DNA from: an uncultured Pelagibacteraceae bacterium
GTDB taxonomy: Bacteria > Pseudomonadota > Alphaproteobacteria > Pelagibacterales > Pelagibacteraceae
Direction: 5' to 3'
Length of the DNA: 64,000 bases
NCBI GenBank assembly: GCA_902520695.1
Contig: CABYOT010000006.1
Coordinates: forward strand, 5,996-69,995
Shown here: piece after piece, positions 1 to 64,000 of the stretch
Position numbering within the stretch: the first letter of the stretch is position 1
How the letters are laid out: the number at the start of each line of letters is the position of its first letter
Program-made: the position numbers and the translations under genes
The notes under the pieces: generated by a model
The model's database searches: none
Seen by the model: the letters and a program-made list of their open reading frames with translations, nothing else
Told to the model about the DNA's origin: nothing

Positions 1-1
1 T

Positions 2-139
2 AGATTTAGAAATAACCTTGGAAACTTAGTTGAAGCATACCAAGAAGTTGCAATTAGGCTTAATATATTACACGAACAATCAAATATAAGACCATTAACT
101 TATCCTAAACCTAAAGCAGTAAAAATTAAGAAAAAATGA
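2..139 (+). CDS. purC: SAICAR synthetase, 3' end only (gene begins before window)
   Basis: Manual translation from nt 2: RFRNNLGNLVEAYQEVAIRLNIL...KKK*, matching the PurC C-terminal (D)RFRxxLGxLxEAYxEVAxRL motif. Stop overlaps the purS start (ATGA). Confidence 0.85.
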   Translation, partial: RFRNNLGNLVEAYQEVAIRLNILHEQSNIRPLTYPKPKAVKIKKK

Positions 140-369
140 AAGTAAAAGTAATTGTCACTTTAAAAAATGGAGTGCTAGATCCACAAGGTAAAGCAATTCA
201 ACAAACTCTAAATGGAATGACTTTTGATAATGTTTCAGAAGTTAGACAAGGTAAATATTTTGATATTGAAGTAAATGAGAGTGATGAAAGTAAAGCTAAG
301 TCACAAGTAGAAGAAATGTGTAAAAAACTTTTAGCAAACCTAGTTATTGAGGATTTTAAAATCTTGTAA
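136..369 (+). CDS. purS: Phosphoribosylformylglycinamidine synthase subunit PurS
   Basis: LKNGVLDPQG and KLLANLVIEDF motifs; purC-S-Q-L context. Confidence 0.96.
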   Translation: MKVKVIVTLKNGVLDPQGKAIQQTLNGMTFDNVSEVRQGKYFDIEVNESDESKAKSQVEEMCKKLLANLVIEDFKIL

Positions 370-376
370 CTACTTA

Positions 377-1057
377 ATGAAATCATCTGTAATTATATTC
401 CCTGGTTCAAATTGTGATAGAGACATGGATGTAGCTCTTAAGAAATTTGGTTTTAAAAATCAAATGGTTTGGCACAACGATGCTGAAATTCCTAAAAGTG
501 ACATGATTGTATTGCCAGGTGGTTTTTCTTACGGCGATTACCTTAGATGTGGAAGTATTGCCGGCAAATCAAGAATTATTAAATCTGTAATCAATTTTGC
601 AAATTCTGGAGGATTGGTGCTTGGTATCTGTAATGGTTTTCAAATATTAACCGAAACTGGTTTATTGCCAGGAATACTTCAACAAAATAAATACTTAAAT
701 TTTATATGTACAAATGTTTTTGTGAAAATTAAAAATAAAGAAAATAAATTTTTTAATAGAATTAATAAAGAAGTTTTGGAACTTCATATTGCTCATAACG
801 AAGGAAATTACTTTTGCTCTAATGATGAATTAAAATTAATAGAAGATAATGGACAAATAGCGGTTACCTATTGTGACGAAAAGGGAAATGATGACGAATA
901 TAATAATCCTAATGGGGCTATTAAGAATATAGCCGGAATATTCAACAAAGATAAAAATATTTTGGGAATGATGCCTCATCCTGAAAGAATGATTGATCCA
1001 TTTTTATCAGGTGAAGATGGATCACTATTTTTTGAAAATTTAGTAGGTAGCCTGTAA
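377..1057 (+). CDS. purQ: FGAM synthase glutaminase subunit PurQ
   Basis: [28 protein letters not shown] (catalytic Cys), [12 protein letters not shown]. Start moved from the track's 347 to ATG 377 ([11 protein letters not shown]) to avoid overlapping purS. Confidence 0.96.
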
Positions 1058-3252
1058 TGAATGAAGTTAATGAACAAATAGCCATCGATCATGGATTGAA
1101 GAAAGATGAATACAAAAAAATCTGTGATCTTTTAAAGAGAACTCCAAATATAACAGAACTAGGTATTTTTTCAGCAATGTGGAATGAACATTGTTCTTAT
1201 AAATCATCCAGAAAACATCTTAAAAAATTACATACTAAAGGTGATCAAGTTATTCAAGGTCCAGGTGAAAATGCTGGTGTTGTTGACATTGAAGATGATG
1301 ATGCAATTGTATTTAAGATAGAAAGCCATAATCATCCTTCATTCATTGAACCCTATCAAGGTGCAGCCACAGGTGTTGGTGGTATTATGCGAGATGTATT
1401 TACTATGGGAGCAAGGCCAATTGCTAATTTAAACTCAATTCACTTTGGCTCAATTGATCATGAAAAAACAAGAAATCTATTAAGAGGGGTTGTTAAAGGT
1501 ATTGGTGGATATGGTAATTGTATTGGCGTTCCAACTATAGCTGGCCAAACATGCTTTGATGAGTCTTATAATGGAAATATTTTAGTAAATGCAATGACAT
1601 TAGGTTTAGTAAATAAAAACAAAATATTTTACTCTAAAGCAGCTGGAATTAATAAACCTGTCATTTATGTTGGTTCAAAAACAGGAAGAGATGGAATTCA
1701 TGGAGCAAGTATGGCGTCAGCAATTTTTGATGATAAAATAGAGGAAAAAAAACCAACTGTTCAAGTAGGTGATCCTTTTACAGAAAAACTGCTTTTAGAG
1801 GCTTGTTTAGAATTAATGGCAGGTAAATCAATCATATCAATTCAGGACATGGGCGCAGCTGGACTAACTTCATCAAGTATTGAAATGGCATCAAAAGGTG
1901 ATTTGGGTGTTGAAATAGATTTGACAAAAGTACCTTGTAGAGAAGAAAATATGACACCTTATGAAATAATGCTTTCAGAGAGCCAAGAGAGAATGTTAAT
2001 TGTATTAGAGGCTGGGAAAGAAGATGAAGCAAAAAAAATATTTGATAAGTGGAACTTAGATTTTGCAATTATTGGGAAGACAACCAGTAGTAAAAATATA
2101 GAATTATTTTTTGAAAATAAAAAAGTTGCTGAAATTCCAATAGATTTTTTAGCTGAAAATGCTCCTATGTATGATCGTAAATGGATAAAAGCTAAATTGC
2201 CTAAAGAAAACAATTTTTCAAAAGATGATTTTAAATCTTTAAAATTAAGTGATTGTCTAAATAAAATCTTAACTGACCCAAACATTGCAGATAAAGAATG
2301 GATATGGAAACAATATGATCATACGGTAATGGGTGATACTATACAAAAACCAGGCGGTAATGCAGGTGTTGTAAGAGTACATGGAACCAATAAAGCTATA
2401 GCTGCAGCCGTGGACTCATCGGCAAATTATTGTCATGCTCATCCATTAACAGGTGGTAAACAAGTAGTTTGTGAAAGTTGGAGAAATATGATTTCTGTTG
2501 GAGCTAAACCAATAGCAATTACAAATTGCCTTAATTTTGGAAACCCAGAAAAAGAGAAAAATATGGGAGAATTTGTCGAATGTGTAGACGGAATTACGGA
2601 AGCTTCTAAATATTTAAATTACCCTGTGGTTTCAGGAAATGTCTCTTTCTATAATGAAACAAAAGATAAAGGAATTAAACCCACTCCATCTATTGGAGGT
2701 ATTGGTCTATTATCTGACTATAAACAGATGGTTACAATGGAACTAAAAAATAATGGAAACTATCTATTAGTAATCGGTAAGACAGAGGGCCATTTAGACC
2801 AATCGATATTTGCAAAAAATATTTTGTCTAATCATGATGGACCTCCTCCAGAAATAAATTTATTCAATGAAAAGCAAAATGGAATGATTATTTTAAATTT
2901 AAAAAATAATAATTTAATTGAGACTTGTCATGACGTTTCCCTGGGAGGAATTTTAACTGCAGTGGCAAAAATGAGTATAAAAGGAAATAAAGGTGTAAAA
3001 TTATTTCCAATTGAAGGATTGATTAATAAATATAAATATTTTTTTGGAGAGGACCAAGGAAGGTATATAATAGAAATAAAACCTGAAAATTTAGTAAATA
3101 TTGAAAAAATACTTAAAGATGACTCAATCCATTTTGATAAATTGGGTATAGTAGAAAGTGATCAGATTACTTATGGAAATGACCTAAAAATACCAATTGA
3201 CGATATTAAAGAAGGCTATAAAAAATGGCTAAAGGAATATATGGTTAACTAA
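1057..3252 (+). CDS. purL: FGAM synthase synthetase subunit PurL (small form)
   Basis: [51 protein letters not shown]. Confidence 0.98.
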
Positions 3253-3482
3253 TGGCAATGGATTTAAAAGAGATAGAAAGCTTAATAAAAGAAGCACTCC
3301 CTGATGCGAAAATAGAAATTCAAGATCTTGCAGGTGATGGCAATCATTATTCAGCGACAGTAATTTCGTCGCAATTTGTAGGAAAAAGTAAAATTCAGCA
3401 ACACAAAATGGTATATAATTCTCTTAAGGGTAAAATGGGGAATGAGTTGCATGCTCTAGCTGTTACAACAAAGGAGAATTAA
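3252..3482 (+). CDS. bolA: BolA/IbaG family protein
   Basis: DLAGDGNHY, QQHKMVY, LHALA; purL-bolA-grxD synteny typical of Alphaproteobacteria. Confidence 0.92.
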   Translation: MAMDLKEIESLIKEALPDAKIEIQDLAGDGNHYSATVISSQFVGKSKIQQHKMVYNSLKGKMGNELHALAVTTKEN

Positions 3483-3821
3483 ATGGACAATAAAATTAAC
3501 GAATTAATCAACAATGAAATTAAAAGCAACGAAGTATGTTTGTTTATGAAAGGGACACCTGATGCTCCTCAGTGTGGGTTTTCTATGGCAGTTACAAACA
3601 TTTTAAAAATGCTTGAAGTTAATTTCAAAGGTGTAAATGTTTTAGCAGATCAAAACCTAAGAGAAGGTATTAAAGTTTTCAGTGATTGGCCAACAATTCC
3701 TCAATTATATGTTAAGAATGAGTTCATAGGTGGTTGTGATATAGTTAAGGAAATGTACGAAAGTGGTGAACTAGCCAAACTTTTTGAAGATAATGGAATT
3801 GAATTTAAAAAGAAAAACTAA
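3483..3821 (+). CDS. grxD: Monothiol glutaredoxin Grx4
   Basis: LFMKGT..PQCGFS, SDWPTIPQLY, GGCDI. Confidence 0.96.
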   Translation: MDNKINELINNEIKSNEVCLFMKGTPDAPQCGFSMAVTNILKMLEVNFKGVNVLADQNLREGIKVFSDWPTIPQLYVKNEFIGGCDIVKEMYESGELAKLFEDNGIEFKKKN

Positions 3822-3823
3822 TC

Positions 3824-4435
3824 TTATTTAATTAACAACCTAATTTTTTTTGAGAAATACTTTTTTAGCAAGTTTAAAATTGATATTTTAACTGGTGTTT
3901 TAGAATTATCTTCAACCATTTTAAATTTAATACTATCTTCCCAACTTAATTCGATTACTAAACTTTCACGAAAATATTCATTTAATTTTTTTATTGTTCC
4001 TACAGTTAAAACTGGTTCAAAATATTGTTGTTTTTTTGAGATATTAATTTGACTATTAACATCATCAAATACTAAGTGCCAAATATGAGCTTTTTTATTT
4101 TCAAAAACCAAATTATCTTCAAGTCTTGTGGGTACTTCAATGTATCCTTTTTTTCCTATTCTAGATAATTCATTTAAAAAATAAGAAACATCCTCAACAT
4201 GTTCAACTACATGGGAGGCAACAACAAAGTCAAACTCCTTATCTTTAAATGGCAATTTCTTTTCAGTAATCTTTACAAATGACTTATCTTTGTAGTGATT
4301 TGATAAATCAAGTATATCACTGACTGTTGTTGCATATTTATTAGCACCATATCCACAACCAATATCCAAAATTTTCCAGTCTGGATTTTCTGAGAGGGTT
4401 TTTTCTATGTAGGTTTTTGATGTTCTTTTGATCAG
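3824..4435 (-). CDS. Class I SAM-dependent methyltransferase (type 11-like)
   Basis: Motif I ILDIGCG, LPFKDKEFD, SHVVEHV. The frame is open upstream of the track start (4369), so a CTG start at 4435 is proposed to keep the beta-strand before motif I. Confidence 0.8.
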   Translation of the reverse strand: MIKRTSKTYIEKTLSENPDWKILDIGCGYGANKYATTVSDILDLSNHYKDKSFVKITEKKLPFKDKEFDFVVASHVVEHVEDVSYFLNELSRIGKKGYIEVPTRLEDNLVFENKKAHIWHLVFDDVNSQINISKKQQYFEPVLTVGTIKKLNEYFRESLVIELSWEDSIKFKMVEDNSKTPVKISILNLLKKYFSKKIRLLIK

Positions 4436-4440
4436 AAAAA

Positions 4441-5058
4441 TTATCTTGAATAATATTCAATTACTAAATTAGGTTCCATAACTACTGGATAAGGAACTTC
4501 TTCAAATTTTGGAATTCTAACAAATTTAACTTTTTTATTTTTTTCATCTAATTGTAAATATTCTGGGACTTCTCTTTCTTTGTTCGCGAGTGCTATATCA
4601 ATTAAAGCTAACTGTTTTGATTTATCTCTTATTTCAATACTATCTTCTTCTTTTACTTGATAGCTTGATATATTAACTTTTTTTCCATTTACTCTTACAT
4701 GTCCATGATTAATTAATTGTCTTGATGAAAAAATAGTATTTGATAATTTTGATCTATAGATTACAGCATCAAGTCTTCTTTCTAGTAATCCAATTAAATT
4801 TTCAGCAGTATCACCTTTTTTCATAATGGCTCTTTTATACATATTTCTAAACTGTCTTTCGTTCATGTTGCCATAGTAACACTTTAATTTTTGTTTTGCC
4901 TGTAGCTGAATTCCGTAATCAGAAGGTTTTGATGATTTTGTTTGTCCATGCTGACCTGGGGGATATGCTCTAGAATTAAATGGACTTTTAGGTCTACCCC
5001 ATAAATTTACTTTAAGTCTTCTATCGACTTTATGTTTTGAGTTTAATCGTTTTGTCAT
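4441..5058 (-). CDS. rpsD: 30S ribosomal protein S4
   Basis: YPPGQHG, SDYGIQL..KQK, LERRLD, RQLINHGHV, LVIEYYSR. Confidence 0.99.
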   Translation of the reverse strand: MTKRLNSKHKVDRRLKVNLWGRPKSPFNSRAYPPGQHGQTKSSKPSDYGIQLQAKQKLKCYYGNMNERQFRNMYKRAIMKKGDTAENLIGLLERRLDAVIYRSKLSNTIFSSRQLINHGHVRVNGKKVNISSYQVKEEDSIEIRDKSKQLALIDIALANKEREVPEYLQLDEKNKKVKFVRIPKFEEVPYPVVMEPNLVIEYYSR

Positions 5059-5073
5059 ATTAAAGTTATTGGG

Positions 5074-5101
5074 TTTATAGACATCAAAATATTTTTGTCA
5101 A
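5074..5101 (-). promoter_or_regulatory. Putative sigma70 promoter of rpsD
   Basis: Minus strand TTGACA (5101-5096), 16 nt spacer, TATAAA (5079-5074), 15 nt before the ATG. Confidence 0.55.
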
Positions 5102-5815
5102 TCAAGGTTTTTTAATCAAACCAGCAAATACACTTGATAAAATGCGTGTTTCTTTTTGAGAAAGTTCCATTTTATAAAAAATACTTCTTAAATTTTCAAG
5201 CATTATGGGTTTTTTCGCTTTTTGTCTAAAAAAATTTTTATTTTCTAGGTTTGTTAAACAAAAATTTAACATTACAGATATCTCTTTCTTAGTTGCTTTT
5301 TGTATTTTTTTTGATTTTTGAAAATCATAATTTTCTTTTGAAATTATGTTTGAAACAGTATGAGCTACAATTACTAAACTGTGTGAAAGATTTAAAGATC
5401 TGAATTTAGCATTACTTGGGATTTGCAAAGTATAGTCGGCATAACTCACTTCATTATTTGTTAAACCTGATGCCTCAGAACCAAACAAAAAACTTACCTT
5501 TTTTGAATAATCAATTTTTTTTAATTCTTTTAACGAAATATGTTTAATATTTTTATTTCTAAACCTTGCTGATGTTGCAATTAGTATGTCAGTTTTGTTT
5601 AAAGATTTTTCTAAATTAGGATAAATATTTGCTTTTTCTATTATATCTTTAGCTCCAACTGAAGTTGCTTTTATTTTATCATTTGGGAATATTGGCTTTG
5701 GTTCTATCAATGATAAATTTTTAAAACCAAAGTTTTTCATTCCTCTTGCACATAATCCTATGTTTTCAGATAGCTGAGGTTTATGTAAAATAAATGATAT
5801 ATTATTAAAATTCAT
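5102..5815 (-). CDS. trmJ: SPOUT RNA methyltransferase, TrmJ/LasT family
   Basis: PQLSENIG..ARGMKNFG, ATSAR, LFGSEASGL, SLNLSHS. Confidence 0.85.
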   Translation of the reverse strand: MNFNNISFILHKPQLSENIGLCARGMKNFGFKNLSLIEPKPIFPNDKIKATSVGAKDIIEKANIYPNLEKSLNKTDILIATSARFRNKNIKHISLKELKKIDYSKKVSFLFGSEASGLTNNEVSYADYTLQIPSNAKFRSLNLSHSLVIVAHTVSNIISKENYDFQKSKKIQKATKKEISVMLNFCLTNLENKNFFRQKAKKPIMLENLRSIFYKMELSQKETRILSSVFAGLIKKP

Positions 5816-7413
5816 TAAGCACTTGCTGGTGCGTTATCTTTGAATAATTTATAATCAAGACTATCTACTAATGCTTTAAAAGATGCATCTATAATGTTTG
5901 GAGAAACTCCAATTGTAAACCAGTTTTTTCCTTTAGAGTCTGTGCTTTCAATGGAAACTCTGGTTACAGCCTCTGTTCCAGTGTTTAATATTCTTACTTT
6001 ATAATCAACTAATCTTAAATCTTTAAGATAATCAGAGTATTTTGAAATTTTTTTAATATTATTTCTAATTGCATTATCCAGAGCATTTACTGGTCCATTA
6101 CCCTCACCTTCACAAATAATTGTTTCTCCATCTACTTCTAACTCTGCTTTGGCGGATGAAATAATTTCTCCAGAAGAATTTTTTTTAACGGATACATCGT
6201 ATGCCTTAATAATTAAGTATCTAGGTATTTCGCCAACTATTCTTCTTGCTAATAATTCAAATGATGCATCTGCACCATCATAGCTATAACCAATAAATTC
6301 TCTTCCTTTTACTTCATCCAGAAGTTTTTTAATTTTAGGGTCATTTTTTTTGATATCGATTCCAATGGTTCCTAATCTTGATAAAATGTTTGATTGTCCA
6401 GCTTGATCTGAGACAACTATATTTCTTACATTACCAACTTCTTTTGGATCAATATGTTCATAAGTTTTTGGATCTTTTTGAACCGCTGAGACATGCATTC
6501 CACCTTTATGTGAAAAAGCTGCAGCACCAACATAAGGCAAATGTTTGTTGGGTTTTCTGTTTAAAATTTCATCTAATAGTCTAGAGCATTGTGTTAAATG
6601 TTTAATATTCTCGTCTTTCATATTAATTTCATAATTGTTAGAAAACTCGGGTTTTAAATATAATGATGGAATAAGAGACATTAAATTAGCATTACCACAT
6701 CTTTCACCTAAACCATTAATTGTTCCCTGCACCTGTCTTACACCTGCTTGGATTGCAGCTAACGAATTTGCAACTGCATTTTCTGTATCATTGTGTGCAT
6801 GAATTCCTAAATTTTTACCTGGTATATGTTTTGATACATCTGAAACTATTTTTGATATTTCGTGGGGTAAGGTGCCGCCATTGGTATCACATAGTATAAT
6901 CCACCTTGCACCTTGATCATATGCAGACTTAATACAACTTAAAGCATATTCTTTATTTGATTTATAACCATCAAAAAAGTGCTCCGCATCAAACATGAAT
7001 TCTTTTCCAGAATTAATTATATGTTTTGCACTTTCGCTAATATTTATTAAATTTTGATCTTTGGATATACCTAAAGCAACATCAACATGAAAATCCCAAG
7101 ATTTTCCAAATAAACAAATTGAATTTGCCTTAGAATTTATTAAAGATGAAATCATTGGATCATTCTCAGCGCTATGATCAGTTTTTTTTGTCATACCAAA
7201 AGCTGTCAATATTGAATGATTAAAAGGATGTTGTTTGTTAAAAAACTCTGTATCTGTGGGGTTAGCTCCAGGCCATCCACCTTCTATGTAATCGACACCA
7301 AGATTATCTAATGCTGCGGAGATTTTTTCTTTGTCATCTAAAGAAAAATCTACTCCTTGTGTTTGTGCACCATCACGTAAAGTTGTATCAAATATGTATA
7401 TTTTGTCCGACAT
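5815..7413 (-). CDS. cimA: Citramalate synthase (alpha-IPM synthase family)
   Basis: DTTLRDGAQ, YIEGGWPGANP, FDAEHFFDG, CDTNGG, HAHND, GERCGNA, FSHKGGMH; cysS-cimA synteny. Confidence 0.9.
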   Translation of the reverse strand: MSDKIYIFDTTLRDGAQTQGVDFSLDDKEKISAALDNLGVDYIEGGWPGANPTDTEFFNKQHPFNHSILTAFGMTKKTDHSAENDPMISSLINSKANSICLFGKSWDFHVDVALGISKDQNLINISESAKHIINSGKEFMFDAEHFFDGYKSNKEYALSCIKSAYDQGARWIILCDTNGGTLPHEISKIVSDVSKHIPGKNLGIHAHNDTENAVANSLAAIQAGVRQVQGTINGLGERCGNANLMSLIPSLYLKPEFSNNYEINMKDENIKHLTQCSRLLDEILNRKPNKHLPYVGAAAFSHKGGMHVSAVQKDPKTYEHIDPKEVGNVRNIVVSDQAGQSNILSRLGTIGIDIKKNDPKIKKLLDEVKGREFIGYSYDGADASFELLARRIVGEIPRYLIIKAYDVSVKKNSSGEIISSAKAELEVDGETIICEGEGNGPVNALDNAIRNNIKKISKYSDYLKDLRLVDYKVRILNTGTEAVTRVSIESTDSKGKNWFTIGVSPNIIDASFKALVDSLDYKLFKDNAPASA

Positions 7414-8774
7414 TATTTAAATTTCCACGAGGTTTTACCATCTTTATCCTCTATTTGAACTCCTTTTTCCAAAAGCTCATTTCGAATTTTATCAGCTAAT
7501 TCGTAATTTTTATCATCTCTAGCCTGATTTCGTTCTTTAATTTTTGTTTCAATTACCTCATCGCTTACATCAGATTTATTTTTTTTAAATTTATCCCATT
7601 CATCTTTAGTCTCCGTTAACAATCCTACAAAATTACATGCAGATACAAATTCTTGTTTATCTTCCAAATTACCTGATTGAGATTTCTCATATAACTTATG
7701 AAGGTTGGCTATATATTTTGGCGTATTTAAATCATCATATAAAGGATAAAGATCATCATCAGATATAAGTTTGGGCTTATCTAGTTCTACATAGCTTTTA
7801 TACCATTTATCTATTGTTTTTTGACTTTCCTCCAAAAGTTTGTCATTCCAATCTAAAGGTTGTCTATACTGTGCGCTAATTAAAGCTAGTCTTAGAGCTT
7901 GACCATTCACATTATTTTTAAAATCACTTATCTTTAAAATATTGCCCTGTGATTTTGCCATTTTTTCATTTGACAAGGTGATAAATCCATTATGTACCCA
8001 ATAATTTGAAAAAACTTCAGTATCATTAGCACAACATGATTGAGCAATTTCATTTTCGTGATGTGGAAATATTAAATCTCTGCCTCCCCCGTGAATATCA
8101 AACTTATCACCAAGATATTTTTTGGACATTACTGAACATTCTAAATGCCAACCTGGTCTTCCCTTCCCCCATGGTGATGGCCAGCTAGGTTCTTCTTCAC
8201 TTGAGGGTTTCCATAATACAAAGTCTTCAGCATTTTTCTTGTTACTTGATACTTCTACTCTGGACCCTGATATTAAATCTTCTATTTTTTTATTTGATAA
8301 TTTTCCATAATCCTTAAATTTTTTAACCTCAAAATAAATATTTTTCTCACTCTCATAAGCAAAACCTTTATCAATTAAAGTACTGATCATATTGATCATT
8401 TCATTTATATTTTCTGTTGCTTTAGGTTGAAAGTTAGGTTCCTCACATTTAAGATAATTACAATCTTGTTGGAAATTTAAATTTATTTTATGAGTTAATT
8501 CAGAGATTGTAATTTTTTTATTTTTTGCAGATTGAATTATTTTATCATCAATATCTGTAATATTCCTGACATACGTAACATTTTCTTTACCGTATTTACA
8601 TTTTAAAACTTTAAAAAGAATATCAAATACAACTAATGGCCTTGCATTACCTACATGTGGATCATCATAAACTGTGGGACCACAAACATACATTTTAACA
8701 TTATCGTCATCTATTGGCTGAAACTTTTCTTTTTTTCCACCATAGCTATTTGTTAAAAAAATATCTTTGTTCAT
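7413..8774 (-). CDS. cysS: Cysteine--tRNA ligase
   Basis: MYVCGPTVYD..HVGNAR, GRPGWHLECS, DIHGGGRDLIFPHHENEIAQS, KMAKS. Confidence 0.98.
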   Translation of the reverse strand: MNKDIFLTNSYGGKKEKFQPIDDDNVKMYVCGPTVYDDPHVGNARPLVVFDILFKVLKCKYGKENVTYVRNITDIDDKIIQSAKNKKITISELTHKINLNFQQDCNYLKCEEPNFQPKATENINEMINMISTLIDKGFAYESEKNIYFEVKKFKDYGKLSNKKIEDLISGSRVEVSSNKKNAEDFVLWKPSSEEEPSWPSPWGKGRPGWHLECSVMSKKYLGDKFDIHGGGRDLIFPHHENEIAQSCCANDTEVFSNYWVHNGFITLSNEKMAKSQGNILKISDFKNNVNGQALRLALISAQYRQPLDWNDKLLEESQKTIDKWYKSYVELDKPKLISDDDLYPLYDDLNTPKYIANLHKLYEKSQSGNLEDKQEFVSACNFVGLLTETKDEWDKFKKNKSDVSDEVIETKIKERNQARDDKNYELADKIRNELLEKGVQIEDKDGKTSWKFK

Positions 8775-8819
8775 TAATGAAGGAATATACTTTAATTATA
8801 GATTTGTGAATCTATTTGA

Positions 8820-9557
8820 TTAGCTTGGAATCTTACAAACTGGAATAGGATCCATTTTATGCAGGTTTGCGTTTCTTATCTGAATATATTTTTCTCTATT
8901 TTTTGAATTTTCATTCTCCATGGCCTCTTCTAGTTCTTTATAGCTAAGACCAAGCTGGCCCTCATCTGTTCTTCCGTCATCCCATAAACCATCTGTTGGA
9001 GGAGCATCAATTATCTCTTGCAAAATTTTTAATTCTTTTCCTAGTTCCCAAACCTCAGTTTTATTACAATCAGCTATTGGAGATATATCAACTCCACCAT
9101 CTCCATACTTTGTGTAAAAACCTACTCCAAAATCTTCAACTTTATTTCCAGTGCCAACCACTATTCCATTATTGGCTGCTGCAACTTGATACAGAGTTGT
9201 CATTCTTAATCTAGCTCTAGAGTTTGCCATACCATGCAAACTATTAAAATCTTTTAAAGTATTTTCAAATGTAGAAAAAAGACTGTCCAGCTCAACAGTA
9301 ATACCTTCGACATTTTTAAAATTTTGTTTTAGCCATTCCTGATGCTTTAAACTTAAATCATGTTGTGTACTTTTTTGTTTTATTGGCATAGACAAGACAA
9401 TAGTTTTAAGTCCTGTCATTGCACTTAAGGTGCTGGAAACAGAAGAATCAATTCCGCCTGAAATCCCAATAACCAGAGACTTGGCTTTTTTTGGCATCGA
9501 ATTAACATAATTCAAAATCCAATCCTTAATAAATGTAACTTTTTGGTTAGGTTTCAT
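8820..9557 (-). CDS. nadE: NH3-dependent NAD+ synthetase (no glutaminase domain)
   Basis: GISGGIDSSV, ANSRARLRM, GTGNKVE, GFYTKYGDG, PTDGLW; 245 aa. Confidence 0.95.
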   Translation of the reverse strand: MKPNQKVTFIKDWILNYVNSMPKKAKSLVIGISGGIDSSVSSTLSAMTGLKTIVLSMPIKQKSTQHDLSLKHQEWLKQNFKNVEGITVELDSLFSTFENTLKDFNSLHGMANSRARLRMTTLYQVAAANNGIVVGTGNKVEDFGVGFYTKYGDGGVDISPIADCNKTEVWELGKELKILQEIIDAPPTDGLWDDGRTDEGQLGLSYKELEEAMENENSKNREKYIQIRNANLHKMDPIPVCKIPS

Positions 9558-9594
9558 ATTTAAAATATAATAATTAATTTAAAAAATTAAATGA

Positions 9595-10974
9595 TTAAGA
9601 TGCCGCTCTAATACCGTTTTTAGCATACAAGGTATTCTTTTTAATCTCATCTGAAATTAAAAAAGCTAACTCTAGGGCTTGGTTAGCATTAAGTCTTGGA
9701 TCACATTGAGTGTGATATCTGCTTGATAAATCTGTATCTGATATTTTTTGTGCTCCACCAGTACATTCTGTCACATTTTGACCAGTCATTTCAATATGAA
9801 GTCCTCCTGCATATGATCCTTCGCTTTGATGTACGCCAAATACGTTTTTAACTTCATTTAAAACGTTATTAAAAGGTCTTGTTTTAAAACCAGTAGTTGA
9901 TTTAATCGTATTTCCATGCATCGGATCACATGACCAGATAACGTTAAGCCCCTCTTTTTTAATTCCTCGTATAAGTTTTGGTAAATATTTTTCTACTTGA
10001 TCGTGTCCGAATCTAGAAATTAATGTAATTTTACCTTTATCATTTTTAGGATTTATCAGCTCACAAATTTTGGCTATCTCTTCAGGTTTAGAAGTTGGTC
10101 CACATTTAATTCCAATAGGGTTTTCAATACCTCTACAAAACTCAACATGACCACCATCAATTTGTCTTGTTCTGTCTCCTATCCATACAAAATGTGCTGA
10201 GGTATCATGATATTCACCAGTGGTAGAGTCTATTCTTGTCATAGTTTCCTCAAATGGTAAATGCAACGCTTCATGCGATGTCCAGAAATTAACAGTGTAT
10301 AACCTTCTGTTAAAATCTGATGTAATTCCACAAGCTTCCATAAAAGCTAGAGCATCTGCAATTTTATCTTCTAATTCCTTGAATTTTTTAGCTTGTGCAG
10401 CTGATTTGATATAACCTAAATTCCATAGATGGACTTTTTTTAGATCAGCAAATCCACCATTAGAAAATGCTCGAATTAAATTTAATGTAGAGGCTGATTG
10501 AGAGTAAGCTCTAAATAATCTTTTTGGATCTGGAACTCTTGCTGCTTCAGTAAATTCCATACCATTAATATTGTCTCCTAAATAACTTGGTAGCTCTACT
10601 TCTCCTTGCTTTTCTGTAGGAGCACTTCTAGGTTTTGAAAACTGACCAGCAATTCTTCCTAGTTTTACAACTGGCAAAGATGCTGAATAAGTTAATACTA
10701 ATGACATTTGAAGCATTAGTTTAAAATAATCTCTAATATTATCTGGGTTAAATTCTGCAAAACTTTCGGCACAATCTCCACCTTGCAATAAGAAAGCCTT
10801 GCCATCAACAACGTTTGCAAGTTGATCTTTAAGATGTCTAGTTTCACCCGCGAATACTAAGGGAGGGAAATTTTTTAATTTATTTAAAACTAAATTTAAT
10901 TCCTGTTCATCCTTATACTGAGGGATATGCTTAACTGGATAGTTTCTCCAACTATTTACTTTCCATTTTTTCAT
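9595..10974 (-). CDS. Class II DAHP synthase (3-deoxy-7-phosphoheptulonate synthase)
   Basis: FLLQGGDCAESF, GRIAGQFSKPRS, WTSHEAL, WIGDRTRQ, CDPMHGNT, QCDPRLN. Confidence 0.96.
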   Translation of the reverse strand: MKKWKVNSWRNYPVKHIPQYKDEQELNLVLNKLKNFPPLVFAGETRHLKDQLANVVDGKAFLLQGGDCAESFAEFNPDNIRDYFKLMLQMSLVLTYSASLPVVKLGRIAGQFSKPRSAPTEKQGEVELPSYLGDNINGMEFTEAARVPDPKRLFRAYSQSASTLNLIRAFSNGGFADLKKVHLWNLGYIKSAAQAKKFKELEDKIADALAFMEACGITSDFNRRLYTVNFWTSHEALHLPFEETMTRIDSTTGEYHDTSAHFVWIGDRTRQIDGGHVEFCRGIENPIGIKCGPTSKPEEIAKICELINPKNDKGKITLISRFGHDQVEKYLPKLIRGIKKEGLNVIWSCDPMHGNTIKSTTGFKTRPFNNVLNEVKNVFGVHQSEGSYAGGLHIEMTGQNVTECTGGAQKISDTDLSSRYHTQCDPRLNANQALELAFLISDEIKKNTLYAKNGIRAAS

Positions 10975-11027
10975 AATACAATCCAGAAGTGTATATACAC
11001 ATGAATTAAAAAAGTAAATTATTTAAA

Positions 11028-11753
11028 TTATCTAGATAATTTAAAAACAATAATACCAATAATTTCTCTAAAAAATAAGTTAAAATTAGCTAAATTTCTA
11101 CTTATATTAAAATCTTGATAAATGTTTAAAAATGAACTTTGACGATTTGTTTTCTGGTCAGCAACATAAGGTATAAACTTTAAGCCAAAATCTTTTGCAA
11201 TAATTGTAGATCTCTTCATATGGTAAGCAGATGTAATTAAAATTGTTTTTGAATCAATAAGGTTTAATTTTTTAATTTCTTTGAAATTTTCTATTGTATT
11301 TCTTGAATGACCAACAAAATTCACTCTTGTCATATCAAAATTTAACTCATCATAAATTTTTTTAGCTTTATTTATTTCATCATTTAAATCATTCTTTATT
11401 AAATATGCACTTCCACCAACATAATAGATTTCTGTATTTTTATATTTATTTCCAAGTTTTATTGAAGCTAACAATCTGTAATCAGAACCTGATAATACTA
11501 CAATGTTATCAATATTTTGATAACTCTCTTTATTTAAAAAATCTTTTTCAAGATAATTTAATCCGAAGTTTCCAATAGGTAAAAAAGAAATAATTGATAG
11601 TAAAAAGAGATTGATAGTTAATAATTTAAAAATAATTCTTTTTTTATTTTTATAATAAATAATAAATAAAATTATAAGTCCTAAAAATAAAAAATTAGTT
11701 GGATTTAATAATGGTGCTAAAATTTTTGATAAGTAAAAGTACAAATTATTCAA
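11028..11753 (-). CDS. YdcF/DUF218 (ElyC-like) membrane-anchored protein
   Basis: N-terminal TM helices, SRNTIEN, LITSAYHMKRS, REIIG. Confidence 0.8.
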   Translation of the reverse strand: MNNLYFYLSKILAPLLNPTNFLFLGLIILFIIYYKNKKRIIFKLLTINLFLLSIISFLPIGNFGLNYLEKDFLNKESYQNIDNIVVLSGSDYRLLASIKLGNKYKNTEIYYVGGSAYLIKNDLNDEINKAKKIYDELNFDMTRVNFVGHSRNTIENFKEIKKLNLIDSKTILITSAYHMKRSTIIAKDFGLKFIPYVADQKTNRQSSFLNIYQDFNISRNLANFNLFFREIIGIIVFKLSR

Positions 11754-13566
11754 CTGTTACTGACTTTGCTAAATTTCTAGGTTTATCTATATCATAACCT
11801 TTTTCAAGTGCTGAATAAAAAGCGAGCTTTTGTAAAGGTATAGTGACTAGAAACGGAATTAATTCATCATTTAATTTATCAACTTCTATTTGTTTCCAAA
11901 TGTTTTCAGAAACAATTTCATCTTTATTTTTATTTGTTATTAGTAAAACCTTTGCCCCTCTTGCAATTACCTCCTGCATATTTGACAATGTTTTTTTATA
12001 ATGGTCATCTCTAGGCGCTATAACAACTACTGGCATACCTTCTTCTATCAAAGCTAATGGTCCATGCTTCATTTCACCCGCCGGGTAACCCTCAGCATGA
12101 ACATAGGCTAATTCTTTTAACTTCAAAGCACCCTCTAGAGCAATGGGAAAAGAATAACCTCTACCTAAAAACATACATCCTTTAGCATTTGCAAAAACTT
12201 TACCAATATTTACAAGTTTATGATCTAGTTTAAGCGTTTTTTTTGCTGAATTAGATAGTGATAGTAAATTTCTAATTTTAGATTGATATTCTTTCTTTGT
12301 AATAAATTTTTGATCAAAGGAAATTTTTATAGATAAAATATATAGCACTAACATTTGTCCAAGGAATGCTTTCGTAGATGCAACACCAATTTCTTGACCA
12401 CAATAAATAGGTAAAACTAAATCAGCATCTCTTGCAATTGAACTTTCAACAACATTTACAACTGCGCAAGTTTTCATTTTATTTTTTTTACATAATTCTA
12501 AGGCTGCATATGTATCTGCAGTTTCACCAGATTGTGAAACAAAAACATACAAGCAATCTTCTTTAAACCTAACCTTTCGATATCTAAATTCTGAAGCTAT
12601 ATCGATACTCACATCCAGATTTGTATTTTGTTCAAGCCAATACTTTGCTACTAAACAAGAATGATAGGCTGTGCCACAACCAATGAGTACAATCGATTTA
12701 AAAAAATTTATCTTCCATGGAAAATTATATATATTTATTTGATTATTAAATTTATCTACATATTCGTTAATACAATTATTGATAGTCAAAGGCTGTTCAT
12801 CTATCTCTTTTTCCATAAAATACTTATAGTCTCCTTTGTCATAACTAAGTTCTTCTTTAGATAGATTCATAACTTCTTTATTTATTTTTATTCCATCTCC
12901 CTCAAAAAATTCAATTTGATCTCTTTTGACAATGCAAAACTCACCATCATCTAAATAACTAATTTTGTTAGTCATAGATTTAAGAGCGTAAGAGTCTGAA
13001 CCAAGATAATTTTCATTTGGACCATATCCAACAGCCAACGGAGAGCCCCTTCTAGCTCCAATCATTAAATCATTTCTATCTTTAAAAATTATACCCAATG
13101 CAAAACTCCCATGAAGTTTTTTCAAAACTTTGATAATAGTATCTTTCAGTGAATTTTTTTTTAAGTAATCAGTAACTAGATGAGCTATTACCTCAGTATC
13201 AGTTTGTGATTTAAATATATAACCTTTTTTTTCTAAAAGTTTTTTTAAAATTGTTGAATTTTCAATAATTCCATTATGAACAATTGAAACCTGTTCTGAT
13301 GAATGAGGATGAGCATTAACTTTACTGGGCTTACCGTGTGTAGCCCATCTAACATGGCCTATGCCAATCACTCCTTTAAGATTAAATTTTGATATATCTT
13401 TTTCTAAAGCATCAACCCTACCCTCACACTTTACCTCGTTTATATTTCCATCAACTAGCGTGGCTATTCCAGCAGAATCATATCCTCTATATTCAAGTTT
13501 TTTAAGTGAATTAACTATTCTATTTGAAACTTCTTTAGAGCTTATTATTCCAATTATTCCACACAT
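11746..13566 (-). CDS. glmS: Glutamine--fructose-6-phosphate transaminase
   Basis: MCGIIG, LEYRGYDSAG, GHVRWATHG, SQSGETADT, GVASTKAF, DKPRNLAKSVTVE. Confidence 0.99.
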   Translation of the reverse strand: MCGIIGIISSKEVSNRIVNSLKKLEYRGYDSAGIATLVDGNINEVKCEGRVDALEKDISKFNLKGVIGIGHVRWATHGKPSKVNAHPHSSEQVSIVHNGIIENSTILKKLLEKKGYIFKSQTDTEVIAHLVTDYLKKNSLKDTIIKVLKKLHGSFALGIIFKDRNDLMIGARRGSPLAVGYGPNENYLGSDSYALKSMTNKISYLDDGEFCIVKRDQIEFFEGDGIKINKEVMNLSKEELSYDKGDYKYFMEKEIDEQPLTINNCINEYVDKFNNQINIYNFPWKINFFKSIVLIGCGTAYHSCLVAKYWLEQNTNLDVSIDIASEFRYRKVRFKEDCLYVFVSQSGETADTYAALELCKKNKMKTCAVVNVVESSIARDADLVLPIYCGQEIGVASTKAFLGQMLVLYILSIKISFDQKFITKKEYQSKIRNLLSLSNSAKKTLKLDHKLVNIGKVFANAKGCMFLGRGYSFPIALEGALKLKELAYVHAEGYPAGEMKHGPLALIEEGMPVVVIAPRDDHYKKTLSNMQEVIARGAKVLLITNKNKDEIVSENIWKQIEVDKLNDELIPFLVTIPLQKLAFYSALEKGYDIDKPRNLAKSVTVE

Positions 13567-14187
13567 TTATTTTTTTCTTTTATAATTTTTAATTTCAATT
13601 TGCTCTGCTCTTGTTAAAGCTAATGAATTTTTTAAAACTTTTTTAGTAATAACTGATCCTGCGCCAATTGTACTTTTTTTTTCAAGCTTAATTGGGGCAA
13701 CTAGCGATGAATTTGAACCAACAAATACCTCATCACCAATTGATGTTTTGCTTTTTTTAATACCATCATAATTACATGTAATTGTACCTGCACCAATATT
13801 TACTTTTTTACCTAACTTTGAATCACCTATATAAGAAAGGTGATTTAATTTAGAGTCTTTACCTATAATGCTTTTTTTCACCTCAACAAAATTTCCAACC
13901 TTAGATCCTGATTTAAGAATTGTACCTGGTCTTAGTCTTGCATATGGTCCAACTTCTACATTATTATCAATTTTCACTCCTTCTAAATGAGAGAAGGATA
14001 AAATTCTTACATTATTTCCTACTGACACGTTGTCAGCAATAACTACGTATGGTTCAATAGTTACATTTTTTCCTATTTTTGTGCTTTTAGAAAAAAAGAC
14101 TGTCTCTGGAGCAATCATTTTGACACCATTTTTTAAAAATTTGTTTCTCAATTTTGATTGAATATTAATTAATTTTTTTTGTTTCAT
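13567..14187 (-). CDS. glmU: GlmU C-terminal half only: glucosamine-1-phosphate N-acetyltransferase (left-handed beta-helix)
   Basis: VGPYARLRPG, GNFVEVK, HLSYIGD, NIGAGTITCNYDG, FVGSNS. Only 206 aa; no N-terminal uridylyltransferase domain. Confidence 0.9.
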   Translation of the reverse strand: MKQKKLINIQSKLRNKFLKNGVKMIAPETVFFSKSTKIGKNVTIEPYVVIADNVSVGNNVRILSFSHLEGVKIDNNVEVGPYARLRPGTILKSGSKVGNFVEVKKSIIGKDSKLNHLSYIGDSKLGKKVNIGAGTITCNYDGIKKSKTSIGDEVFVGSNSSLVAPIKLEKKSTIGAGSVITKKVLKNSLALTRAEQIEIKNYKRKK

Positions 14188-14255
14188 TTGATATTTTTAT
14201 ATATTTGGGTATTAGTTTATTTAATTCACAATATATTTCTTAATAATACTTTTAA

Positions 14256-14921
14256 ATGACACAAAAATTTACCATTCTTTTTGATTTAGATGGAACGTTA
14301 ATAGATACTGCGCCAGATTTAATAAGAGCACATAATCATGTCATGAAAAAATTTGGCTATCCAACAAAGAAATTAGGTGAATTAAAAAATGCCGTTGGTA
14401 AAGGTGCAAAAGCAATGATGGCAAAAGCCAATGGACAATGGAAATGGTTTGATGAAAAAATTCAAAACGAAATGACAAATGAATTTTTATCTTACTACGG
14501 AAAAAATATTTTACTTGAAAGCAAGTTAATAAATGGAGTAAAGGAATTTCTAAATTGGTGTAAAAAAGAAAATATTTCTATGGCTGTATGCACTAACAAA
14601 ACTGAGCATTTGGCAGTTGATCTTTTAAAAAAAATTGGAATTTATGAATATTTTGAATATGTAGCTGGATACAATACTTTTGAATATTGCAAACCTGATC
14701 CTAGACATTTAACTACCACTATTGAAATTTTAGATGGTGATAAAAACAAAACAATCATGATTGGAGATAGTGAAACAGATGCAAATGCAGCCAAAGCTGC
14801 AGAAATTCCAATAATTTTGCTAAAATACGGATATACTGAAAAAAAATCAGATGAAATATATCACAATCACTTAATTAAAGATTTTGTAGGTATTGAGAAA
14901 ATTATAACTAAATATCTTTAA
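14256..14921 (+). CDS. gph: HAD-family phosphatase, phosphoglycolate phosphatase-like
   Basis: FDLDGTLIDTAPDL, CTNK, KPDP, MIGDSETD. Confidence 0.85.
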   Translation: MTQKFTILFDLDGTLIDTAPDLIRAHNHVMKKFGYPTKKLGELKNAVGKGAKAMMAKANGQWKWFDEKIQNEMTNEFLSYYGKNILLESKLINGVKEFLNWCKKENISMAVCTNKTEHLAVDLLKKIGIYEYFEYVAGYNTFEYCKPDPRHLTTTIEILDGDKNKTIMIGDSETDANAAKAAEIPIILLKYGYTEKKSDEIYHNHLIKDFVGIEKIITKYL

Positions 14922-14974
14922 TATTGATTAATTTATTTTAACTATTAAAACAAAATCATAAGCTAGGAGTTATT

Positions 14975-16477
14975 TTGTTGTTAAACACTGTTAAAGTATA
15001 CCCGTCAAAAATTAACCTTCCAAAGAAGAAACAGCTTGCGTGGAAAATAGCAGAAATAGCAAGTGATAATGCTAAGTTAAATAAAAACTCAATAGAGATG
15101 GCTATCAATAGAATAATTGATAATGCATCAGTTGCTATTGCCTCATTAAACAGAAAACCAGTTATATCTGCGAGAGAAATGGCCAAAGGTCATATAAGAA
15201 AATCAGGCTCAACATTATTTGGTATTAATTCAAAAATGAAATTTGATGCTGAGTGGGCAGCGTGGGCAAATGGAACTGCTGTTAGAGAATTAGATTTTCA
15301 TGATACTTTTTTGGCAGCTGATTATAGCCATCCAGGTGATAACATTCCTCCTATACTAGCTGTTGGTGAAAAGCTTCAAAAAAGTGGAGAAGACCTTCTA
15401 AGAGGAATTATTACAGCTTATGAAGTTCAAGTTAATTTAGTTAAAGGAATTTGTCTCCATAAACATAAAATAGATCATATTGCGCATTTAGGACCAAGTG
15501 TTGCTGCTGGAATTGGTTCAATGCTAAGATTAAATACTGAAACTATTTATCAAGCAGTTCAACAAGCGCTCCATGTTACTATTTCAACACGTCAATCTAG
15601 AAAAGGAGAAATATCAAGCTGGAAGGCATACGCACCAGCTCACGCAGGTAAATTAGCAATAGAGGCTGTTGATAGAGCAATGAGAGGCGAAGGTGCTCCT
15701 AGTCCAATTTACGAGGGAGAAGACAGTGTTATTGCAAGAATACTAGATGGAAAGAATGCAAAATATAATGTTCCATTGCCAAGAAAGAATGAGCCTAAAA
15801 AAGCTATTCTAGAGACATATACAAAAGAATATTCAGCAGAATACCAGGCTCAAGCACTTATAGATATTGGTAAAAAATTAAATAAGAGAATTCAAGATTT
15901 AAGAAGTATAAAAAAAATTGATATTTACACGAGCCATCACACACATTTTGTAATTGGAACAGGAGCAAATGATCCACAAAAAATGGATCCAAATGCCTCA
16001 AGAGAAACATTAGATCACTCAATTATGTATATATTTGCTGTCGCTTTAGAGGATGCTGATTGGCATCATGTAAAATCTTATACAAAAGCAAGAACGAATA
16101 GAAAAAGTACAATTAAATTATGGAAATCCATAACAACTCATGAAGATAAAAAATGGACAAAAAAATATCATCATCCTAATCCAAAAAAGAAATCATTCGG
16201 TGCAAGAATTGTTGTAACTTTTAATAGTGGTAAAAAGATAACTGAAGAATTAGAGATAGCAGACGCACATCCTTACGGTGCAAGACCTTTTAAAAGAAAA
16301 GACTATATTAAAAAATTTACAACATTGACTAAAAATATTATTTCCAAAAAAGAAAGTGATAGATTTTTGAAATCTGTTCAAAATTTAAGGAAATTAAAAA
16401 AAGGTAGTCTTGTTAGATTAAATGTTGAGGTAAGTAAAAAATATTTAAAAAATAATAATAAAAAAGGTATATTTTAA
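14975..16477 (+). CDS. prpD: 2-methylcitrate dehydratase (MmgE/PrpD)
   Basis: [43 protein letters not shown]; AGGAG RBS before a TTG start. Confidence 0.92.
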
Positions 16478-17374
16478 ATGCATTTTGTTGAAAAGGATTT
16501 AACGCAAAAAAGAATAGATTTAGATACTAAGTTAAAATCTAATAAAATTCTTAGAGTTCCTGGAGCTTATAATCCTTTAACAGCTAAATTAATTGAAGAA
16601 ATTGGCTACGATGCAGTTTATGTATCAGGTGGTGTTATGGCAAATGATTTAGGGTTTCCTGATATTGGCTTAACTACTTTACAGGATGTTAGTACTAGAT
16701 CTTACTTAATATCACGTGTTACAAATCTTCCGACAATTGTTGACATTGATACTGGATTTAAATCATGTAAGGAAACTATTGAAACATTTGAAGAATTTGG
16801 CGTTGCAGCAGTTCATTTAGAAGATCAAATTGAACAAAAAAGATGTGGTCATTTAGATAACAAGGAACTGATAACTAAGGAAAAAATGGTCTCCAAAATA
16901 AAAGAATGTGTAAGCGCTAGAAAAGATAAAAATTTTAAAATTATAGCTAGATCAGATGCAAAAAGTGTTGAAGGAATAGACAGCATGATCGATAGATGTA
17001 AAGCATATGTTGATGCTGGTGCTGAGATTATATTTCCTGAAGCTTTAAAAGATGAAAAAGAGTTTGAATTAGTTAGAAAGTCTCTTGATTGTTACCTTTT
17101 AGCTAATATGACTGAATTCGGAAAATCAAAATTACTCAATTATAAACAACTTGAAGACTTAGGATATAACATAGTTATTTATCCTGTTTCCACTCAAAGA
17201 CTTGCGATGAAAAATGTTGAAGATGGTTTACGTGCCATTTTTGCTGATGGACATCAAAACAATATTATTGATAAAATGCAAACGCGGAAAAGGCTATATG
17301 ATTTAGTTGAATACGAAAAATATAATGCTTTAGACGAAAAGATTTATAATTTTAATACTGATGGGCACGAATAA
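16478..17374 (+). CDS. prpB: 2-methylisocitrate lyase
   Basis: DIDTGF, EDQ...KRCGH, ARSDA, FPEAL, LANMTEFGKS. Confidence 0.95.
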   Translation: MHFVEKDLTQKRIDLDTKLKSNKILRVPGAYNPLTAKLIEEIGYDAVYVSGGVMANDLGFPDIGLTTLQDVSTRSYLISRVTNLPTIVDIDTGFKSCKETIETFEEFGVAAVHLEDQIEQKRCGHLDNKELITKEKMVSKIKECVSARKDKNFKIIARSDAKSVEGIDSMIDRCKAYVDAGAEIIFPEALKDEKEFELVRKSLDCYLLANMTEFGKSKLLNYKQLEDLGYNIVIYPVSTQRLAMKNVEDGLRAIFADGHQNNIIDKMQTRKRLYDLVEYEKYNALDEKIYNFNTDGHE

Positions 17375-18498
17375 TGAGTGATGAAATAAAAAAAGGTTTA
17401 CTTGGTATAGTTGTTGATGAAACAGAAGTTTCTAAAGTAATGCCAGAAATTAATTCTCTGACATATCGAGGATATGCAGCCCAAGATTTATGTGCAAAAT
17501 GTAAATTTGAGGAGGTCGCTTATCTAATCCTTAATGGTGAACTTCCAACCAAAAAACAATTAAAAAAATTTGAAAATGAAGAAAAAAAAGAGAGAAAACT
17601 ATCTAAAACATTATTAGATGATATTAAAAAGTTTCCAAAAAAAGCTCACCCAATGGATGTTGCAAGAACGGCAGTAAGTATTATGGGACTTGAAGACAAA
17701 GAAACTAAGGATAATTCCCCAAAGGCCAATATGCGAAAAGTTATGAGAATTTTTGCAAAGATGCCAGTTGCCTTAGCAGCATTTTACAGAGCAAGGAATG
17801 GAAAGAAAATTATTCCGCCCAAAATAAATTTATCTTTCTCAGAAAACTTTTTTCATATGTGTTTTGGAAAAGTTCCAAATAGAGATATTGTAAAAGCATT
17901 TGATGTATCTCTAATTTTATATGCAGAACATAGTTTTAATGTATCCACTTTCACTGCAAGAACAATAACAAGTAGTTTATCTGACATTCACGGTGCAATT
18001 ACAGGCGCAATAGCAAGTTTAAAAGGCCCTCTTCATGGTGGTGCTAACGAAGAAGTTATGCATATGATGAATAAAATAAAAAAACCTGAGAATGCACTTA
18101 AATGGATAAATAAAGCTTTAGATAATAAAGATGTTGTTATGGGATTTGGACATAGAGTTTATAAAAGTGGAGATTCAAGAGTTCCTACAATGAGAGAGTA
18201 TTTTGGTAAAGTTGCTAAGATTAAAAAAGACAAAAAGTTTGAAAAGATTTATGACATTGTAGAAAAAGTAATGATTGATAGAAAAAATATTCATCCAAAC
18301 GTGGATTACCCTACTGGACCGACTTATCATTTAATGGGTTTTGATACAGATTTTTTTACACCAATTTTTGTAATTTCAAGAATTACTGGTTGGTCAGCAC
18401 ATATTATAGAACAACATGCTGCTAATAAGTTGATTAGACCATTAGCTAGTTACAAGGGCAGTAAGCACCGTAGAGTTCTACAATTAAATCAACGATAA
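17374..18498 (+). CDS. prpC: 2-methylcitrate synthase / citrate synthase
   Basis: LTYRGY, LYAEHSFN, LKGPLHGGANE, MGFGHRVY, NVDYP, SRITGWSAH. Confidence 0.93.
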   Translation: MSDEIKKGLLGIVVDETEVSKVMPEINSLTYRGYAAQDLCAKCKFEEVAYLILNGELPTKKQLKKFENEEKKERKLSKTLLDDIKKFPKKAHPMDVARTAVSIMGLEDKETKDNSPKANMRKVMRIFAKMPVALAAFYRARNGKKIIPPKINLSFSENFFHMCFGKVPNRDIVKAFDVSLILYAEHSFNVSTFTARTITSSLSDIHGAITGAIASLKGPLHGGANEEVMHMMNKIKKPENALKWINKALDNKDVVMGFGHRVYKSGDSRVPTMREYFGKVAKIKKDKKFEKIYDIVEKVMIDRKNIHPNVDYPTGPTYHLMGFDTDFFTPIFVISRITGWSAHIIEQHAANKLIRPLASYKGSKHRRVLQLNQR

Positions 18499-18681
18499 TT
18501 ACTCTATAGAATTTTCTTCTCTCATCAGGATTGGTCTGCCATCATGAGCTGTATTAAGTGGTATAATTTTTCCCTTATACTTTGCACATAAAGTAGGTGC
18601 ACTTCTTTTCTCATTGCCCAAGTTTACTTCCAAATCAACAATGATTAATTTAGCATCATCTAATTCTTTTAATATTTTCAT
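18499..18681 (-). CDS. Small hypothetical protein (60 aa)
   Basis: Isolated ORF filling the gap; strong AAAGGA RBS 8 nt before the ATG; protein-like composition. Confidence 0.7.
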   Translation of the reverse strand: MKILKELDDAKLIIVDLEVNLGNEKRSAPTLCAKYKGKIIPLNTAHDGRPILMREENSIE

Positions 18682-18803
18682 GTTATTATTCCTTTCTTTA
18701 ATTAGCTAAGGTGACATTTTCCTTGCTATAATTGATCGTCTTTTTGAATAAAAATCATCACTCATGCTTACTCAGCTACTTTCTAGCGCAAATGTGGTTT
18801 GTA
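18682..18803 (-). ncRNA. Candidate structured cis-regulatory RNA / leader
   Basis: 122-nt gap, about 32% GC by hand count. GCTA-GAAAG-TAGC hairpin; rod pairing TAGCTGAG/CTTAGCTA plus GTGAT.ATTTT/AAAAT.GTCAC; contains a 19-codon ORF. Not tested against covariance models. Confidence 0.35.
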
Positions 18804-19814
18804 TTAACTAAATGCTTCTGTCCAAGATCCTCTTGTAGATGCTTTAGAATATTCTGTAGCTCTACCTTCAAAGAAGTTCATATGTTCAACTGCATTTAAC
18901 ATAGTATCAAGCCAAGATAGTGGATTTTTTTGAACATCATAAATAGGTTCTAACCCTAACTGAGTTAATCTTCTATTTCCTATAAATCTTATATAATCCT
19001 TTACTTCTTTTGCGGTTAATCCTTCCATTGGGCCCATTTCAAATGCTAGATCGATAAATGCGTCCTCATGTTCAATAATAGTTCTGCAAGCTTCATAAAT
19101 TTCTTTTTTTAATTGAGGTGTCCAAATTTCAGGATTTTCTTTAATAAAATCTTTAAAAAGTCTGATCATTGAGTTGCAATGCAAAGTTTCATCTCTTACT
19201 GACCAAGTAACAATCTGTCCCATTCCTTTCATTTTATTATGTCTTGGGAAATTAAGTAAAATTGCGAAACTTGCAAAAAGTTGTAAGCCTTCAGTAAAAG
19301 CACTAAATACTGCAATTGTTTTGGCTATATCATGATTAGATTTCATGTCGAAGCCTTGCATGTAATCATATTTGTCTTTCATTTCTTTATATTTCATGAA
19401 AGCTGAATATTCTGATTCGGGCATCCCTATCGTATCTAATAAATGTGAATAAGCTGCTATATGAACAGTTTCCATAGAGGCAAAAGATGACATCATCATT
19501 AACACTTCTGTTGGTTTAAACACGTTCATGTAATGTCTTATATAACAATTACTTACTTCAACATCAGCTTGTGTAAAAAATCTAAAAATTTGAGTAAGTA
19601 AATTTTTTTCTGATTGAGATAAGTTTTTTTGCCAATCTCTTACATCGTCACCAAGAGGCACTTCCTCTGGCAACCAGTGAATTCTTTGTTGGGTTAGCCA
19701 AGCATCATAACACCATGGGTATCTGAAAGGTTTATAGACAGGATTTCCTACGAGCAATCCATTATTTTTTTTTGGTTGAATTATTTCTTTGTTAATTTTT
19801 TCTGCTACTGACAC
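18804..19814 (-). CDS. nrdB: Class Ia ribonucleotide reductase beta subunit
   Basis: FFTQADVEV, ETVHIAAY (radical Tyr), FTEGLQLF, DETLH, NFFE. GTG 19814 chosen because GAGGAG lies 8 nt upstream. Confidence 0.96.
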   Translation of the reverse strand: MSVAEKINKEIIQPKKNNGLLVGNPVYKPFRYPWCYDAWLTQQRIHWLPEEVPLGDDVRDWQKNLSQSEKNLLTQIFRFFTQADVEVSNCYIRHYMNVFKPTEVLMMMSSFASMETVHIAAYSHLLDTIGMPESEYSAFMKYKEMKDKYDYMQGFDMKSNHDIAKTIAVFSAFTEGLQLFASFAILLNFPRHNKMKGMGQIVTWSVRDETLHCNSMIRLFKDFIKENPEIWTPQLKKEIYEACRTIIEHEDAFIDLAFEMGPMEGLTAKEVKDYIRFIGNRRLTQLGLEPIYDVQKNPLSWLDTMLNAVEHMNFFEGRATEYSKASTRGSWTEAFS

Positions 19815-21742
19815 GATAAACACTCCTCATAATCTTGTTGGTTATTATTTTCTTCTTTTGATTTATAAACATTTGCTGAAATGTCGGTTGAATTTGCATC
19901 ATTAACATTTTCAGCACGTTGTATTGATTTAGACCTACAGTAGTAAAGACTCTTCAATCCTTTCTTCCATGCTTGGAAGTGAATTTGATGTAAATCTCTT
20001 TTGTGGACATCTGCAGGTAAAAATAAGTTAATAGATTGAGCTTGAGAAATATGAGGTGTTCTGTCTGCACTCAAATCAACAAGCCATCTTTGATCTAACT
20101 CAAAAGCTGTTTTAAAAACATCTTTTTCATCTTGAGTTAAAAAATCTAAATGTGAAACAGATCCCTGATTAGTTGTAATACTTGACCAAACTTCATCTGT
20201 ATCTTTTCCGTGTTTTTCTAATAGTTGTCTTAAATATTTATTTCGAACATTAAATGAACCGGACAATGTTTTGTGAGTAAAGCTATTTGCAGCAATTGGT
20301 TCAACACCTGGAGATGTTCCACCACATATTATTGAGATAGAAGCTGTAGGTGCTATCGCAGTTTTATTAGAAAATCTCTCCACAACACCATAATCTGCTG
20401 CATCAGGGCATGGTCCTCTTTCCTCTGCTAAATCTTTTGATGCCTTATCCACATTTTTATGAATATGCTCAAAAATCTTTTTATTCCAAGCTTTGCTCAT
20501 TACGGATTCTATTGGAATCATCTTTTTTTGGTAATAAGAATGTAGTCCCATTACACCCAATCCTACACTTCGTTCTCTCATTGCTGAATATGTGGCATCG
20601 CTAAATTGTTCAGGTGCATTTTCTATGAAATCAGTCATAACATTATCTAAAAATCTCATGACATCTTGTATAAAGTTTTCATCATCTTTCCACTCATCGT
20701 ACTTTTCTACATTTAATGATGACAAACAACATACGGCAGTTCTATCTCTTCCATCTTTATCAATTCCTGTTGGAAGTGTAATCTCGCTACAAAGGTTTGA
20801 AGTTTTAACAGTAAGACCTGCTAATTTATGATGTTGTGGTATTTGTCTGTTAACAGTATCGATGAATATAATATATGGCTCTCCTGTTTCTATTCTGGCT
20901 GTAAGTAATCTTATCCAAAGATTTCTTGCGGATACTGTTGCTTGAACAGCTCCATCTTTTGGACTTTTTAGTCCCCATTGCTCGTCCAATTCGACAGCTC
21001 TCATGAACGCGTCTGAAACTAAGACACCATGATGTAAATTTAATGATTTTCTATTAGGGTCTCCCCCAGTTGGTCTTCTCATCTCAATAAATTCTTCAAT
21101 TTCTGGATGATCTATAGGAATATAACAAGCAGCAGAACCTCTTCTTAATGAACCTTGGCTAATCGCCATAGTTAAAGAGTCCATCACTTTAATAAATGGA
21201 ATTATCCCTGAAGTTTTGCCAACTCTTCCAATTTTCTCTCCTATTGATCTAAGGTTTCCCCAGTAACTTCCAATACCTCCGCCTCGTGCTGCAAGCCAAA
21301 CGTTCTCACTCCACAGATCAAGAATACCGTTAAGACTGTCACTAGCTTCGTTTAGAAAACATGAAATAGGCAATCCTCTTGTAGTTCCACCATTTGATAA
21401 CACTGGTGTTGCGGGCATGAACCAAAGATTACTAATGTAGTTATATAATCTTTGAGCGTGTAAATTGTCATCAGCATAATGACTTGCAACTCTAGCAAAT
21501 AAATCTTGGAAAGATTCATTGGCTCCTAAATATCTATCCTTAAGAGTAGCTTTTCCAAAGTCAGTTAAATTATCATCTCTGCTTCTATCAATTTTAATTG
21601 TTATGCCTTTTGAATTTTGAAATAGTTCTGTTTCACTATTAAGAGAAAATAAATCTAATCTTTTATCTTTAGGATCTTGATTCACATTTGGTGTATAATC
21701 AGAGACAGCTTTCCTAATAGCTTGTGATAAAATCTTGTTCAT
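19805..21742 (-). CDS. nrdA: Class Ia ribonucleotide reductase alpha subunit, no ATP-cone
   Basis: FMPATPVL, GLPISCFL, SNLCSEI, VCCLSS, TAIAPTAS, LYYCRS, C-terminal ECLSCQ; AAAGGAG RBS. Confidence 0.97.
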   Translation of the reverse strand: MNKILSQAIRKAVSDYTPNVNQDPKDKRLDLFSLNSETELFQNSKGITIKIDRSRDDNLTDFGKATLKDRYLGANESFQDLFARVASHYADDNLHAQRLYNYISNLWFMPATPVLSNGGTTRGLPISCFLNEASDSLNGILDLWSENVWLAARGGGIGSYWGNLRSIGEKIGRVGKTSGIIPFIKVMDSLTMAISQGSLRRGSAACYIPIDHPEIEEFIEMRRPTGGDPNRKSLNLHHGVLVSDAFMRAVELDEQWGLKSPKDGAVQATVSARNLWIRLLTARIETGEPYIIFIDTVNRQIPQHHKLAGLTVKTSNLCSEITLPTGIDKDGRDRTAVCCLSSLNVEKYDEWKDDENFIQDVMRFLDNVMTDFIENAPEQFSDATYSAMRERSVGLGVMGLHSYYQKKMIPIESVMSKAWNKKIFEHIHKNVDKASKDLAEERGPCPDAADYGVVERFSNKTAIAPTASISIICGGTSPGVEPIAANSFTHKTLSGSFNVRNKYLRQLLEKHGKDTDEVWSSITTNQGSVSHLDFLTQDEKDVFKTAFELDQRWLVDLSADRTPHISQAQSINLFLPADVHKRDLHQIHFQAWKKGLKSLYYCRSKSIQRAENVNDANSTDISANVYKSKEENNNQQDYEECLSCQ

Positions 21743-21778
21743 TTAGCTCCTTTTTTGTACTATACTTAATTTAGTAAA

Positions 21779-21794
21779 ACAACTAGATGTTGTA
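21779..21794. promoter_or_regulatory. NrdR box
   Basis: ACAAC-TAGAT-GTTGT inverted repeat 37 nt upstream of nrdA; core CTAGATGTTG fits the NrdR consensus CwAnATnTwG. Confidence 0.75.
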
Positions 21795-21900
21795 TGATGG
21801 TTTGGTAAATATACTATATGACCAACAAATCAATAGAACATTTATAGAACTTGAGAAAAAATTATCAATAAAAAAATAAACAAAATATAAAAATATTAAC

Positions 21901-23355
21901 ATGAAAAATTCAATAAAAATTGATCCTTTTGGCTTTAGAGAGTACGACGCGCGATGGTTGTACCCTGATAATATCAATTTAGAAGGTGTGACAAATTTGG
22001 GAAAAGGTTTCGGAACACAGATTATTAATCATACAAATAAAAGCAATCCAAGAATCATAGTTGGTCATGATTACAGATCTTATAGTGAAGAAATAAAATC
22101 AGCTTTGAAAAAAGGACTTATCTCGACGGGTTGTTATGTCGAAGATGTGGGATTAGCATTATCGCCGATGGTTTATTTTGCACAATTCAATTTAGAAAGT
22201 GATGCTGTTGCAATGGTAACAGCAAGTCATAATGAAAATGGTTGGACAGGTGTCAAGATGGGAATCAAGAAAGGCTTAACTCATGCTCCAGAAGAAATGA
22301 AAGAATTAAAAGATATAACCTTAAATAACAAATTTATTGAAGGTCATGGCAGTGAAAAAAAGGTAAGCAATTTTCTAAGTATTTATAAAGATGATCTAAT
22401 AAATAAAAATAAAATTAACAAAAAAATCAAAGCTGTTGTTGCGTGTGGAAACGGAACAGCAGGAATATTTGCACCAGATATTTTAAGAGGCATTGGTTGT
22501 GAAGTAATAGAGCTAGATTGTAATTTAGATTATACATTTCCTAAATACAATCCAAATCCAGAAGATTTAAAAATGCTACATGCCATAAGCAAATGTGTCA
22601 TAGAAAATAATGCTGATATCGGATTTGGATTTGACGGTGATGGTGATCGTGTAGGCGTAATAGATAACGATGGTAATGAAATTTTTTCAGATAAAATTGG
22701 ATTATTGATTGCAAGGAACTTATCTTCAAACCACAAAGGGTCTAAATTTGTTGTAGATGTTAAATCAACTGGGTTGTATTCAACAGATGAAGTTTTAAAA
22801 AATAACTCTTGTGAAACATTATATTGGAAAACTGGACATTCCCATATCAAAAGAAAAGTAAATAATGAAAAAGCACTTGCGGGCTTTGAAAAAAGTGGTC
22901 ATTTCTTTTTTAACAAACCTTTAGGTTACGGATATGATGATGGTATAAATTCAGCTATTCAAGTTTGCCATTTATTAAATAATAATCATAAAAAAATGAG
23001 TGAGATCAAAAGTGAATTACCTAATACCTATCAATCACCTACCATGGCACCTTTTTGTGAAGATAATGAAAAATATCAAGTTGTTGAAGAAATAATTAAA
23101 CAAATTGAGGATTTAAAAACAAATAGTGTTCAAATTGATAATCAAGAAATTGAGGACATACTTAAAGTAAATGGTATCAGATTTTCTTTTAAAGACGGCT
23201 CATGGGGTTTAATAAGGGCCTCATCTAATAAACCTTCGCTAGTAGTCGTTACTGAAAGTCCAACATCTGATGAAAGAAAGAAAAAAATTTTCGAATTTAT
23301 TGACGATTTACTGCAAAAAACTGGTAAAATAGGCGAATACGATCAAAAGATTTAA
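21901..23355 (+). CDS. Phosphomannomutase/phosphoglucomutase (AlgC/ExoC-like)
   Basis: FREYDAR, VTASHN, GFDGDGDR, GFEKSGH, RASSNKP. Confidence 0.92.
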   Translation: MKNSIKIDPFGFREYDARWLYPDNINLEGVTNLGKGFGTQIINHTNKSNPRIIVGHDYRSYSEEIKSALKKGLISTGCYVEDVGLALSPMVYFAQFNLESDAVAMVTASHNENGWTGVKMGIKKGLTHAPEEMKELKDITLNNKFIEGHGSEKKVSNFLSIYKDDLINKNKINKKIKAVVACGNGTAGIFAPDILRGIGCEVIELDCNLDYTFPKYNPNPEDLKMLHAISKCVIENNADIGFGFDGDGDRVGVIDNDGNEIFSDKIGLLIARNLSSNHKGSKFVVDVKSTGLYSTDEVLKNNSCETLYWKTGHSHIKRKVNNEKALAGFEKSGHFFFNKPLGYGYDDGINSAIQVCHLLNNNHKKMSEIKSELPNTYQSPTMAPFCEDNEKYQVVEEIIKQIEDLKTNSVQIDNQEIEDILKVNGIRFSFKDGSWGLIRASSNKPSLVVVTESPTSDERKKKIFEFIDDLLQKTGKIGEYDQKI

Positions 23356-24186
23356 TTAAAGATCTAAGAACCTAATTAAAAAGAGAGTACCTATTACATA
23401 TAAAAATACCCCAAACATTCTTTGAGTTTTATTTTTATCGGTGGTGTGTACCATATTTGCTCCAATTCTAGCCATAAAAGATGTAATTGGAATAAAAATC
23501 AAAAATGCAGGAATATTTACAAAACCTATGCTTAAAGGAAGATTTGCATTTAGTAAAAAACCAGATGTCAAAAAACCAATTGAGCCAATAGATGCTATTA
23601 TAAATCCTATTGCAGCAGAACTTCCAATTGCTCTACTTATAGGATATCCAAAATATCTTAGGATTGGAACATTCATCATAGCTCCTGTAATACCCATAGG
23701 TGCAGATATAAAGCCAGAAATGAAACCAAACGTTGCTCTAGGCAGAAACTTAAACTTTTTATTTTTTTTTAATTCCTGTTTTACTAGTAATAAATATCCA
23801 CCAAAAAAATATACAACTACTGCAAAAAATAAAACTAAAGATTTTGTATTTAACAATGCTGCCATGTATGTACCAAGCAAAACTCCAAATATAACAAATA
23901 GACCATAAGTTTTTAAAATATTTGTATCTACAGCTTTATGTTTTTGATGAGTCATAACTGATACAAAAGCAGTAAAAATTGTAATAGAAAAGGCGGTTCC
24001 TACTGAAAGATGCATTAAATAAGATCTATCAATATTTGATGTTTCAAATATAAAAAAAAGTACAGGTACAGATATTAGACCGCCACCTATCCCAAAATAA
24101 CCTGCAAAAAATCCAACTGGAAATGCAGTTACTACCATTAATAAAATTAAAAGATAATACTGATTAGAAAGAATAGTATTAATCAA
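23356..24186 (-). CDS. TSUP (TauE/SafE) family membrane protein
   Basis: GFFAGYFGIGGG, AVGTAF-type motif, GITGAMMNVP, AIGSSAA. TTG start at 24186 overlaps the dusA stop. Confidence 0.85.
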   Translation of the reverse strand: MINTILSNQYYLLILLMVVTAFPVGFFAGYFGIGGGLISVPVLFFIFETSNIDRSYLMHLSVGTAFSITIFTAFVSVMTHQKHKAVDTNILKTYGLFVIFGVLLGTYMAALLNTKSLVLFFAVVVYFFGGYLLLVKQELKKNKKFKFLPRATFGFISGFISAPMGITGAMMNVPILRYFGYPISRAIGSSAAIGFIIASIGSIGFLTSGFLLNANLPLSIGFVNIPAFLIFIPITSFMARIGANMVHTTDKNKTQRMFGVFLYVIGTLFLIRFLDL

Positions 24187-25180
24187 TTCTACCTGCCGAA
24201 TGTAATTTAGGAGAAAGTCTAACTTTATCCATAATATGATCAATTTTTTTTACATCCGCATCTCTTACACACATATTTTCACTTAAATATCTTTTCCAGT
24301 GGCTTGAACCCGTTTGTCCGTGGAATAAACCTAGTGTATGTCTCATAACTTGATTTACTCTTGTACCCATTTGTACTTGAGCCTTAACATAATCAATTAA
24401 CTCCTCAAGAATTTCTTCTCGCTCTTTAATTTCGCTATTATTAAAAATCTCTTTTTCAATATCAGCTAAAAGATAAGGAGAATGATAAACAGATCTTCCA
24501 ATCATTGCTCCATCCACTTTATCTAAATGATCTTTTACTTCTTCAACTGAAGTGACACCGCCATTAATAATTATTTCAAGGTCTTTGAAATCTTGCTTTA
24601 GTTTATACACATAATCATATTTTAAAGGGGGTATATTAAGATTTTGCTTAGGCGTAAATTTACCTAGCATGGCTTTTCTTGCATGAATTATAAAAGTTTT
24701 AACCCCAGTCTCCTTTAAAGTTTTTATGAAATTAAAAAAATGTTCGTAATCCTCAACATCGTCATATCCAATTCTAGTCTTAACTGTAACTGGCAAAGAT
24801 GTTGAGTTAATCATTTCTGACAAACAATCAGCCACTAAATTTGGTTCCTTAATTAAACATGCGCCAAATCTATTTTTTTGGACTTTTTTACTTGGACAGC
24901 CTAAGTTTAAATTAATTTCATCATAACCATAATCTTCGCCAATTTTGGCAGCATTTGCTAATAATTTTGGCGTAGAGCCACCTAATTGTAAAGCAACTGG
25001 TTTTTCTCTTAGATCAAACGATAATAATTTATCTTTATCTCCTCTATCAATTGCTTCGGAAACCACCATTTCTGTATAAAGAAGAACATTTTTACTTATC
25101 AATCTTAAAAAGTATCTTTCGTGTCTATCAGTGCAATCCATCATAGGTGCAACTGACACCAACCTATTAATCTCAGACAT
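24179..25180 (-). CDS. dusA: tRNA-dihydrouridine(20/20a) synthase
   Basis: VAPMMDCTDRH, EINLNLGCPS, VTVKTRIG, FIIHARKA, INGG, MIGR. Confidence 0.93.
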   Translation of the reverse strand: MSEINRLVSVAPMMDCTDRHERYFLRLISKNVLLYTEMVVSEAIDRGDKDKLLSFDLREKPVALQLGGSTPKLLANAAKIGEDYGYDEINLNLGCPSKKVQKNRFGACLIKEPNLVADCLSEMINSTSLPVTVKTRIGYDDVEDYEHFFNFIKTLKETGVKTFIIHARKAMLGKFTPKQNLNIPPLKYDYVYKLKQDFKDLEIIINGGVTSVEEVKDHLDKVDGAMIGRSVYHSPYLLADIEKEIFNNSEIKEREEILEELIDYVKAQVQMGTRVNQVMRHTLGLFHGQTGSSHWKRYLSENMCVRDADVKKIDHIMDKVRLSPKLHSAGRID

Positions 25181-26480
25181 ATTTTTTAACTTTATTTGAA
25201 ATATTTACTTTCTTTTCGTTTACATATTCTTGATGATTTTTCTCAATTTTAGCTAATTCGTATCTATAGTTAGCCATTACACCAAAAGACCTTTTGAAAC
25301 CAACTTCAGAAACATTTGCGTTTACTGCAATATCATCAATATCAGCTCCATTTTTCAAATGAAATCTGCAAACATCATTTATTGGAAAACCAAAATCATT
25401 TTTCTGTTTTGTTAAATAATTTACCGCTAACTTACTAATCAGTGCCTTGTTATCGGCAATTCTTTTGTCTCCTATTTTTAAATCAGAAGACTTTAAAAAA
25501 TCTAAACTATTTTTGTTTGCCTCTCCTAGTATTTCAGCAGCCTGAGCACTTTCCATTTTTTTAAACCAATCAGCAAATCCTACCATTGGTGACAAAGTTC
25601 CAAAGTATTTAACATCTGGAAGCTCTTCTTGAAGCTCATAAACAACTCTTTTAATTAAAAAATTTCCTAAAGTTACCCTTGATAAGCCATCTTGGCAGTT
25701 ACTGATTGAATAGAAAGTAGCTGTATCATAGTTTTTTATTTTTTCGTCCGAAGGTCTTGTTAACTCTTGTATCGATTGACTTAATCCTTTGGTCAAAGCT
25801 ATTTCAACAAATATAATAGGCTCGTCCTCTAAAGCAGGATGAAAATAAGCAAAAAACCTTCTATCTTTTCCAAGTCTCCTTTTTAATTCGTTCATATCTT
25901 TCATCGAATGAACTTTTTCGTATTTTAATAATTTTTCTAAAATTGCAGCTTTTGTATCCCAGGTTATTTTTCTTAGTTTTAAAAATCCTGGGTTAAACCA
26001 ATTTTTAAATATATCAATTAAATCATAGTCTAAGCTTTTTAACTCGGGTTTATCCTTCATTAATTTTAATAAATCTTCTCTTAAAGATACAATTTCTGAA
26101 GTTCCGTTAGGGGCCATGTTTAATCTAACAAATAGTTCTTTTCTAATACCAGAGGTTACCCTCGATAGATTTAAAATTGAATAATCATCTTGCTTATCAC
26201 TATATCTCTTAATGGCTTCATCAATTTTTGATGGGTCTGGTTTGTATTTTTCATTAACATCAATTAAAAATTTGTTTTTTTCTTCTTCAGATAAGTTTTG
26301 ATATCTAAATAATATATCTCTTGCGAGGGTAATTCCAAAAGCTGCGCCTTTTGTAGACAATAGGTCATCGCAAAGATCTAATAGATCTCTTTTTTTTGTG
26401 ATACTTTTAAGAGATTTTTTTTCTAAAATCTTTTGTCCAGCATCAGCTATAGTCTCAAATATTCTTTTTATATTTAACAT
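25173..26480 (-). CDS. matA: Malonyl-CoA decarboxylase (MatA/MCD type)
   Basis: WFNPGFL, LLKYEKVH, DRRFFAYFHP, EPIIFVEIAL, FYSISNCQ.GL, LGNFLIKRVV, TLSP, RFHLKNGA. Confidence 0.92.
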   Translation of the reverse strand: MLNIKRIFETIADAGQKILEKKSLKSITKKRDLLDLCDDLLSTKGAAFGITLARDILFRYQNLSEEEKNKFLIDVNEKYKPDPSKIDEAIKRYSDKQDDYSILNLSRVTSGIRKELFVRLNMAPNGTSEIVSLREDLLKLMKDKPELKSLDYDLIDIFKNWFNPGFLKLRKITWDTKAAILEKLLKYEKVHSMKDMNELKRRLGKDRRFFAYFHPALEDEPIIFVEIALTKGLSQSIQELTRPSDEKIKNYDTATFYSISNCQDGLSRVTLGNFLIKRVVYELQEELPDVKYFGTLSPMVGFADWFKKMESAQAAEILGEANKNSLDFLKSSDLKIGDKRIADNKALISKLAVNYLTKQKNDFGFPINDVCRFHLKNGADIDDIAVNANVSEVGFKRSFGVMANYRYELAKIEKNHQEYVNEKKVNISNKVKKYV

Positions 26481-26495
26481 GGTGTTTTTTATATA

Positions 26496-27827
26496 TTAAA
26501 AACCTAAACTTTTGCCCATTATTTTATCAGGAAGCCAAGTAACAATTTCAGGAAAAACACACAAAATTAATATAGCTAAAGCCATAATTATCATAAAAGG
26601 TATAGATCCTTTTAATATTTCAGACAAACTAACGTCTGGTGTAATGCCCTTGATTATATAAAGGTTTAATCCAACAGGTGGAGTAATAAGGCCAATTTCC
26701 ATATTTATCGTAAATACAATTGCAAACCAGTATGGATCAAAGCCTAAAGTAGTTATAACTGGTAACAATATTGCTGAAGTCATCACAATTACAGCAACAG
26801 GGGGTAAAAAGAAACCTGCTATTAATAGAAAAATATTAATTAGAATAAATACGACCCATTTGTTTGAACTTAATTCTACCATACTTTGGGCTAATGATTG
26901 AGTTACGTAAAGTTGAGAAAGTGTGAATGCAAAAAGATAAGATGCTGCGATGATGAACATTATCATCACACTTTCTTTCATTGAAACTTTAACTATATTC
27001 CATATTTTTTTTGGTTGATAAATTTTATAAACTACAGCTATCAATACAAAAACTAAAAATGCTCCAACACCTGATGCTTCTGAGGGTGTCGCAACACCAC
27101 CGTACAACACATATAAAACACCAGCTATGATTGCTAAAAAAGGAAGAATTCTTGGTAGCACCTCAATTTTTTCTTTAAATGTAGGAGGTGTTCTATTTTT
27201 TAAAGCCTTTGCTGAATCTTTATCAATAAAATAACTATGTATAAGGGCCCATATTGCAAACATACCAGCCAACATAAATCCAGGTATTAATCCACATAAA
27301 AATAATCTTCCTATTGATGTTCCTGTTGCAATTCCATAAACAATTAAAACAATACTAGGTGGAATTAAAACTCCTAGAGTACCACCAGCTGCTATTGTCC
27401 CTGTTGCTATTTGATCTGAATATCCTCTTTTTCTCATTTCAGGTATTCCCATGGTTCCGATTGCAGCACAAGTTGCTGGACTTGATCCACTCAGGGCAGC
27501 GAAAACTGAACAAGCACCAATATTAGATATTACTAGTCCACCCGGAACTCTCCATAGCCACCTATCTAATCCAGTATATAAATCTTTACCTGCTGGAGAA
27601 TTTGCTACTGCCATTCCCATTAAAATAAACATTGGTATTGAAAGCAGAACAAAAGAATTTAAGCCTGCATAAAAAGTTTCCGCAAATACATCTAACATTT
27701 GAAACCCTTCAAATGCTACTAAAAGTGCTATCGAGACAAAACTTAAACCAAACGCGATTGGTATTCCTGAAAACAAAACTATTAAAGTAAAAACCGCAAC
27801 TATTACTGCTATTAATAAAGGATCCAT
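26496..27827 (-). CDS. dctM: TRAP transporter large permease DctM
   Basis: LLSIPMFILMG, ALSGSSPAT, AGGTLGVLIPPS, ITPPVGLNL. Confidence 0.95.
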   Translation of the reverse strand: MDPLLIAVIVAVFTLIVLFSGIPIAFGLSFVSIALLVAFEGFQMLDVFAETFYAGLNSFVLLSIPMFILMGMAVANSPAGKDLYTGLDRWLWRVPGGLVISNIGACSVFAALSGSSPATCAAIGTMGIPEMRKRGYSDQIATGTIAAGGTLGVLIPPSIVLIVYGIATGTSIGRLFLCGLIPGFMLAGMFAIWALIHSYFIDKDSAKALKNRTPPTFKEKIEVLPRILPFLAIIAGVLYVLYGGVATPSEASGVGAFLVFVLIAVVYKIYQPKKIWNIVKVSMKESVMIMFIIAASYLFAFTLSQLYVTQSLAQSMVELSSNKWVVFILINIFLLIAGFFLPPVAVIVMTSAILLPVITTLGFDPYWFAIVFTINMEIGLITPPVGLNLYIIKGITPDVSLSEILKGSIPFMIIMALAILILCVFPEIVTWLPDKIMGKSLGF

Positions 27828-28321
27828 TAATTGATACCTTCTTCATCAAAAAGTTTAATAATTTCTGCAATATATTGAAGTATCATCAAAGCTGCTCCAA
27901 TCATCATTGAAGAATAAGGTATCCATAAAGGTGGATCCCAAACTGTTCCAGTCGAATAATTTTTGGTAAAAGCTTCCTCAACCATTAAAAATCCAAAATA
28001 GAATAAAATTAAAAAAAATAGTAAGCTAATTAATGATGTAAATATTTTAAGTCTTAATATATTTTTTTTTGATAAAAAATCATAAATCCACTCCATACTA
28101 ACGTGAGCTTTTTCACTTAAAACATAGGCACTTCCAATGAAAGTTGAAGAAACCAACAACATCGTAACCAATTCTGTCTGCCATGTGATTGCTCTTTGGA
28201 AAAAATATCTTTCAAAAACAAGCTCAACAATTACCAAAATTGATAAGATTAAGGCTAGAACAGCAAAGGCACCGCAAGCCTTTGAGGATAAATTACAAAA
28301 TTTTAAATATTTTTCTTTCAT
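27827..28321 (-). CDS. dctQ: TRAP transporter small permease DctQ
   Basis: 4-TM protein with WQTEL, AHVSME and PLWIPY motifs, lying between dctP and dctM. Confidence 0.9.
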   Translation of the reverse strand: MKEKYLKFCNLSSKACGAFAVLALILSILVIVELVFERYFFQRAITWQTELVTMLLVSSTFIGSAYVLSEKAHVSMEWIYDFLSKKNILRLKIFTSLISLLFFLILFYFGFLMVEEAFTKNYSTGTVWDPPLWIPYSSMMIGAALMILQYIAEIIKLFDEEGIN

Positions 28322-28355
28322 AAAAAAACCCCTATTTAATTTTCAAATAGGGGTT
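28322..28355 (-). terminator. Intrinsic terminator/attenuator between dctP and dctQ
   Basis: 11-bp stem AACCCCTATTT/AAATAGGGGTT with a 7-nt loop; on the minus strand it ends in T7 directly before the dctQ ATG. Confidence 0.8.
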
Positions 28356-28370
28356 CTTTATATATTTTTT

Positions 28371-29381
28371 TTATTTAACTGCCAAAGCCATTTCCATAAG
28401 CTTATCACCACCTGGAACTTTTTCAGCAAATGCTTTGTGGGAAGATTGTTTTGCAATCTCAACCCAAGCTGCATGATCGTTTGCATCCATATATACTAAC
28501 TTAACTCCTGCTGCTTTATATGCGTCTTCAAATTTTTTATCTAAATTTTCGACTTGCGCAGTCATATATTTCTCGGCAACTTTACCTGCTTCCATTAAGG
28601 CATTTTGTTGTTTTGAATTTAATTTATCAAAACTCATTTTTGACATCAATATTGGCTCATACATAAACCATAATCCAAATTTTCCTGGAGGTGTTGCACA
28701 ACTTACTTGTTCATAAATTTTGTAACTTACAAAACTTCCTGAACTAGTATTTGCACCAGTTAAAACTCCTGTTTGTAATCCAGTATAAATTTCTGATGAA
28801 GGCATACTTTGAATACCCGCTCCAGCTGCTTCTAACATTTGGTTAAATGCTTTACCAGCTGCTCTCATTACCTGTCCTTTTGCATCTGATGGATTTTTTA
28901 TGCATTTAGATTTTGATGCAAATCCACCGCCAAGCCAAGCATCAGATAATACAACTACTCCAGCATCATTAATAATTCTCTTGATCTCTGTCATCATCGG
29001 TCCTTTGTTAAATCTTAAGGCATGATCGTGATTTTTAACTGTTCCTGGCATTAATGTTGCATCAAATTCAGGATGAAATTTAGATGCGTATGCTAGTGGA
29101 AACGCAGAAATATCTAACTGACCAGTAGTCATTGGTTTCCATTGCTCTTTTGGTTTATAAAGTGATTTTGCAGGATAAATTCTGATATCTAAATCAACAC
29201 CTGCTTTTTTAACTTCATCTGCAATTATTTGAACCATTTCATGTCTTGGATCAAAAGAACCATCAGCTCTTGGAGTACCAGGCCACTGATGACTTGCTTT
29301 TAATGTAACAGCATAAGCTGATCCAATTAATGAGAAAGCTAAAAATAATGTTGTGAAATAAAAACTTATTTTTTTTAACAT
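28371..29381 (-). CDS. dctP: TRAP substrate-binding protein DctP (candidate malonate-binding)
   Basis: Signal peptide, LKASHQWP, conserved Arg in MRAAG, EIYTGLQTGVLTG; GAGGGG RBS. Confidence 0.92.
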   Translation of the reverse strand: MLKKISFYFTTLFLAFSLIGSAYAVTLKASHQWPGTPRADGSFDPRHEMVQIIADEVKKAGVDLDIRIYPAKSLYKPKEQWKPMTTGQLDISAFPLAYASKFHPEFDATLMPGTVKNHDHALRFNKGPMMTEIKRIINDAGVVVLSDAWLGGGFASKSKCIKNPSDAKGQVMRAAGKAFNQMLEAAGAGIQSMPSSEIYTGLQTGVLTGANTSSGSFVSYKIYEQVSCATPPGKFGLWFMYEPILMSKMSFDKLNSKQQNALMEAGKVAEKYMTAQVENLDKKFEDAYKAAGVKLVYMDANDHAAWVEIAKQSSHKAFAEKVPGGDKLMEMALAVK

Positions 29382-29413
29382 GTTTCCCCTCTTTAAATTA
29401 ATTTAATAAACAT

Positions 29414-29442
29414 ATTAAATTGAACTTATTAGTAAGAGTCAA
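29414..29442 (-). promoter_or_regulatory. Putative sigma70 promoter of dctPQM-matA
   Basis: Minus strand TTGACT, 17 nt spacer, TTTAAT. Confidence 0.65.
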
Positions 29443-29468
29443 TATAAGGAAATGTCATATATTTAATT

Positions 29469-30611
29469 ATGGATGGACCATTAAAAAATTTACTAGTTGT
29501 TGATTTAACAAGGGTTTTGGTAGGACCTTATTGTACGATGATACTCTCAGATTTAGGTGCGAGAGTAATAAAAATTGAAGCCCCTGAGACAGGTGACGAT
29601 TCTAGAAAATTTGGACCTTTTGTTAAGGATTACTCTGCATACTTTATGTCATTAAATAGAGGTAAAGAAAGTATAGCTTTGAATTTGAAGAATGATGAGG
29701 ACAAAAAAATTTTTGATAAAATTTTATCTAAAGCAGATATTTTGGTTGAAAATTTTAAACCTGGCACTTTAGAAAAGTGGGGTTTTGGTTGGAAAGATGT
29801 AAGTAAAAAGTACCCTAAATTAATTTATGCATCAGCATCTGGTTTTGGACAAACGGGACCTTTAAAAGAGCTTCCGGCATATGACATGGTGGTCCAAGGT
29901 ATGGGTGGCTTGATGAGTGTAACAGGCCATCCACATTCAGAACCAACAAGAGTTGGAACCTCTATTGGAGATATCACTGCAGGTCTATTTACAGCAATTG
30001 GAATTAATGCAGCTTTGTATGACAGACAAAAAACTGGCAAAGGAGCTTTTATAGATGTCTCAATGTTAGATTGCCAAATAGCAATTTTAGAAAATGCAAT
30101 TGCAAGATATCTTTCCAAAAATGAAATTCCAGGACCAATGGGTTCAAGACATCCATCTATTGCTCCCTTTGAAGCTTTTAAAACTAAAGATAGTTACATA
30201 ATTATTGCTGCAGGAAATGATAAACTTTTTACAAAACTATGTGACGTATTAAAAATTCCTGAGACTTCAAATGATGAGAGGTTTAATACTAATTCATTGA
30301 GATGTGAAAATATGGATCAACTAAAAGAAATTTTTGAAAAACAATTAAGTTCAAAATCTACAAATGAATGGGTAAAAGAAATGGAAGCATTAAAAATTCC
30401 ATGTGGACCAATTTTTAATATCAAGCAAGCTGTAGAAAATCCTCAAATTCAAGAAAGAAATATGATTGTAAAATCATACCACAAAATTATTGGTGAATTT
30501 AAATCTGCAGGGAACCCTATCAAAATATCTACCTATAAAGATGAAAATACTAGGGGTAATATTCCTGATTTAGATGAACACAGGGAAAAAATAATAAAGG
30601 AATTTAGTTAA
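29469..30611 (+). CDS. Class III CoA-transferase (CaiB/BaiF family)
   Basis: VDLTRVLVGPYCTMILSDLGARVIKIE, NRGKES, ENFKPG, SGFGQTGP, YDMVVQ (catalytic Asp). Confidence 0.93.
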   Translation: MDGPLKNLLVVDLTRVLVGPYCTMILSDLGARVIKIEAPETGDDSRKFGPFVKDYSAYFMSLNRGKESIALNLKNDEDKKIFDKILSKADILVENFKPGTLEKWGFGWKDVSKKYPKLIYASASGFGQTGPLKELPAYDMVVQGMGGLMSVTGHPHSEPTRVGTSIGDITAGLFTAIGINAALYDRQKTGKGAFIDVSMLDCQIAILENAIARYLSKNEIPGPMGSRHPSIAPFEAFKTKDSYIIIAAGNDKLFTKLCDVLKIPETSNDERFNTNSLRCENMDQLKEIFEKQLSSKSTNEWVKEMEALKIPCGPIFNIKQAVENPQIQERNMIVKSYHKIIGEFKSAGNPIKISTYKDENTRGNIPDLDEHREKIIKEFS

Positions 30612-30612
30612 T

Positions 30613-31131
30613 TTATTCTTGGTTTTCTGTTTCGTCTGGTACAGTCGCTTCTTGATCATTCATTTCATCTAATGAAACATCAGATTCTTCTTCTTGTGTT
30701 TCTTCATCGAGTTCAGACGAAGGTTGTTCAACTGTATTTTGTAGCTCTGCCAAGTCATCTTTAGATACTTGAATTTTTTCTGGAATTTTTCTAGCTCTCT
30801 TAGATGGAAGGATAGGTACACCACTTTTTGAAATTTCTCCTTTGTAAAGATTTTCAAAATCATCACCAATATCATCTTCGTCCTCAGATGAATCATCAAC
30901 CTGATCAACATGTTTTCTTAACTTATAAATTGCAGCATCAGTCAAATCTGGGACCTTAATTGTCTCTTCAGCGATTTCTCTTAATGCTATAACAGTGTTT
31001 TTGTCATTATCTCTATCTAAAGTAGGTTCTAATCCCGAATTAAGTTGTGTGGCTCTTTCTTTTGCAACCAGAACTAGCTCATAAGGACTATCTACTTTAT
31101 CTATACAATCTTCTACTGTAACTCTTGCCAT
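30613..31131 (-). CDS. rpoZ: RNA polymerase omega subunit with long acidic C-terminal tail
   Basis: [33 protein letters not shown]; start taken at ATG 31131 (172 aa). Confidence 0.95.
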
Positions 31132-31138
31132 GGACGGT

Positions 31139-31167
31139 TTGATACACCTCGATTGTGAAAAAATCAA
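31139..31167 (-). promoter_or_regulatory. Putative (near-)leaderless promoter of rpoZ
   Basis: TTGATT, 17 nt, TATCAA, 7 nt, ATG; no Shine-Dalgarno. Confidence 0.45.
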
Positions 31168-31173
31168 GCAGTA

Positions 31174-32382
31174 TTAGATATAAACTGGGTTTAATTTTTT
31201 TCTAATGGTGAAAAGCAAGGCTATAGAGCACGCAATAGCAATTGCTGCAATAAATGCGATTTTTTCAATTGAAAATCCAGCATCTATAAAAAAGCCAAAT
31301 AATGCTGTACCAAAAGCAGTTGCGAATACCATTAAAGCAGTAGTCAAAGCTTTAATAGATCCAATATATTTTACCCCATAAATTTCTGCCCACGTTGATG
31401 ATCCTAATATGTTTGCTAGACCGTTTGATATTCCTACAAGTCCAAGAAATAAAAAAGCAGTTTGTGGAGCATCAAAATATATGATGACTAAAGTTCCTAA
31501 AAATAATGGAATATTCATATAGATTAGTAATTTTCTACTTGTAAACTTATCAATTAAATAACCAGCAACAATTAAAGTAATTACAGAAAAAATTGAGTAA
31601 GACATAAAAGATTGGGCAATTGTATATTCACCCCACCCTTTTGAATTAGTGACGAATGATTGATACACAAATATTCCTGTAGCTATCCAGGGCATTGCCA
31701 ACATGTTTAATGAAACAATATAAAATCTATAATCTCCAAGAACTTCTATTCTTTTCCAGTTTTTTATATTTTCTTCTTTTAAAATTTTGTTTTGACTACC
31801 CTCTCTAGTATCTAATTTGACATCTTTAACTAAAATATAAGATGCCAACGGTAAGCAAATTAAAATTATTAAAGAAAAGATTACCCATAAATCCTGCCAA
31901 ACTATAAGAGTTAAAAGATAAACGATTAATACAGGCATTAAGAACTCTGCAGAAGATAAACCAAACCAAATAATGCTTAATGCTTTACCTCTAGATTTTG
32001 TAAAATATCTTGAAATGGTAGTTGAAGCTGTATGAGACATTAATCCTTGTCCAGAAAACCTCATTAAAAAAATTGCAACAAATAGAAAAGCTACTGAAGA
32101 TGTTTTGGAAAAGAAAAAAGAAGAAAATGATAAAAGTATAGTAACAAAAATTGCAAATTTAAGTACGTTTACATCATCAATTTTTTTTCCAATCCATATT
32201 AGAAGTAAACTACTAAATAGAGTAGCTGATGCATAAATCGTGCCAAATTGTCCATGTGTAATAGAAAGTGTTTCTCTTATGCTTGAATTGAATAAACCTA
32301 TAAAAAAACTCTGTCCAAAACATGAAAAAAATGTAAAAATAAATCCAAAAATAATTACTTTTAAACTTAAATTTTTAAACAT
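31174..32382 (-). CDS. MFS transporter
   Basis: About 12 TM helices; GKKIDD and GYLIDKF loop motifs, RFSGQG, SRYF..RGKALS. Confidence 0.88.
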   Translation of the reverse strand: MFKNLSLKVIIFGFIFTFFSCFGQSFFIGLFNSSIRETLSITHGQFGTIYASATLFSSLLLIWIGKKIDDVNVLKFAIFVTILLSFSSFFFSKTSSVAFLFVAIFLMRFSGQGLMSHTASTTISRYFTKSRGKALSIIWFGLSSAEFLMPVLIVYLLTLIVWQDLWVIFSLIILICLPLASYILVKDVKLDTREGSQNKILKEENIKNWKRIEVLGDYRFYIVSLNMLAMPWIATGIFVYQSFVTNSKGWGEYTIAQSFMSYSIFSVITLIVAGYLIDKFTSRKLLIYMNIPLFLGTLVIIYFDAPQTAFLFLGLVGISNGLANILGSSTWAEIYGVKYIGSIKALTTALMVFATAFGTALFGFFIDAGFSIEKIAFIAAIAIACSIALLFTIRKKLNPVYI

Positions 32383-32393
32383 ATATATATTTT

Positions 32394-33269
32394 ATGACTT
32401 GTAATGTTGCTTTCATAGGTCTCGGGGTAATGGGTTATCCGATGGCTGGTTATATATCAAAAGCTGGGCACAATGTAACTGTTTTTAATAGAACAACTGC
32501 TAAAGCTGAAAAATGGATTACTGAATATAATGGTAAAATGGCCTCAACACCAAAAGAAGCTGCAGAAGGTGCTGATTTTATTTTTACTTGTGTGGGTAAC
32601 GATGAGGATCTGAAACAAGTTACTTTAGGTGAAAACGGTTTATTTCATAGTGCTAAGGAGGGTTCAATCTACGTAGATAATTCAACTGTATCTGCAGAAG
32701 TATCGAGAGAACTTTATAGTAAAGCAAAAGAAAAAGGATTTGCATTTTTAGATGCACCAATTTCTGGAGGTCAATCAGGTGCTGAAGGTGGAATTCTAAC
32801 AGTTATGGTTGGAGGTGATGAAGAGGTTTTCAAAAAGGCTGAACCAGTAATTGATTGCTATAGTAAAAAAGTAAAATTAATTGGTCCATCAGGAAGTGGT
32901 CAACTAACCAAAATGATGAATCAAATGTGTATTGCAGGAGTTGTTCAAGGTTTATCAGAGGCTATTAATTTTGGTATAAATGCTGGATTAGATATTGATA
33001 AGGTTATGGAAACAATATCAAAAGGTGCTGCTCAATCTTGGCAAATGGAAAACAGATATAAAACTATGGTTGAGGATAAATTTGATTATGGTTTTGCAGT
33101 TGATTGGATGAGAAAAGATTTAAAAATTGTAATTGAAGAAGCAAAACGAAATGGTTCACCGGTCCCAATTACTGAAATAGTTGATGAATATTATGCTGAT
33201 GTTCAAAAAATGGGTGGAAATCGTTGGGATAGTTCTAGTCTGATCGCTAGGCTTAAAAAAAAGAAATAA
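32394..33269 (+). CDS. NAD(P)-dependent beta-hydroxyacid dehydrogenase (3-hydroxyisobutyrate/tartronate semialdehyde reductase family)
   Basis: FIGLGVMGYPMA, FLDAPISGG, GSGQLTKMMNQ (catalytic Lys), FAVDWMRKDL. Confidence 0.9.
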   Translation: MTCNVAFIGLGVMGYPMAGYISKAGHNVTVFNRTTAKAEKWITEYNGKMASTPKEAAEGADFIFTCVGNDEDLKQVTLGENGLFHSAKEGSIYVDNSTVSAEVSRELYSKAKEKGFAFLDAPISGGQSGAEGGILTVMVGGDEEVFKKAEPVIDCYSKKVKLIGPSGSGQLTKMMNQMCIAGVVQGLSEAINFGINAGLDIDKVMETISKGAAQSWQMENRYKTMVEDKFDYGFAVDWMRKDLKIVIEEAKRNGSPVPITEIVDEYYADVQKMGGNRWDSSSLIARLKKKK

Positions 33270-33273
33270 TCCA

Positions 33274-33879
33274 ATGTCAAATGCTGTCCCATACTATGAG
33301 GACTTTTCTGAAATAAAGAAAAAAATATGGTCTATGCTTGATGATGCTGTAACGAATAGATCATCTCCTTTTAGGATTCCAGTTTTTGTTTGTGGAGATC
33401 AATCAGAATTTGATGGAAGAATAGTAGTTCTTAGAAAATCTGACCAATCAAATAATCTTCTTCAGTTTCATAGTGATATTAGATCAGATAAAATTCCAAA
33501 ATTAAAAAAAAACAGCAGTGCAGCGCTCATATTCTATGACAAAGAAGAAAAGATTCAGCTTAGAGTAAAAGTTAAATGTGTTGTCAATCATGACAATGAA
33601 ATCACAGAACAATCATGGTCAAAAACAGCTCATGTAAGTCGTAAATGTTATTTAGTAAATAATGGTCCTGGAACAGAAATTGATGAACCAGGATCTGGTT
33701 TAGATGATGAAATAGAAAAATCAGGCTTTAACATGGAACAAAGCGAAGAAGGTTATAAAAACTTTACCGTAATTCAATGCAACATTGAAAAAATTGAGTG
33801 GCTTTATCTTGCAGCAAAAGGTCATAGAAGAGCAAGATTTGATATTACAAGTAATAAACAAAGCTGGCTAATTCCGTAA
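33274..33879 (+). CDS. Pyridoxamine 5'-phosphate oxidase-like FMN-binding protein
   Basis: RIVVLR, FHSDIRSDK, FYD..KIQLR, IEWLYL...GHRRA. Confidence 0.8.
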   Translation: MSNAVPYYEDFSEIKKKIWSMLDDAVTNRSSPFRIPVFVCGDQSEFDGRIVVLRKSDQSNNLLQFHSDIRSDKIPKLKKNSSAALIFYDKEEKIQLRVKVKCVVNHDNEITEQSWSKTAHVSRKCYLVNNGPGTEIDEPGSGLDDEIEKSGFNMEQSEEGYKNFTVIQCNIEKIEWLYLAAKGHRRARFDITSNKQSWLIP

Positions 33880-33881
33880 AA

Positions 33882-34082
33882 ATGTTAAGTGGATTTATTA
33901 TTGCTGTAGCACTTGTTTTGGGTGGCTTAGCTGTAATGAGATTTGGTATTTTCCAAATCAGAAAATTTAAAAAGGGTGAAACTAGAGTTACTAAGAAAGT
34001 TAGTGAACAAATAGCTTTTTTAATATTTTTTATAATTATTTTAGGATTAATTATTTACTCAGTTAATGACCTTCTTTTCTGA
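33882..34082 (+). CDS. Small hypothetical membrane protein (2 TM)
   Basis: Two hydrophobic segments joined by a basic loop; fills the gap. Confidence 0.6.
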   Translation: MLSGFIIAVALVLGGLAVMRFGIFQIRKFKKGETRVTKKVSEQIAFLIFFIIILGLIIYSVNDLLF

Positions 34083-34096
34083 AGATTGGTTAAGGA

Positions 34097-34966
34097 TTAA
34101 CTAAAAATATATTGAATTTTTAAGTTCTTACTCGGTAAGATTTTTTTTACGACTCTTTTATATTTACTTAACTTTTCATAAAATTCTCCAGAACTCATTT
34201 TAAAAGTCTGCTCAAATGCTTTTTCCCATTTTCTGTGCTTTGCTCTCTCAATCCAAAAATCTTTAAAAACTAATTGAAAAGCTTGTTGTTCAGAAAAATT
34301 ATTTTTCTTTAGTTCATTTACTAATACTAGCACCATAAAGGCAGAGCCTGTATAATTGCCATCCATTCCTCTTTTATTTGACGTTTTGTGTTTTTCGTAA
34401 AGGCTAGGTTCTTTTAAAACCTTTTTACTCCACATTTCTTTTCTTTGAAGATCATTTTTTAAACTGTCTTTTCCATAATATTGTTTCACATACATTTCTT
34501 CAAAAACTTTTGCTCCTCCTTCCGTTAACCACTTTGGTGAGTCTCTGTCTGATAGTTTATTTTCTGAGAGTGATATTTGATAAACATGAAAATATTCATG
34601 AGCAATTACAGAATAACGGTGTATATATTTTTTTGCTAATTCTTTACTTGGTATTTCTATCTGCATCCATCTAGTTGAACCATCACCGCAAATACATGAA
34701 CCTTTCATATTATTCTTAACTTCTGGAAAAGGATTTTTTGTACTTTTCCAAGCATAGATATCCATTCCTGGACTTTTGAGATAATCATTCATATTATTTT
34801 GAATAGGTAGAACTTCTTGTAAAACATCCATTATATTCTTGAATTCAGTTACCCATTTTTTTGGTAAATTTTCATGAATATTGTATCTAAACTCAAATTT
34901 TTCATTAGCCACTGCAGTATTCAGAGATATTAATAAAGCGATAAAAATTATAAATACTTTTCTCAT
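34097..34966 (-). CDS. Secreted HExxH protein, putative gluzincin-like metallopeptidase
   Basis: Signal peptide; SVIAHEYFHVYQ followed by PKWLTEG. Confidence 0.65.
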   Translation of the reverse strand: MRKVFIIFIALLISLNTAVANEKFEFRYNIHENLPKKWVTEFKNIMDVLQEVLPIQNNMNDYLKSPGMDIYAWKSTKNPFPEVKNNMKGSCICGDGSTRWMQIEIPSKELAKKYIHRYSVIAHEYFHVYQISLSENKLSDRDSPKWLTEGGAKVFEEMYVKQYYGKDSLKNDLQRKEMWSKKVLKEPSLYEKHKTSNKRGMDGNYTGSAFMVLVLVNELKKNNFSEQQAFQLVFKDFWIERAKHRKWEKAFEQTFKMSSGEFYEKLSKYKRVVKKILPSKNLKIQYIFS

Positions 34967-35553
34967 TTAGATATATTTTTGTCATTTAATTCTATCATCG
35001 CTTTTCCTGGAGCAAAAGTATAATCGTTATCATCCATTAATTTTCCATTTTTCATATTATATAATTTCCAATTAAATTTAAGATTGCTATTTTGATTTTT
35101 TCCTAATTTTAAAATTGTTAATTCAATTTTTCTAGGTTTCCCCCCAGAAGACCCTTCAAAAGACCTGGTTTCTCCCTCTTTCCAAATTCCCAAGGGAAAT
35201 TTACATCCGTTTTCAATTATTCTACCACCACGTCTACTATCCCAAATTCTTCCTATGCATTGTCCATCGTTAGTTACAGTAAATAGCTGGGTTTTGAGAC
35301 CACTTTGCCCTTTTCTTGTTCTTTTATAAACTTTTATTTTTTCTCCAGTTTCTGGATGATGCCAGTCTTCGGGACCTATAATTTTCTTTTTTTTCTTTTC
35401 GCCAAACACCAAATTAGCATTTGTAAATTTAATTTCTGTATCATTTCTAATTTTTCCACCTGTGAAAAGCTCTAAAGGTATAAATCTTTCAAAAGCTTGG
35501 GAGAATTGAGTTAATAAAACTAATATTATAAAACTATAAAAAAGTTTTTTCAT
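34963..35553 (-). CDS. Hypothetical exported protein
   Basis: MKKLFYSFIILVLL..SQA signal peptide from ATG 35553 (TAATG overlap); two Cys. Confidence 0.65.
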   Translation of the reverse strand: MKKLFYSFIILVLLTQFSQAFERFIPLELFTGGKIRNDTEIKFTNANLVFGEKKKKKIIGPEDWHHPETGEKIKVYKRTRKGQSGLKTQLFTVTNDGQCIGRIWDSRRGGRIIENGCKFPLGIWKEGETRSFEGSSGGKPRKIELTILKLGKNQNSNLKFNWKLYNMKNGKLMDDNDYTFAPGKAMIELNDKNISK

Positions 35554-36065
35554 TAAAAAATAGACTTTGAATATTTTTTCCAATTTTCTTGGTACCTAAT
35601 TGCGTTTTGTTTTATTGCATCAATTTCACCATCAGTGCACTGCCTTATTACTTTTCCAGGTGATCCCATTACTAAAGAATTGTCTGGAATTTCTTTATTT
35701 TCTGTAATTAATGATTTGGCTCCAATGATACAATTTTTTCCAATTTTTGCTTTGTTAAGAACTACAGCTCCGATTCCAATTAAAGAATTATCGTCAATTG
35801 TGCAGCCATGAAGCATTACTAAATGACCTATGGTTACATTACTTCCAATTTTTAAAGGATATCCCGGATCAGTATGCAAAACACTTCCGTCTTGAACATT
35901 TGACCCTTCTCCTAAATAAATATTTTCTATATCACCTCTTAATGTTGCATTAAACCAGACACTAGAGTTTTTATCTAATGTTACATCACCAATTATAACA
36001 GCGTTTGGTGCTACCCAATTTTCGCCAAGGTTTTTTGGTTTTTTATCTTTTAAATCGTAAAACAT
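35553..36065 (-). CDS. Gamma carbonic anhydrase family (YrdA/CaiE-like)
   Basis: IIGDV, LRGD, SNVQDGSVLH, TIGHLVMLHGC, LVMGSPGK. Confidence 0.92.
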   Translation of the reverse strand: MFYDLKDKKPKNLGENWVAPNAVIIGDVTLDKNSSVWFNATLRGDIENIYLGEGSNVQDGSVLHTDPGYPLKIGSNVTIGHLVMLHGCTIDDNSLIGIGAVVLNKAKIGKNCIIGAKSLITENKEIPDNSLVMGSPGKVIRQCTDGEIDAIKQNAIRYQENWKKYSKSIF

Positions 36066-36085
36066 AAATTATATATTCTTTTATC

Positions 36086-36637
36086 ATGGCATTAACAAAA
36101 ACACCAATATGTGACTTTGGAAAAAAAGCTGATAACTTTGAACTAAAATCAATAGATAATAAATTAGTTTCCTTAAATGATGTGAAAGGAGAAAATGGAA
36201 CACTTATAATGTTTATCTGTAATCACTGTCCTTATGTTTTGGCAGTTATTAAAAATATTGTTGAGGACTGTAAAGAATTAGAAATCGATGGAATTAAATC
36301 TATAGCAATAATGTCAAATGATCCAAAAAGATATGAGGAAGATTCATTCGATAATATGGTTAAATTCTCAAAAAATTATAGTTTTAATTTTCCATATGTA
36401 ATAGATGAAACTCAAGAAGTAGCAAAAACTTATGGTGCAGTCTGCACTCCTGATTTTTTTGGATACAATAAAGATCTTGAGCTTCAATACAGAGGAAGAA
36501 TAAGAGAATTACAAAACTTAAAACCTACTAAAAATGGAGACAGTGAACTTAAAAAAGCTATGAAAATGATTGCAAAATCCAACAAAGGTCCAAATGAACA
36601 GTTTCCAAGTATGGGCTGCAGTATCAAGTGGTTTTAA
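36086..36637 (+). CDS. Thioredoxin-fold AhpC/TSA family protein
   Basis: FICNHCPYV, FPYVIDETQEVA, YGAVCTPDFF, PSMGCSIKW. Confidence 0.88.
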   Translation: MALTKTPICDFGKKADNFELKSIDNKLVSLNDVKGENGTLIMFICNHCPYVLAVIKNIVEDCKELEIDGIKSIAIMSNDPKRYEEDSFDNMVKFSKNYSFNFPYVIDETQEVAKTYGAVCTPDFFGYNKDLELQYRGRIRELQNLKPTKNGDSELKKAMKMIAKSNKGPNEQFPSMGCSIKWF

Positions 36638-36643
36638 TAAATA

Positions 36644-37726
36644 ATGTATTTATTAATTACTAGAACTTTTCCACCAGAGTTAGGGGGTATGCAAAATCTC
36701 ATGTGGGGATTGGCAAGATCTCTTGCAAAACTTAATTTAATAAAAGTATTTGCAGATTATCACGAAAATCACGAAGAATTTGATAGTTCTGTTTCATTTT
36801 CAATTGAAAGAGTTAGTGGAATGAAGCTAATTAGAAAATATCGAAAATCTTATTTGATAAATGATTATATTGAAAATAATAAAAATGTAGAGTGTATAAT
36901 TGCTGATCATTGGAAAAGTTTAGAACTAATCAAAACAAATAAAAAGAAAATCTGTCTAATTCATTCAAAAGAAATAAATCACCCTAAAGGCTCTGGATTA
37001 AATAAGAAAGTTTTATCAGTTTTAAATAATTTAGATCATGTTGTTGCTAATTCAAATTATACAAAAAACTTAGCTATAGACTTAGGCGTAGATGAAAAAA
37101 AAATAGTTGTTATAAATCCTGGAATTGATCCAGTAATTGAAGTTCCAAAAAAATATTTAGATGAAGCTGAAGAAATATTAAAGGGTAAGAAAAATAGACT
37201 AATTACAGTTTCAAGATTTGATAAAAGAAAAAATCACGAAAAAGTAATTATGGCTGTTAGAAACCTAAAAGAAATTTATCCGGATATAATTTATACATGC
37301 ATCGGGTATGGAGATGAGGAAGAAAAATTAAAAAAATTAGTCATAGAACTTAATCTTAATAATCAGGTAACTTTTTTAAAAGATATTCCATCGGATTTAA
37401 AAAATGCTCTTTTAGCTAAATCAAATATTTTTGTAATGCCATCCATAATTTATAAAAAATCAGTTGAAGGTTTTGGGATAGCCTATGTTGAAGCTGCCCA
37501 ATATGGTATTCCATCTATTGGAGGTAAAGATGGAGGAGCTTCAGATGCCATAATACATGAAAAAACTGGTTTAATATGCGATGGTAACAAACTAGAAGAT
37601 ATTTACGCAAGTATAGATAATCTTTTTAAAGAAAATAAATATCTAGAGTATGGCAAAGAAGCAAAAATTAATTCTACAAACTTTCTATGGGATAAGATAA
37701 TTGAAAAATATAAGAGAATCTTATAA
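36644..37726 (+). CDS. Glycosyltransferase family 4
   Basis: FPPELGGMQ, VSRFDKRKN, EGFGIAYVEAAQYG, GGASDA. Confidence 0.92.
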   Translation: MYLLITRTFPPELGGMQNLMWGLARSLAKLNLIKVFADYHENHEEFDSSVSFSIERVSGMKLIRKYRKSYLINDYIENNKNVECIIADHWKSLELIKTNKKKICLIHSKEINHPKGSGLNKKVLSVLNNLDHVVANSNYTKNLAIDLGVDEKKIVVINPGIDPVIEVPKKYLDEAEEILKGKKNRLITVSRFDKRKNHEKVIMAVRNLKEIYPDIIYTCIGYGDEEEKLKKLVIELNLNNQVTFLKDIPSDLKNALLAKSNIFVMPSIIYKKSVEGFGIAYVEAAQYGIPSIGGKDGGASDAIIHEKTGLICDGNKLEDIYASIDNLFKENKYLEYGKEAKINSTNFLWDKIIEKYKRIL

Positions 37727-37735
37727 AATATAAAT

Positions 37736-38155
37736 ATGATTGCAAAGTTTAATAACATTTTTTACTTAATTATCTTTCTTGCACATTTTATAGGAATAGC
37801 TGCATATTGTTTTCAAACAATTGCTGGAACCAAAAAATTTATGGATAAGTTTGGTATAGATCATAGTGCAGCTGTAATGGTTAGATTTGTTGGAGCACTA
37901 ATGCTTGGTTGGGTAATAATGGCTATTTATATAATGTTTGTTAGACCAAATGGAGTTGAGGGTACTTGGGCATTTTTTAATTTAATATTTATTATACATG
38001 CATGTGTTTTAGGAACAAATTTCTACTCGCTTAAAATTGATAAAACTGGTCTTAATGAAAAAGTTACAAATGAAGGCATTATAGCACCCACAGTCTTTTT
38101 AATTATGATGGCTATACTTTGTTACGGTTTATCAGATAAAATTTATATTACTTAA
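37736..38155 (+). CDS. Hypothetical membrane protein (about 4 TM)
   Basis: Hydrophobic segments; co-directional with the GT4 gene. Confidence 0.7.
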   Translation: MIAKFNNIFYLIIFLAHFIGIAAYCFQTIAGTKKFMDKFGIDHSAAVMVRFVGALMLGWVIMAIYIMFVRPNGVEGTWAFFNLIFIIHACVLGTNFYSLKIDKTGLNEKVTNEGIIAPTVFLIMMAILCYGLSDKIYIT

Positions 38156-39501
38156 ATAAAATTTAAAACTTGTTTCGCAGCTCTTTCACCACTTAGATCT
38201 GCTCCATGACATGTTGCAAAAACCCCTGTGGTTGCTTCCCCAGCAAAAAATAATTTATCTGCAACTGGTATTTTTAATTTTTTTCTTAAATGAGATTTTC
38301 CAGGTATGGCGCTTGAATATGATCCAAGTGTAAATGGGTTTTTTCCCCATGCTGTTACATGTGCTTTTATGAAATATTTATCAATTTTAGACCCAAATGC
38401 TGATCGAAGCCTATTTAATACAAAATCAATAGAAGCATCTTTACCTTCAGTCTCTAAATGCTGAGCAAATTTTCCTCCTACATCAAAATATGAAATATTA
38501 GTTCCTGAAATTTTAAGCGTTGCACACGAACCAGCAGGAGATCCATTTATTGTATTTTCAATTCTGTTTACAAAATATGTATCATTTTTCACTTTGTATT
38601 CTTTATAAAAATCATCTTTTAGCTGAAATGTAATGTGATTGTAAGTTCCTAGTCTTATGCCATCAAATGCTTCATATTTTCCTAGGGGTAGTGCAGGACT
38701 AAATTTTATTTTTCCAGCGTTTAATACTGCTACTGAAACAGTTACCACACATGTTTTTGCACTTATTGTTCCTTGATTTGTCTCTATTTGCACACCTTTA
38801 CCGCCCCATTTAATTTCATTTACCACAGTTTTTAATTTAACCGGTACATCTCTTCTGTAATAGGCAAGTAAAGTTCCATATCCCTCTTTAACATATCCAT
38901 CTCCCTCACCTTGATGTGTCGAATTAGTATGAGAATCATTTAAAGTATAATCATCAAAGTCCACAGCTGGCTGACACGGACCAAGCAATTGATGGACAGA
39001 ATGAAACCATTTATTCTTTTTCCATTTTTCTGGAATTTGGCTCATAAAAGGCTCATCTTTTGATGGAATATCATTTTTTTTCCATTGTTTCTTTTCAACT
39101 TTTGAATACAGTGAACCAAGCTTAAAGCCCTTAATTTTCTTTTCTCCATCATAAATCATCAAAGGCTCTTTATCTTTGTAGATATTAAATTTATCTTTAT
39201 GTTTTTTGCCAAATTCTGCTATTTGGTTTTTGCTGTATTGATGTAACCAGTGAGCACCCATATCATATGGAACGCCAAAAATAGAATTATCAGTGTAGCA
39301 TCTTCCACCTTTTCTACTCATTGCTTCAATACATAGTACAGATTTGCCCGATGCCATTAAATTTGAAGTTGCAGCTAATCCAGATGCTCCTGCACCAATT
39401 ACTACAACATCGTAATTATTTTGAGCGAGGGATATTTTAGGTAGGCTTAATAATGCTAATGACGATAAAGATGTTTTTAGAAATTTTCTTCTGTTTATCA
39501 T
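38152..39501 (-). CDS. Tat-exported flavin amine oxidase family protein
   Basis: Twin-arginine NRRKFLK signal, VIGAGASGLAA, EAMSRKGGR, DMGAHW, FFAGEAT, HGADLSGERAA. Confidence 0.88.
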   Translation of the reverse strand: MINRRKFLKTSLSSLALLSLPKISLAQNNYDVVVIGAGASGLAATSNLMASGKSVLCIEAMSRKGGRCYTDNSIFGVPYDMGAHWLHQYSKNQIAEFGKKHKDKFNIYKDKEPLMIYDGEKKIKGFKLGSLYSKVEKKQWKKNDIPSKDEPFMSQIPEKWKKNKWFHSVHQLLGPCQPAVDFDDYTLNDSHTNSTHQGEGDGYVKEGYGTLLAYYRRDVPVKLKTVVNEIKWGGKGVQIETNQGTISAKTCVVTVSVAVLNAGKIKFSPALPLGKYEAFDGIRLGTYNHITFQLKDDFYKEYKVKNDTYFVNRIENTINGSPAGSCATLKISGTNISYFDVGGKFAQHLETEGKDASIDFVLNRLRSAFGSKIDKYFIKAHVTAWGKNPFTLGSYSSAIPGKSHLRKKLKIPVADKLFFAGEATTGVFATCHGADLSGERAAKQVLNFI

Positions 39502-40994
39502 TTTTTTATTATAGATTTATAAAAATGCCAGACAACTATTAAAATAGTCGTTAAAAGAATACACAATGTAAGTGTTCTGTCCCATAGAAACTCCCATGAT
39601 CCGTTACTTAATAGCAAAGATCGTCTTAAATTTTCCTCCATAAGACCTCCTAATACAAAGGCAAGTATTAGAGGTGGCATAGGAAAATCATATAATCTTA
39701 AAAATGTTGCAACAACTGCAATTCCAATCATCAAATAAATATCGAAATTATTGAAGGACATTACATAAATGCCTGTAACTGAGAAAAATAAAATTAAAGG
39801 TATTAAATAATTTTTAGGGACAGCAAGAATTCTTGCAATATATGGAATTAAAGGAAGATTTAAAATCAATAATATAACCATACCTATGTACATTGACATG
39901 ATTATTGACCAAAAAATTTCTGGATTTGTCATATATAATCTTGGTCCAGGCTGAACTCCAAAACCTAATAGTGCACCTAACATAACCGCTGTAGTTCCGC
40001 TTCCTGGTATACCTAGTGTCAACATGGGCACAAATGAGCCAGAACAAGCTGCATTATTTGCAGTTTCAGGAGCTGACAAACCATTTACACTTCCTTTACC
40101 AAATTTTTCTTTTTCTTCATCGTTAACTACATTTCTTTCCATTCCATAAGCTAAGAAAGATGCAATTGTTGCACCTGCGCCTGGCAATACTCCAATTAAA
40201 AAACCAATTATAGATGATCTTGGGATTGTTTTGTACATTTTTGATCTTTCTTCTTTATTGATTTTAATTGAACCAAGTTCTGTCAATGAAACTTGTTTAG
40301 CAGCACTAGTTGGATCATTTCTTTTTAATATTATTGTAAGTGCCTCACTCATTGCAAAAGTTGCCATTACAACTAATACAAAACTTATTCCATCTGTTAA
40401 GTTCATATTTTCAAATGTAAATCTTGTAATATCTGATAAGCTATCTTGACCAACTGAAGCTAACATTAAACCTAATACTACCATCATCATTGCTTTCAAA
40501 AATTGACCTTTAGAAGAAAAAGCAGCAATAGCGGTTAAACCTAGAATCATTAAAGCGAAATAATCTGGCGATCTGAATGACAAACTTACTTTAGACAAAC
40601 TGGGTGCCATAAATAAAAGATAAATTGCAGATAATGTCCCTCCTGCAAAAGAACTCCAAGCAGCAATTGCTAAAGCCTTACCTGCCTTTCCTTGTTGTGC
40701 CATTGGGTAACCATCAAATGAGGTAGCAACAGTCCCTGGAACACCCGGTGCGTTAAGCAAAATTGAGGAAGTTGAGCCACCAAATACAGCACCATAATAA
40801 ACTCCAGCCATCAGAATTAATCCTGTAGCAGGATCAAAACCATAAGTAATTGGTATCATTAAAGCAATGGCAGTCATTGGACCAAGTCCAGGTAACATTC
40901 CAATAATAGTTCCAAAAAAACAACCTACCATTACCATTAAAATATTTTGAAGTGTAAGAGCTGTGGTTAATCCAATTAAAATCCCTTCGATCAT
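39498..40994 (-). CDS. tctA: Tripartite tricarboxylate transporter large permease
   Basis: GMLPGLGP, YYGAVFGGS, FDGYPMA, GVLPGAGA, PETANNA, LTLGIPGS. Confidence 0.95.
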   Translation of the reverse strand: MIEGILIGLTTALTLQNILMVMVGCFFGTIIGMLPGLGPMTAIALMIPITYGFDPATGLILMAGVYYGAVFGGSTSSILLNAPGVPGTVATSFDGYPMAQQGKAGKALAIAAWSSFAGGTLSAIYLLFMAPSLSKVSLSFRSPDYFALMILGLTAIAAFSSKGQFLKAMMMVVLGLMLASVGQDSLSDITRFTFENMNLTDGISFVLVVMATFAMSEALTIILKRNDPTSAAKQVSLTELGSIKINKEERSKMYKTIPRSSIIGFLIGVLPGAGATIASFLAYGMERNVVNDEEKEKFGKGSVNGLSAPETANNAACSGSFVPMLTLGIPGSGTTAVMLGALLGFGVQPGPRLYMTNPEIFWSIIMSMYIGMVILLILNLPLIPYIARILAVPKNYLIPLILFFSVTGIYVMSFNNFDIYLMIGIAVVATFLRLYDFPMPPLILAFVLGGLMEENLRRSLLLSNGSWEFLWDRTLTLCILLTTILIVVWHFYKSIIKK

Positions 40995-41461
40995 CCCATA
41001 ACTCCAATTGATTGTAAAAATGGATCTCTTAAATAAATATCAAGAATACCATGAAGAAGGTACATAAAAGCTGCCACGAAGGGAAATGATAGCAAAAACA
41101 TCAAGATCCATCTTCTCTCACCTAAAAAATAATAAGATGAAAACAAAAATAAAGAAGTGGTTAAAAAATATCCAACTTTTAAAATTGTAGCTCCATAAAT
41201 AATTGCAATTACTATAAGTATTGCTGTTTTTTTATACTCTAGATTTTTATGGTCTACTTTTATGGTGTTAGGCTCAGGTAGAACAAGTTTTAACCCAGAA
41301 AAAAATAATCCTGCATAGCCTAAATAAATTGGAAATGTTCTAGCATTAAATGGTGCATTTTCATCAAATGCAAAAACCTGAATTTGATAAGCGGTGTATA
41401 GATAGAATGCTGAGAAAATAAAAAAGAGCAGTGATATAATTTTTGTTGTATTTATATTCAC
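40991..41461 (-). CDS. tctB: Tripartite tricarboxylate transporter small permease
   Basis: 4-TM protein with ARTFP motif, between tctC and tctA. Confidence 0.88.
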   Translation of the reverse strand: MNINTTKIISLLFFIFSAFYLYTAYQIQVFAFDENAPFNARTFPIYLGYAGLFFSGLKLVLPEPNTIKVDHKNLEYKKTAILIVIAIIYGATILKVGYFLTTSLFLFSSYYFLGERRWILMFLLSFPFVAAFMYLLHGILDIYLRDPFLQSIGVMG

Positions 41462-41487
41462 TGCTCTATTTTAAATAATCTTAAAGA

Positions 41488-42468
41488 TTAAATTACTCCT
41501 AGTTTTTTCATAAGAGCTGTCATTTCTTCAGTTTGTTTTTCTAAGAAAGATACAAACTTACCTTCTGGATTGTAAATATTAACCCATGCATTTCTTGCTC
41601 TAACAGTTTCCCATTCAGAAGTCTTTTGTACATCGCCTAACATTTTAGCAATTTTTGATTTATCTGCACTACTCATTCCTGGAGGTCCAAAGAAACCTCT
41701 CCAGTTAACAAATTGTACATCATAACCTTGTTCTTTAAGAGTTGGTGCATCTGGAGCATCAGAAACTCTTGAAGGAGCTGTTATACCAATAATTCTTACT
41801 TGGTCTCTTGCACCCATAAGCTCACCTAAACCTGTAGAGATAATTTGTGTTTCCCCAGATAACAGTCCAGCTAATGCTTTTCCACCTGCATCATAAGGAA
41901 TATAAGCAACATCATTAGGATTGGCACCAGCAGCTTGGAAAGCTAAAGCACCAATTAAATGGTCCATACTTCCTCTTACTGATCCACCTGCCATTTTAAT
42001 AGAACTTGCATCTTTTTTGTATGCATCAACAACATCTTTAAAATTTTTATAAGGTGAATTTTTAGCAACTGCTATTGCACCGTAATCTCCAATAACACCA
42101 GCTATTGGCACAACATCTTTATAAGATAAAGTTCCACTTCCACTTACATAACCTTTGTGTCTTGTAATTGATCTTAATACTAATGGTGTTGATTGAACTA
42201 AGACTGTATTTGCAGGCTTATTATTAATCATGTAAGCTAATGCTTTTCCACCACCACCACCTGACATATTTTCAAATGATGCACTTTTTAACATACCAGC
42301 TTTTGTTAAAGCTTCTCCAGTACCTCTAGCAGTTCCATCCCAACCACCACCAGCACCACCACCAATTACAAAGTGCAATTTATCAATTGCTAATGAACTA
42401 GTTGTTGTTGCTGAAAGTATAAGAATTGCTGAGAATAAAACTGAAATTATTGATTTAATTAGTTTCAT
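41488..42468 (-). CDS. tctC: Tripartite tricarboxylate transporter binding protein (Bug/TctC)
   Basis: GGGAGGGWDGTAR, ENMSGGGGG, PYDAGG, NWRGFFGPPG; AGGAG RBS. Confidence 0.94.
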   Translation of the reverse strand: MKLIKSIISVLFSAILILSATTTSSLAIDKLHFVIGGGAGGGWDGTARGTGEALTKAGMLKSASFENMSGGGGGKALAYMINNKPANTVLVQSTPLVLRSITRHKGYVSGSGTLSYKDVVPIAGVIGDYGAIAVAKNSPYKNFKDVVDAYKKDASSIKMAGGSVRGSMDHLIGALAFQAAGANPNDVAYIPYDAGGKALAGLLSGETQIISTGLGELMGARDQVRIIGITAPSRVSDAPDAPTLKEQGYDVQFVNWRGFFGPPGMSSADKSKIAKMLGDVQKTSEWETVRARNAWVNIYNPEGKFVSFLEKQTEEMTALMKKLGVI

Positions 42469-42500
42469 TATTTTTTCTCCTATTATAATTATAATTAGTT

Positions 42501-42529
42501 ATTAAACATAAATTAAAATTCAGTGTCAA
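42501..42529 (-). promoter_or_regulatory. Putative sigma70 promoter of tctCBA
   Basis: Minus strand TTGACA, 17 nt spacer, TTTAAT. Confidence 0.65.
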
Positions 42530-42556
42530 TGAGGATTTATTATTTAAATATTAAAC

Positions 42557-43639
42557 GTGATTCCATTTAAAAAATTATTAAATGAGCTTAACATTAGTTA
42601 TAAGGCTTTAATCATAGGGGTAATAGGAGGTTATATTGGAACTCTAATTGGTCTTCCTTTACCTTGGTTGCTAGGTGCTTTAGGTTTAAATCTGTGTATT
42701 GCTTTTACTAATTTTAAAATTGAATTCTCAACAAAATTACTTAATCCAGTTTTTCTGATGGTTGGTATTATTTTAGGTGGAACGTTGAATGTATCTTTAT
42801 TATATAAAATTCATTTATGGATATTCTCATCTATGGCTATGGTTGTTTGTACTGTAGTCAGTACTGTTTTAGCAGGATATTATTTTATTAAAGTTTGTAA
42901 ATTTGATAAGTTTATTGCAACACTTGCCGCACTACCTGGGGCATTTGTCCCAATAGCTGCAGCACTTTTAGAGTATGGAAAAAAAGAAAATCATAAACAA
43001 GTTTTAATTCCTCAAGCCACAAGAGTTATATTTATTGTAAGTTTTGTACCTATATTATTTATTAGCAAGTTAGGATTTTCTGAAATTGCAGGATATAATT
43101 ATGAAAATATTTACGATCTAAGATATTTTTTAGAAATTATTTTTTTAATAGTTATTTGTTATTTATTTTCTAAATTGCTCAAAAAATTTAATATCCCTTC
43201 ACCTATACTTGTTGGTGCAATGGCCTTATCTGGCTTATTTTATACTTTTGAGATTGTTAACTCTAGATTCCCAGATACAGTAATAAATATAGCATTCATT
43301 TTTTTGGGTACTGCTCTTGGAAGCAGATTAAATGGATTAAAACTTAAAGAATTATTTTTTTATATTTTTCATGGAATAATTGTTTGTTCTATTTTAGTTA
43401 TTGTTGCGATGATTACAGCTTACTTTCTTCAGTATTTAGGATTTGATTTTATTCCAACTTTTTTAAGTTTTGCTCCAGGAGGAATTCATGAAATGGTTGT
43501 GATTAGCGTTGCCTATAATATTGATCCTATTTTTGTAAGTTATCATCATTTTTTAAGAATATTAATAATTGTAGCTTTTTTACCATTTTTGCTTAAAAAA
43601 TTTGGTAACAACTCTATTAAAAATACAAAGTTTAAATAA
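42557..43639 (+). CDS. AbrB (AidB-regulator-like) duplicated-domain membrane protein
   Basis: LPLPWLLGA, ALPGA and FAPGGIHEM repeats, HHFLRILI. Confidence 0.85.
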   Translation: MIPFKKLLNELNISYKALIIGVIGGYIGTLIGLPLPWLLGALGLNLCIAFTNFKIEFSTKLLNPVFLMVGIILGGTLNVSLLYKIHLWIFSSMAMVVCTVVSTVLAGYYFIKVCKFDKFIATLAALPGAFVPIAAALLEYGKKENHKQVLIPQATRVIFIVSFVPILFISKLGFSEIAGYNYENIYDLRYFLEIIFLIVICYLFSKLLKKFNIPSPILVGAMALSGLFYTFEIVNSRFPDTVINIAFIFLGTALGSRLNGLKLKELFFYIFHGIIVCSILVIVAMITAYFLQYLGFDFIPTFLSFAPGGIHEMVVISVAYNIDPIFVSYHHFLRILIIVAFLPFLLKKFGNNSIKNTKFK

Positions 43640-44375
43640 AATCAAATATTAACTTTGTACTACTGACAAGAATTAAACCATAGATAATGTTATAAAACAA
43701 ATTTTCATCTATAATTTTAAGCAATTGATAACCAATAAATATTCCAATTAAAGCCAATGGAAAAAGTGAGACAGATTGAAATAAGGTATCAAAATTCATC
43801 ATTGATAGATAAATATACAAAGGTAGTTTTATTAAGTTAACACAACTAAAAAAGATAATTCTCGTTCCTACATATATTTCTTTTTTTAACCTTAATGGAA
43901 GTAAATAAAGACTTGTGGGTGTTCCACCAGCATGCACACAAAAACTAGAAAATCCTGCAATAGATGAACAAATTGCACCTTTTAAAAAGTTTTGCTTAGC
44001 AGGAACTGTCTTTTCTTTTTTAAACAAAAAATAGTGTCCAGCAAATAAAAATCCCATTATTCCAACTATTAATTTAAGCAAATCCTCTGAAAAATGATTG
44101 AATGTTAACGAACCTATTACAATCCCTATTGCTGCAAACGGCACAATTACCCTGAGTATACTAAAATTAAACTCTTTTCTAAATCTGTAAACAGCAATCA
44201 TGTCTGAAAAAATTAAAATAGGTAGAATAATTGCTAAAGCTTGTTGCAATGGCATCACAACTGTCATCAATGGGACTGATATTAATGATATCGAACCTCC
44301 TAATCCAGATTTTGCTATACCGTACAAAATTATTGCAGGAACAACACTTATAAAAAAAAGGAAATTTATTTCCAT
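43632..44375 (-). CDS. TSUP (TauE/SafE) family membrane protein
   Basis: GIAKSGLGG, ILPILIFSD, HAGGTP, NLIKLP. Confidence 0.85.
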   Translation of the reverse strand: MEINFLFFISVVPAIILYGIAKSGLGGSISLISVPLMTVVMPLQQALAIILPILIFSDMIAVYRFRKEFNFSILRVIVPFAAIGIVIGSLTFNHFSEDLLKLIVGIMGFLFAGHYFLFKKEKTVPAKQNFLKGAICSSIAGFSSFCVHAGGTPTSLYLLPLRLKKEIYVGTRIIFFSCVNLIKLPLYIYLSMMNFDTLFQSVSLFPLALIGIFIGYQLLKIIDENLFYNIIYGLILVSSTKLIFDFI

Positions 44376-45316
44376 TAATTTAATGATTTTGTTAAATATT
44401 CAAAAACCTTTTCAGGTGATAATTTATTTAAATCTGTAACTTGAATTGCTTTAAAATTTTCTCTCTCTATACTCACTTTATATGCAGTAGTATGAGAGCC
44501 AAATAAGGCTAAGCCTTTAGTATCTAAATGTGCTGCTATATGTGCAGGTCCTGTGTCATTTGCTACAACGAAAGAACTGTCTTTTATTAATGTAGCAAGT
44601 TCAGAAATATCTAAAGATCTATTTTCTTTTAAAATTGAAATCGCATTAATTTCTTTTGTCATATTAATTTCATCAGGACCTGGAGCTACTATAATCTTAT
44701 ATTCATCTTTAAATTTATTCTTAATTAAATCTATAAGTTTATTATAATTAGGCCATTTTTTAATCTGTAAATGCGGAGAGCAAAAAGGAAATAAAATTAT
44801 ATATTTATTTAAATCAAATTTTTTTTTTATATTTTCAATATTGGAACAAGCCCAACTAAAATCAGGAAACATAGTGTATTTAGAACTAACTCCAGATGTT
44901 TCTAATTGATGTTTAAATCTGTCTAAAACAGGATTTTTATCAAATTCATCCTTGGATTTATCTTTTGGCAATGTGGTTTCAGAAGACGACCAAACAAGAT
45001 TACTAGCATTTGGGAACAATATTTTCTTATAGAAATTTGAACGAGAAGAATTTTGTAAATCAAAAACTTTTAAAAATTTATATTTTTTTAATTTGCGCAT
45101 GAGATTGAATAAATAAATCAGATTAAATCTTGATAATCTTTTATCCAAAATTATGTCCTCTAAACATGGATTTTTTTTGAAAAGATCAATGTAAGGCTTT
45201 GATGTTAATAAATATACTTTATCATCTTTGTGAAAATCAGAAATATCTTGAATTGCACCACTCGCTTGGGCTATATCACCTAAAGATCCATGTTTAATTA
45301 TAAGAATATTAGACAT
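44375..45316 (-). CDS. Glycosyltransferase family 9 (heptosyltransferase-like)
   Basis: IIKHGSLGDI, DLQNSSRS, KKWP, ANDTGPAHIAA. Confidence 0.88.
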   Translation of the reverse strand: MSNILIIKHGSLGDIAQASGAIQDISDFHKDDKVYLLTSKPYIDLFKKNPCLEDIILDKRLSRFNLIYLFNLMRKLKKYKFLKVFDLQNSSRSNFYKKILFPNASNLVWSSSETTLPKDKSKDEFDKNPVLDRFKHQLETSGVSSKYTMFPDFSWACSNIENIKKKFDLNKYIILFPFCSPHLQIKKWPNYNKLIDLIKNKFKDEYKIIVAPGPDEINMTKEINAISILKENRSLDISELATLIKDSSFVVANDTGPAHIAAHLDTKGLALFGSHTTAYKVSIERENFKAIQVTDLNKLSPEKVFEYLTKSLN

Positions 45317-45348
45317 ATTTTTAACAACTTAACACACTATGTTTATAT

Positions 45349-45738
45349 ATGAATAAAATTTTAGTTGAAGTATCTGTAGGTGAACTTTTAGATAAAATTT
45401 CAATTTTAGAAATCAAAAAAGAAAAAATTAAGGATCTTGAGAAACTTAAATTTATAAATGATGAATATAGTGTACTGAAATATCAATTAAATAAAAATGT
45501 TAAATCAGACGAAAAACTAAGTGAATTATTCAATTCATTAAAAGAAATTAATTCAAAACTCTGGGTTATTGAAGATAATAAAAGGTTATGTGAAAAAAAT
45601 TCCGATTTTGGTGAAAAATTTATAAAACTCTCAAGAGATGTGCACTTTTTAAATGATGACAGAGCAAAAATTAAACTAGAAGTTAATAATCATACAGGCT
45701 CTAAAATTAAAGAAATTAAAGAATATACAAGCTACTAA
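45349..45738 (+). CDS. Conserved hypothetical protein (DUF6165-like)
   Basis: VSVGELLDKISILEIK, NSKLWVIED, NDDRAKIK..N..TGS.IKE.K.Y. Confidence 0.75.
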   Translation: MNKILVEVSVGELLDKISILEIKKEKIKDLEKLKFINDEYSVLKYQLNKNVKSDEKLSELFNSLKEINSKLWVIEDNKRLCEKNSDFGEKFIKLSRDVHFLNDDRAKIKLEVNNHTGSKIKEIKEYTSY

Positions 45739-45745
45739 TTATTAA

Positions 45746-47056
45746 GTGAGCGATAAATCTTCAATAAAATACATATTGAGTTTATCTATACCAATATTTT
45801 TTGCTAACCTTGCAACACCTCTGGTTGGAATTGTTGATACGACATTAATGGGTAATATGAGTAATCAAGGTTATCTCACTGCTACAAGTATAGCATCCAG
45901 TTTTTTTTCATTAGTATTTTGGAGTTTTGGTTTTTTAAGAATGGGAACTGTTGGCCTTGTAAGTCAATCATTTGGAAGAAATGATTATAAAAGTATCTTA
46001 AATATAGTTTTTAGAAATCTATTATTTGTGATTTCAATATCAATTTTATTAATACTATTCCAAAAACAATTATTAAATTTATGTCTAATATTTTTTGATC
46101 TATCGCTTGATACAGAAAAAAAATTCAATGATTATTTTAATATAAGAATTTACTCATCTTTTTTTGAATTGACAATTTATATTGTTGTAGGTTTATTTAT
46201 TGGATTACAAAAGACAAAAATTTCAAGTGTTGCAATTGTTTTATTGTCTATTCTAAATATTTTATTTAGCTCTATTTTAGTATTAAAATTCAATTTAAAT
46301 ATTAAAGGTGTCGCATATGGAACTTTGCTTGCTACAGGAGTAACATCGTTTTTATTTTTATTTTATATTTTCTATTATTTAAGAAAATATGTATCTTTAA
46401 ACTTTAATATTAAGGAAATTGTAAATACCTCAAAATTAAAAAATTTATTAGAGATAAATTTAAATATATTTTTAAGAACTCTTTTATTAAGTTTTTCTTT
46501 TTTTTGGTTTACTTATCTAGGTGGGAGAATTGGCGAAGAATTTATTGCAGCTAATACAATTTTATTAAATCTTATATTTTTATCTGCATTTATTTTAGAT
46601 GCTTATGCCTTTTCAACTGAAGGTATAGTTGGATATTCTATTGGTAAAAAAAATAAAATACTTTTTACAAATATAGTTAAAAACTCTTTTATTTTAAGTT
46701 CTTTAACTGGAATTTTGATTTCTCTGTTTTACCTGTTTTTCAAAAATTCATTTATAGATTTTATGACTGACATAGAGAATGTAAGAGACATTAGTTATCA
46801 GTATTCATTTTGGTTAGTGCTTCTGCCTTTTGTTTCGTCTTTTTGTTACCAATTAGATGGAATATTTATTGGAGCATCTCAAACAAAAGAGCTGAGAAAT
46901 GCCATGTTTATCTCTGTTGTTATTCATTTAATAAGTTCATTTATGCTTGTTGAAGGGTTCGGTAATCAAGGTTTATGGATTTCACTCACTATATTTTTGA
47001 TTTTACGAGCTCTCACATTAGTTTTTTATTTTAATAGAATTTACTTAAAAATTTAA
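45746..47056 (+). CDS. MATE family efflux transporter (DinF-like)
   Basis: PLVGIVDT, FGFLRMGT, DAYAFSTE, QLDGIFIG; about 12 TM helices. Confidence 0.9.
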   Translation: MSDKSSIKYILSLSIPIFFANLATPLVGIVDTTLMGNMSNQGYLTATSIASSFFSLVFWSFGFLRMGTVGLVSQSFGRNDYKSILNIVFRNLLFVISISILLILFQKQLLNLCLIFFDLSLDTEKKFNDYFNIRIYSSFFELTIYIVVGLFIGLQKTKISSVAIVLLSILNILFSSILVLKFNLNIKGVAYGTLLATGVTSFLFLFYIFYYLRKYVSLNFNIKEIVNTSKLKNLLEINLNIFLRTLLLSFSFFWFTYLGGRIGEEFIAANTILLNLIFLSAFILDAYAFSTEGIVGYSIGKKNKILFTNIVKNSFILSSLTGILISLFYLFFKNSFIDFMTDIENVRDISYQYSFWLVLLPFVSSFCYQLDGIFIGASQTKELRNAMFISVVIHLISSFMLVEGFGNQGLWISLTIFLILRALTLVFYFNRIYLKI

Positions 47057-47061
47057 ATTAG

Positions 47062-47847
47062 TTATTTAAGGCTTGGAATAACTTTTCTTAAATCCATGGC
47101 TATTTTTGGAATTATATTTGAATATATAATTCCTTTACCAACTTTCTTAAGAGCCATTATTTTACCATCGGGTGAAATAATAACCGTATGCCCAAAAGTT
47201 TCTCTTTTAATTGTATTTTTTCCTGTTTGATTAGGTGCAAAAATATAACAAAAGTTTTCAATTGCTCTTGCTTGTAATAAAGTTAACCAATGTCTTTGAC
47301 CAGTTGTTTTAGTAAATGCAGATGGAACAGTGATAAAACTTAGATTTCTTTTTGATAAGTTTCTATAAAGTTCTGGAAATCTTAAATCATAACAAATTGA
47401 AAGACCTATATTTCCCCAGGGTAATTTAGCTGATACTAATTTTTTACCTGCCTTAAATACTTTACTTTCTTTATGTTGTTCTTTTTTTGAAACTTTAACA
47501 TCAAACATATTTATTTTATCATAATAAGTATTTATTTTACCTTTAGGTCCAATAAGAATTGATCTGTTTCTTAATTTGCTTTTTTCTTTAATGCACATTG
47601 AGCCAAGAAGTATCCATTTCTTCTTTGTTTTAGCTATAATTTTTACTTTTTTTATTATTGGATCATGTTTCATTTCATATGAATATTTAAATAAATTATT
47701 TTTGTCAGCAGACATCAATGAAGAAGTTTCTGGAGTAATTATTAAGTCTGCTTTATTTGCAATTGCTTGATTAATATATTTTACAATATCTTTAAAATTT
47801 TTATTATAATCTTCCCCACTAGATAATTGAATACAAGCTACTTTCAT
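47062..47847 (-). CDS. Carbon-nitrogen hydrolase, Nit1/deaminated-glutathione amidase-like
   Basis: Glu-Lys-Cys triad (TPE, YDKINMFDV, SICYDLRFPELYR), PSAFT..TG..HW, ARAIEN. Confidence 0.88.
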   Translation of the reverse strand: MKVACIQLSSGEDYNKNFKDIVKYINQAIANKADLIITPETSSLMSADKNNLFKYSYEMKHDPIIKKVKIIAKTKKKWILLGSMCIKEKSKLRNRSILIGPKGKINTYYDKINMFDVKVSKKEQHKESKVFKAGKKLVSAKLPWGNIGLSICYDLRFPELYRNLSKRNLSFITVPSAFTKTTGQRHWLTLLQARAIENFCYIFAPNQTGKNTIKRETFGHTVIISPDGKIMALKKVGKGIIYSNIIPKIAMDLRKVIPSLK

Positions 47848-48521
47848 GTTTGAAATCCGTATTTTTTTTCTAAATACTTTATAATATTGTGAATTATAAA
47901 TGTAATAAATAAATAAATTATTCCTGCTGTAATAAAAGCCTCAAAAGGTTTAAAAGTTAAAACATTTACTTTTCTAGCCTCACCCATTAAATCCATAATT
48001 GTTATAACACTTGCAAGTGAAGTACCTTTAAGCATTAATATTATTTCATTCCCATATGCTGGAAGTGATTGTTTTATAGCTATTGGCAATTGAATTCTGT
48101 AAAAAGTTATTTTTTTTGTTACTCCTAAACTTTGAGCAGCTTCAATGTAACCTTTTTTAATTGTCTGAAATGCTGATCTTAGTATCTCAGACGTATAAGC
48201 TCCTGTATTTAAAGAAAATGCAATAATTGCACACCAGTATGGTTCTTTAATTATTGCCCAAAAAAATGAATTTCTTAATAATTCTATATTAGCTAAACCA
48301 TAATATATTAAATATAATTGAACAAGTAGAGGTGTTCCTCTAAAAAAATAAGAATAACCATAGGCAAACTTATTAATTATTGGATTTTTATTAATTCTTA
48401 AAATTGCAAAAATTAAACCTATTATTAATCCAAAAAACATTGATGATACTAAAAGCTGAAGAGTGATAACTGCACCACTTAATAAATTGGGAAAAATACT
48501 AATCATTAATTTTATATCCAT
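47844..48521 (-). CDS. Polar amino-acid ABC permease (HisM/OccM-like)
   Basis: FRGTPLLVQL, AYTSEILR, KGTSLAS. Confidence 0.9.
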   Translation of the reverse strand: MDIKLMISIFPNLLSGAVITLQLLVSSMFFGLIIGLIFAILRINKNPIINKFAYGYSYFFRGTPLLVQLYLIYYGLANIELLRNSFFWAIIKEPYWCAIIAFSLNTGAYTSEILRSAFQTIKKGYIEAAQSLGVTKKITFYRIQLPIAIKQSLPAYGNEIILMLKGTSLASVITIMDLMGEARKVNVLTFKPFEAFITAGIIYLFITFIIHNIIKYLEKKYGFQT

Positions 48522-49213
48522 CAGTATCCTTTGCTATATTTTATTTCTAATTTATTAATTAATTTCATACTTAAGAAAGTAAGCATTAAGTATAAGACCG
48601 CTGCTACTGAATAAAAAAATAAAGGATCTCTAGTTGAACCGGCGGCAATATAAGATTGCCTCATTATTTCTACTAATCCTGTTACAGAAATTAAAGAAGT
48701 ATCTTTTAAAGTTATTTGCCAAACATTACTTAGGTTAGGAATTGATAGCCTCAACATTTGCGGTAAAATAATTTTGTAAAATTGAATATTTTTTTTAATT
48801 CCCAAAACTTTTGAAGCTTCAAATTGACCTTTATCAATTGATAAAATGGCACCCCTAAAAACTTCAGTAGAATAAGCTCCAGAAATAATCCCAATAGCAA
48901 GAGCACCAGTTATAAATGCATTTATTTCAATATAACCATCATACCCAAAAATTGACGCTACATACATTGCTGCTCCTGTGCCACCAAAAAACAATAAGTA
49001 TATTACTAATAGTTCTGGAACCCCTCTAATAATAGTAGTGTAACAATTTCCAATGATATTAAGTGATTTTTTTTTGGATAGTTTTAAAGGTGTAAATATT
49101 AATGCGAATAAAAATCCTATCGCCATAGCTGCAATAGAAACTGCAATGGTCATTAAAGTTGCTAAAAAGAGTTCATCTCCCCAACCATTATCTCCAAACG
49201 AAAGAAGTTCCAT
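48521..49213 (-). CDS. Polar amino-acid ABC permease (HisQ/OccQ-like)
   Basis: IRGVPELL, AYSTEVFRG, GQFEA, LKDTSLIS. Confidence 0.9.
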   Translation of the reverse strand: MELLSFGDNGWGDELFLATLMTIAVSIAAMAIGFLFALIFTPLKLSKKKSLNIIGNCYTTIIRGVPELLVIYLLFFGGTGAAMYVASIFGYDGYIEINAFITGALAIGIISGAYSTEVFRGAILSIDKGQFEASKVLGIKKNIQFYKIILPQMLRLSIPNLSNVWQITLKDTSLISVTGLVEIMRQSYIAAGSTRDPLFFYSVAAVLYLMLTFLSMKLINKLEIKYSKGY

Positions 49214-49214
49214 A

Positions 49215-49250
49215 TAGATTGGCGACTATATATTATAGTCGCCATATCTA
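49215..49250 (-). other. Intergenic stem-loop after the binding-protein gene (mRNA stabiliser or attenuator)
   Basis: GGCGACTATA/TATAGTCGCC 10-bp stem plus outer TAGAT/ATCTA pairing; no U-tract. Confidence 0.7.
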
Positions 49251-49257
49251 AAATTAA

Positions 49258-50085
49258 TTACATAGATGCATCAAAGCCAAACCATTTGATAGCAATTCTG
49301 CTAATATGGCCATCTTTTCTTGCTTTATCGATAGCTTTGTTAAATGCTTTTAAGAGTTTAGTATCGTCTTTTCTAATACCTACTCCTACACCATTACCAA
49401 ATGCACCGCCTGAAAAAGTTGGTCCCACAAGTACAACAGCTTCGCCAGATTTTTCGGCATAGTCAGTAAATGCAACAGCTGCAGCTAGAGCAACATCGCA
49501 TCTACCATTAGTTAAATCAAGATTAACCTCATCTTGTGTCTTGTAAGTTTTTAAATTTATTTTTCCAACATCTCCGGACTCAAGAAAGTTTTGATGAATT
49601 GTACCAATTTGAGTACAAACTGTTTTTCCTGATAAAGCTGAGGTTAATGTTTTCATTGCTTTATTAACAGCTGATCCACCAAGGTTTAAATTTACAGCAT
49701 CAGGAGTATCTATTCCTTCAAGATCTGAACCTTTCATAACAGCTAAGGATGCGACTTCATCAGCATATCCTTGAGAAAAATTAATTGTTTTCATTCTTTC
49801 CTCAGTAATTGACATTCCAGCCATAATTGCATCAAATTTTTTTGATGTTAAAGCTGGTATCATTCCGTCCCAGTCTTGTTCAACGATTTCACACTGCTGA
49901 CCTATATATCTACAAAGTGTCCATGCAAGTTCTACTTCAAATCCAATAAGTTTTCCTGAAGCATCTTTTGAATTCCAAGGCGGGTAAGCACCTTCAGTTC
50001 CTATCTTAATTTTATCTGCACTAGAAGTGCTGATTAAAAATAATGATAACAGAACTGTTAAAAATATATTTTTTATTACATTCAT
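49258..50085 (-). CDS. Basic amino-acid (Arg/Lys/Orn/octopine family) ABC substrate-binding protein
   Basis: Signal peptide, IGTEGAYPPWN, QDWDGMIPAL, AGMSITEER, GVGVGIRK; GGAGG RBS. Confidence 0.9.
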   Translation of the reverse strand: MNVIKNIFLTVLLSLFLISTSSADKIKIGTEGAYPPWNSKDASGKLIGFEVELAWTLCRYIGQQCEIVEQDWDGMIPALTSKKFDAIMAGMSITEERMKTINFSQGYADEVASLAVMKGSDLEGIDTPDAVNLNLGGSAVNKAMKTLTSALSGKTVCTQIGTIHQNFLESGDVGKINLKTYKTQDEVNLDLTNGRCDVALAAAVAFTDYAEKSGEAVVLVGPTFSGGAFGNGVGVGIRKDDTKLLKAFNKAIDKARKDGHISRIAIKWFGFDASM

Positions 50086-50143
50086 TATTTCCTCCGTTAA
50101 AAAAATAATTATTTCATAATTTTTGAGATTTAAAAAGAAGTTT

Positions 50144-51184
50144 CTAATGATTTATCGATGAAGAAAAATTCCAAGAACAATCAAAACTTGGTATATAAAC
50201 TCTAGATAATTTAGTATTACCAAAGTTTTTATTAAATATATTTAACCAATTTTCTACTTGCTTTGGTTTTTTATCTTGGCTGCCGACCTGAGCTGTGATT
50301 ACACCTTTTGGCTTTAAAATTCTTGCAAGTGAATTCATATTTTTAGCAGCTAAATCAATACAGTATTGGTCATCATTTAAATCTACATATATCTGATCAT
50401 ATGTGTCATCTTTGACTGATTTAATGCTTTCAAAAGCATCTCCCCAAACACATTTTACTGAATTTTTCTCTGTCGCCTTCTCACCTATTTTGCCAAGATG
50501 CTTATCACATACTTCAACTACTTCAGGGTCTAACTCATACCAATCAATAAAACTAAAATTTTTTGATATGCATTCTCTTGCTACACCACCATCTCCACCG
50601 CCTATAATAGCTGCTTTTTCTTTTCTTGAATTTAATTCAAGTCCTGAATTTACAAAAGTAGAGCTATAAAGATATTCATCTTTTTCTGCTACTTGAATTT
50701 CATTATCTATAAACAAAGCTTTTCCAAATTGCTCTAATTCAAGAATCTCAATATGTTGGCCTACCTTTGACTTAAAATTTTCAAAAACATTATTAACTAC
50801 ATATGATTTTTTTAAACCAGGTGAACTATAATTGTCATGATAGAAATCTATTGTATCTCTACTAAATTCTTTTACAATAATTTGTGAATGTTCTATCTCA
50901 TCTTTAATAACATCTAAAGCAACAGAGGGAGAAATTTTCGCACATGTAAAAAAGTCAAAACTTATAATTCCCTTTTCTGGAAATGTATGAAAACTAATAT
51001 GACTTTCGGCCAACAATGCAACTAAAGTAAACCCTTGTGGCTCAAATTTATATTTAGTAATTTCAAGCACTGTAACCTTCGCTATTTTCGCAATTTTATA
51101 AACTAATTTCTCAAAGAAAACAGGATCGTATTCCTTTTTTGTGCCTATTATATCAAGCGTAATATGTTCTCCTACTTTAGTCAT
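50144..51184 (-). CDS. speD-speE: Fused S-adenosylmethionine decarboxylase (pyruvoyl) - spermidine synthase-like aminopropyltransferase
   Basis: N-terminal FEPQGFT..LLAESHISFHTFPE (E/S autocleavage site), DFFTC; C-terminal FGKALFID, IIGGGDGG, YELDPEV, GDAF. Confidence 0.9.
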   Translation of the reverse strand: MTKVGEHITLDIIGTKKEYDPVFFEKLVYKIAKIAKVTVLEITKYKFEPQGFTLVALLAESHISFHTFPEKGIISFDFFTCAKISPSVALDVIKDEIEHSQIIVKEFSRDTIDFYHDNYSSPGLKKSYVVNNVFENFKSKVGQHIEILELEQFGKALFIDNEIQVAEKDEYLYSSTFVNSGLELNSRKEKAAIIGGGDGGVARECISKNFSFIDWYELDPEVVEVCDKHLGKIGEKATEKNSVKCVWGDAFESIKSVKDDTYDQIYVDLNDDQYCIDLAAKNMNSLARILKPKGVITAQVGSQDKKPKQVENWLNIFNKNFGNTKLSRVYIPSFDCSWNFSSSINH

Positions 51185-51269
51185 ATGAATATTTAATAAC
51201 TTTACTAATTTAATTTTTTGCTTCTTTCAAATAAAAAACTACGATAATAATTTATGTGAGGATATTACT

Positions 51270-53303
51270 TTGAAAAATAATTGGTCAAATACAGAAGCTA
51301 AAAAATATATATCAAAATACAAGAAACTGGGTCATTCTAGGGATATGGCGTTGAGAGTTTATACAACTAGATTACTAGGAAGAAATAGTAAATTGGTTTT
51401 ACATGGAGGTGGTAATACCTCTGTTAAAACTACCATAAAAGATTTAGATGGAAAAAACTATGATGTTTTGTGTGTAAAAGGTAGTGGATGGGATATGGCA
51501 GAAATCGAACCAGAAGGTTTGCCAGCTGTAAAACTAAATCCTCTTTTGGCATTAAAGAATAAAAAAAAATTATCAGATGAAGAAATGGTAGCATATCAAA
51601 AAAGGAATTTAATTAACATTAAATCTCCAAATCCGTCAGTTGAAACTTTTCTTCATGCTTTTTTACCATTTAAGTTTGTTGACCATACGCACTCTGATGC
51701 GATTATGAACGTCACTAACAGACCAAATGGTATTACTTTTTGCAAAAAGATATTTGGCAAAAAAGTAAGTATTATTCCTTATGTAATGCCAGGTTATGGA
51801 TTAGCTCAGAGGATTAAAGAGGTTTACTCAAAAAATCCAAATATAAACTGTCTTATTTTACTTAATCATGGAATTTTCACATTCTCTAACGATGCAAAAG
51901 AGTCATATGATCTAATGATCAAATATGTGAGTGATGCTGAAAAGGCTATAAAAAAATTAAAAAGAAAAAAGATCAAACAAATAAAAAATTTAAATACTAA
52001 AATTACTCCTGCTCAAATAGCACCAATACTTCGAGGACTAACTTCTAATGGTACAAATAAGAAATTTATTCTTACTTTTAGAAATAATAAAATATTGAGG
52101 TATTTTATTGATGGAAAAGAGGTGTCAAGATATTCTACTGAAGGAACCGCAACACCAGATCATGTAATAAGAGTTAAACCCTTTCCTTTAATTATAAAAC
52201 CTAAACCTAAATCCTCAATTAGTGAATTTGAAAAAACTGCAAAAAAAGCATTTATAAATTATAGGAAAAAATATTTGCAATATTTTGAACAAAATCAAAA
52301 AAAGGTGAAAGAAAAAAAGACAATGCTAGATACTTCGCCAAGAGTAATATTAGTACAAAATATTGGTATATTTTGTGTAGGTAACAGTCTTAAGGCTGCA
52401 AATATTGCAGTTGATTTGACAGAGACTAACGCAAGAGTAATTTCATCCGTTGAAGAAACCACTAAGTATAAATTTATAACAAAAAAAGATATTTTTGATG
52501 TTGAATATTGGTCTCTGGAACAAGCAAAATTGAAAAAAGAAAAAAAGGAATTAGAAGGAAGTATTGTTGTTATCACTGGTGCTTTTGGAGGAATAGGAAC
52601 AGCAACATATAAATTATTCAAAAAATATGGCGCAGAAGTAATTTTAATAGACAATAATAAAAAAAAGGTTGATGAAATGAGCAAGAAATTAAATGATCTT
52701 TGCATTTATTGCGATGTAACAAATAAAAAAAGTGTTAAAAATGCATTTAATTTAATTTCATCTCAATTTGGGGGGATAGATATTTTAATATCAAATGCGG
52801 GTACTGCTACAGGAGGTTCTATTGCTGAGGTAAGTGATAAAATTTTAAGAAAAAGTTTTGAAGATAACTTCTTTTCTCATCAATACTGTGCTTCTGAAGC
52901 TACAAGAATTATGAAACTTCAGAAAAATGAAGGATGTTTATTATTTAACATTTCCAAACAATCTGTAAACCCAGGTAAAAATTTTGGACCCTACGGTTTG
53001 CCAAAATCTGCATTATTAAATCTTTGTAAACAATATGCTGTTGATTACGGTTCTTACGGGATAAGATCTAATGGAGTGAATGCAGATAGAATTAGAACCG
53101 GACTCCTAAATGATAAAATGATAAAATCAAGAGCTAAAGCTAGAGATGTTACGACAGAAAATTATATGAAAGGTAATTTACTTTTAAATGAAGTTAAAGC
53201 CGAAGATGTAGCAAAAGCATTCTTTCATCTTTCAATTTCAAAAAAAACCACTGGAGCTATTTTAACAGTTGATGGAGGAAATATCGCTGCATCTTTAAGA
53301 TAA
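51270..53303 (+). CDS. Bifunctional class II aldolase - short-chain dehydrogenase (RhaEW/YuxG-like)
   Basis: GGGNTSVK, PSVETFLH, DHTH, LLNHG (Zn sites); TGAFGGIG, NAG, YGLPK, DGGN; GAGGA RBS. Confidence 0.92.
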   Translation: MKNNWSNTEAKKYISKYKKLGHSRDMALRVYTTRLLGRNSKLVLHGGGNTSVKTTIKDLDGKNYDVLCVKGSGWDMAEIEPEGLPAVKLNPLLALKNKKKLSDEEMVAYQKRNLINIKSPNPSVETFLHAFLPFKFVDHTHSDAIMNVTNRPNGITFCKKIFGKKVSIIPYVMPGYGLAQRIKEVYSKNPNINCLILLNHGIFTFSNDAKESYDLMIKYVSDAEKAIKKLKRKKIKQIKNLNTKITPAQIAPILRGLTSNGTNKKFILTFRNNKILRYFIDGKEVSRYSTEGTATPDHVIRVKPFPLIIKPKPKSSISEFEKTAKKAFINYRKKYLQYFEQNQKKVKEKKTMLDTSPRVILVQNIGIFCVGNSLKAANIAVDLTETNARVISSVEETTKYKFITKKDIFDVEYWSLEQAKLKKEKKELEGSIVVITGAFGGIGTATYKLFKKYGAEVILIDNNKKKVDEMSKKLNDLCIYCDVTNKKSVKNAFNLISSQFGGIDILISNAGTATGGSIAEVSDKILRKSFEDNFFSHQYCASEATRIMKLQKNEGCLLFNISKQSVNPGKNFGPYGLPKSALLNLCKQYAVDYGSYGIRSNGVNADRIRTGLLNDKMIKSRAKARDVTTENYMKGNLLLNEVKAEDVAKAFFHLSISKKTTGAILTVDGGNIAASLR

Positions 53304-53306
53304 TTT

Positions 53307-54092
53307 ATGCCTTTTTATCAACCAAATGAATTACCTAAATTAATGGTAGCTCCAAATGGAGCAAGAAAAGTCAAGAAAGATCATCCTGAAGTGCCCTTAA
53401 CCATCCAAGAAACTGTTGAAGTCGCAAAGAATTGTTTTAAAGCAGGAGCTGGTGCAATACATCTGCATGTCAGGAATGAAAAAGGAGAACACGTTCTTGA
53501 TGCAGGTTTGTATAAAGAAGCTTTAAAGGAATTAGAGTTTAAAGTTCCAAAAATGCATATCCAAGTTACAACAGAGGCAGTTGGAAAATATTCTCCAGAG
53601 GATATGAGAAAACTTGCTTATGATGTTACACCGCCTGGAACATCAATTGGTATAGCTGAGATGATACCCTCAAGAAATCCAACTGATGACGATGTTAAGT
53701 TATATAAATATTTGACAGAAGCTGGGACTAAAATACAACATCTTTTATATAATCCAAATGACATAGATTTATTAGTTAATTTATTGAACAAAGCTAAAAT
53801 TAATGTTGAGGGAGCTTGGTGTCTCTTTGTAATTGGACATTACTCAGGTAAAATTAGTTACCCAGAAAACATTCCAATATTTCTAGAAAAAATGAGAGAG
53901 AATAATATTAATTTAGACTGGGCAATATGTGCTTTTGCGAGAGAAGAAATATCCTGTCTAGAAAAAGCAATAAACTTAGGAGGCAAAATAAGAGTTGGAT
54001 TTGAAAATTCTTTGTATATGCCTAATGGTGAGATTGCACCAAATAACCATTCAAAGATAAAAGCAGTAAATGAAATCTTTAATTTAGCTTAA
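53307..54092 (+). CDS. Beta-keto acid cleavage enzyme family (BKACE/DUF849)
   Basis: VAPNGAR, HPEVPLT, HLHVR (HxH Zn site), RVGFEN. Confidence 0.88.
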   Translation: MPFYQPNELPKLMVAPNGARKVKKDHPEVPLTIQETVEVAKNCFKAGAGAIHLHVRNEKGEHVLDAGLYKEALKELEFKVPKMHIQVTTEAVGKYSPEDMRKLAYDVTPPGTSIGIAEMIPSRNPTDDDVKLYKYLTEAGTKIQHLLYNPNDIDLLVNLLNKAKINVEGAWCLFVIGHYSGKISYPENIPIFLEKMRENNINLDWAICAFAREEISCLEKAINLGGKIRVGFENSLYMPNGEIAPNNHSKIKAVNEIFNLA

Positions 54093-55544
54093 AAATGCAG
54101 AATATTTTTTAAAAAGAAAACTAACATCTTTATTTGATCTTGCTGAAGCTAAAATAAATCTATCAGGTCTTACTAAAATAGCTTTTGAATTAATATTTCT
54201 TAAATATTTTGATACATCGCTTAAATTATTTGCTTTAAATATGATGTAATTTTTTGAGTTTTTAGGCTTTATATCTGAAGATAAAATTATCATTCCTTTT
54301 TTTGAAAAATATTCATCTAGGGTTTTATTATTTTTAAGCTTGAATTGAGGAAAAATTTTTCCTCTATTTCTATCCTTTAGGTTACCTAGGCCTTTTCCTA
54401 GTTTAGGTTTAATTGACTGCATACTTTTAATACCTTTTTTATCAGATTTTATATTGTCTGTTATTTGAATAGACTCAACAGCATTTACAAATTCTCCCAT
54501 CCTCATAGTGGTTTCAATATATTCTTTAACATTTAGAGATCTTTCTGATTGATATGTGTTTAAAAGTGTTTCATCAAATTTATGTCTTATACAGTTAGCA
54601 ATTTTCCATGCCAAATTTGAAGCATCTCTAATCCCAGCACACATTCCTTGACCCATAAATGGTGGCATTAAATGAGCGGCATCACCTGCTATAAAAACTC
54701 TACCTTTTCGCCATTTTCTCGCAATAGCAGATTCAAATGTATAAATTGTTTTTCTCTCAATAATTGCCTCACTTTTATTTAGCCAAGGTTTTAGAAAATT
54801 CCAAATATAATTTTCTGATAACACTTTTTTATCACTATGTTTTTCCTTAATTGCAAATTCCCATCTTCTACGTCTGCCAACATTTCTACAATATGTTGCT
54901 GGTTGTTTTGGATTTGAATATTGAATTGTCCTATCTGGTAAATTATTTTTTTTCTTTTTTAAAATTAAATCAACTACTGCCCATTTTTGAGTAAAACCTA
55001 AATTATCCATTTTTGTTTTCATTTGTTTTCTAGTTATAGAGTTGGCGCCATCACAACCAATTACATATTTTGACCTTACGAGATACTCTTTGTGATTATT
55101 TAAATTTAAATAAGTTATATCGACATGATTTTTTGAATTTTTAATTTTTATTACTTCAGAATTTTGTTCTATTGAGACTTTTTTATAATTTTTTAATTTT
55201 TTTCTAAGTTTTTTTTCTAGGTCTGGTTGATGGAATCTATAACTTGGATACCATCCATTTTCTGTAATTTTTTTTGGTCTTGGCCAATCTAATATCACTT
55301 TATCCTTAGAATTAACGAATTTAGTGCCTTTATTAATTATAGTGTGTTTCAAAAATTCTTTTGTAATTCCTATTGTTTGAAATACTCTCATTATTTCGTC
55401 ATCAAAATGAACCGCTCTAGGTAGTGGATAAAAACTTTTTTCTCTATCAAGAATTAATATTGAAAAGTCATGCATTGCCAGAAGGTTTGCTAAAGTTCCT
55501 CCCGCAGGTCCTAATCCTACTATTGTGACATCAAATTTTTTCAT
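54084..55544 (-). CDS. Group A FAD-dependent phenolic monooxygenase (MhpA/OhpB-like)
   Basis: IVGLGPAG, PRAVHFDDE, FHQPDLE, GCDGANS, RWEF, AGDAAHLMPPFMGQGMCAGIRDA.NLAWK, LVRPDRFI. Confidence 0.9.
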   Translation of the reverse strand: MKKFDVTIVGLGPAGGTLANLLAMHDFSILILDREKSFYPLPRAVHFDDEIMRVFQTIGITKEFLKHTIINKGTKFVNSKDKVILDWPRPKKITENGWYPSYRFHQPDLEKKLRKKLKNYKKVSIEQNSEVIKIKNSKNHVDITYLNLNNHKEYLVRSKYVIGCDGANSITRKQMKTKMDNLGFTQKWAVVDLILKKKKNNLPDRTIQYSNPKQPATYCRNVGRRRRWEFAIKEKHSDKKVLSENYIWNFLKPWLNKSEAIIERKTIYTFESAIARKWRKGRVFIAGDAAHLMPPFMGQGMCAGIRDASNLAWKIANCIRHKFDETLLNTYQSERSLNVKEYIETTMRMGEFVNAVESIQITDNIKSDKKGIKSMQSIKPKLGKGLGNLKDRNRGKIFPQFKLKNNKTLDEYFSKKGMIILSSDIKPKNSKNYIIFKANNLSDVSKYLRNINSKAILVRPDRFILASARSNKDVSFLFKKYSAFLS

Positions 55545-55562
55545 TGATATTTTTAAAAATTA

Positions 55563-56531
55563 TTATTTTTTTAATTTTGAATATAACCAAGGACAATCAA
55601 TTAACAATGGAGCTTGTTTTCCTTGAGAAGCAGTTTCGAGTCTTTTATTTCTAAATTTCATTCTCTCATCATCAGGTAAATAAAGTCTCTCGTGCCCCCA
55701 GAAACTTGGCCCCTCAAATGTTTCAATTGGCTCCCATGTATCTGGATTAATAATCCTCCCACCCCATCCATTTTCAATAAAAAATCCTGAGGGTGTAATT
55801 GAGTAAAATGAAGTCATATAATCATTGGTATGCCGTCCCATTGTATATGCAATTGCATCATCCTTGTATTGTAATAAGTCATAACCTTGACCTACATCGT
55901 CTAAGTTATTGTATTCAACCATAAAATGATGGAAACCGGTTCTACCTGAACCAAATAAAGCTAAACTATGATGCCTACCATTAACATGAAAAAAGCATAA
56001 AGATATTGGAGTATGACTATAATCACTTATCTTGAAACCCATAATGTCTCTGTAAAAGGGAATTAAATCGTCGATATTTTTAACATGTACAACTGCATGC
56101 CCCATCCCTAGTGCCCCAGTCTTAAATCCTGAAATTGGTCTACCTGGTTTAAAAGGATCTGTGTCTAACATAGGCTTATACACTAATTCAATACGATTTC
56201 CTTGTGGGTCATTAAAATATATTAAATCCTCAACAAAACGTTTGTCAGCAAAAGAAGTCTTACCATGATTTACTACTATTTTATTTTCTTCTAATTTATT
56301 TGCAAAGGTTTGAAGATCTTCCTTAGTCTCAACTTCCCATCCTAAAAATCCTAATCCATCTCCTTTATCACCTGTTATTGTTAACCTTTGTTTTTGGTCA
56401 TCCATTCTAAAAGATAGAATTTCTTTTCCACGGTCTATCTGTTGCATACCGAGGTATTTTTGAGAATACTCTGACCAATCTTCAAATTTATCTGAATTAA
56501 CTCCAATATAACTTAAAGCTTTCACTGCCAT
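55563..56531 (-). CDS. Type I (VOC) Fe(II) extradiol ring-cleavage dioxygenase (BphC/DntD-like)
   Basis: LSYIG, RMDDQ, DPQGNRIE; metal and catalytic residues GMGH, RHHS, HHFMVE, GRHTND, SFY, TPSGFFIENG. Confidence 0.92.
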   Translation of the reverse strand: MAVKALSYIGVNSDKFEDWSEYSQKYLGMQQIDRGKEILSFRMDDQKQRLTITGDKGDGLGFLGWEVETKEDLQTFANKLEENKIVVNHGKTSFADKRFVEDLIYFNDPQGNRIELVYKPMLDTDPFKPGRPISGFKTGALGMGHAVVHVKNIDDLIPFYRDIMGFKISDYSHTPISLCFFHVNGRHHSLALFGSGRTGFHHFMVEYNNLDDVGQGYDLLQYKDDAIAYTMGRHTNDYMTSFYSITPSGFFIENGWGGRIINPDTWEPIETFEGPSFWGHERLYLPDDERMKFRNKRLETASQGKQAPLLIDCPWLYSKLKK

Positions 56532-56556
56532 TTTATTATTATACTTAATTTTGAAA

Positions 56557-56582
56557 GAGCCCGCTATGAAATTAGCGGGCTC
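56557..56582 (-). terminator. GC-rich stem-loop after the aromatic-cluster dctP
   Basis: GAGCCCGCTA/TAGCGGGCTC 10-bp stem with a 6-nt loop, followed by only TTTC on the minus strand. Confidence 0.7.
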
Positions 56583-56593
56583 GAATTTAATTA

Positions 56594-57607
56594 TTAACCG
56601 TCTATTTTAGAAATTACTTCTCTTGCTCTTTTTAATACAGCATCTCCATCAAGACCTTTGCCTTTCATTTCTGCTAACCAGTCTGATTCGATTGGAGCTA
56701 ATATTTTTTTATATTCAGCTAAAACAGAGTCTGATGCAACAGTTATTTCGTGTCCTGGAGTGTTTTCTACTTGAACTCTCATCTTGGCATTCTGAGTATC
56801 AATTAAATTAGATGCCCAATCGCCAAACCATTGACCTGAATGTTTATCAACACAACCTTTAGCTGCTGAAGAAAGACCGTTATATTTCCCTTCATTCATT
56901 ATTAATCCAAAAGTAGCATTAGTGATGTTAACTTCTGTATGGTATTTAGTAACATCAAATAATCTAAATGAACCAATTGCTGTGTATGGGAAAGGCGTTC
57001 CATCAATAACACCTTTATTTAAGGCTTCTGAAGTTCCTGGTGCTGGTACTTTAACCCCAGTTGCTCCTAAAGTTTTAAGAATAGTTCCAGCTATTTTGCT
57101 TGGAACTCTCATTTTTTTTCCTTTAAAGTCTGCAGGCTTAACTACTTTTGTATCTTTCATATGGATTTGGTATCCAGGATTTGAATGAAGTCCTATTAGC
57201 TTAATTCCTGCCATTTCTTTATCAAGGTAACCTTCTTCAAAAAGAGTATTTAAAGCTCTAGATCCAGCTTTTGAAGTTTTGGTCAAGAATGGCAGTTCTA
57301 CAACTGAACTTAAAGGAAATTGACCACCAATATATCCAAGAACTGTCCAAGATATATCTGCAACTCCTGAAGTTACTATATCGTATTGTTTGGGAGGACT
57401 TCCTAGCACTCCTCCTGCATACATTTTTACGTTTAAAGCACCATTTGAACATTTATTAACTTTATCTGCCCAAGCGGCTAAAATCTTACTTGCTATAAAT
57501 GCTTTTGGTGGTTCAAAAGTTGCTAACTTTAATTCTGTAGCTGATGCTGTACTAATAATGCTTAAGGAAAAAATTCCTATAACAAAACCAATTATTTTTT
57601 TTTTCAT
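56594..57607 (-). CDS. dctP: TRAP substrate-binding protein DctP (candidate aromatic acid/phenolic binding)
   Basis: Signal peptide, YAGGVLG, FPLSSVVELPF, KMRVP, EALNKGVIDG; GAGGGG RBS. Confidence 0.9.
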   Translation of the reverse strand: MKKKIIGFVIGIFSLSIISTASATELKLATFEPPKAFIASKILAAWADKVNKCSNGALNVKMYAGGVLGSPPKQYDIVTSGVADISWTVLGYIGGQFPLSSVVELPFLTKTSKAGSRALNTLFEEGYLDKEMAGIKLIGLHSNPGYQIHMKDTKVVKPADFKGKKMRVPSKIAGTILKTLGATGVKVPAPGTSEALNKGVIDGTPFPYTAIGSFRLFDVTKYHTEVNITNATFGLIMNEGKYNGLSSAAKGCVDKHSGQWFGDWASNLIDTQNAKMRVQVENTPGHEITVASDSVLAEYKKILAPIESDWLAEMKGKGLDGDAVLKRAREVISKIDG

Positions 57608-57658
57608 ATTAATCCCCTCTTAATTATTAAATAATTATTAGAAAGTTTAACTTGAAAA

Positions 57659-58510
57659 TTAGATTATTTCATCCTTAATTGTATTAGATAAAGTGCCAAT
57701 TTCTGTGATTTCTATTTCAACATTATCTCCAGGCTTCATGAATATTGGAGGATTTCTTTTAAACCCTACACCTCCAGGCGTACCAGTGACTAATACATCC
57801 CCAGCTCTCCAAGCCATAGCTTTAGAAACATACGAAATTAAAATTGGAATATCGAAAATAAGTTGACTTAATTTTGCGTTTTGCATGACTTCACCATTTA
57901 ATCTTGTTTCAATTGTTAAATTTTTATAATCATTAATGTCTTCAGCTAAAACCATATGTGGACCAAAACTCCCTGTTTTTTCAAAGTTTTTACCCATCCC
58001 AAATTGTCTAGTATGTCGCTGCCACTCTCTTACAGTGCTTTCATTATAACATGAATAACCAATTATATGCTTTAAGGCATCCTCAGGTTTTATGTGTTTG
58101 CCACCTTCATCCATAATTACTGCCATCTCACCTTCAAAATCTAAACTTTGTGAAACAACAGGTCTTTGAATCGGCTGTAAGTGTGCAGTTTGACTTTCTG
58201 GAAATCGATGAAAAATTACCGGGTTCTCTTCAACTGTTCTGTTGGTTTCTTTAACATGTTCACTATAATTTAAACCAACACAAATAATTTTTCCAGGATT
58301 TGGAATTAATGGCAAATATTCAATATCTGAATCATTAATATTGCCTGGATTATTTGTTGCATAGGATTTTGCTTCTTCAATTCCTTGGTTTTGAATTAAA
58401 TCTTTAAGCGTATTAGAATTAGATACTTTTCCAGTTAGATCTGTAATTTTATTATTATTTATAATACCGAACTTATTTTGTTTATTATGTTTAAAAGAAA
58501 TAAACTTCAT
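57659..58510 (-). CDS. Fumarylacetoacetate hydrolase family protein
   Basis: KIICVGLNY..H, LDFEGE, GYSCYNE, GKNF, FGP, VTGTPGGVG. Confidence 0.93.
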   Translation of the reverse strand: MKFISFKHNKQNKFGIINNNKITDLTGKVSNSNTLKDLIQNQGIEEAKSYATNNPGNINDSDIEYLPLIPNPGKIICVGLNYSEHVKETNRTVEENPVIFHRFPESQTAHLQPIQRPVVSQSLDFEGEMAVIMDEGGKHIKPEDALKHIIGYSCYNESTVREWQRHTRQFGMGKNFEKTGSFGPHMVLAEDINDYKNLTIETRLNGEVMQNAKLSQLIFDIPILISYVSKAMAWRAGDVLVTGTPGGVGFKRNPPIFMKPGDNVEIEITEIGTLSNTIKDEII

Positions 58511-58528
58511 GATTAATACTTTCTATTT

Positions 58529-58570
58529 TTGAAACTACTTATATGTTAATGTTTAAATAATTTGAAGCAA
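58529..58570. promoter_or_regulatory. Overlapping divergent promoters of the aromatic cluster
   Basis: Plus strand TTGAAA-17-TTTAAA (58529-58557); minus strand TTGCTT-16-TAACAT (58570-58543). Confidence 0.4.
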
Positions 58571-58577
58571 CATTTTT

Positions 58578-59069
58578 ATGATTTCTAAAGTCAGTAAAGT
58601 TTTTGATTATTCAGCGATAGCTTCAGGTATTGTTTTGTTTTTATTAGCTGTATTAACTTTTTGTGATGTATTTGGAAGAAGGTTTTTAAATTCACCAGTT
58701 ACAGGCACAATAGAGTTAGTTGAAATAGGAATGGCATTAGTAGCTTTCCTTGCAATGCCGAGAGCGTTTTATTTAAATGCAAATGTTTCAGCAGATTTTA
58801 TAAATAATTTAAATTTGGGTACATTTAAAACCTATTTGGTAATTTTAAAATTTTTTTTAATGATATCGATTATGTCCTTAATGGCATACTCTACTACTTT
58901 GACATCATACAAATTTATGAACAATCAAAGAGTAACGATTGATCTAGAGCTTTATTTTTATCCTTTTTATTTTATATGCTCAATTGGGATGTGGTTAAGT
59001 GTTTTTGCTATAATCATATGGTTTATCAAAACTATTTTTATAATTAATTCAAAAGCTGAGAATTTGTAA
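58578..59069 (+). CDS. dctQ: TRAP transporter small permease DctQ
   Basis: TFCDVFGRRFLNSPVTGTIELVE motif; 4 TM helices. Confidence 0.9.
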   Translation: MISKVSKVFDYSAIASGIVLFLLAVLTFCDVFGRRFLNSPVTGTIELVEIGMALVAFLAMPRAFYLNANVSADFINNLNLGTFKTYLVILKFFLMISIMSLMAYSTTLTSYKFMNNQRVTIDLELYFYPFYFICSIGMWLSVFAIIIWFIKTIFIINSKAENL

Positions 59070-60379
59070 TGGGATTAGAGGCTGTGATTAATGGTGGATT
59101 GTCTTTTGCTGCTGTATTGATTTTGATGGTATTAAACGTACCAATAGGAATTGCAATGTTGGTTGTTGGTTTTACTGGCTTTGCAATGATTTCAGGATTT
59201 GACCCTGCAATATTTGTTTTGGGAACTGCTCCTTTTGATGCTGTCTCAAAATATACATTATCAGTGTTGCCTTTATTTGTTCTAATGGGAAATCTTGCCA
59301 ACAGTTCAAATTTATCAAGAAATTTATACGATGCAGCTTATGCAATAGTTGGCCATTACAAAGGTGGTTTAGCGATGTCTACTGTAGGCGCATGCGCTGG
59401 ATTTGGAATGATTTGTGGATCATCGATTGCAACAGCTGCAACAATGTCTCAAATGGCAGGCCCTGAAATGAGAAGACATGGTTACAGTGATGCCCTAATA
59501 AGCGGATCTATTGCATCTGGTGGAACGCTTGGAATCATAATTCCTCCGAGTGTAATTTTAGTAATATATGCTTATTTAACAGAACAGTCTGTTCAAGAAT
59601 TATTTTTTGCTGCACTAATACCAGGAATAATAGCAGTGGTACTGTATATGATTGCTATTAGGATTTATCTTTTAATTTATCCCTCACAAGGTGGTTATGG
59701 AACAAAAATGCCTTTGAAGGAAAGAATTTCTGCATTATCAAAAGTTTTTCCAATTTTTTTAATATTTGCAATCATGATGGGTGGACTTTATTTAGGTTTT
59801 TTTACAGCAACAGAAAGTGCTGCAGTAGGTGTAATTTTAGTTTTAATTTTTATTTTTTTTAGAGGTCAATTAAAATTAAGTTTATTGAAAGATGCTTTAT
59901 GGGCCACTATAAAAACTGTTGGTTCTTTATATTTAATTGTTATTGGTGCAAGTATATTTAACTATCTTATAACTGTCACACAATTACCTTTTGCGGTTGT
60001 TGATTTTATAAATTATCTTGAGCTTACTCCATTAGGAATAATTTTAGTAATTTGTGCAATTTATTTAGTTCTTGGCACTGTAATGGACTCTTTGGCAATG
60101 TTATTTTTAACTATTCCAGTTTTTTACCCAGTAATTATTGATGCTGGAATTGATCCTGTTTGGTTTGGTATATTTGCAGTAATAGTTGTTGAATTTGGAT
60201 TGATTTCACCTCCTGTTGGAATGAATTTATTCGTTATCAAAGGTGTAATGCAAAAAACACCTTTGCAAACTATATGGTTTGGCACTCTTCCATTCTTAAT
60301 GACTGACGTAATTAGGCTTGCTTTAATTATTGCTTTTCCTGCAATTTGTTTATATTTGCCTAGTCTGATGGCTCACTAG
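59069..60379 (+). CDS. dctM: TRAP transporter large permease DctM
   Basis: LPLFVLMG, ICGSSIAT, SGGTLGIIIPPS, ISPPVGMN. Confidence 0.95.
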   Translation: MGLEAVINGGLSFAAVLILMVLNVPIGIAMLVVGFTGFAMISGFDPAIFVLGTAPFDAVSKYTLSVLPLFVLMGNLANSSNLSRNLYDAAYAIVGHYKGGLAMSTVGACAGFGMICGSSIATAATMSQMAGPEMRRHGYSDALISGSIASGGTLGIIIPPSVILVIYAYLTEQSVQELFFAALIPGIIAVVLYMIAIRIYLLIYPSQGGYGTKMPLKERISALSKVFPIFLIFAIMMGGLYLGFFTATESAAVGVILVLIFIFFRGQLKLSLLKDALWATIKTVGSLYLIVIGASIFNYLITVTQLPFAVVDFINYLELTPLGIILVICAIYLVLGTVMDSLAMLFLTIPVFYPVIIDAGIDPVWFGIFAVIVVEFGLISPPVGMNLFVIKGVMQKTPLQTIWFGTLPFLMTDVIRLALIIAFPAICLYLPSLMAH

Positions 60380-60698
60380 TATCTTTTATTTTTTTTATAT
60401 AATTAAAATAAATTAAGCCAAAAACTGCACCTACAATCATTAAAATATATTGATAAAATTTTAATAATACAAACACTATTGGTAATTCTTTACCTGGATT
60501 CCGAGCATAAAAATTATCTGTACCATCTTTATATAAATCCATTGGACCTAAAGTTGCATATAAACCAAAGATAAATATATAAATACAGGGCAATAAAGAA
60601 ATAATTAATAAAATTCTATTTCCGCGAATTAATTTTATTAAATTTGCAGATACTCCTACTGAAACTAGACAAATTAGCGACAATATTAAAGGGTTCAT
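60360..60698 (-). CDS. Hypothetical membrane protein
   Basis: Three hydrophobic segments; TAATG coupling to the sulfatase stop codon. Confidence 0.6.
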   Translation of the reverse strand: MNPLILSLICLVSVGVSANLIKLIRGNRILLIISLLPCIYIFIFGLYATLGPMDLYKDGTDNFYARNPGKELPIVFVLLKFYQYILMIVGAVFGLIYFNYIKKIKDTSEPSD

Positions 60699-62281
60699 TA
60701 CCAAACTCCTATCATAATTCCATCATCTTTTGTATAATCTCTTTCTTTTAAAACAAATTCATCTGTTGCTGCAACCCTATTTTTTCTATTTGTAATTCTT
60801 TGAAGCAATATATCCTTCATTTCATCAATAATTTTTTTATGATCTGATGATTGTCCTAAATCATTGAATTCATCTGGATCATTTTTTAAATCAAATAATT
60901 GAGGTGGGAAACCTTTGTAATAAATATACTTCCATCTATCATTTCTTATCATATATGCTCTTGCATCTGATGCTCCAATATTAAGAATTTTTCTTGCTTC
61001 ATTAAATGAATAATCTATTTCACTAAACACACTGTTTTTCCAATTAGGGACTTTATTTCCTCTTATAATTGGTAGCAATGATTGACCCTCAAGACGATGT
61101 TTACTTACTTTACTATCTACAAAGTCTAAAAAAGTTGGAAGCAGATCAATAGCCTCTACAAATATTTTTTCTCTTACTCCCCTATTATTATCTGACAAAT
61201 TACTTGGATCATAAATTATCATTGGAACTTTAACAATTTGTTCATGAAAAAGCTCTTTTTCTCCTAGCCAATGATCGCCCTGATAGTCACCATGATCTGA
61301 TGTAAAAACTATCATTGTATTCTTCATATAATTTTTTTCTTCAAGAAAATTAAATAGTCTCCCAAGATTATCATCTATTTGTTTTATCAATCCCATGTAT
61401 CCTGAAAGAACAGTGTTTCTCACTTCTTCTCTTGAAAAAGTCTTTGAAATATTATTTTCCATGAAAGCTTTGTAGACTGGATGATCTATTTCTTTTTCAG
61501 CATTACTTCGATGAACTGGGTAAAATTGATTTGAGGAGTACATATTATGATAAGGTGCAGGAGCAATGTATGGCCAATGAGGTTTAATATATGATAAATG
61601 TAAAAACCAAGGCTTTTCTCCACTTTCCTGAATAAACTCCATTGATCTATTTGTCATAAATGCAGTTTCGGAATGTTCTTCTTTAACTCTTGCTGGTTTA
61701 TTTGAATTTCTTAACCTCCATCCACTCAAAATATTTCCACTTTCATCCTCTGATGAATTTGCCCAACTATCCCAAGGATTATCACCCTCATATCCAAGTT
61801 TATTTAGCCACTCATTGAAAGATAATTTTTTGTTTGAGTTTTTAATATGGTTATTTGGGTGAAGACCATCATCTCTTTCATAAGGCTCAAAACCTGGTTC
61901 ACTAACCGTCAAACCAATTTCTGTATCTTTTGAAATTCCAAGTCTATTCATTCCATCTGTATCGGGTCTCATATGTGTTTTGCCTACAACACCAGTCCTA
62001 ATTCCAGATTGCCTTAAATAATCTCCAATTGTTAGTTCACCGATTGGCAAAGGTATTTGGTTCCAAGTTGATCCATGACTAAATACTGTTCTTCCAGTAT
62101 AATAGGACGCTCTTGATGGGCCACAAACAGGGGCTTGGACATAAGCAGACTCAAACAAAACTCCTTTTTTTGCTAAACCGTCTATGTGAGGTGTTTTAAG
62201 GTGTGGATGACCATAACAAGAAAGATAATCAAATCTTAGTTGATCAGCCATTATAAATAAAATATTTTTAACTTTATTCAT
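60698..62281 (-). CDS. Formylglycine-type sulfatase/phosphonate monoester hydrolase family, cytoplasmic (arylsulfatase-like)
   Basis: NILFIMADQLR, CGPSR (CxPxR signature), GKTH, KPHWPY, SDHGD, EKE; no signal peptide. Confidence 0.9.
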   Translation of the reverse strand: MNKVKNILFIMADQLRFDYLSCYGHPHLKTPHIDGLAKKGVLFESAYVQAPVCGPSRASYYTGRTVFSHGSTWNQIPLPIGELTIGDYLRQSGIRTGVVGKTHMRPDTDGMNRLGISKDTEIGLTVSEPGFEPYERDDGLHPNNHIKNSNKKLSFNEWLNKLGYEGDNPWDSWANSSEDESGNILSGWRLRNSNKPARVKEEHSETAFMTNRSMEFIQESGEKPWFLHLSYIKPHWPYIAPAPYHNMYSSNQFYPVHRSNAEKEIDHPVYKAFMENNISKTFSREEVRNTVLSGYMGLIKQIDDNLGRLFNFLEEKNYMKNTMIVFTSDHGDYQGDHWLGEKELFHEQIVKVPMIIYDPSNLSDNNRGVREKIFVEAIDLLPTFLDFVDSKVSKHRLEGQSLLPIIRGNKVPNWKNSVFSEIDYSFNEARKILNIGASDARAYMIRNDRWKYIYYKGFPPQLFDLKNDPDEFNDLGQSSDHKKIIDEMKDILLQRITNRKNRVAATDEFVLKERDYTKDDGIMIGVW

Positions 62282-63354
62282 TATCTATTAAACATTTGTT
62301 TTAAACCGACAGTAGATGCCTGGCATATACCTTTTTCAGTAATTAAACCTGTTACATATTTTGCTGGAGTTATATCAAATGCTAAATTCATCGATTTACT
62401 ATTTTCAGGATAGATTAAAACTTTCTTAATATTATTTTTATCGTCTTTTCCCTCTATATGGGATAGTTCTTCAGAGTTTCTTTCTTCAATAGGTATCTTA
62501 TTATAATCTTTAGTTTCCCAATCAATTGTGGAGCTTGGTAAAGCCACATAAAAGGGCACATTATTATCATGTGCTGCTAATGCTTTCAAATATGTACCAA
62601 TTTTATTGCATACATCTCCAGTTGATAGAGTTCTATCTGTTCCAACAATGCACATATCAACCTCTCCTCTTTGCATTAAAATACCACCAGTATTATCTGT
62701 AATAATTGTATTTGGTATACCCTCTTCATTTAATTCAAACGAAGTTAGATTTGCCCCTTGATTTCTTGGTCTTGTTTCATCGACCCATACATGAATTGGT
62801 ATTCCTTTTTTATGTGCTTGATAAATTGGTGAGGTTGCTGTCCCCCAATCTATAGTTGCTAACCACCCTGCATTACAGTGAGTTAAGATATTAACAGTTT
62901 TATTATTTTTATTATAAATTTCTTCAATTATTTTTAGTCCATTAAATCCTATATTCTCACAAAATTTTACGTCCTCATCACATATTAATTTTGCTTCTTT
63001 TAATGCTACATCCAATAATTCATCAGGCTTCACAAATGATAATTTATTATTCATTCTATGAATTGCCCATTGTAAGTTTATAGCTGTTGGTCTTGAATTA
63101 ACTAATTCTTCTGAACTTTTTTTAATGAAATCTAAATTTTTATTTTCTTGTATTGCCAATACTATTCCATAAGCAGCAGCTCCACCAATAAGAGGTGCCC
63201 CTCTTACCTCCATAGTTTTTATTGCTTTTACTGCATCTTTTATTGTATTTAAATCTTTAATGACAAACTGATGTGGAAGTTTGGTTTGATCAATTATTTT
63301 TACTACATTATTTTCATACCAAATTGTTCTATATTTTTTTCCCTTTATTTTCAT
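62281..63354 (-). CDS. mtnA: S-methyl-5-thioribose-1-phosphate isomerase
   Basis: IDQTKLP, VRGAPLIG, RPTAINL, LTHCNAGWLAT, DETRPRNQG, VGTDR, NKIGTY. Confidence 0.95.
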   Translation of the reverse strand: MKIKGKKYRTIWYENNVVKIIDQTKLPHQFVIKDLNTIKDAVKAIKTMEVRGAPLIGGAAAYGIVLAIQENKNLDFIKKSSEELVNSRPTAINLQWAIHRMNNKLSFVKPDELLDVALKEAKLICDEDVKFCENIGFNGLKIIEEIYNKNNKTVNILTHCNAGWLATIDWGTATSPIYQAHKKGIPIHVWVDETRPRNQGANLTSFELNEEGIPNTIITDNTGGILMQRGEVDMCIVGTDRTLSTGDVCNKIGTYLKALAAHDNNVPFYVALPSSTIDWETKDYNKIPIEERNSEELSHIEGKDDKNNIKKVLIYPENSKSMNLAFDITPAKYVTGLITEKGICQASTVGLKQMFNR

Positions 63355-63999
63355 TTAATTACCCCAAACCACAGGAAACCAATCCTTTCTCATTTTATCT
63401 CCTGAATTTAAATCTATTCCTTTAAATGGTGGAGAAGTTTCTCCTTTTCTATCAATATATCTTACATCATCCCCAATAAATCTTGCAGAGAAAGCTTTAC
63501 GACTTTTTTTATCACTATTTCCTGAGGATGAATGTAAAACTTTAAAATTAAATAGTATTGCATCTCCCATATTAATCTCTTTACTAAAAATATTGTTTTT
63601 ATCTATATTTGGCATATCCATAAAATTCTTGTTATTTTTATACCAAAAAGAGTCATTTGACCATTTGGTAGGCTTAACTAACATTGGCAACTTATGTGAT
63701 CCTTTCAAAACTTTAAGGCAGTTTTCTTTTGATACATTATCTAATGGTATCCAGAAACTTCCTGTATCATTTCCATCTAAACAATAATACGGTAAATCTT
63801 GATGCCATGGTGTTTCTTTTTTTGTTCCTGGTTCCTTTAAGAAAATGTGATCATGAAATACTTGAATTTTATTAGATTGAGTTGTTTGAGCGACAATTTC
63901 TGCTGCTGGTGAATTAAAAATAAAATCTTTAAATTCTTCAATTCTTTCCCAATTACAATAATCTTCAAAAAATCTTCCTTCTTGTTGTTTTGAAATATT
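63355..63999 (-). CDS. Fe(II)/2-oxoglutarate dioxygenase, PhyH family (5' end outside window)
   Basis: Frame open to the window edge by manual translation: RFFEDYCNW, FHDHIFLKEPG, TPWHQD (HxD), WIPLD, distal H in LHSSSGN, RKAFS. Confidence 0.88.
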   Translation of the reverse strand, partial: NISKQQEGRFFEDYCNWERIEEFKDFIFNSPAAEIVAQTTQSNKIQVFHDHIFLKEPGTKKETPWHQDLPYYCLDGNDTGSFWIPLDNVSKENCLKVLKGSHKLPMLVKPTKWSNDSFWYKNNKNFMDMPNIDKNNIFSKEINMGDAILFNFKVLHSSSGNSDKKSRKAFSARFIGDDVRYIDRKGETSPPFKGIDLNSGDKMRKDWFPVVWGN

Positions 64000-64000
64000 T

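What the first reader, a model, noticed from the sequence alone, without database searches (positions are those of the whole stretch)
51270..53303. Aldolase-dehydrogenase fusion as a one-protein DHAP shunt for MTA/5'-deoxyadenosine salvage
The protein resembles RhaEW (rhamnulose-1-P aldolase/lactaldehyde dehydrogenase), but no rhamnose isomerase, kinase or sugar transporter is in the window. It is divergent from the MTA-producing speD-E, and mtnA is 9 kb away. In the established DHAP shunt, MtnA makes (methylthio- or 5-deoxy-)ribulose-1-P and a class II aldolase splits it to DHAP plus (methylthio)acetaldehyde. The fused SDR could convert that aldehyde to methylthioethanol or methylthioacetate. 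This matters because SAR11 depends on reduced sulfur.
Basis: inference. Interest (0 to 1): 0.62.

Follow-up and report, generated by a model that had tools for sequence, protein, structure and literature searches.

The report
Fused aldolase-dehydrogenase replacing DHAP-shunt aldolase
This SAR11 (Pelagibacter) genome carries a two-enzyme fusion protein, usually mislabelled as a rhamnose gene, in place of the small aldolase that sister genomes use to break down the S-adenosylmethionine by-products methylthioadenosine and 5'-deoxyadenosine, so it probably finishes that route and also handles the reactive aldehyde, a step with no assigned enzyme so far.

Summary
Bases 51270-53303(+) encode a 677-aa class II aldolase + SDR fusion. 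It is divergent from a speD-speE fusion, and mtnA lies 9 kb away.

The protein passes NCBIfam NF006192 (891 bits, cut-off 639) and fails the RhaEW equivalog TIGR02632 (440 vs 568). The genome (91% complete) has mtnP and mtnA. I found no MtnB/C/D, MtnK, RuBisCO-like protein, RhaA, RhaI or rhamnulokinase, and no other suitable aldolase.

Decisive evidence:
- **Pelagibacterales (121 genomes):** all 51 with mtnA carry either a 210-aa FucA-like aldolase (Ald2 type, 41) or this fusion (10), never both. The 70 without mtnA carry neither.
- **Position:** the fusion occupies the Ald2 slot between mtnA and speDE. In the other nine fusion genomes it abuts mtnA.
- **This window:** a 9-kb accessory island has been inserted between the two genes.
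- **Alphaproteobacteria:** mtnP-(apt)-mtnA-fusion or mtnK-mtnA-fusion operons recur, in 20 of about 36 loci in a one-per-genus sample.

Most likely the fusion cleaves (methylthio/5-deoxy)ribulose-1-P and then oxidises or reduces the aldehyde. No assay exists, and the SDR direction is unknown.

I found no paper describing this. The same scan has met this pairing in at least 40 other genomes. I class it as a new variant of a known pathway.

The parts
51270..53303 (+). Gene for the 677-aa class II aldolase / short-chain dehydrogenase fusion (NF006192 subfamily). It is the proposed MTRu-1-P / 5-deoxyribulose-1-P aldolase plus aldehyde-processing enzyme.
   Evidence: ORF and translation. NF006192 scores 891 bits against a cut-off of 639; TIGR02632 RhaEW scores 440 against 567.75. 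AlphaFold model has pLDDT 90.4 and pTM 0.88.
51357..51926 (+). Aldolase_II domain (aa 30-219). Metal ligands are His139, His141 and His200. The catalytic residue is Glu125. The phosphate-binding motifs are GGGNTS (46-51) and S72-G73.
   Evidence: Pfam PF00596, 85 bits. Motif positions. These residues are invariant or nearly so in 22 homologues. The best PDB match is 3m4r, the N-terminal aldolase domain of the Thermoplasma homologue, with TM 0.93.
51927..52562 (+). Structured middle region (aa 220-431) with no Pfam family. It is conserved in the whole fusion family, for example PDH at 296-298 and EYWSLEQ at 412-418.
   Evidence: No Pfam hit. Folded with high confidence in the model. Conserved columns.
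52563..53279 (+). Classical SDR domain (aa 432-670). It carries TGAFGGIG (436-443), Asp461 at the end of strand beta-2 (NAD(H) type), NAG (509-511), and the catalytic residues Ser562, Tyr575 and Lys579.
   Evidence: Pfam PF13561 and PF00106. Motif positions. Asp461 is invariant. Structural matches are NAD-dependent SDRs.
50144..51184 (-). SpeD-SpeE fusion (AdoMet decarboxylase + aminopropyltransferase). It produces MTA and is divergent from the aldolase-SDR gene, with an 85-bp spacer.
   Evidence: Pfam AdoMet_dc + Spermine_synth; NCBIfam speE and SAM_DCase. It is a conserved neighbour of the Ald2/fusion slot in all SAR11 loci examined.
53304..62280 (.). Variable 9.0-kb block that separates the fusion from mtnA in this lineage only. 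It holds BKACE, an MhpA-like monooxygenase, an extradiol dioxygenase, TRAP transporter genes, an FAH hydrolase, a small membrane ORF and a sulfatase. It is not part of the MTA route.
   Evidence: Gene content. The block is absent from fusion-bearing relatives, where the fusion and mtnA are 7-45 bp apart. The island-bearing rows form one derived clade.
62281..63354 (-). mtnA, S-methyl-5-thioribose-1-phosphate isomerase. It supplies the ketose-1-phosphate substrate.
   Evidence: TIGR00512 scores 416 bits against a cut-off of 279.
63355..63999 (-). PhyH-family dioxygenase ORF lying between mtnP and mtnA on the minus strand; it runs off the window. mtnP follows at G000:C6:70276-70995(-), about 280 bp beyond the window end.
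   Evidence: Pfam PhyH, 80 bits. MTAP TIGR01694 scores 307 bits, over its cut-off.

Best explanation

Proposed steps:
1. SpeDE and other SAM users release MTA (established knowledge of these families).
2. MtnP phosphorolyses MTA to adenine plus methylthioribose-1-P. The gene is shown present.
3. MtnA isomerises this to methylthioribulose-1-P. The gene is shown present.
4. The N-terminal metal-dependent class II aldolase domain (His139, His141, His200, Glu125) performs the retro-aldol cleavage to DHAP plus 2-(methylthio)acetaldehyde, or acetaldehyde when the substrate is 5-deoxyribulose-1-P. This is inferred. The fusion replaces the FucA-like Ald2 in the same genomic slot, and no other candidate exists in the genome.
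5. The C-terminal NAD(H)-type SDR domain (Asp461, Ser562, Tyr575, Lys579) converts the aldehyde at once. This is inferred. By analogy with RhaW, which oxidises lactaldehyde with NAD+ and is inactive with NADH, oxidation to (methylthio)acetate or acetate is somewhat more likely than reduction to 2-(methylthio)ethanol or ethanol, about 60:40.

In this lineage a 9-kb accessory island has been inserted between the fusion gene and mtnA, which hides the linkage.
For: **Family assignment.** The protein passes the NF006192 cut-off and fails the RhaEW equivalogs TIGR02632 and NF006189. In a tree, the six RhaEW-type rows split from all 130 other fusions with 100% support.

**Own genome (90.9% complete).**
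- mtnP and mtnA are present.
- No MtnB-type protein was found. The only other class II aldolase is a PRK07490-type gene in a CitE/BKACE/carnitine-dehydrogenase cluster.
- Not found: ARD, MtnC, RuBisCO-like protein, MtnK, Ald2, RhaA and RhaI.
- The single FGGY kinase is GlpK.

**Pelagibacterales sample, 121 genomes.**
- mtnA is present in 51. Ald2-like aldolase is present in 41 and the fusion in 10. There is no overlap, and the 70 genomes without mtnA have neither.
- In family f2, only 3 of 60 genomes have mtnA, and they are exactly the 3 with the fusion.

**Position.**
- Fusion-less SAR11 genomes have mtnP-mtnA-ald2-speDE. The 210-aa aldolase is FucA-like (215 bits) and scores only 62 bits against MtnB.
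- Fusion-bearing SAR11 genomes have mtnP-mtnA, then the fusion on the opposite strand, then speDE.
- f2 genomes have a tight co-directional mtnP-mtnA-fusion operon.
- In all 9 other fusion genomes of the sample the two genes are about 30-45 bp apart.

**Beyond SAR11.**
- Of 68 alphaproteobacterial loci at 44-53% identity, 31 have mtnP and/or mtnA directly upstream on the same strand.
- Seven rhizobial loci have mtnA 5-7 kb downstream. In the one annotated (L098, Mesorhizobium ciceri) mtnK precedes mtnA and the cluster also holds a sugar ABC transporter and a SorC regulator.
- In a sample of 201 genomes, about one per genus, 20 of about 36 informative non-RhaEW loci are preceded by mtnP/apt/mtnA/mtnK.
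- mtnA is present in 36 of 40 fusion genomes against 57 of 160 others (Fisher p = 2e-10).
- None of the 4 RhaEW-only genomes has mtnA.

**Catalytic residues.** The catalytic and cofactor residues of both domains are intact and conserved.

**RhaEW precedent.** It shows that this architecture couples ketose-1-P cleavage to NAD+-dependent aldehyde oxidation (PMC3870299).

**Literature gap.** A 2026 review states that the enzyme acting on 2-methylthioacetaldehyde is unknown (PMC13474568).
Against: - No enzyme assay or genetics exists for any member of this subfamily. Everything rests on gene context and phyletic pattern.
- Related genomes are not independent, so the p-values overstate the case.
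- About 16 of 36 alphaproteobacterial loci show no mtn gene within 9-10 kb.
- Four of 40 fusion genomes lack a detectable mtnA, including one complete 1.4-Mb genome, G150.
- In this window the gene is not next to mtnA. It is followed after 3 nt by a BKACE gene with no terminator, so here it may be co-transcribed with unrelated genes.
- The aldolase domain is only 22% identical to SAR11 Ald2 over 100 residues, so equal substrate specificity cannot be read from the sequence.
- MtnB dehydratases share the same fold and metal site, so aldol cleavage versus dehydration is not decided by motifs.
- The direction and substrate of the SDR step are unknown.
- Two key DHAP-shunt papers (North 2017 PNAS and North 2020 Mol Microbiol) could not be read.
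Confidence: 0.72

Rival explanations
1. It is an ordinary RhaEW: L-rhamnulose-1-phosphate aldolase fused to L-lactaldehyde dehydrogenase, used for rhamnose catabolism, as JGI annotation suggests.
For: It has the same two-domain architecture and full-length homology at about 27-30% identity to RhaEW-type proteins. JGI names close homologues 'rhamnose utilization protein RhaD'.
Against: It scores 440 bits against the TIGR02632 cut-off of 567.75 and 416 bits against the NF006189 cut-off of 634. It belongs to a separate clade with 100% support. There are 60 clade-discriminating columns, including the catalytic Glu125, which is Asp in RhaEW. No RhaA, RhaI or rhamnulokinase was found in the genome. 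RhaEW orthologues are reported always to lie in rha loci (PMC3870299), whereas this subfamily lies with mtn genes.
Confidence: 0.03
2. The fusion works with the BKACE gene 3 nt downstream and the adjacent aromatic ring-cleavage island. For example, the SDR domain would make a beta-keto acid that BKACE cleaves.
For: There is a 3-nt spacer and no terminator between the two genes. The same pair is found in close relatives L006, L023 and L024. Pairing a dehydrogenase with BKACE is a known logic, as with carnitine dehydrogenase + BKACE (from my own knowledge).
Against: BKACE and the island are present only in one derived sub-clade (window, L006, L023, L024). All other fusion-bearing SAR11 and alphaproteobacterial loci lack them and have mtnA there instead. 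Other SAR11 genomes carry different cargo in the same slot: 1.7 kb in L034, and in L026 a 5.2-kb insert with PALP, DUF1015 and a 2-hydroxyacid dehydrogenase. BKACE does not co-occur with the fusion elsewhere.
Confidence: 0.04
3. It serves only 5'-deoxyadenosine / 5-deoxyribose disposal (radical-SAM by-product, DrdA-like). It would yield DHAP plus acetaldehyde, then acetate. It would have little role in MTA or sulfur metabolism.
For: DHAP-shunt enzymes are known to take both substrates (PMC6079011; PMC13474568). In contig L007 a radical SAM/SPASM gene lies directly upstream of the fusion. Acetaldehyde to acetate gives clean carbon recovery. Rhizobial clusters look catabolic, with an ABC sugar transporter, mtnK and an acyl-CoA synthetase.
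Against: In SAR11 the gene is sandwiched between the MTA producer speDE and mtnP-mtnA. It replaces Ald2 in genomes that have no other MTA route, so MTA-derived MTRu-1-P must go somewhere. Sequence cannot separate the two substrates.
Confidence: 0.12
4. The aldolase-fold domain acts as an MtnB-like dehydratase, or another non-aldolase class II enzyme, and the SDR reduces or oxidises the product. This would give a new methionine-regenerating route and not a DHAP shunt.
For: MtnB, AraD epimerase and OtnC decarboxylase share this fold and metal site (NCBIfam hits). The genome has two MetY-type sulfhydrylases, and SAR11 needs reduced sulfur.
Against: No MtnC, MtnD, MtnW or RLP was found to continue a dehydratase route. 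The protein it replaces is FucA/Ald2-like and not MtnB-like. Its only characterised homologue, RhaEW, is an aldolase.
Confidence: 0.06

Closest known systems
DHAP shunt for MTA and 5'-deoxyadenosine: MtnP (or MtnN+MtnK), MtnA, Ald2/DrdA (EC 4.1.2.62). Studied in Rhodospirillum rubrum, Rhodopseudomonas palustris, E. coli ATCC 25922 and Bacillus thuringiensis (PMC5893883, PMC10986504, PMC6079011, PMC13474568).
   Same: The same upstream genes, mtnP and mtnA, are present. The canonical MtnB/C/D are missing, as in shunt-only organisms. A class II aldolase-fold enzyme sits in the same operon or slot. Most SAR11 genomes carry the classical mtnP-mtnA-ald2 form.
   Different: The roughly 210-aa FucA-like Ald2 is absent. 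It is replaced by a distantly related aldolase domain (22% identity over 100 aa) fused to about 200 aa of unknown function and an SDR. The aldehyde-processing step is unassigned in the model organisms ('precise enzyme is unknown') and here would be built into the same polypeptide.
RhaEW (YuxG of Bacillus subtilis, Caur_2283 of Chloroflexus aurantiacus): L-rhamnulose-1-P aldolase / L-lactaldehyde dehydrogenase; TIGR02632 (PMC3870299).
   Same: Same three-part architecture and full-length homology. Metal ligands, the phosphate-binding loop, the SDR catalytic triad and the NAD-type Asp are conserved. It is the only characterised relative. It shows that aldol cleavage is coupled to NAD+-dependent oxidation of the released aldehyde.
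   Different: The window protein scores below the equivalog cut-off and lies in a separate clade. Sixty conserved columns differ, including the catalytic Glu/Asp and many SDR pocket positions. The genomic partners are mtn genes and not rha genes. There is no rhamnose pathway in this genome.
PDB 3m4r: N-terminal class II aldolase domain of a conserved Thermoplasma acidophilum protein (structural genomics, function unassigned).
   Same: 40% identity and TM-score 0.93 to residues 24-229 of the model. It is the aldolase domain of a homologous fusion protein.
   Different: Only the first domain was solved and no ligand or function was assigned. No full-length structure of any aldolase-SDR fusion was found in the PDB.

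Membership tests
NCBIfam NF006192 (PRK08324.1-6, bifunctional aldolase/short-chain dehydrogenase) | Whole-protein score above the curated cut-off of 639 bits, aligned end to end | tested here: met
   891.3 bits, residues 2-677 against profile positions 2-685. Relatives in mtn operons also pass: L098 1157, L044 1039, L070 1082, L013 801 bits.
RhaEW / TIGR02632 (rhamnulose-1-P aldolase / lactaldehyde dehydrogenase) | Score above the equivalog cut-off (567.75 bits) | tested here: not met
   440.3 bits. In 201 Alphaproteobacteria the scores are bimodal: 676-1095 bits for true RhaEW against 293-521 bits for the rest.
RhaEW / TIGR02632 | Encoded within a rha locus, with rhamnose isomerase and rhamnulokinase present in the genome | tested here: not met
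   No RhaA and no RhaI. The only FGGY kinase is GlpK. The neighbours are speDE, an amino-acid ABC transporter and, in relatives, mtnA. The genome is 90.9% complete.
RhaEW / TIGR02632 | Architecture of Aldolase_II domain + middle region + SDR domain | tested here: met
   Pfam domains at 30-219 and 432-670. Full-length alignment to all PRK08324 models.
Class II (metal-dependent) aldolase/adducin superfamily, PF00596 | Three His metal ligands, an acidic catalytic residue and a phosphate-binding Gly/Ser-rich loop | tested here: met
   H139, H141, H200, E125, GGGNTS 46-51 and S72-G73 are present and invariant or over 90% conserved. H139/H141 and H200 align with the His residues of SAR11 Ald2.
Classical SDR (PF00106 / PF13561) | TGxxxGxG cofactor motif, NAG, and the Ser-Tyr-Lys triad, with an acidic residue after strand beta-2 for NAD(H) | tested here: met
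   TGAFGGIG 436-443, D461, NAG 509-511, S562, Y575 and K579. The NAD preference is inferred from the motif and has not been measured.
DHAP shunt (as a system) | MTA phosphorylase (or nucleosidase + MtnK) and MtnA present | tested here: met
   MtnP scores 307 bits at G000:C6:70276-70995. MtnA scores 416 bits at window 62281-63354.
DHAP shunt (as a system) | Stand-alone FucA-like Ald2/DrdA aldolase (EC 4.1.2.62) | tested here: not met
   No match to SAR11 Ald2 in the own genome. There are only three PF00596 hits: two are the fusion itself and one is a PRK07490-type gene elsewhere. This is the feature that the fusion is proposed to replace.
DHAP shunt (as a system) | Cleavage of MTRu-1-P / 5-dRu-1-P to DHAP plus an aldehyde | not testable with these tools
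   This needs an enzyme assay. It is supported only by slot replacement, mutual exclusivity with Ald2 and operon context.
Canonical methionine salvage (MtnB/C/D) | MtnB dehydratase, MtnC enolase-phosphatase (or MtnW/X) and MtnD dioxygenase | tested here: not met
   The best TIGR03328 (mtnB) score in the genome's stand-alone aldolase is 39 bits. No ARD, no TIGR01691 and no RuBisCO-like protein were found. The genome is 90.9% complete.

The most novel reading that the evidence does not exclude
The SDR domain is the long-missing enzyme that acts on 2-(methylthio)acetaldehyde. Unlike the reductive step assumed for purple bacteria, it would oxidise the aldehyde with NAD+ to (methylthio)acetate, and acetaldehyde to acetate. 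This would define an oxidative, energy-yielding branch of the DHAP shunt used by about a fifth of alphaproteobacterial genera and a tenth of SAR11 species. It would create a previously unconsidered organosulfur acid in seawater, or a substrate for a CoA ligase as in the rhizobial clusters.
Probability: 0.35. Interest if true: 0.72.

Novelty: new variant of a known kind. Interest (0 to 1): 0.62.

Why it matters
**Scope of the problem.** MTA and 5'-deoxyadenosine are unavoidable and inhibitory by-products of SAM chemistry in every cell. The DHAP shunt is the commonest bacterial way to remove them, yet its step after the aldolase has no assigned enzyme (PMC13474568).

**What the fusion would add.**
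- It would name a candidate for that step.
- It would correct a widespread 'rhamnose utilisation' mis-annotation.
- It would assign a role to a protein family present in roughly 19% of sampled alphaproteobacterial genera.

**Relevance to SAR11.** SAR11 cannot reduce sulfate. It therefore matters for ocean sulfur and carbon budgets whether the methylthio group ends up as methylthioacetate, as methylthioethanol or back in methionine.

**A ready comparison.** Ald2-type and fusion-type genomes coexist within one genus. This offers a natural experiment to test what the fused dehydrogenase adds.

Tried and rejected
- **BKACE as functional partner:** rejected, because BKACE belongs to a lineage-specific island.
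- **Riboswitch or other RNA element near the genes:** no Rfam match at gathering threshold in 40000-64000.
- **Promoter and terminator scan of 50900-54300:** nothing above chance and no terminator after the fusion.
- **Full-length structural homologue:** none in the PDB, only single-domain matches. I could not read the model coordinates, so I did not measure the distance between the two active sites.
- **Literature:** searches for an aldolase-SDR fusion in MTA metabolism, for PRK08324 and for SAR11 methionine salvage found no description. The SAR11 nitrogen-limitation and polyamine papers do not mention the gene. North et al. 2017 (PNAS) and 2020 (Mol Microbiol) are not held, so I cannot exclude that they mention it. 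I could not establish whether R. palustris Ald2 (RPA4655) is itself a fusion.
- **Recurrent downstream ORFs in high-GC relatives (444 aa and 333 aa):** no family hit, and they may be spurious.
- **Acyl-CoA synthetase as a hint for an acid product:** it occurs only in one rhizobial group, which is too narrow to count.
Full report
**1. Observation**

The ORF at 51270-53303(+) is real. It encodes 677 aa from a TTG start with a GAGGA box upstream. Pfam places a class II aldolase domain at residues 30-219 and a short-chain dehydrogenase domain at 432-670. The NCBIfam profile for bifunctional aldolase/SDR proteins aligns from residue 2 to the last residue, so the start and the fusion are genuine.

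Close homologues of exactly 677 aa are abundant in Candidatus Pelagibacter assemblies, which also confirms the SAR11 origin.
- a divergent AdoMet-decarboxylase/spermidine-synthase fusion at 50144-51184(-);
- mtnA at 62281-63354(-), 9.0 kb away;
- mtnP about 280 bp beyond the window end, at G000:C6:70276-70995.

**2. What family it is**

The protein passes the curated cut-off of NF006192, PRK08324.1-6 (891 bits against 639). It fails both rhamnose-specific equivalogs: TIGR02632 at 440 against 567.75, and NF006189 at 416 against 634.

In 201 Alphaproteobacteria sampled at about one per genus, scores against the RhaEW model are bimodal. Seven genomes score 676-1095 bits. Forty others, and the window's own genome, have a fusion scoring 293-521 bits. 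A FastTree phylogeny of 136 fusion proteins separates the six RhaEW-type rows from all others with 100% local support and long branches.

Sixty alignment columns are conserved within each clade but differ between them. They include:
- the catalytic acid, which is Glu125 here and Asp in RhaEW;
- the loop that carries it, Pro-Asn-Pro 120-122;
- Trp74, next to the phosphate-binding Ser-Gly;
- a dense set of SDR pocket positions at 533-538 and 564-578, plus Arg607, Arg609 and Arg625.

Both active sites therefore look retuned and not decayed. The metal ligands (H139, H141, H200), the GGGNTS and SG phosphate motifs, the TGxxxGIG and NAG motifs, the NAD-type Asp461 and the Ser562-Tyr575-Lys579 triad are all present and conserved.

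An AlphaFold model built on 22 homologues is confident (pLDDT 90.4, pTM 0.88). It shows that residues 220-431 are folded and are not a floppy linker. The PDB holds only the isolated aldolase domain of a Thermoplasma homologue (3m4r) and generic SDRs, with no full-length relative.

**3.

The assembly is 1.27 Mb in 28 contigs and 90.9% complete.

Present:
- MtnP and MtnA;
- two MetY-type O-acetylhomoserine sulfhydrylases.

Not found:
- ARD/MtnD, MtnC, MtnK and a RuBisCO-like protein;
- RhaA and RhaI.

The single FGGY kinase is glycerol kinase. Apart from the fusion, the only class II aldolase-fold gene is a PRK07490-type protein beside a CitE-like lyase, a BKACE and carnitine-dehydrogenase genes on another contig. 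It scores 39 bits on the MtnB model.

Methylthioribulose-1-P made by MtnA therefore has no known consumer in this genome other than the fusion. There is also no source of rhamnulose-1-P.

**4. The decisive comparison inside SAR11**

I searched the same 121 Pelagibacterales genomes three times.
- mtnA is present in 51.
- The fusion is present in 10, including this genome.
- A 210-aa aldolase taken from a fusion-less relative is present in 41.

The 41 and the 10 do not overlap. Together they are exactly the 51 mtnA-positive genomes, and none of the 70 mtnA-negative genomes has either. In the second family of the order, only 3 of 60 genomes have mtnA, and they are the three with the fusion.

The 210-aa protein is FucA-like (215 bits on PRK08087) and not MtnB-like (62 bits). 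That matches the Ald2 type of the published DHAP shunt.

Locus maps show three arrangements:
- fusion-less genomes have mtnP-mtnA-ald2 followed by speDE;
- fusion-bearing Pelagibacter genomes have mtnP-mtnA, then the fusion convergent with mtnA and divergent from speDE;
- the other family has a tight co-directional mtnP-mtnA-fusion operon, confirmed by family scores.

In all nine other fusion genomes of the sample the fusion and mtnA are about 30-45 bp apart. The fusion is thus an in-situ replacement of Ald2. The two aldolase domains share only 22% identity over 100 residues, so this is displacement by a distant superfamily member and not a domain accretion onto Ald2.

**5. Why mtnA is 9 kb away here**

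The window and three close relatives (L006, L023, L024) carry nine extra genes between the fusion's stop codon and mtnA's stop codon. These genes are BKACE, an MhpA-like monooxygenase, an extradiol dioxygenase, TRAP transporter genes, an FAH hydrolase, a small membrane ORF and a sulfatase. They span 53304-62280.

These four rows form one clade nested among rows with directly adjacent mtnA, so the block is a derived insertion. The same slot holds other cargo in other SAR11 genomes:
- 1.7 kb in L034;
- in L026, a 5.2-kb block with a PLP enzyme, DUF1015 and a 2-hydroxyacid dehydrogenase. L029 begins with a similar PLP enzyme and a 400-aa ORF, which was not scanned.

An earlier agent of this scan independently read 54084-60379 as an accessory aromatic-acid island (e1-5278622), which fits.

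BKACE starts 3 nt after the fusion's stop codon and no terminator intervenes. Read-through transcription is therefore likely here. The pairing is nevertheless lineage-specific and I do not consider it functional.

**6. Beyond SAR11**

A scan of one genome per GTDB species returned 68 non-SAR11 loci at 44-53% identity, almost all alphaproteobacterial.
- In 31 of them, mtnP and/or mtnA lie directly upstream on the same strand, often with an adenine phosphoribosyltransferase between them.
- Seven rhizobial loci have mtnA 5-7 kb downstream. The one annotated in full, L098 (Mesorhizobium ciceri), has mtnK (497 bits) directly upstream of mtnA (424 bits). Its cluster also holds a sugar ABC transporter, a SorC regulator, an acyl-CoA synthetase and the fusion (1157 bits on NF006192).

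The one-per-genus class sample is not biased towards my query's relatives. In it, 20 of about 36 informative non-RhaEW loci are preceded by mtnP/apt/mtnA or mtnK-mtnA. mtnA is present in 36 of 40 fusion genomes against 57 of 160 others (Fisher p = 2e-10, with the caveat of shared ancestry). None of the four RhaEW-only genomes has mtnA. mtn-linked rows are spread over the whole non-RhaEW clade, so the association is a property of the subfamily and not of one lineage.

**7. Mechanism and what remains inferred**

*Shown:* the gene content, the slot replacement, the mutual exclusivity with Ald2, the operon context and the intact catalytic residues.

*Inferred:* that the aldolase domain cleaves methylthioribulose-1-P and 5-deoxyribulose-1-P to DHAP plus an aldehyde, and that the SDR domain acts on that aldehyde.

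The only characterised relative, RhaEW, oxidises the released lactaldehyde with NAD+. It is inactive with NADH, and it needs NAD+ for net cleavage (PMC3870299). The invariant Asp461 also argues for NAD(H). I therefore lean towards oxidation to (methylthio)acetate or acetate, at about 60:40, over reduction to the alcohol seen in purple bacteria.

A 2026 review states that the enzyme acting on 2-methylthioacetaldehyde is still unknown (PMC13474568). Whether sulfur returns to methionine is open. The genome has MetY paralogues that could use methanethiol, but no known enzyme releases it from either product.

**8. Weak points**

- No biochemistry exists for this subfamily.
- About 16 of 36 loci outside SAR11 show no mtn neighbour.
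- Four fusion genomes lack mtnA, one of them complete (G150).
- Motifs cannot separate an aldolase from an MtnB-like dehydratase.
- Two central DHAP-shunt papers could not be read.

**9. Novelty and earlier scan results**

No paper in the searchable library links an aldolase-SDR fusion to MTA metabolism.

This scan has met the same pairing on other DNA at least 40 times. Earlier agents reached the same reading, also without finding a publication. My tests were run independently on this genome and agree with theirs.

Specific to this window are the lineage-specific island that masks the linkage, and the clean Ald2-or-fusion partition measured on 121 genomes. I rate it a new variant of a known pathway, supported by strong comparative evidence and awaiting an assay.

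Noticed in passing
window 53307-54092 (+): A BKACE (beta-keto acid cleavage enzyme) gene starts 3 nt after the fusion's stop codon, and no terminator-like site lies between them. It is probably co-transcribed here, although it belongs to the inserted island and is absent from most fusion-bearing genomes.
   Followed up: partly
window 60360-60704 (-); L026:16925-17263 (-); L034:3618-3956 (-): A small hydrophobic ORF of 112-114 aa with no Pfam or NCBIfam family. The window and L026 copies are 56% identical. An ORF of the same size sits in the same position downstream of mtnA in L034 (not compared). In the window a sulfatase gene lies between it and mtnA.
   Followed up: partly
Slot between the fusion and mtnA: window 53304-62280; L026:12035-17259; L034:3410-5097; L029:8862-11743: The junction between the fusion and mtnA is a hypervariable slot in SAR11. 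It is 7-45 bp in most genomes, 1.7 kb in L034 and 9 kb (aromatic island) here. In L026 it is 5.2 kb and carries a PLP enzyme, DUF1015 and a 2-hydroxyacid dehydrogenase; L029 begins with a similar PLP enzyme.
   Followed up: partly
G000:C5:20964-24506 (L001): The genome's only other class II aldolase-fold gene (PRK07490 type, 241 aa) sits beside a CitE/RipC-like CoA-ester lyase, a BKACE and L-carnitine dehydrogenase-like genes. This is an unassigned cluster unrelated to MTA.
   Followed up: no
L098 (Mesorhizobium ciceri LMG 14989) 7112-19232, and L083, L091, L093, L101, L102: The rhizobial version of the cluster is acyl-CoA synthetase | SorC regulator - fusion | sugar ABC transporter | mtnK-mtnA. 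It looks like an uptake and catabolic route for methylthioribose or 5-deoxyribose. The CoA ligase would fit an acid product of the SDR step.
   Followed up: partly
L116, L122, L125, L126, L135, L137 and SAR11 loci L025-L034: An adenine phosphoribosyltransferase gene (Pribosyltran, about 175 aa) is often inserted between mtnP and mtnA or lies next to them. The operon therefore also recycles the adenine released by MtnP.
   Followed up: no
window 63355-63999 (-), continuing beyond the window: A PhyH-family Fe(II)/2-oxoglutarate dioxygenase lies between mtnP and mtnA on the same strand in this genome. In relative L011 that position holds a 311-aa ORF with only weak alpha/beta-hydrolase hits. The function is unknown.
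   Followed up: no
G000:C1:133827-137281: Two O-acetylhomoserine/O-acetylserine sulfhydrylase (MetY-type) genes, both over the TIGR01326 cut-off, lie about 1 kb apart. They are relevant to methanethiol assimilation.
   Followed up: no
L007:6940-7938 (+): In a metagenomic contig whose fusion is 63% identical to the window's, a radical SAM/SPASM gene lies directly upstream of the fusion. Such enzymes produce 5'-deoxyadenosine.
   Followed up: no
G150:C1:213676-215616 (L148): A complete 1.4-Mb alphaproteobacterial genome carries a fusion of this subfamily (48% identity) but has no detectable mtnA. This exception to the association may point to a second role.
   Followed up: no

Follow-up and report, generated by a model that had tools for sequence, protein, structure and literature searches.

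The window, a 64-kb stretch of a Pelagibacteraceae contig (64,000 nucleotides), contains an accessory island of approximately 11 kb at 51270-62281, the core of which is formed by six genes, those of the monooxygenase, dioxygenase, DctP, FAH-family enzyme, DctQ and DctM listed here together with their surroundings.

51270..53303, plus strand: class II aldolase-SDR fusion, the left-hand island gene (NF006192, 893 bits)
53307..54092, plus strand: beta-keto acid cleavage enzyme (BKACE), 261 aa, a probable downstream step (PF05853)
54084..55544, minus strand: class A FAD monooxygenase (MO) of the MhpA-like subfamily, 486 aa, the proposed ring hydroxylase (PF01494; NF004829)
55563..56531, minus strand: type I BphC-like two-domain extradiol dioxygenase (EDO), 322 aa (PF22632 and PF00903; TIGR03213)
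56557..56582, no strand: GC-rich palindromic hairpin of 10 bp in the dctP-dioxygenase intergenic region (terminator-like scan)
56594..57607, minus strand: TRAP solute-binding protein DctP of the TarP-like aromatic-carboxylate clade (PF03480)
57659..58510, minus strand: FAH-family enzyme, BbdG/HcdC-like, 283 aa, the proposed ring-fission polyketo acid C-C hydrolase (PF01557)
58578..59069, plus strand: TRAP small permease DctQ (PF04290)
59069..60379, plus strand: TRAP large permease DctM (PF06808; TIGR00786, 297 bits, cut-off 268)
60698..62281, minus strand: cytoplasmic Cys-type sulfatase / phosphonate-monoester-hydrolase-like enzyme (PF00884)

All six core ORFs are intact, their coordinates are exactly those of an initial annotation of this DNA, and Pfam and NCBIfam profiles confirmed the family of each. 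The dctQ gene diverges from the FAH gene across a spacer of 67 bp, the BKACE gene is convergent with the monooxygenase gene, and no regulator gene was found within the cluster, as had been noted initially. The hairpin may act in partial termination or in mRNA stabilisation favouring the binding protein. Among the 80 Pelagibacteraceae loci fetched, the order Sulfatase-DctMQ-FAH-DctP-EDO-MO-BKACE was constant wherever the contig reached, and BKACE adjoined the module in every SAR11 locus that was long enough, in both genomic contexts. The aldolase-SDR fusion, which with BKACE and the sulfatase makes up the island beyond its core, occurred in the island of its own lineage only; it was missing in the L072-type island and was not found in five closed SAR11 genomes. 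The island was present in 30 of the 401 Pelagibacterales genomes sampled, and it is an accessory element of a minority of SAR11 and no general SAR11 trait. The system is already in the literature as SAR11 island Dct-3: a 2025 pangenome paper described it under this name as a TRAP paralog with dctP split from dctQM in opposite orientation, and with dioxygenase, BKACE, FAH and sulfatases present (PMC11796062). The island is a real variant of a pathway type already known, with studied relatives.

The monooxygenase scored 505 bits against the NCBIfam model NF004829 'MhpA-like subfamily' (cut-off 390), remained below the cut-off of every MhpA equivalog model among the NCBIfam profiles, and contains both the GxGxxG and the GDAAH motif. 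Its identity to E. coli MhpA is 28% and confined to the FAD domain. Full-length identity is 40-57% to the same-module hydroxylases of a Paraburkholderia plasmid, a Martelella plasmid and the marine MAG L102, and the hydroxylases across module variants form one subfamily with 35-57% full-length identity. The dioxygenase matched TIGR03213 with 253 bits, under the cut-off of 366. As judged from the alignment to BphC 1HAN its catalytic residues are intact, since the iron triad H145/H202/E253 is kept together with H188, H234, D237 and Y243, which bears out the full His/His/Glu triad and catalytic His/Tyr of the initial annotation. Orthologues are 54-67% identical across the full length and the C-terminal tail of about 40 aa is conserved, whereas true BphC proteins are at most 38% identical and lack the tail.

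The FAH-family protein (205 bits against PF01557) is encoded by the sole gene of its family in its own genome, which is 91% complete. Its identity to BbdG of Aminobacter pBAM2 is 48% over the full length, and to a Phaeobacter plasmid FAH 52%. On plasmids of Phaeobacter, Paraburkholderia and Variovorax, FAHs with a VOC dioxygenase and an MhpA-like hydroxylase as neighbours are 46-52% identical to the SAR11 protein, and the same range holds for those of Rhodococcus and R. leguminosarum, each beside a VOC protein. By its sequence relationships the enzyme belongs to those FAHs whose genes neighbour MhpA-like hydroxylase and VOC dioxygenase genes. The H85-x-x-E88 pair, E126/E128, K174 and TGTPGGVG are conserved, and the SAR11 FAH carries Glu at D157, the position of the metal-ligand Asp in relatives.

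The combination of hydroxylase, extradiol dioxygenase and FAH is found again in other Alphaproteobacteria, accompanied by TRAP, MFS or TTT transporters and usually also by an IclR regulator. Clusters of the dioxygenase, the hydroxylase and an FAH of the same type were seen on plasmids of Martelella, Rhizobium, Pannonibacter and Roseinatronobacter, on L100, a contig of 492 kb, and in an abundant alphaproteobacterial MAG of marine origin. A Bacteroidota MAG and one 7-Mb assembly have a 325-aa FAH of different type in the same position, and the EDO-MO pair occurs without a nearby FAH in Hoeflea and L099. Near the module in two taxa are NAD(P)H-quinone oxidoreductase genes, which would suit auto-oxidising trihydroxy intermediates. 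In Roseinatronobacter a distant BKACE, 21% identical to the SAR11 one, is also found beside the module. The gene arrangement is non-random, because the order is kept across SAR11 loci and the enzyme triad recurs in unrelated taxa, and the initial proposal of a conserved functional module made up of the three enzymes is supported. Seawater metatranscriptome assemblies contained as much as 30% of the 31-mers of the cluster.

The top 19 structure and sequence matches of DctP were TarP proteins and the marine-metagenome 'aromatic acid' binder 5I5P, the structure of which is titled 'specific for aromatic acid ligands'; ligands in the matched TarP proteins are coumarate, cinnamate, caffeate, ferulate and 4-hydroxyphenylacetate. 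R167, the canonical carboxylate-binding Arg, is invariant among orthologues and shared with the TarP-type proteins and 5I5P/5I7I/5IGA/5IZZ, the best matches. The exact ligand is not transferable to SAR11 DctP because its identity to these structures is only about 30%. Its identity to the sister-module DctP of L102 is 37-38%, and the latter protein is approximately 72% identical to 5I5P, by eye from the alignment (503 bits, 318 residues). A hydroxy-aromatic acid, one of the substrate classes suggested initially, fits this TarP-like protein. The other suggestion, a neutral substrate of the resorcinol or phloroglucinol type, would be an unlikely one for transport, because DctP retains the Arg that binds carboxylates and is similar to binders of aromatic acids.

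Downstream genes of two classical routes were searched for in the own assembly of 1.27 Mb, 91% complete, on which all whole-genome absences given here are based. No mhpB, mhpD or mhpF and no genuine MhpC or MhpE was found there; the best MhpC-like match, a PcaD-like hydrolase, has an amino-acid racemase gene of the cysteate racemase-like kind as its neighbour, and the best MhpE-like matches are ORFs of 529-533 aa. The models for HPPD (TIGR01263) and homogentisate dioxygenase HmgA (TIGR01015) had no match, nor was a PF01144 CoA-transferase for acetoacetate found in the search. For this genome neither the ordinary route of 3-hydroxyphenylpropionate nor that of homogentisate holds up, because mhpB/D/F, real MhpC/E, a second FAH-family gene, HPPD and HmgA are all absent. 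The absence of MhpC/D/E/F, initially reported for the window, holds there and across the assembly, and no mhpCDEF-like genes elsewhere complete an ordinary mhp route.

The nearest analogue of the SAR11 module is Hcd/Bbd. In Pseudomonas mandelii 7HK4, hcdABC encodes a FAD hydroxylase, a type I dioxygenase and a 31.2-kDa FAH-family protein for the catabolism of 3-(2,4-dihydroxyphenyl)propionate and 7-hydroxycoumarin, in which 3-(2,4-dihydroxyphenyl)propionate is converted to a 2,3,5-trihydroxy acid and further to 2,4-dihydroxy-6-oxonona-2,4-dienedioate (PMC6222606). HcdC was active only on the cleavage product of the trihydroxy ring and inactive on ordinary catechol cleavage products (PMC6222606). 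The island likewise combines a class A FAD hydroxylase, a type I extradiol dioxygenase and an FAH-family protein of about 31 kDa, with no alpha/beta hydrolase, and protein sizes and gene content suggest orthology to the Hcd proteins. Plasmid clusters of hcd architecture (small VOC, FAH, MhpA-like hydroxylase, MFS or TTT, IclR) have FAHs 47-48% and hydroxylases 35-40% identical to those of SAR11. HcdB is apparently a small VOC enzyme of about 20 kDa, and Hcd-like clusters use such small enzymes (~185 aa) and Bbd a BbdF-like VOC type (~285 aa), whereas the SAR11 enzyme is BphC-like with 322 aa and a C-terminal tail. Unlike hcd, the island relies on TRAP uptake, includes BKACE and a sulfatase, and lacks a regulator. 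The second system is the 2,6-dichlorobenzoate lower pathway on pBAM2 of Aminobacter sp. MSH1, a plasmid whose general role is described in PMC8460812. Here too a TRAP transporter (BbdB1-3), a ring-cleaving VOC-fold dioxygenase (BbdF) and a 283-aa FAH (BbdG) are encoded in one cluster, bbdG overlapping bbdF by 4 bp. Raes et al. 2019 reportedly proposed that BbdF converts trihydroxybenzoate to 2,4,6-trioxoheptanedioate and that an FAH step by BbdG, whose role is only proposed, follows. BbdF is, however, only 21% identical to the SAR11 dioxygenase and BbdB1 only 24% identical to SAR11 DctP, and pBAM2 hydroxylates by a Rieske oxygenase with dechlorinating GSTs where SAR11 uses a flavin hydroxylase. 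DntB/DntD/DntG and the orcinol route share the chemical logic, in which a trihydroxy ring is opened by an extradiol enzyme to a 2,4-dihydroxy-6-oxo acid and an FAH-type step follows; the 2,4-dinitrotoluene and orcinol substrates are neutral, whereas the SAR11 transporter points to a carboxylate. E. coli mhpABCDFE shares a hydroxylase of the wider MhpA-like family and two similar first reactions (ortho-hydroxylation and extradiol cleavage), but MhpB is LigB-type with no homologue here and MhpC/D/E/F have no counterparts in the genome.

Most likely, on somewhat better than even terms, the island imports a hydroxylated aromatic acid, hydroxylates it, cleaves the ring and yields pyruvate and a keto acid. 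The TarP-like TRAP transporter would import an aromatic carboxylate that already bears two oxygens on the ring, placed as in resorcinol or hydroquinone, such as dihydroxyphenyl-propionate, -acetate or -benzoate, and the MhpA-subfamily hydroxylase would form a 2,3,5-trihydroxyphenyl-type (hydroxyquinol-type) acid. The BphC-like Fe(II) dioxygenase would then cleave the ring beside the side chain to a 2,4-dihydroxy-6-oxo-dienoate, the enol form of a 2,4,6-triketo acid. Beta-diketones are substrates of FAH-fold hydrolases, and the BbdG/HcdC-type FAH would cut a C-C bond of this one, probably giving pyruvate and a 3-keto acid. BKACE may turn the latter and acetyl-CoA into acetoacetate and acyl-CoA. 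The observation of the initial annotation is confirmed and its interpretation partly supported: its sequence of trihydroxy ring, polyketo acid and FAH hydrolysis matches hcdABC and BbdF/BbdG, and its 'minimal three-enzyme' pathway is probably too narrow, because BKACE is linked to the module in each of the two SAR11 contexts. Counted against the proposal are the BphC-like type of the dioxygenase, unlike the small or BbdF-like VOC enzymes of Hcd-like and Bbd clusters, the hydroxylase family name and dioxygenase class that would suit a plain monohydroxy route equally, the FAH-less EDO-MO relatives, the BKACE identity of only 21%, the lack of PF01144 and the Glu for Asp.

Unlikely is a truncated ordinary route, in which a monohydroxy acid (3-hydroxyphenylpropionate, 3-hydroxycinnamate or similar) would be converted to the 2,3-dihydroxy acid as by MhpA. 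Its later steps, just as unlikely, would be BphC-/HppB-type ring cleavage, with the FAH-fold enzyme replacing MhpC/MhpD or the product being excreted or cross-fed. PGAP-style naming and NF004829 put the hydroxylase in the MhpA-like family and the dioxygenase falls in the BphC/HsaC/NahC group of cleavers of 3-substituted catechols, so that family name and class equally suit a plain 3-hydroxyphenyl to 2,3-dihydroxyphenyl sequence; TarP relatives bind monohydroxy phenylpropanoids and 4-hydroxyphenylacetate, and the EDO-MO pair stands alone in some relatives. The low MhpA identity with all equivalog cut-offs missed, the beta-diketone chemistry of FAH-fold hydrolases, the single FAH gene and the hydratase, aldolase and acetaldehyde dehydrogenase not found in the genome count against this route, and HcdC left the cleavage product of 2,3-dihydroxyphenylpropionate untouched (PMC6222606). 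Highly improbable is the published reading of Dct-3 as an importer of 4-hydroxyphenylpyruvate, with breakdown of this acid to fumarate and acetoacetate by a homogentisate-type route with a dioxygenase, a hydrolase, BKACE and fumarylacetoacetate hydrolase (PMC11796062). The island described there matches the present one, HPPD shares the VOC fold and an HPPD-like gene adjoins the module in one distant locus, L100. The dioxygenase, however, scores as a BphC-type extradiol enzyme without HPPD match, the genome has neither HPPD nor homogentisate dioxygenase, the FAH is of the BbdG/YisK-like type and no true fumarylacetoacetase, and the flavin hydroxylase would be left without a role. Detoxification, with the module clearing toxic phenolics or quinones without its products serving as a significant carbon source, is quite improbable; the island is accessory and without regulator and its relatives are accompanied by quinone reductase and GST genes, but deliberate uptake is indicated by the dedicated high-affinity TRAP importer, and the FAH step would give central metabolites.

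The sulfatase is part of the island and its connection to the pathway is uncertain. Distinctly unlikely is a variant of the preferred pathway in which a sulfated phenolic acid derived from aryl sulfates of algae or seagrass is imported by the TRAP transporter and unmasked by the cytoplasmic sulfatase before hydroxylase, dioxygenase and FAH act. The enzyme has a CGPSR motif and no signal peptide, its best NCBIfam matches are PehA and arylsulfatase types, both under cut-off, it is the only sulfatase of its genome, and it accompanies the module in the two SAR11 contexts alike. Three other taxa also have sulfatase genes no more than 10 kb from the module. Two of these three are, however, the 7-Mb assembly and the Bacteroidota MAG, and such genomes tend to be sulfatase-rich, while the Martelella sulfatase belongs to a sugar ABC/LacI unit. 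The L072 lineage has a ROK kinase between sulfatase and dctM, which suggests a sulfated sugar, and no FGE gene was found in the search of the own genome. Phosphonate monoesters are a further substrate class of PehA-type enzymes, an activity in keeping with a role in phosphorus scavenging.

The open reading frames at 54084-60379 were recovered with exactly the coordinates and gene types of the initial annotation, and, as stated there, no regulator lies inside the cluster. They belong to an insert spanning 51270-62281 with the following features:

51270-53303, class II aldolase-SDR fusion (NF006192, 893 bits); leftmost island gene, separated from the BKACE gene downstream by 3 bp
53307-54092 (+), BKACE
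54084-55544 (-), class A FAD monooxygenase/hydroxylase (MO)
55563-56531 (-), type I extradiol dioxygenase (EDO)
56594-57607 (-), TRAP binding protein DctP
57659-58510 (-), FAH-family enzyme (FAH)
58578-59069 (+), DctQ
59069-60379 (+), DctM
60698-62281, sulfatase

In three closed SAR11 genomes without the dioxygenase, about 0.6 kb separates mtnA from the gene found at 50144-51184 in the window, and hence the window has 11 kb inserted at this spot. The start of the sulfatase gene and the stop of mtnA overlap by one base (62281). The G+C content of the window is about 30%, and its host assembly (1.27 Mb, 28 contigs, the window being on contig C6) is 91% complete. All loci nearest to the window's cluster come from Pelagibacteraceae single-cell genomes, and the order sulfatase-DctM-DctQ / FAH-DctP-EDO-MO / BKACE is conserved as far as the contigs extend in all 80 Pelagibacteraceae loci fetched. 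In a second SAR11 lineage, represented by locus L072, the order is sulfatase-ROK kinase-DctMQ-FAH-DctP-EDO-MO-BKACE; its particular features, at 3245-4153 and 11543-15765, are a ROK-family kinase between sulfatase and dctM and a urease operon that the island abuts in place of mtnA. Sulfatase and BKACE thus accompany the six genes from monooxygenase to dctM in two genomic contexts, and the "three enzymes" originally proposed are probably too narrow a description. The aldolase-SDR fusion is missing from the L072-type island, was not found in five closed SAR11 genomes and occurs in just one island version. On a Phaeobacter plasmid, a class II aldolase and an alcohol dehydrogenase are encoded near the VOC-FAH-hydroxylase cluster.

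The SAR11 cluster is an accessory island. The dioxygenase was present in 30 of the 401 Pelagibacterales genomes sampled (18/215 of the high-quality ones), with carriers confined to two of 13 genera, and in none of the single-contig Pelagibacterales genomes listed. It was found in 0/400 other Alphaproteobacteria genomes sampled at E ≤ 1e-80, a search scoring at most five candidates per genome that shows only the rarity of the module. Island proteins are common in marine metagenomes, in clusters of up to 2355 member sequences, and up to 30% of the cluster's 31-mers were found in seawater metatranscriptome assemblies. The island is Dct-3, a published TRAP paralog on a SAR11 genomic island in which dctP is apart from dctQM and faces the opposite way, with dioxygenase, hydrolase, BKACE, fumarylacetoacetate hydrolase and sulfatases as neighbours (PMC11796062, Microbiome 2025); it is thus not new to the literature. 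Both this island and the Hcd/Bbd systems of other bacteria were already known and had been missed in the initial annotation. Locus L069 is from a SAG-MED single-cell genome, a name suggesting the same Mediterranean data set as that of PMC11796062.

The dioxygenase has two VOC domains, PF22632 (BphC_D1) at residues 6-53 and PF00903 (Glyoxalase) at 143-253, and is a type I (VOC-fold) extradiol dioxygenase of the BphC/HsaC-like group. Alignment to BphC (1HAN) bore out the intact active site first annotated: the iron triad H145/H202/E253 and the catalytic residues H188, H234, D237 and Y243 are kept, and triad and catalytic residues are invariant across 14 orthologues. These orthologues are 54-67% identical over the full length, C-terminal tail included, whereas annotated BphC proteins are at most 38% identical to the dioxygenase and lack the tail. 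The match to the biphenyl-2,3-diol 1,2-dioxygenase equivalog TIGR03213 (253 bits) is under the cut-off of 366, and by sequence the orthologue group is well apart from true BphC proteins. The C-terminal extension of the subfamily, absent from BphC, comprises about 40 aa (residues about 283-322) with invariant Arg residues and an invariant C-P-W-L motif (C313-L316).

The monooxygenase carries the GxGxxG and GDAAH motifs and passes the broader MhpA-like subfamily model NF004829 (505 bits, cut-off 390), but is far under every cut-off of the MhpA equivalogs NF004827/28/30/31; with E. coli MhpA it shares 28% identity across 350 residues, all in the FAD domain. FAH (PF01557, FAA_hydrolase, 205 bits) falls in a 283-aa BbdG/HcdC-like group, is 48% identical to BbdG and conserves the His-x-x-Glu pair H85/E88, the ligands E126/E128, K174 and TGTPGGVG. 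The third metal ligand is E157 (NES) in both SAR11 lineages as against Asp (ND) in 12/12 compared relatives. Scores were under the cut-offs for the HpaG/HpcE isomerase-decarboxylase TIGR02303 (154 against 276) and the L-2,4-diketo-3-deoxyrhamnonate hydrolase NF053535 (153 against 500). It is the sole FAH-family gene in the genome (91% complete assembly), and it is not a true fumarylacetoacetase.

Most loci with an orthologue of the dioxygenase have a hydroxylase of matching type beside it, as listed in the table. The hydroxylase of the Pannonibacter cluster (33% identical to the SAR11 enzyme) and that of the Roseinatronobacter cluster (29%) are more remote paralogues. Three plasmid sets hold FAH homologues at 46-52% identity beside an MhpA-like hydroxylase and a VOC dioxygenase that is of a different class. 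Over their full length, the hydroxylases of these variants share 35-57% identity with the SAR11 enzyme.

Table. Gene arrangement of the cassette and its variants in other bacteria
Martelella: TRAP QMP-EDO-MO-FAH, then a gene annotated as DNA-binding transcriptional regulator
Rhizobium: FAH-EDO-MO-regulator; quinone reductase nearby
Pannonibacter: TRAP QMP-EDO-FAH; hydroxylase close by
Roseinatronobacter: BKACE, TRAP, EDO-FAH-MO, quinone reductase, GST
L100 (492-kb contig): EDO-MO-FAH-IclR
L102 (abundant marine alphaproteobacterial MAG): DctPQM / EDO-MO-second VOC-FAH
Bacteroidota MAG and a 7-Mb assembly: different 325-aa FAH type, then EDO-MO-MFS
Phaeobacter plasmid: 283-aa VOC-FAH-MO
Paraburkholderia plasmid: 188-aa VOC / FAH-MO-MFS, with IclR
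Variovorax plasmid: 185-aa VOC-MO-IclR-FAH, with TTT binding protein
Rhodococcus plasmid: FAH with 181-aa VOC protein
R. leguminosarum plasmid: FAH between unannotated 283-aa (BbdF-like by blast) and 551-aa ORFs
Aminobacter pBAM2: BbdF-BbdG pair, with TRAP system BbdB1-3

Together these loci suggest one cassette across taxa, with orthologous hydroxylase and FAH, a ring-cleaving VOC enzyme drawn from three interchangeable classes and a varying transporter. Many soil and marine bacteria carry it, often misleadingly annotated ("3-hydroxyphenylpropionate hydroxylase", "VOC family protein", "HpcE"), and a single substrate assignment would correct many of these annotations. The second, BbdF-like VOC class of about 285 aa (L102:8772-9614; L107:11138-12004; L108:7135-7986, the last two being further loci) shows 61% identity within this set of three and only about 21% to the 322-aa dioxygenase, and pairs directly with the FAH gene. 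The L102 cluster holds both dioxygenase classes.

DctP (PF03480), with the carboxylate-binding Arg R167 invariant, is by sequence and model a probable TarP-like aromatic-acid TRAP binding protein. Its AlphaFold model (mean pLDDT 73, pTM 0.79) gave aromatic-acid complexes as all of its best 19 Foldseek matches. Model and sequence match best TarP proteins solved with coumarate, cinnamate, caffeate, ferulate or 4-hydroxyphenylacetate, the ligands being those stated in the PDB entry titles, and also a marine-metagenome binder titled "specific for aromatic acid ligands". Identity to these structures is only about 30% (37-38% to the L102 DctP), so that the ligand class alone can be transferred. The neutral resorcinol or phloroglucinol suggested initially is probably wrong as substrate, since DctP keeps the carboxylate-binding Arg and its nearest relatives bind aromatic acids. 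The DctP of the sister module in the L102 MAG (L102:5028-6062) is about 72% identical (503 bits) to 5I5P/5I7I/5IGA/5IZZ, which places this orphan structure in the genomic context of a DctPQM / EDO-hydroxylase-VOC-FAH cluster.

The ordinary mhp route was rejected on the basis of family searches and of tblastn of the E. coli Mhp proteins over the whole genome (91% complete). The initial annotation had named mhpCDEF-like genes elsewhere as refuting its proposal, and the proposal withstands this check. With these queries MhpB, MhpD and MhpF had no match in the assembly and MhpC and MhpE only weak unrelated ones, namely a PcaD-like hydrolase beside a gene with a sub-cut-off match to cysteate racemase (an amino-acid racemase) and ORFs of 529-533 aa, respectively; TIGR03343 and TIGR03217 were below cut-off in the genome. 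The published interpretation of Dct-3 is uptake of 4-hydroxyphenylpyruvate and its breakdown to fumarate and acetoacetate (PMC11796062). This homogentisate route was also rejected: neither HPPD (TIGR01263) nor homogentisate 1,2-dioxygenase (HmgA, TIGR01015) had a match in the genome, the dioxygenase itself does not match HPPD and is BphC-type, and the FAH is not of the type required. The present reading of the island is biochemically better than the published one (PMC11796062). A compact pathway of hydroxylase, extradiol dioxygenase and FAH acting on a polyhydroxylated ring is supported by intact catalytic residues, by recurrence of the cassette and by the Hcd/Bbd precedents. From the initial interpretation, this pathway and the failure of the genome (91% complete assembly) to complete an mhp route stand, but probably not the restriction to three enzymes or the neutral phenols.

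Raes et al. in 2019 reportedly found that BbdF cleaves a trihydroxybenzoate to 2,4,6-trioxoheptanedioate, which BbdG was reportedly proposed to take to central metabolites. The genes of the Bbd proteins are on pBAM2, which is documented as a plasmid for 2,6-dichlorobenzoate catabolism and carries a TRAP system (PMC8460812). In Pseudomonas mandelii, hcdABC encode a flavin hydroxylase, a type I extradiol dioxygenase and a 31.2-kDa FAH-family protein that convert 3-(2,4-dihydroxyphenyl)propionate to 3-(2,3,5-trihydroxyphenyl)propionate and on to 2,4-dihydroxy-6-oxonona-2,4-dienedioate, which is then consumed; ring-fission products derived from ordinary catechols were not substrates of HcdC (PMC6222606). 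Compared by description with that system (PMC6222606), the SAR11 island has the same three gene types clustered and likewise no alpha/beta-hydrolase step. The reported Hcd sizes (62, 31 and 20 kDa) would fit the small-VOC variant of Paraburkholderia.

FAH-fold hydrolases cut beta-diketones. For extradiol cleavage to yield a 2,4-diketo acid, the catechol must carry a further hydroxyl, para to the hydroxyl-bearing carbon that is cut (the future carboxylate); such a catechol is a hydroxyquinol-type ring. The most economical reading would then be import of an aromatic carboxylate with two ring oxygens, hydroxylation to a 2,3,5-trihydroxyphenyl acid, ring cleavage next to the side chain, hydrolysis of the product to pyruvate and R-CO-CH2-COOH, and delivery of this 3-keto acid to further metabolism. 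The side chain would set the 3-keto acid: 3-oxoadipate from propionate, 3-oxoglutarate from acetate and oxaloacetate from benzoate. The trihydroxy intermediates would auto-oxidise, which fits with the quinone reductase genes near two relatives. BKACE acts on 3-keto acids as a substrate class, and a cut to pyruvate would therefore explain why BKACE travels along. The cross-phylum support for this link is weak, as the Roseinatronobacter BKACE is only 21% identical to that of SAR11. No PF01144 CoA-transferase for acetoacetate activation was found. FAH could equally well cut the product to a dicarboxylate and acetylpyruvate, as the Hcd authors suggested (PMC6222606). A second BKACE gene with a stronger family match (305 bits) occurs elsewhere in the genome (G000:C5:21532-22392, G000 being the window's own assembly).

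The sulfatase (PF00884, 177 bits; CGPSR motif, C-x-P-x-R) is PehA/arylsulfatase-like, is cytoplasmic, has no signal peptide and is the only one of the genome; no formylglycine-generating enzyme (FGE, PF03781) was found in the assembly. Unmasking of a sulfated phenolic acid is a possible role for it, made less certain by its PehA-like affinities, by the ROK kinase adjoining it in L072 and by the placement of the Martelella sulfatase in a sugar-transport context. Across taxa, the link of the sulfatase to the module is weak. A self-contained route of six steps, undemonstrated and on balance unlikely, would join both accessory enzymes to the cassette: TRAP import of a (free or sulfated) phenolic acid of the resorcinol or hydroquinone type, cytoplasmic desulfation, flavin hydroxylation, extradiol cleavage, FAH hydrolysis to pyruvate and a 3-keto acid, and direct hand-over of the latter to BKACE (for example, 3-oxoadipate + acetyl-CoA to acetoacetate + succinyl-CoA). 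If true, some SAR11 populations would be fully able to use algal or plant polyphenol fragments, and the FAH-BKACE coupling would be new.

SAR11, the most abundant heterotroph of the surface ocean, is generally portrayed as living on small labile compounds. An O2-dependent ring-cleavage module in about 7-8% of the sampled SAR11 genomes would mean that some of these bacteria take part in turning over polyphenol-derived DOM. Within the 62 bp that separate dctP from the dioxygenase gene is a perfect 10-bp GC-rich palindrome (56557-56582; 7 G-C pairs, 6-nt loop), which may lead to higher expression of DctP relative to the downstream enzymes.
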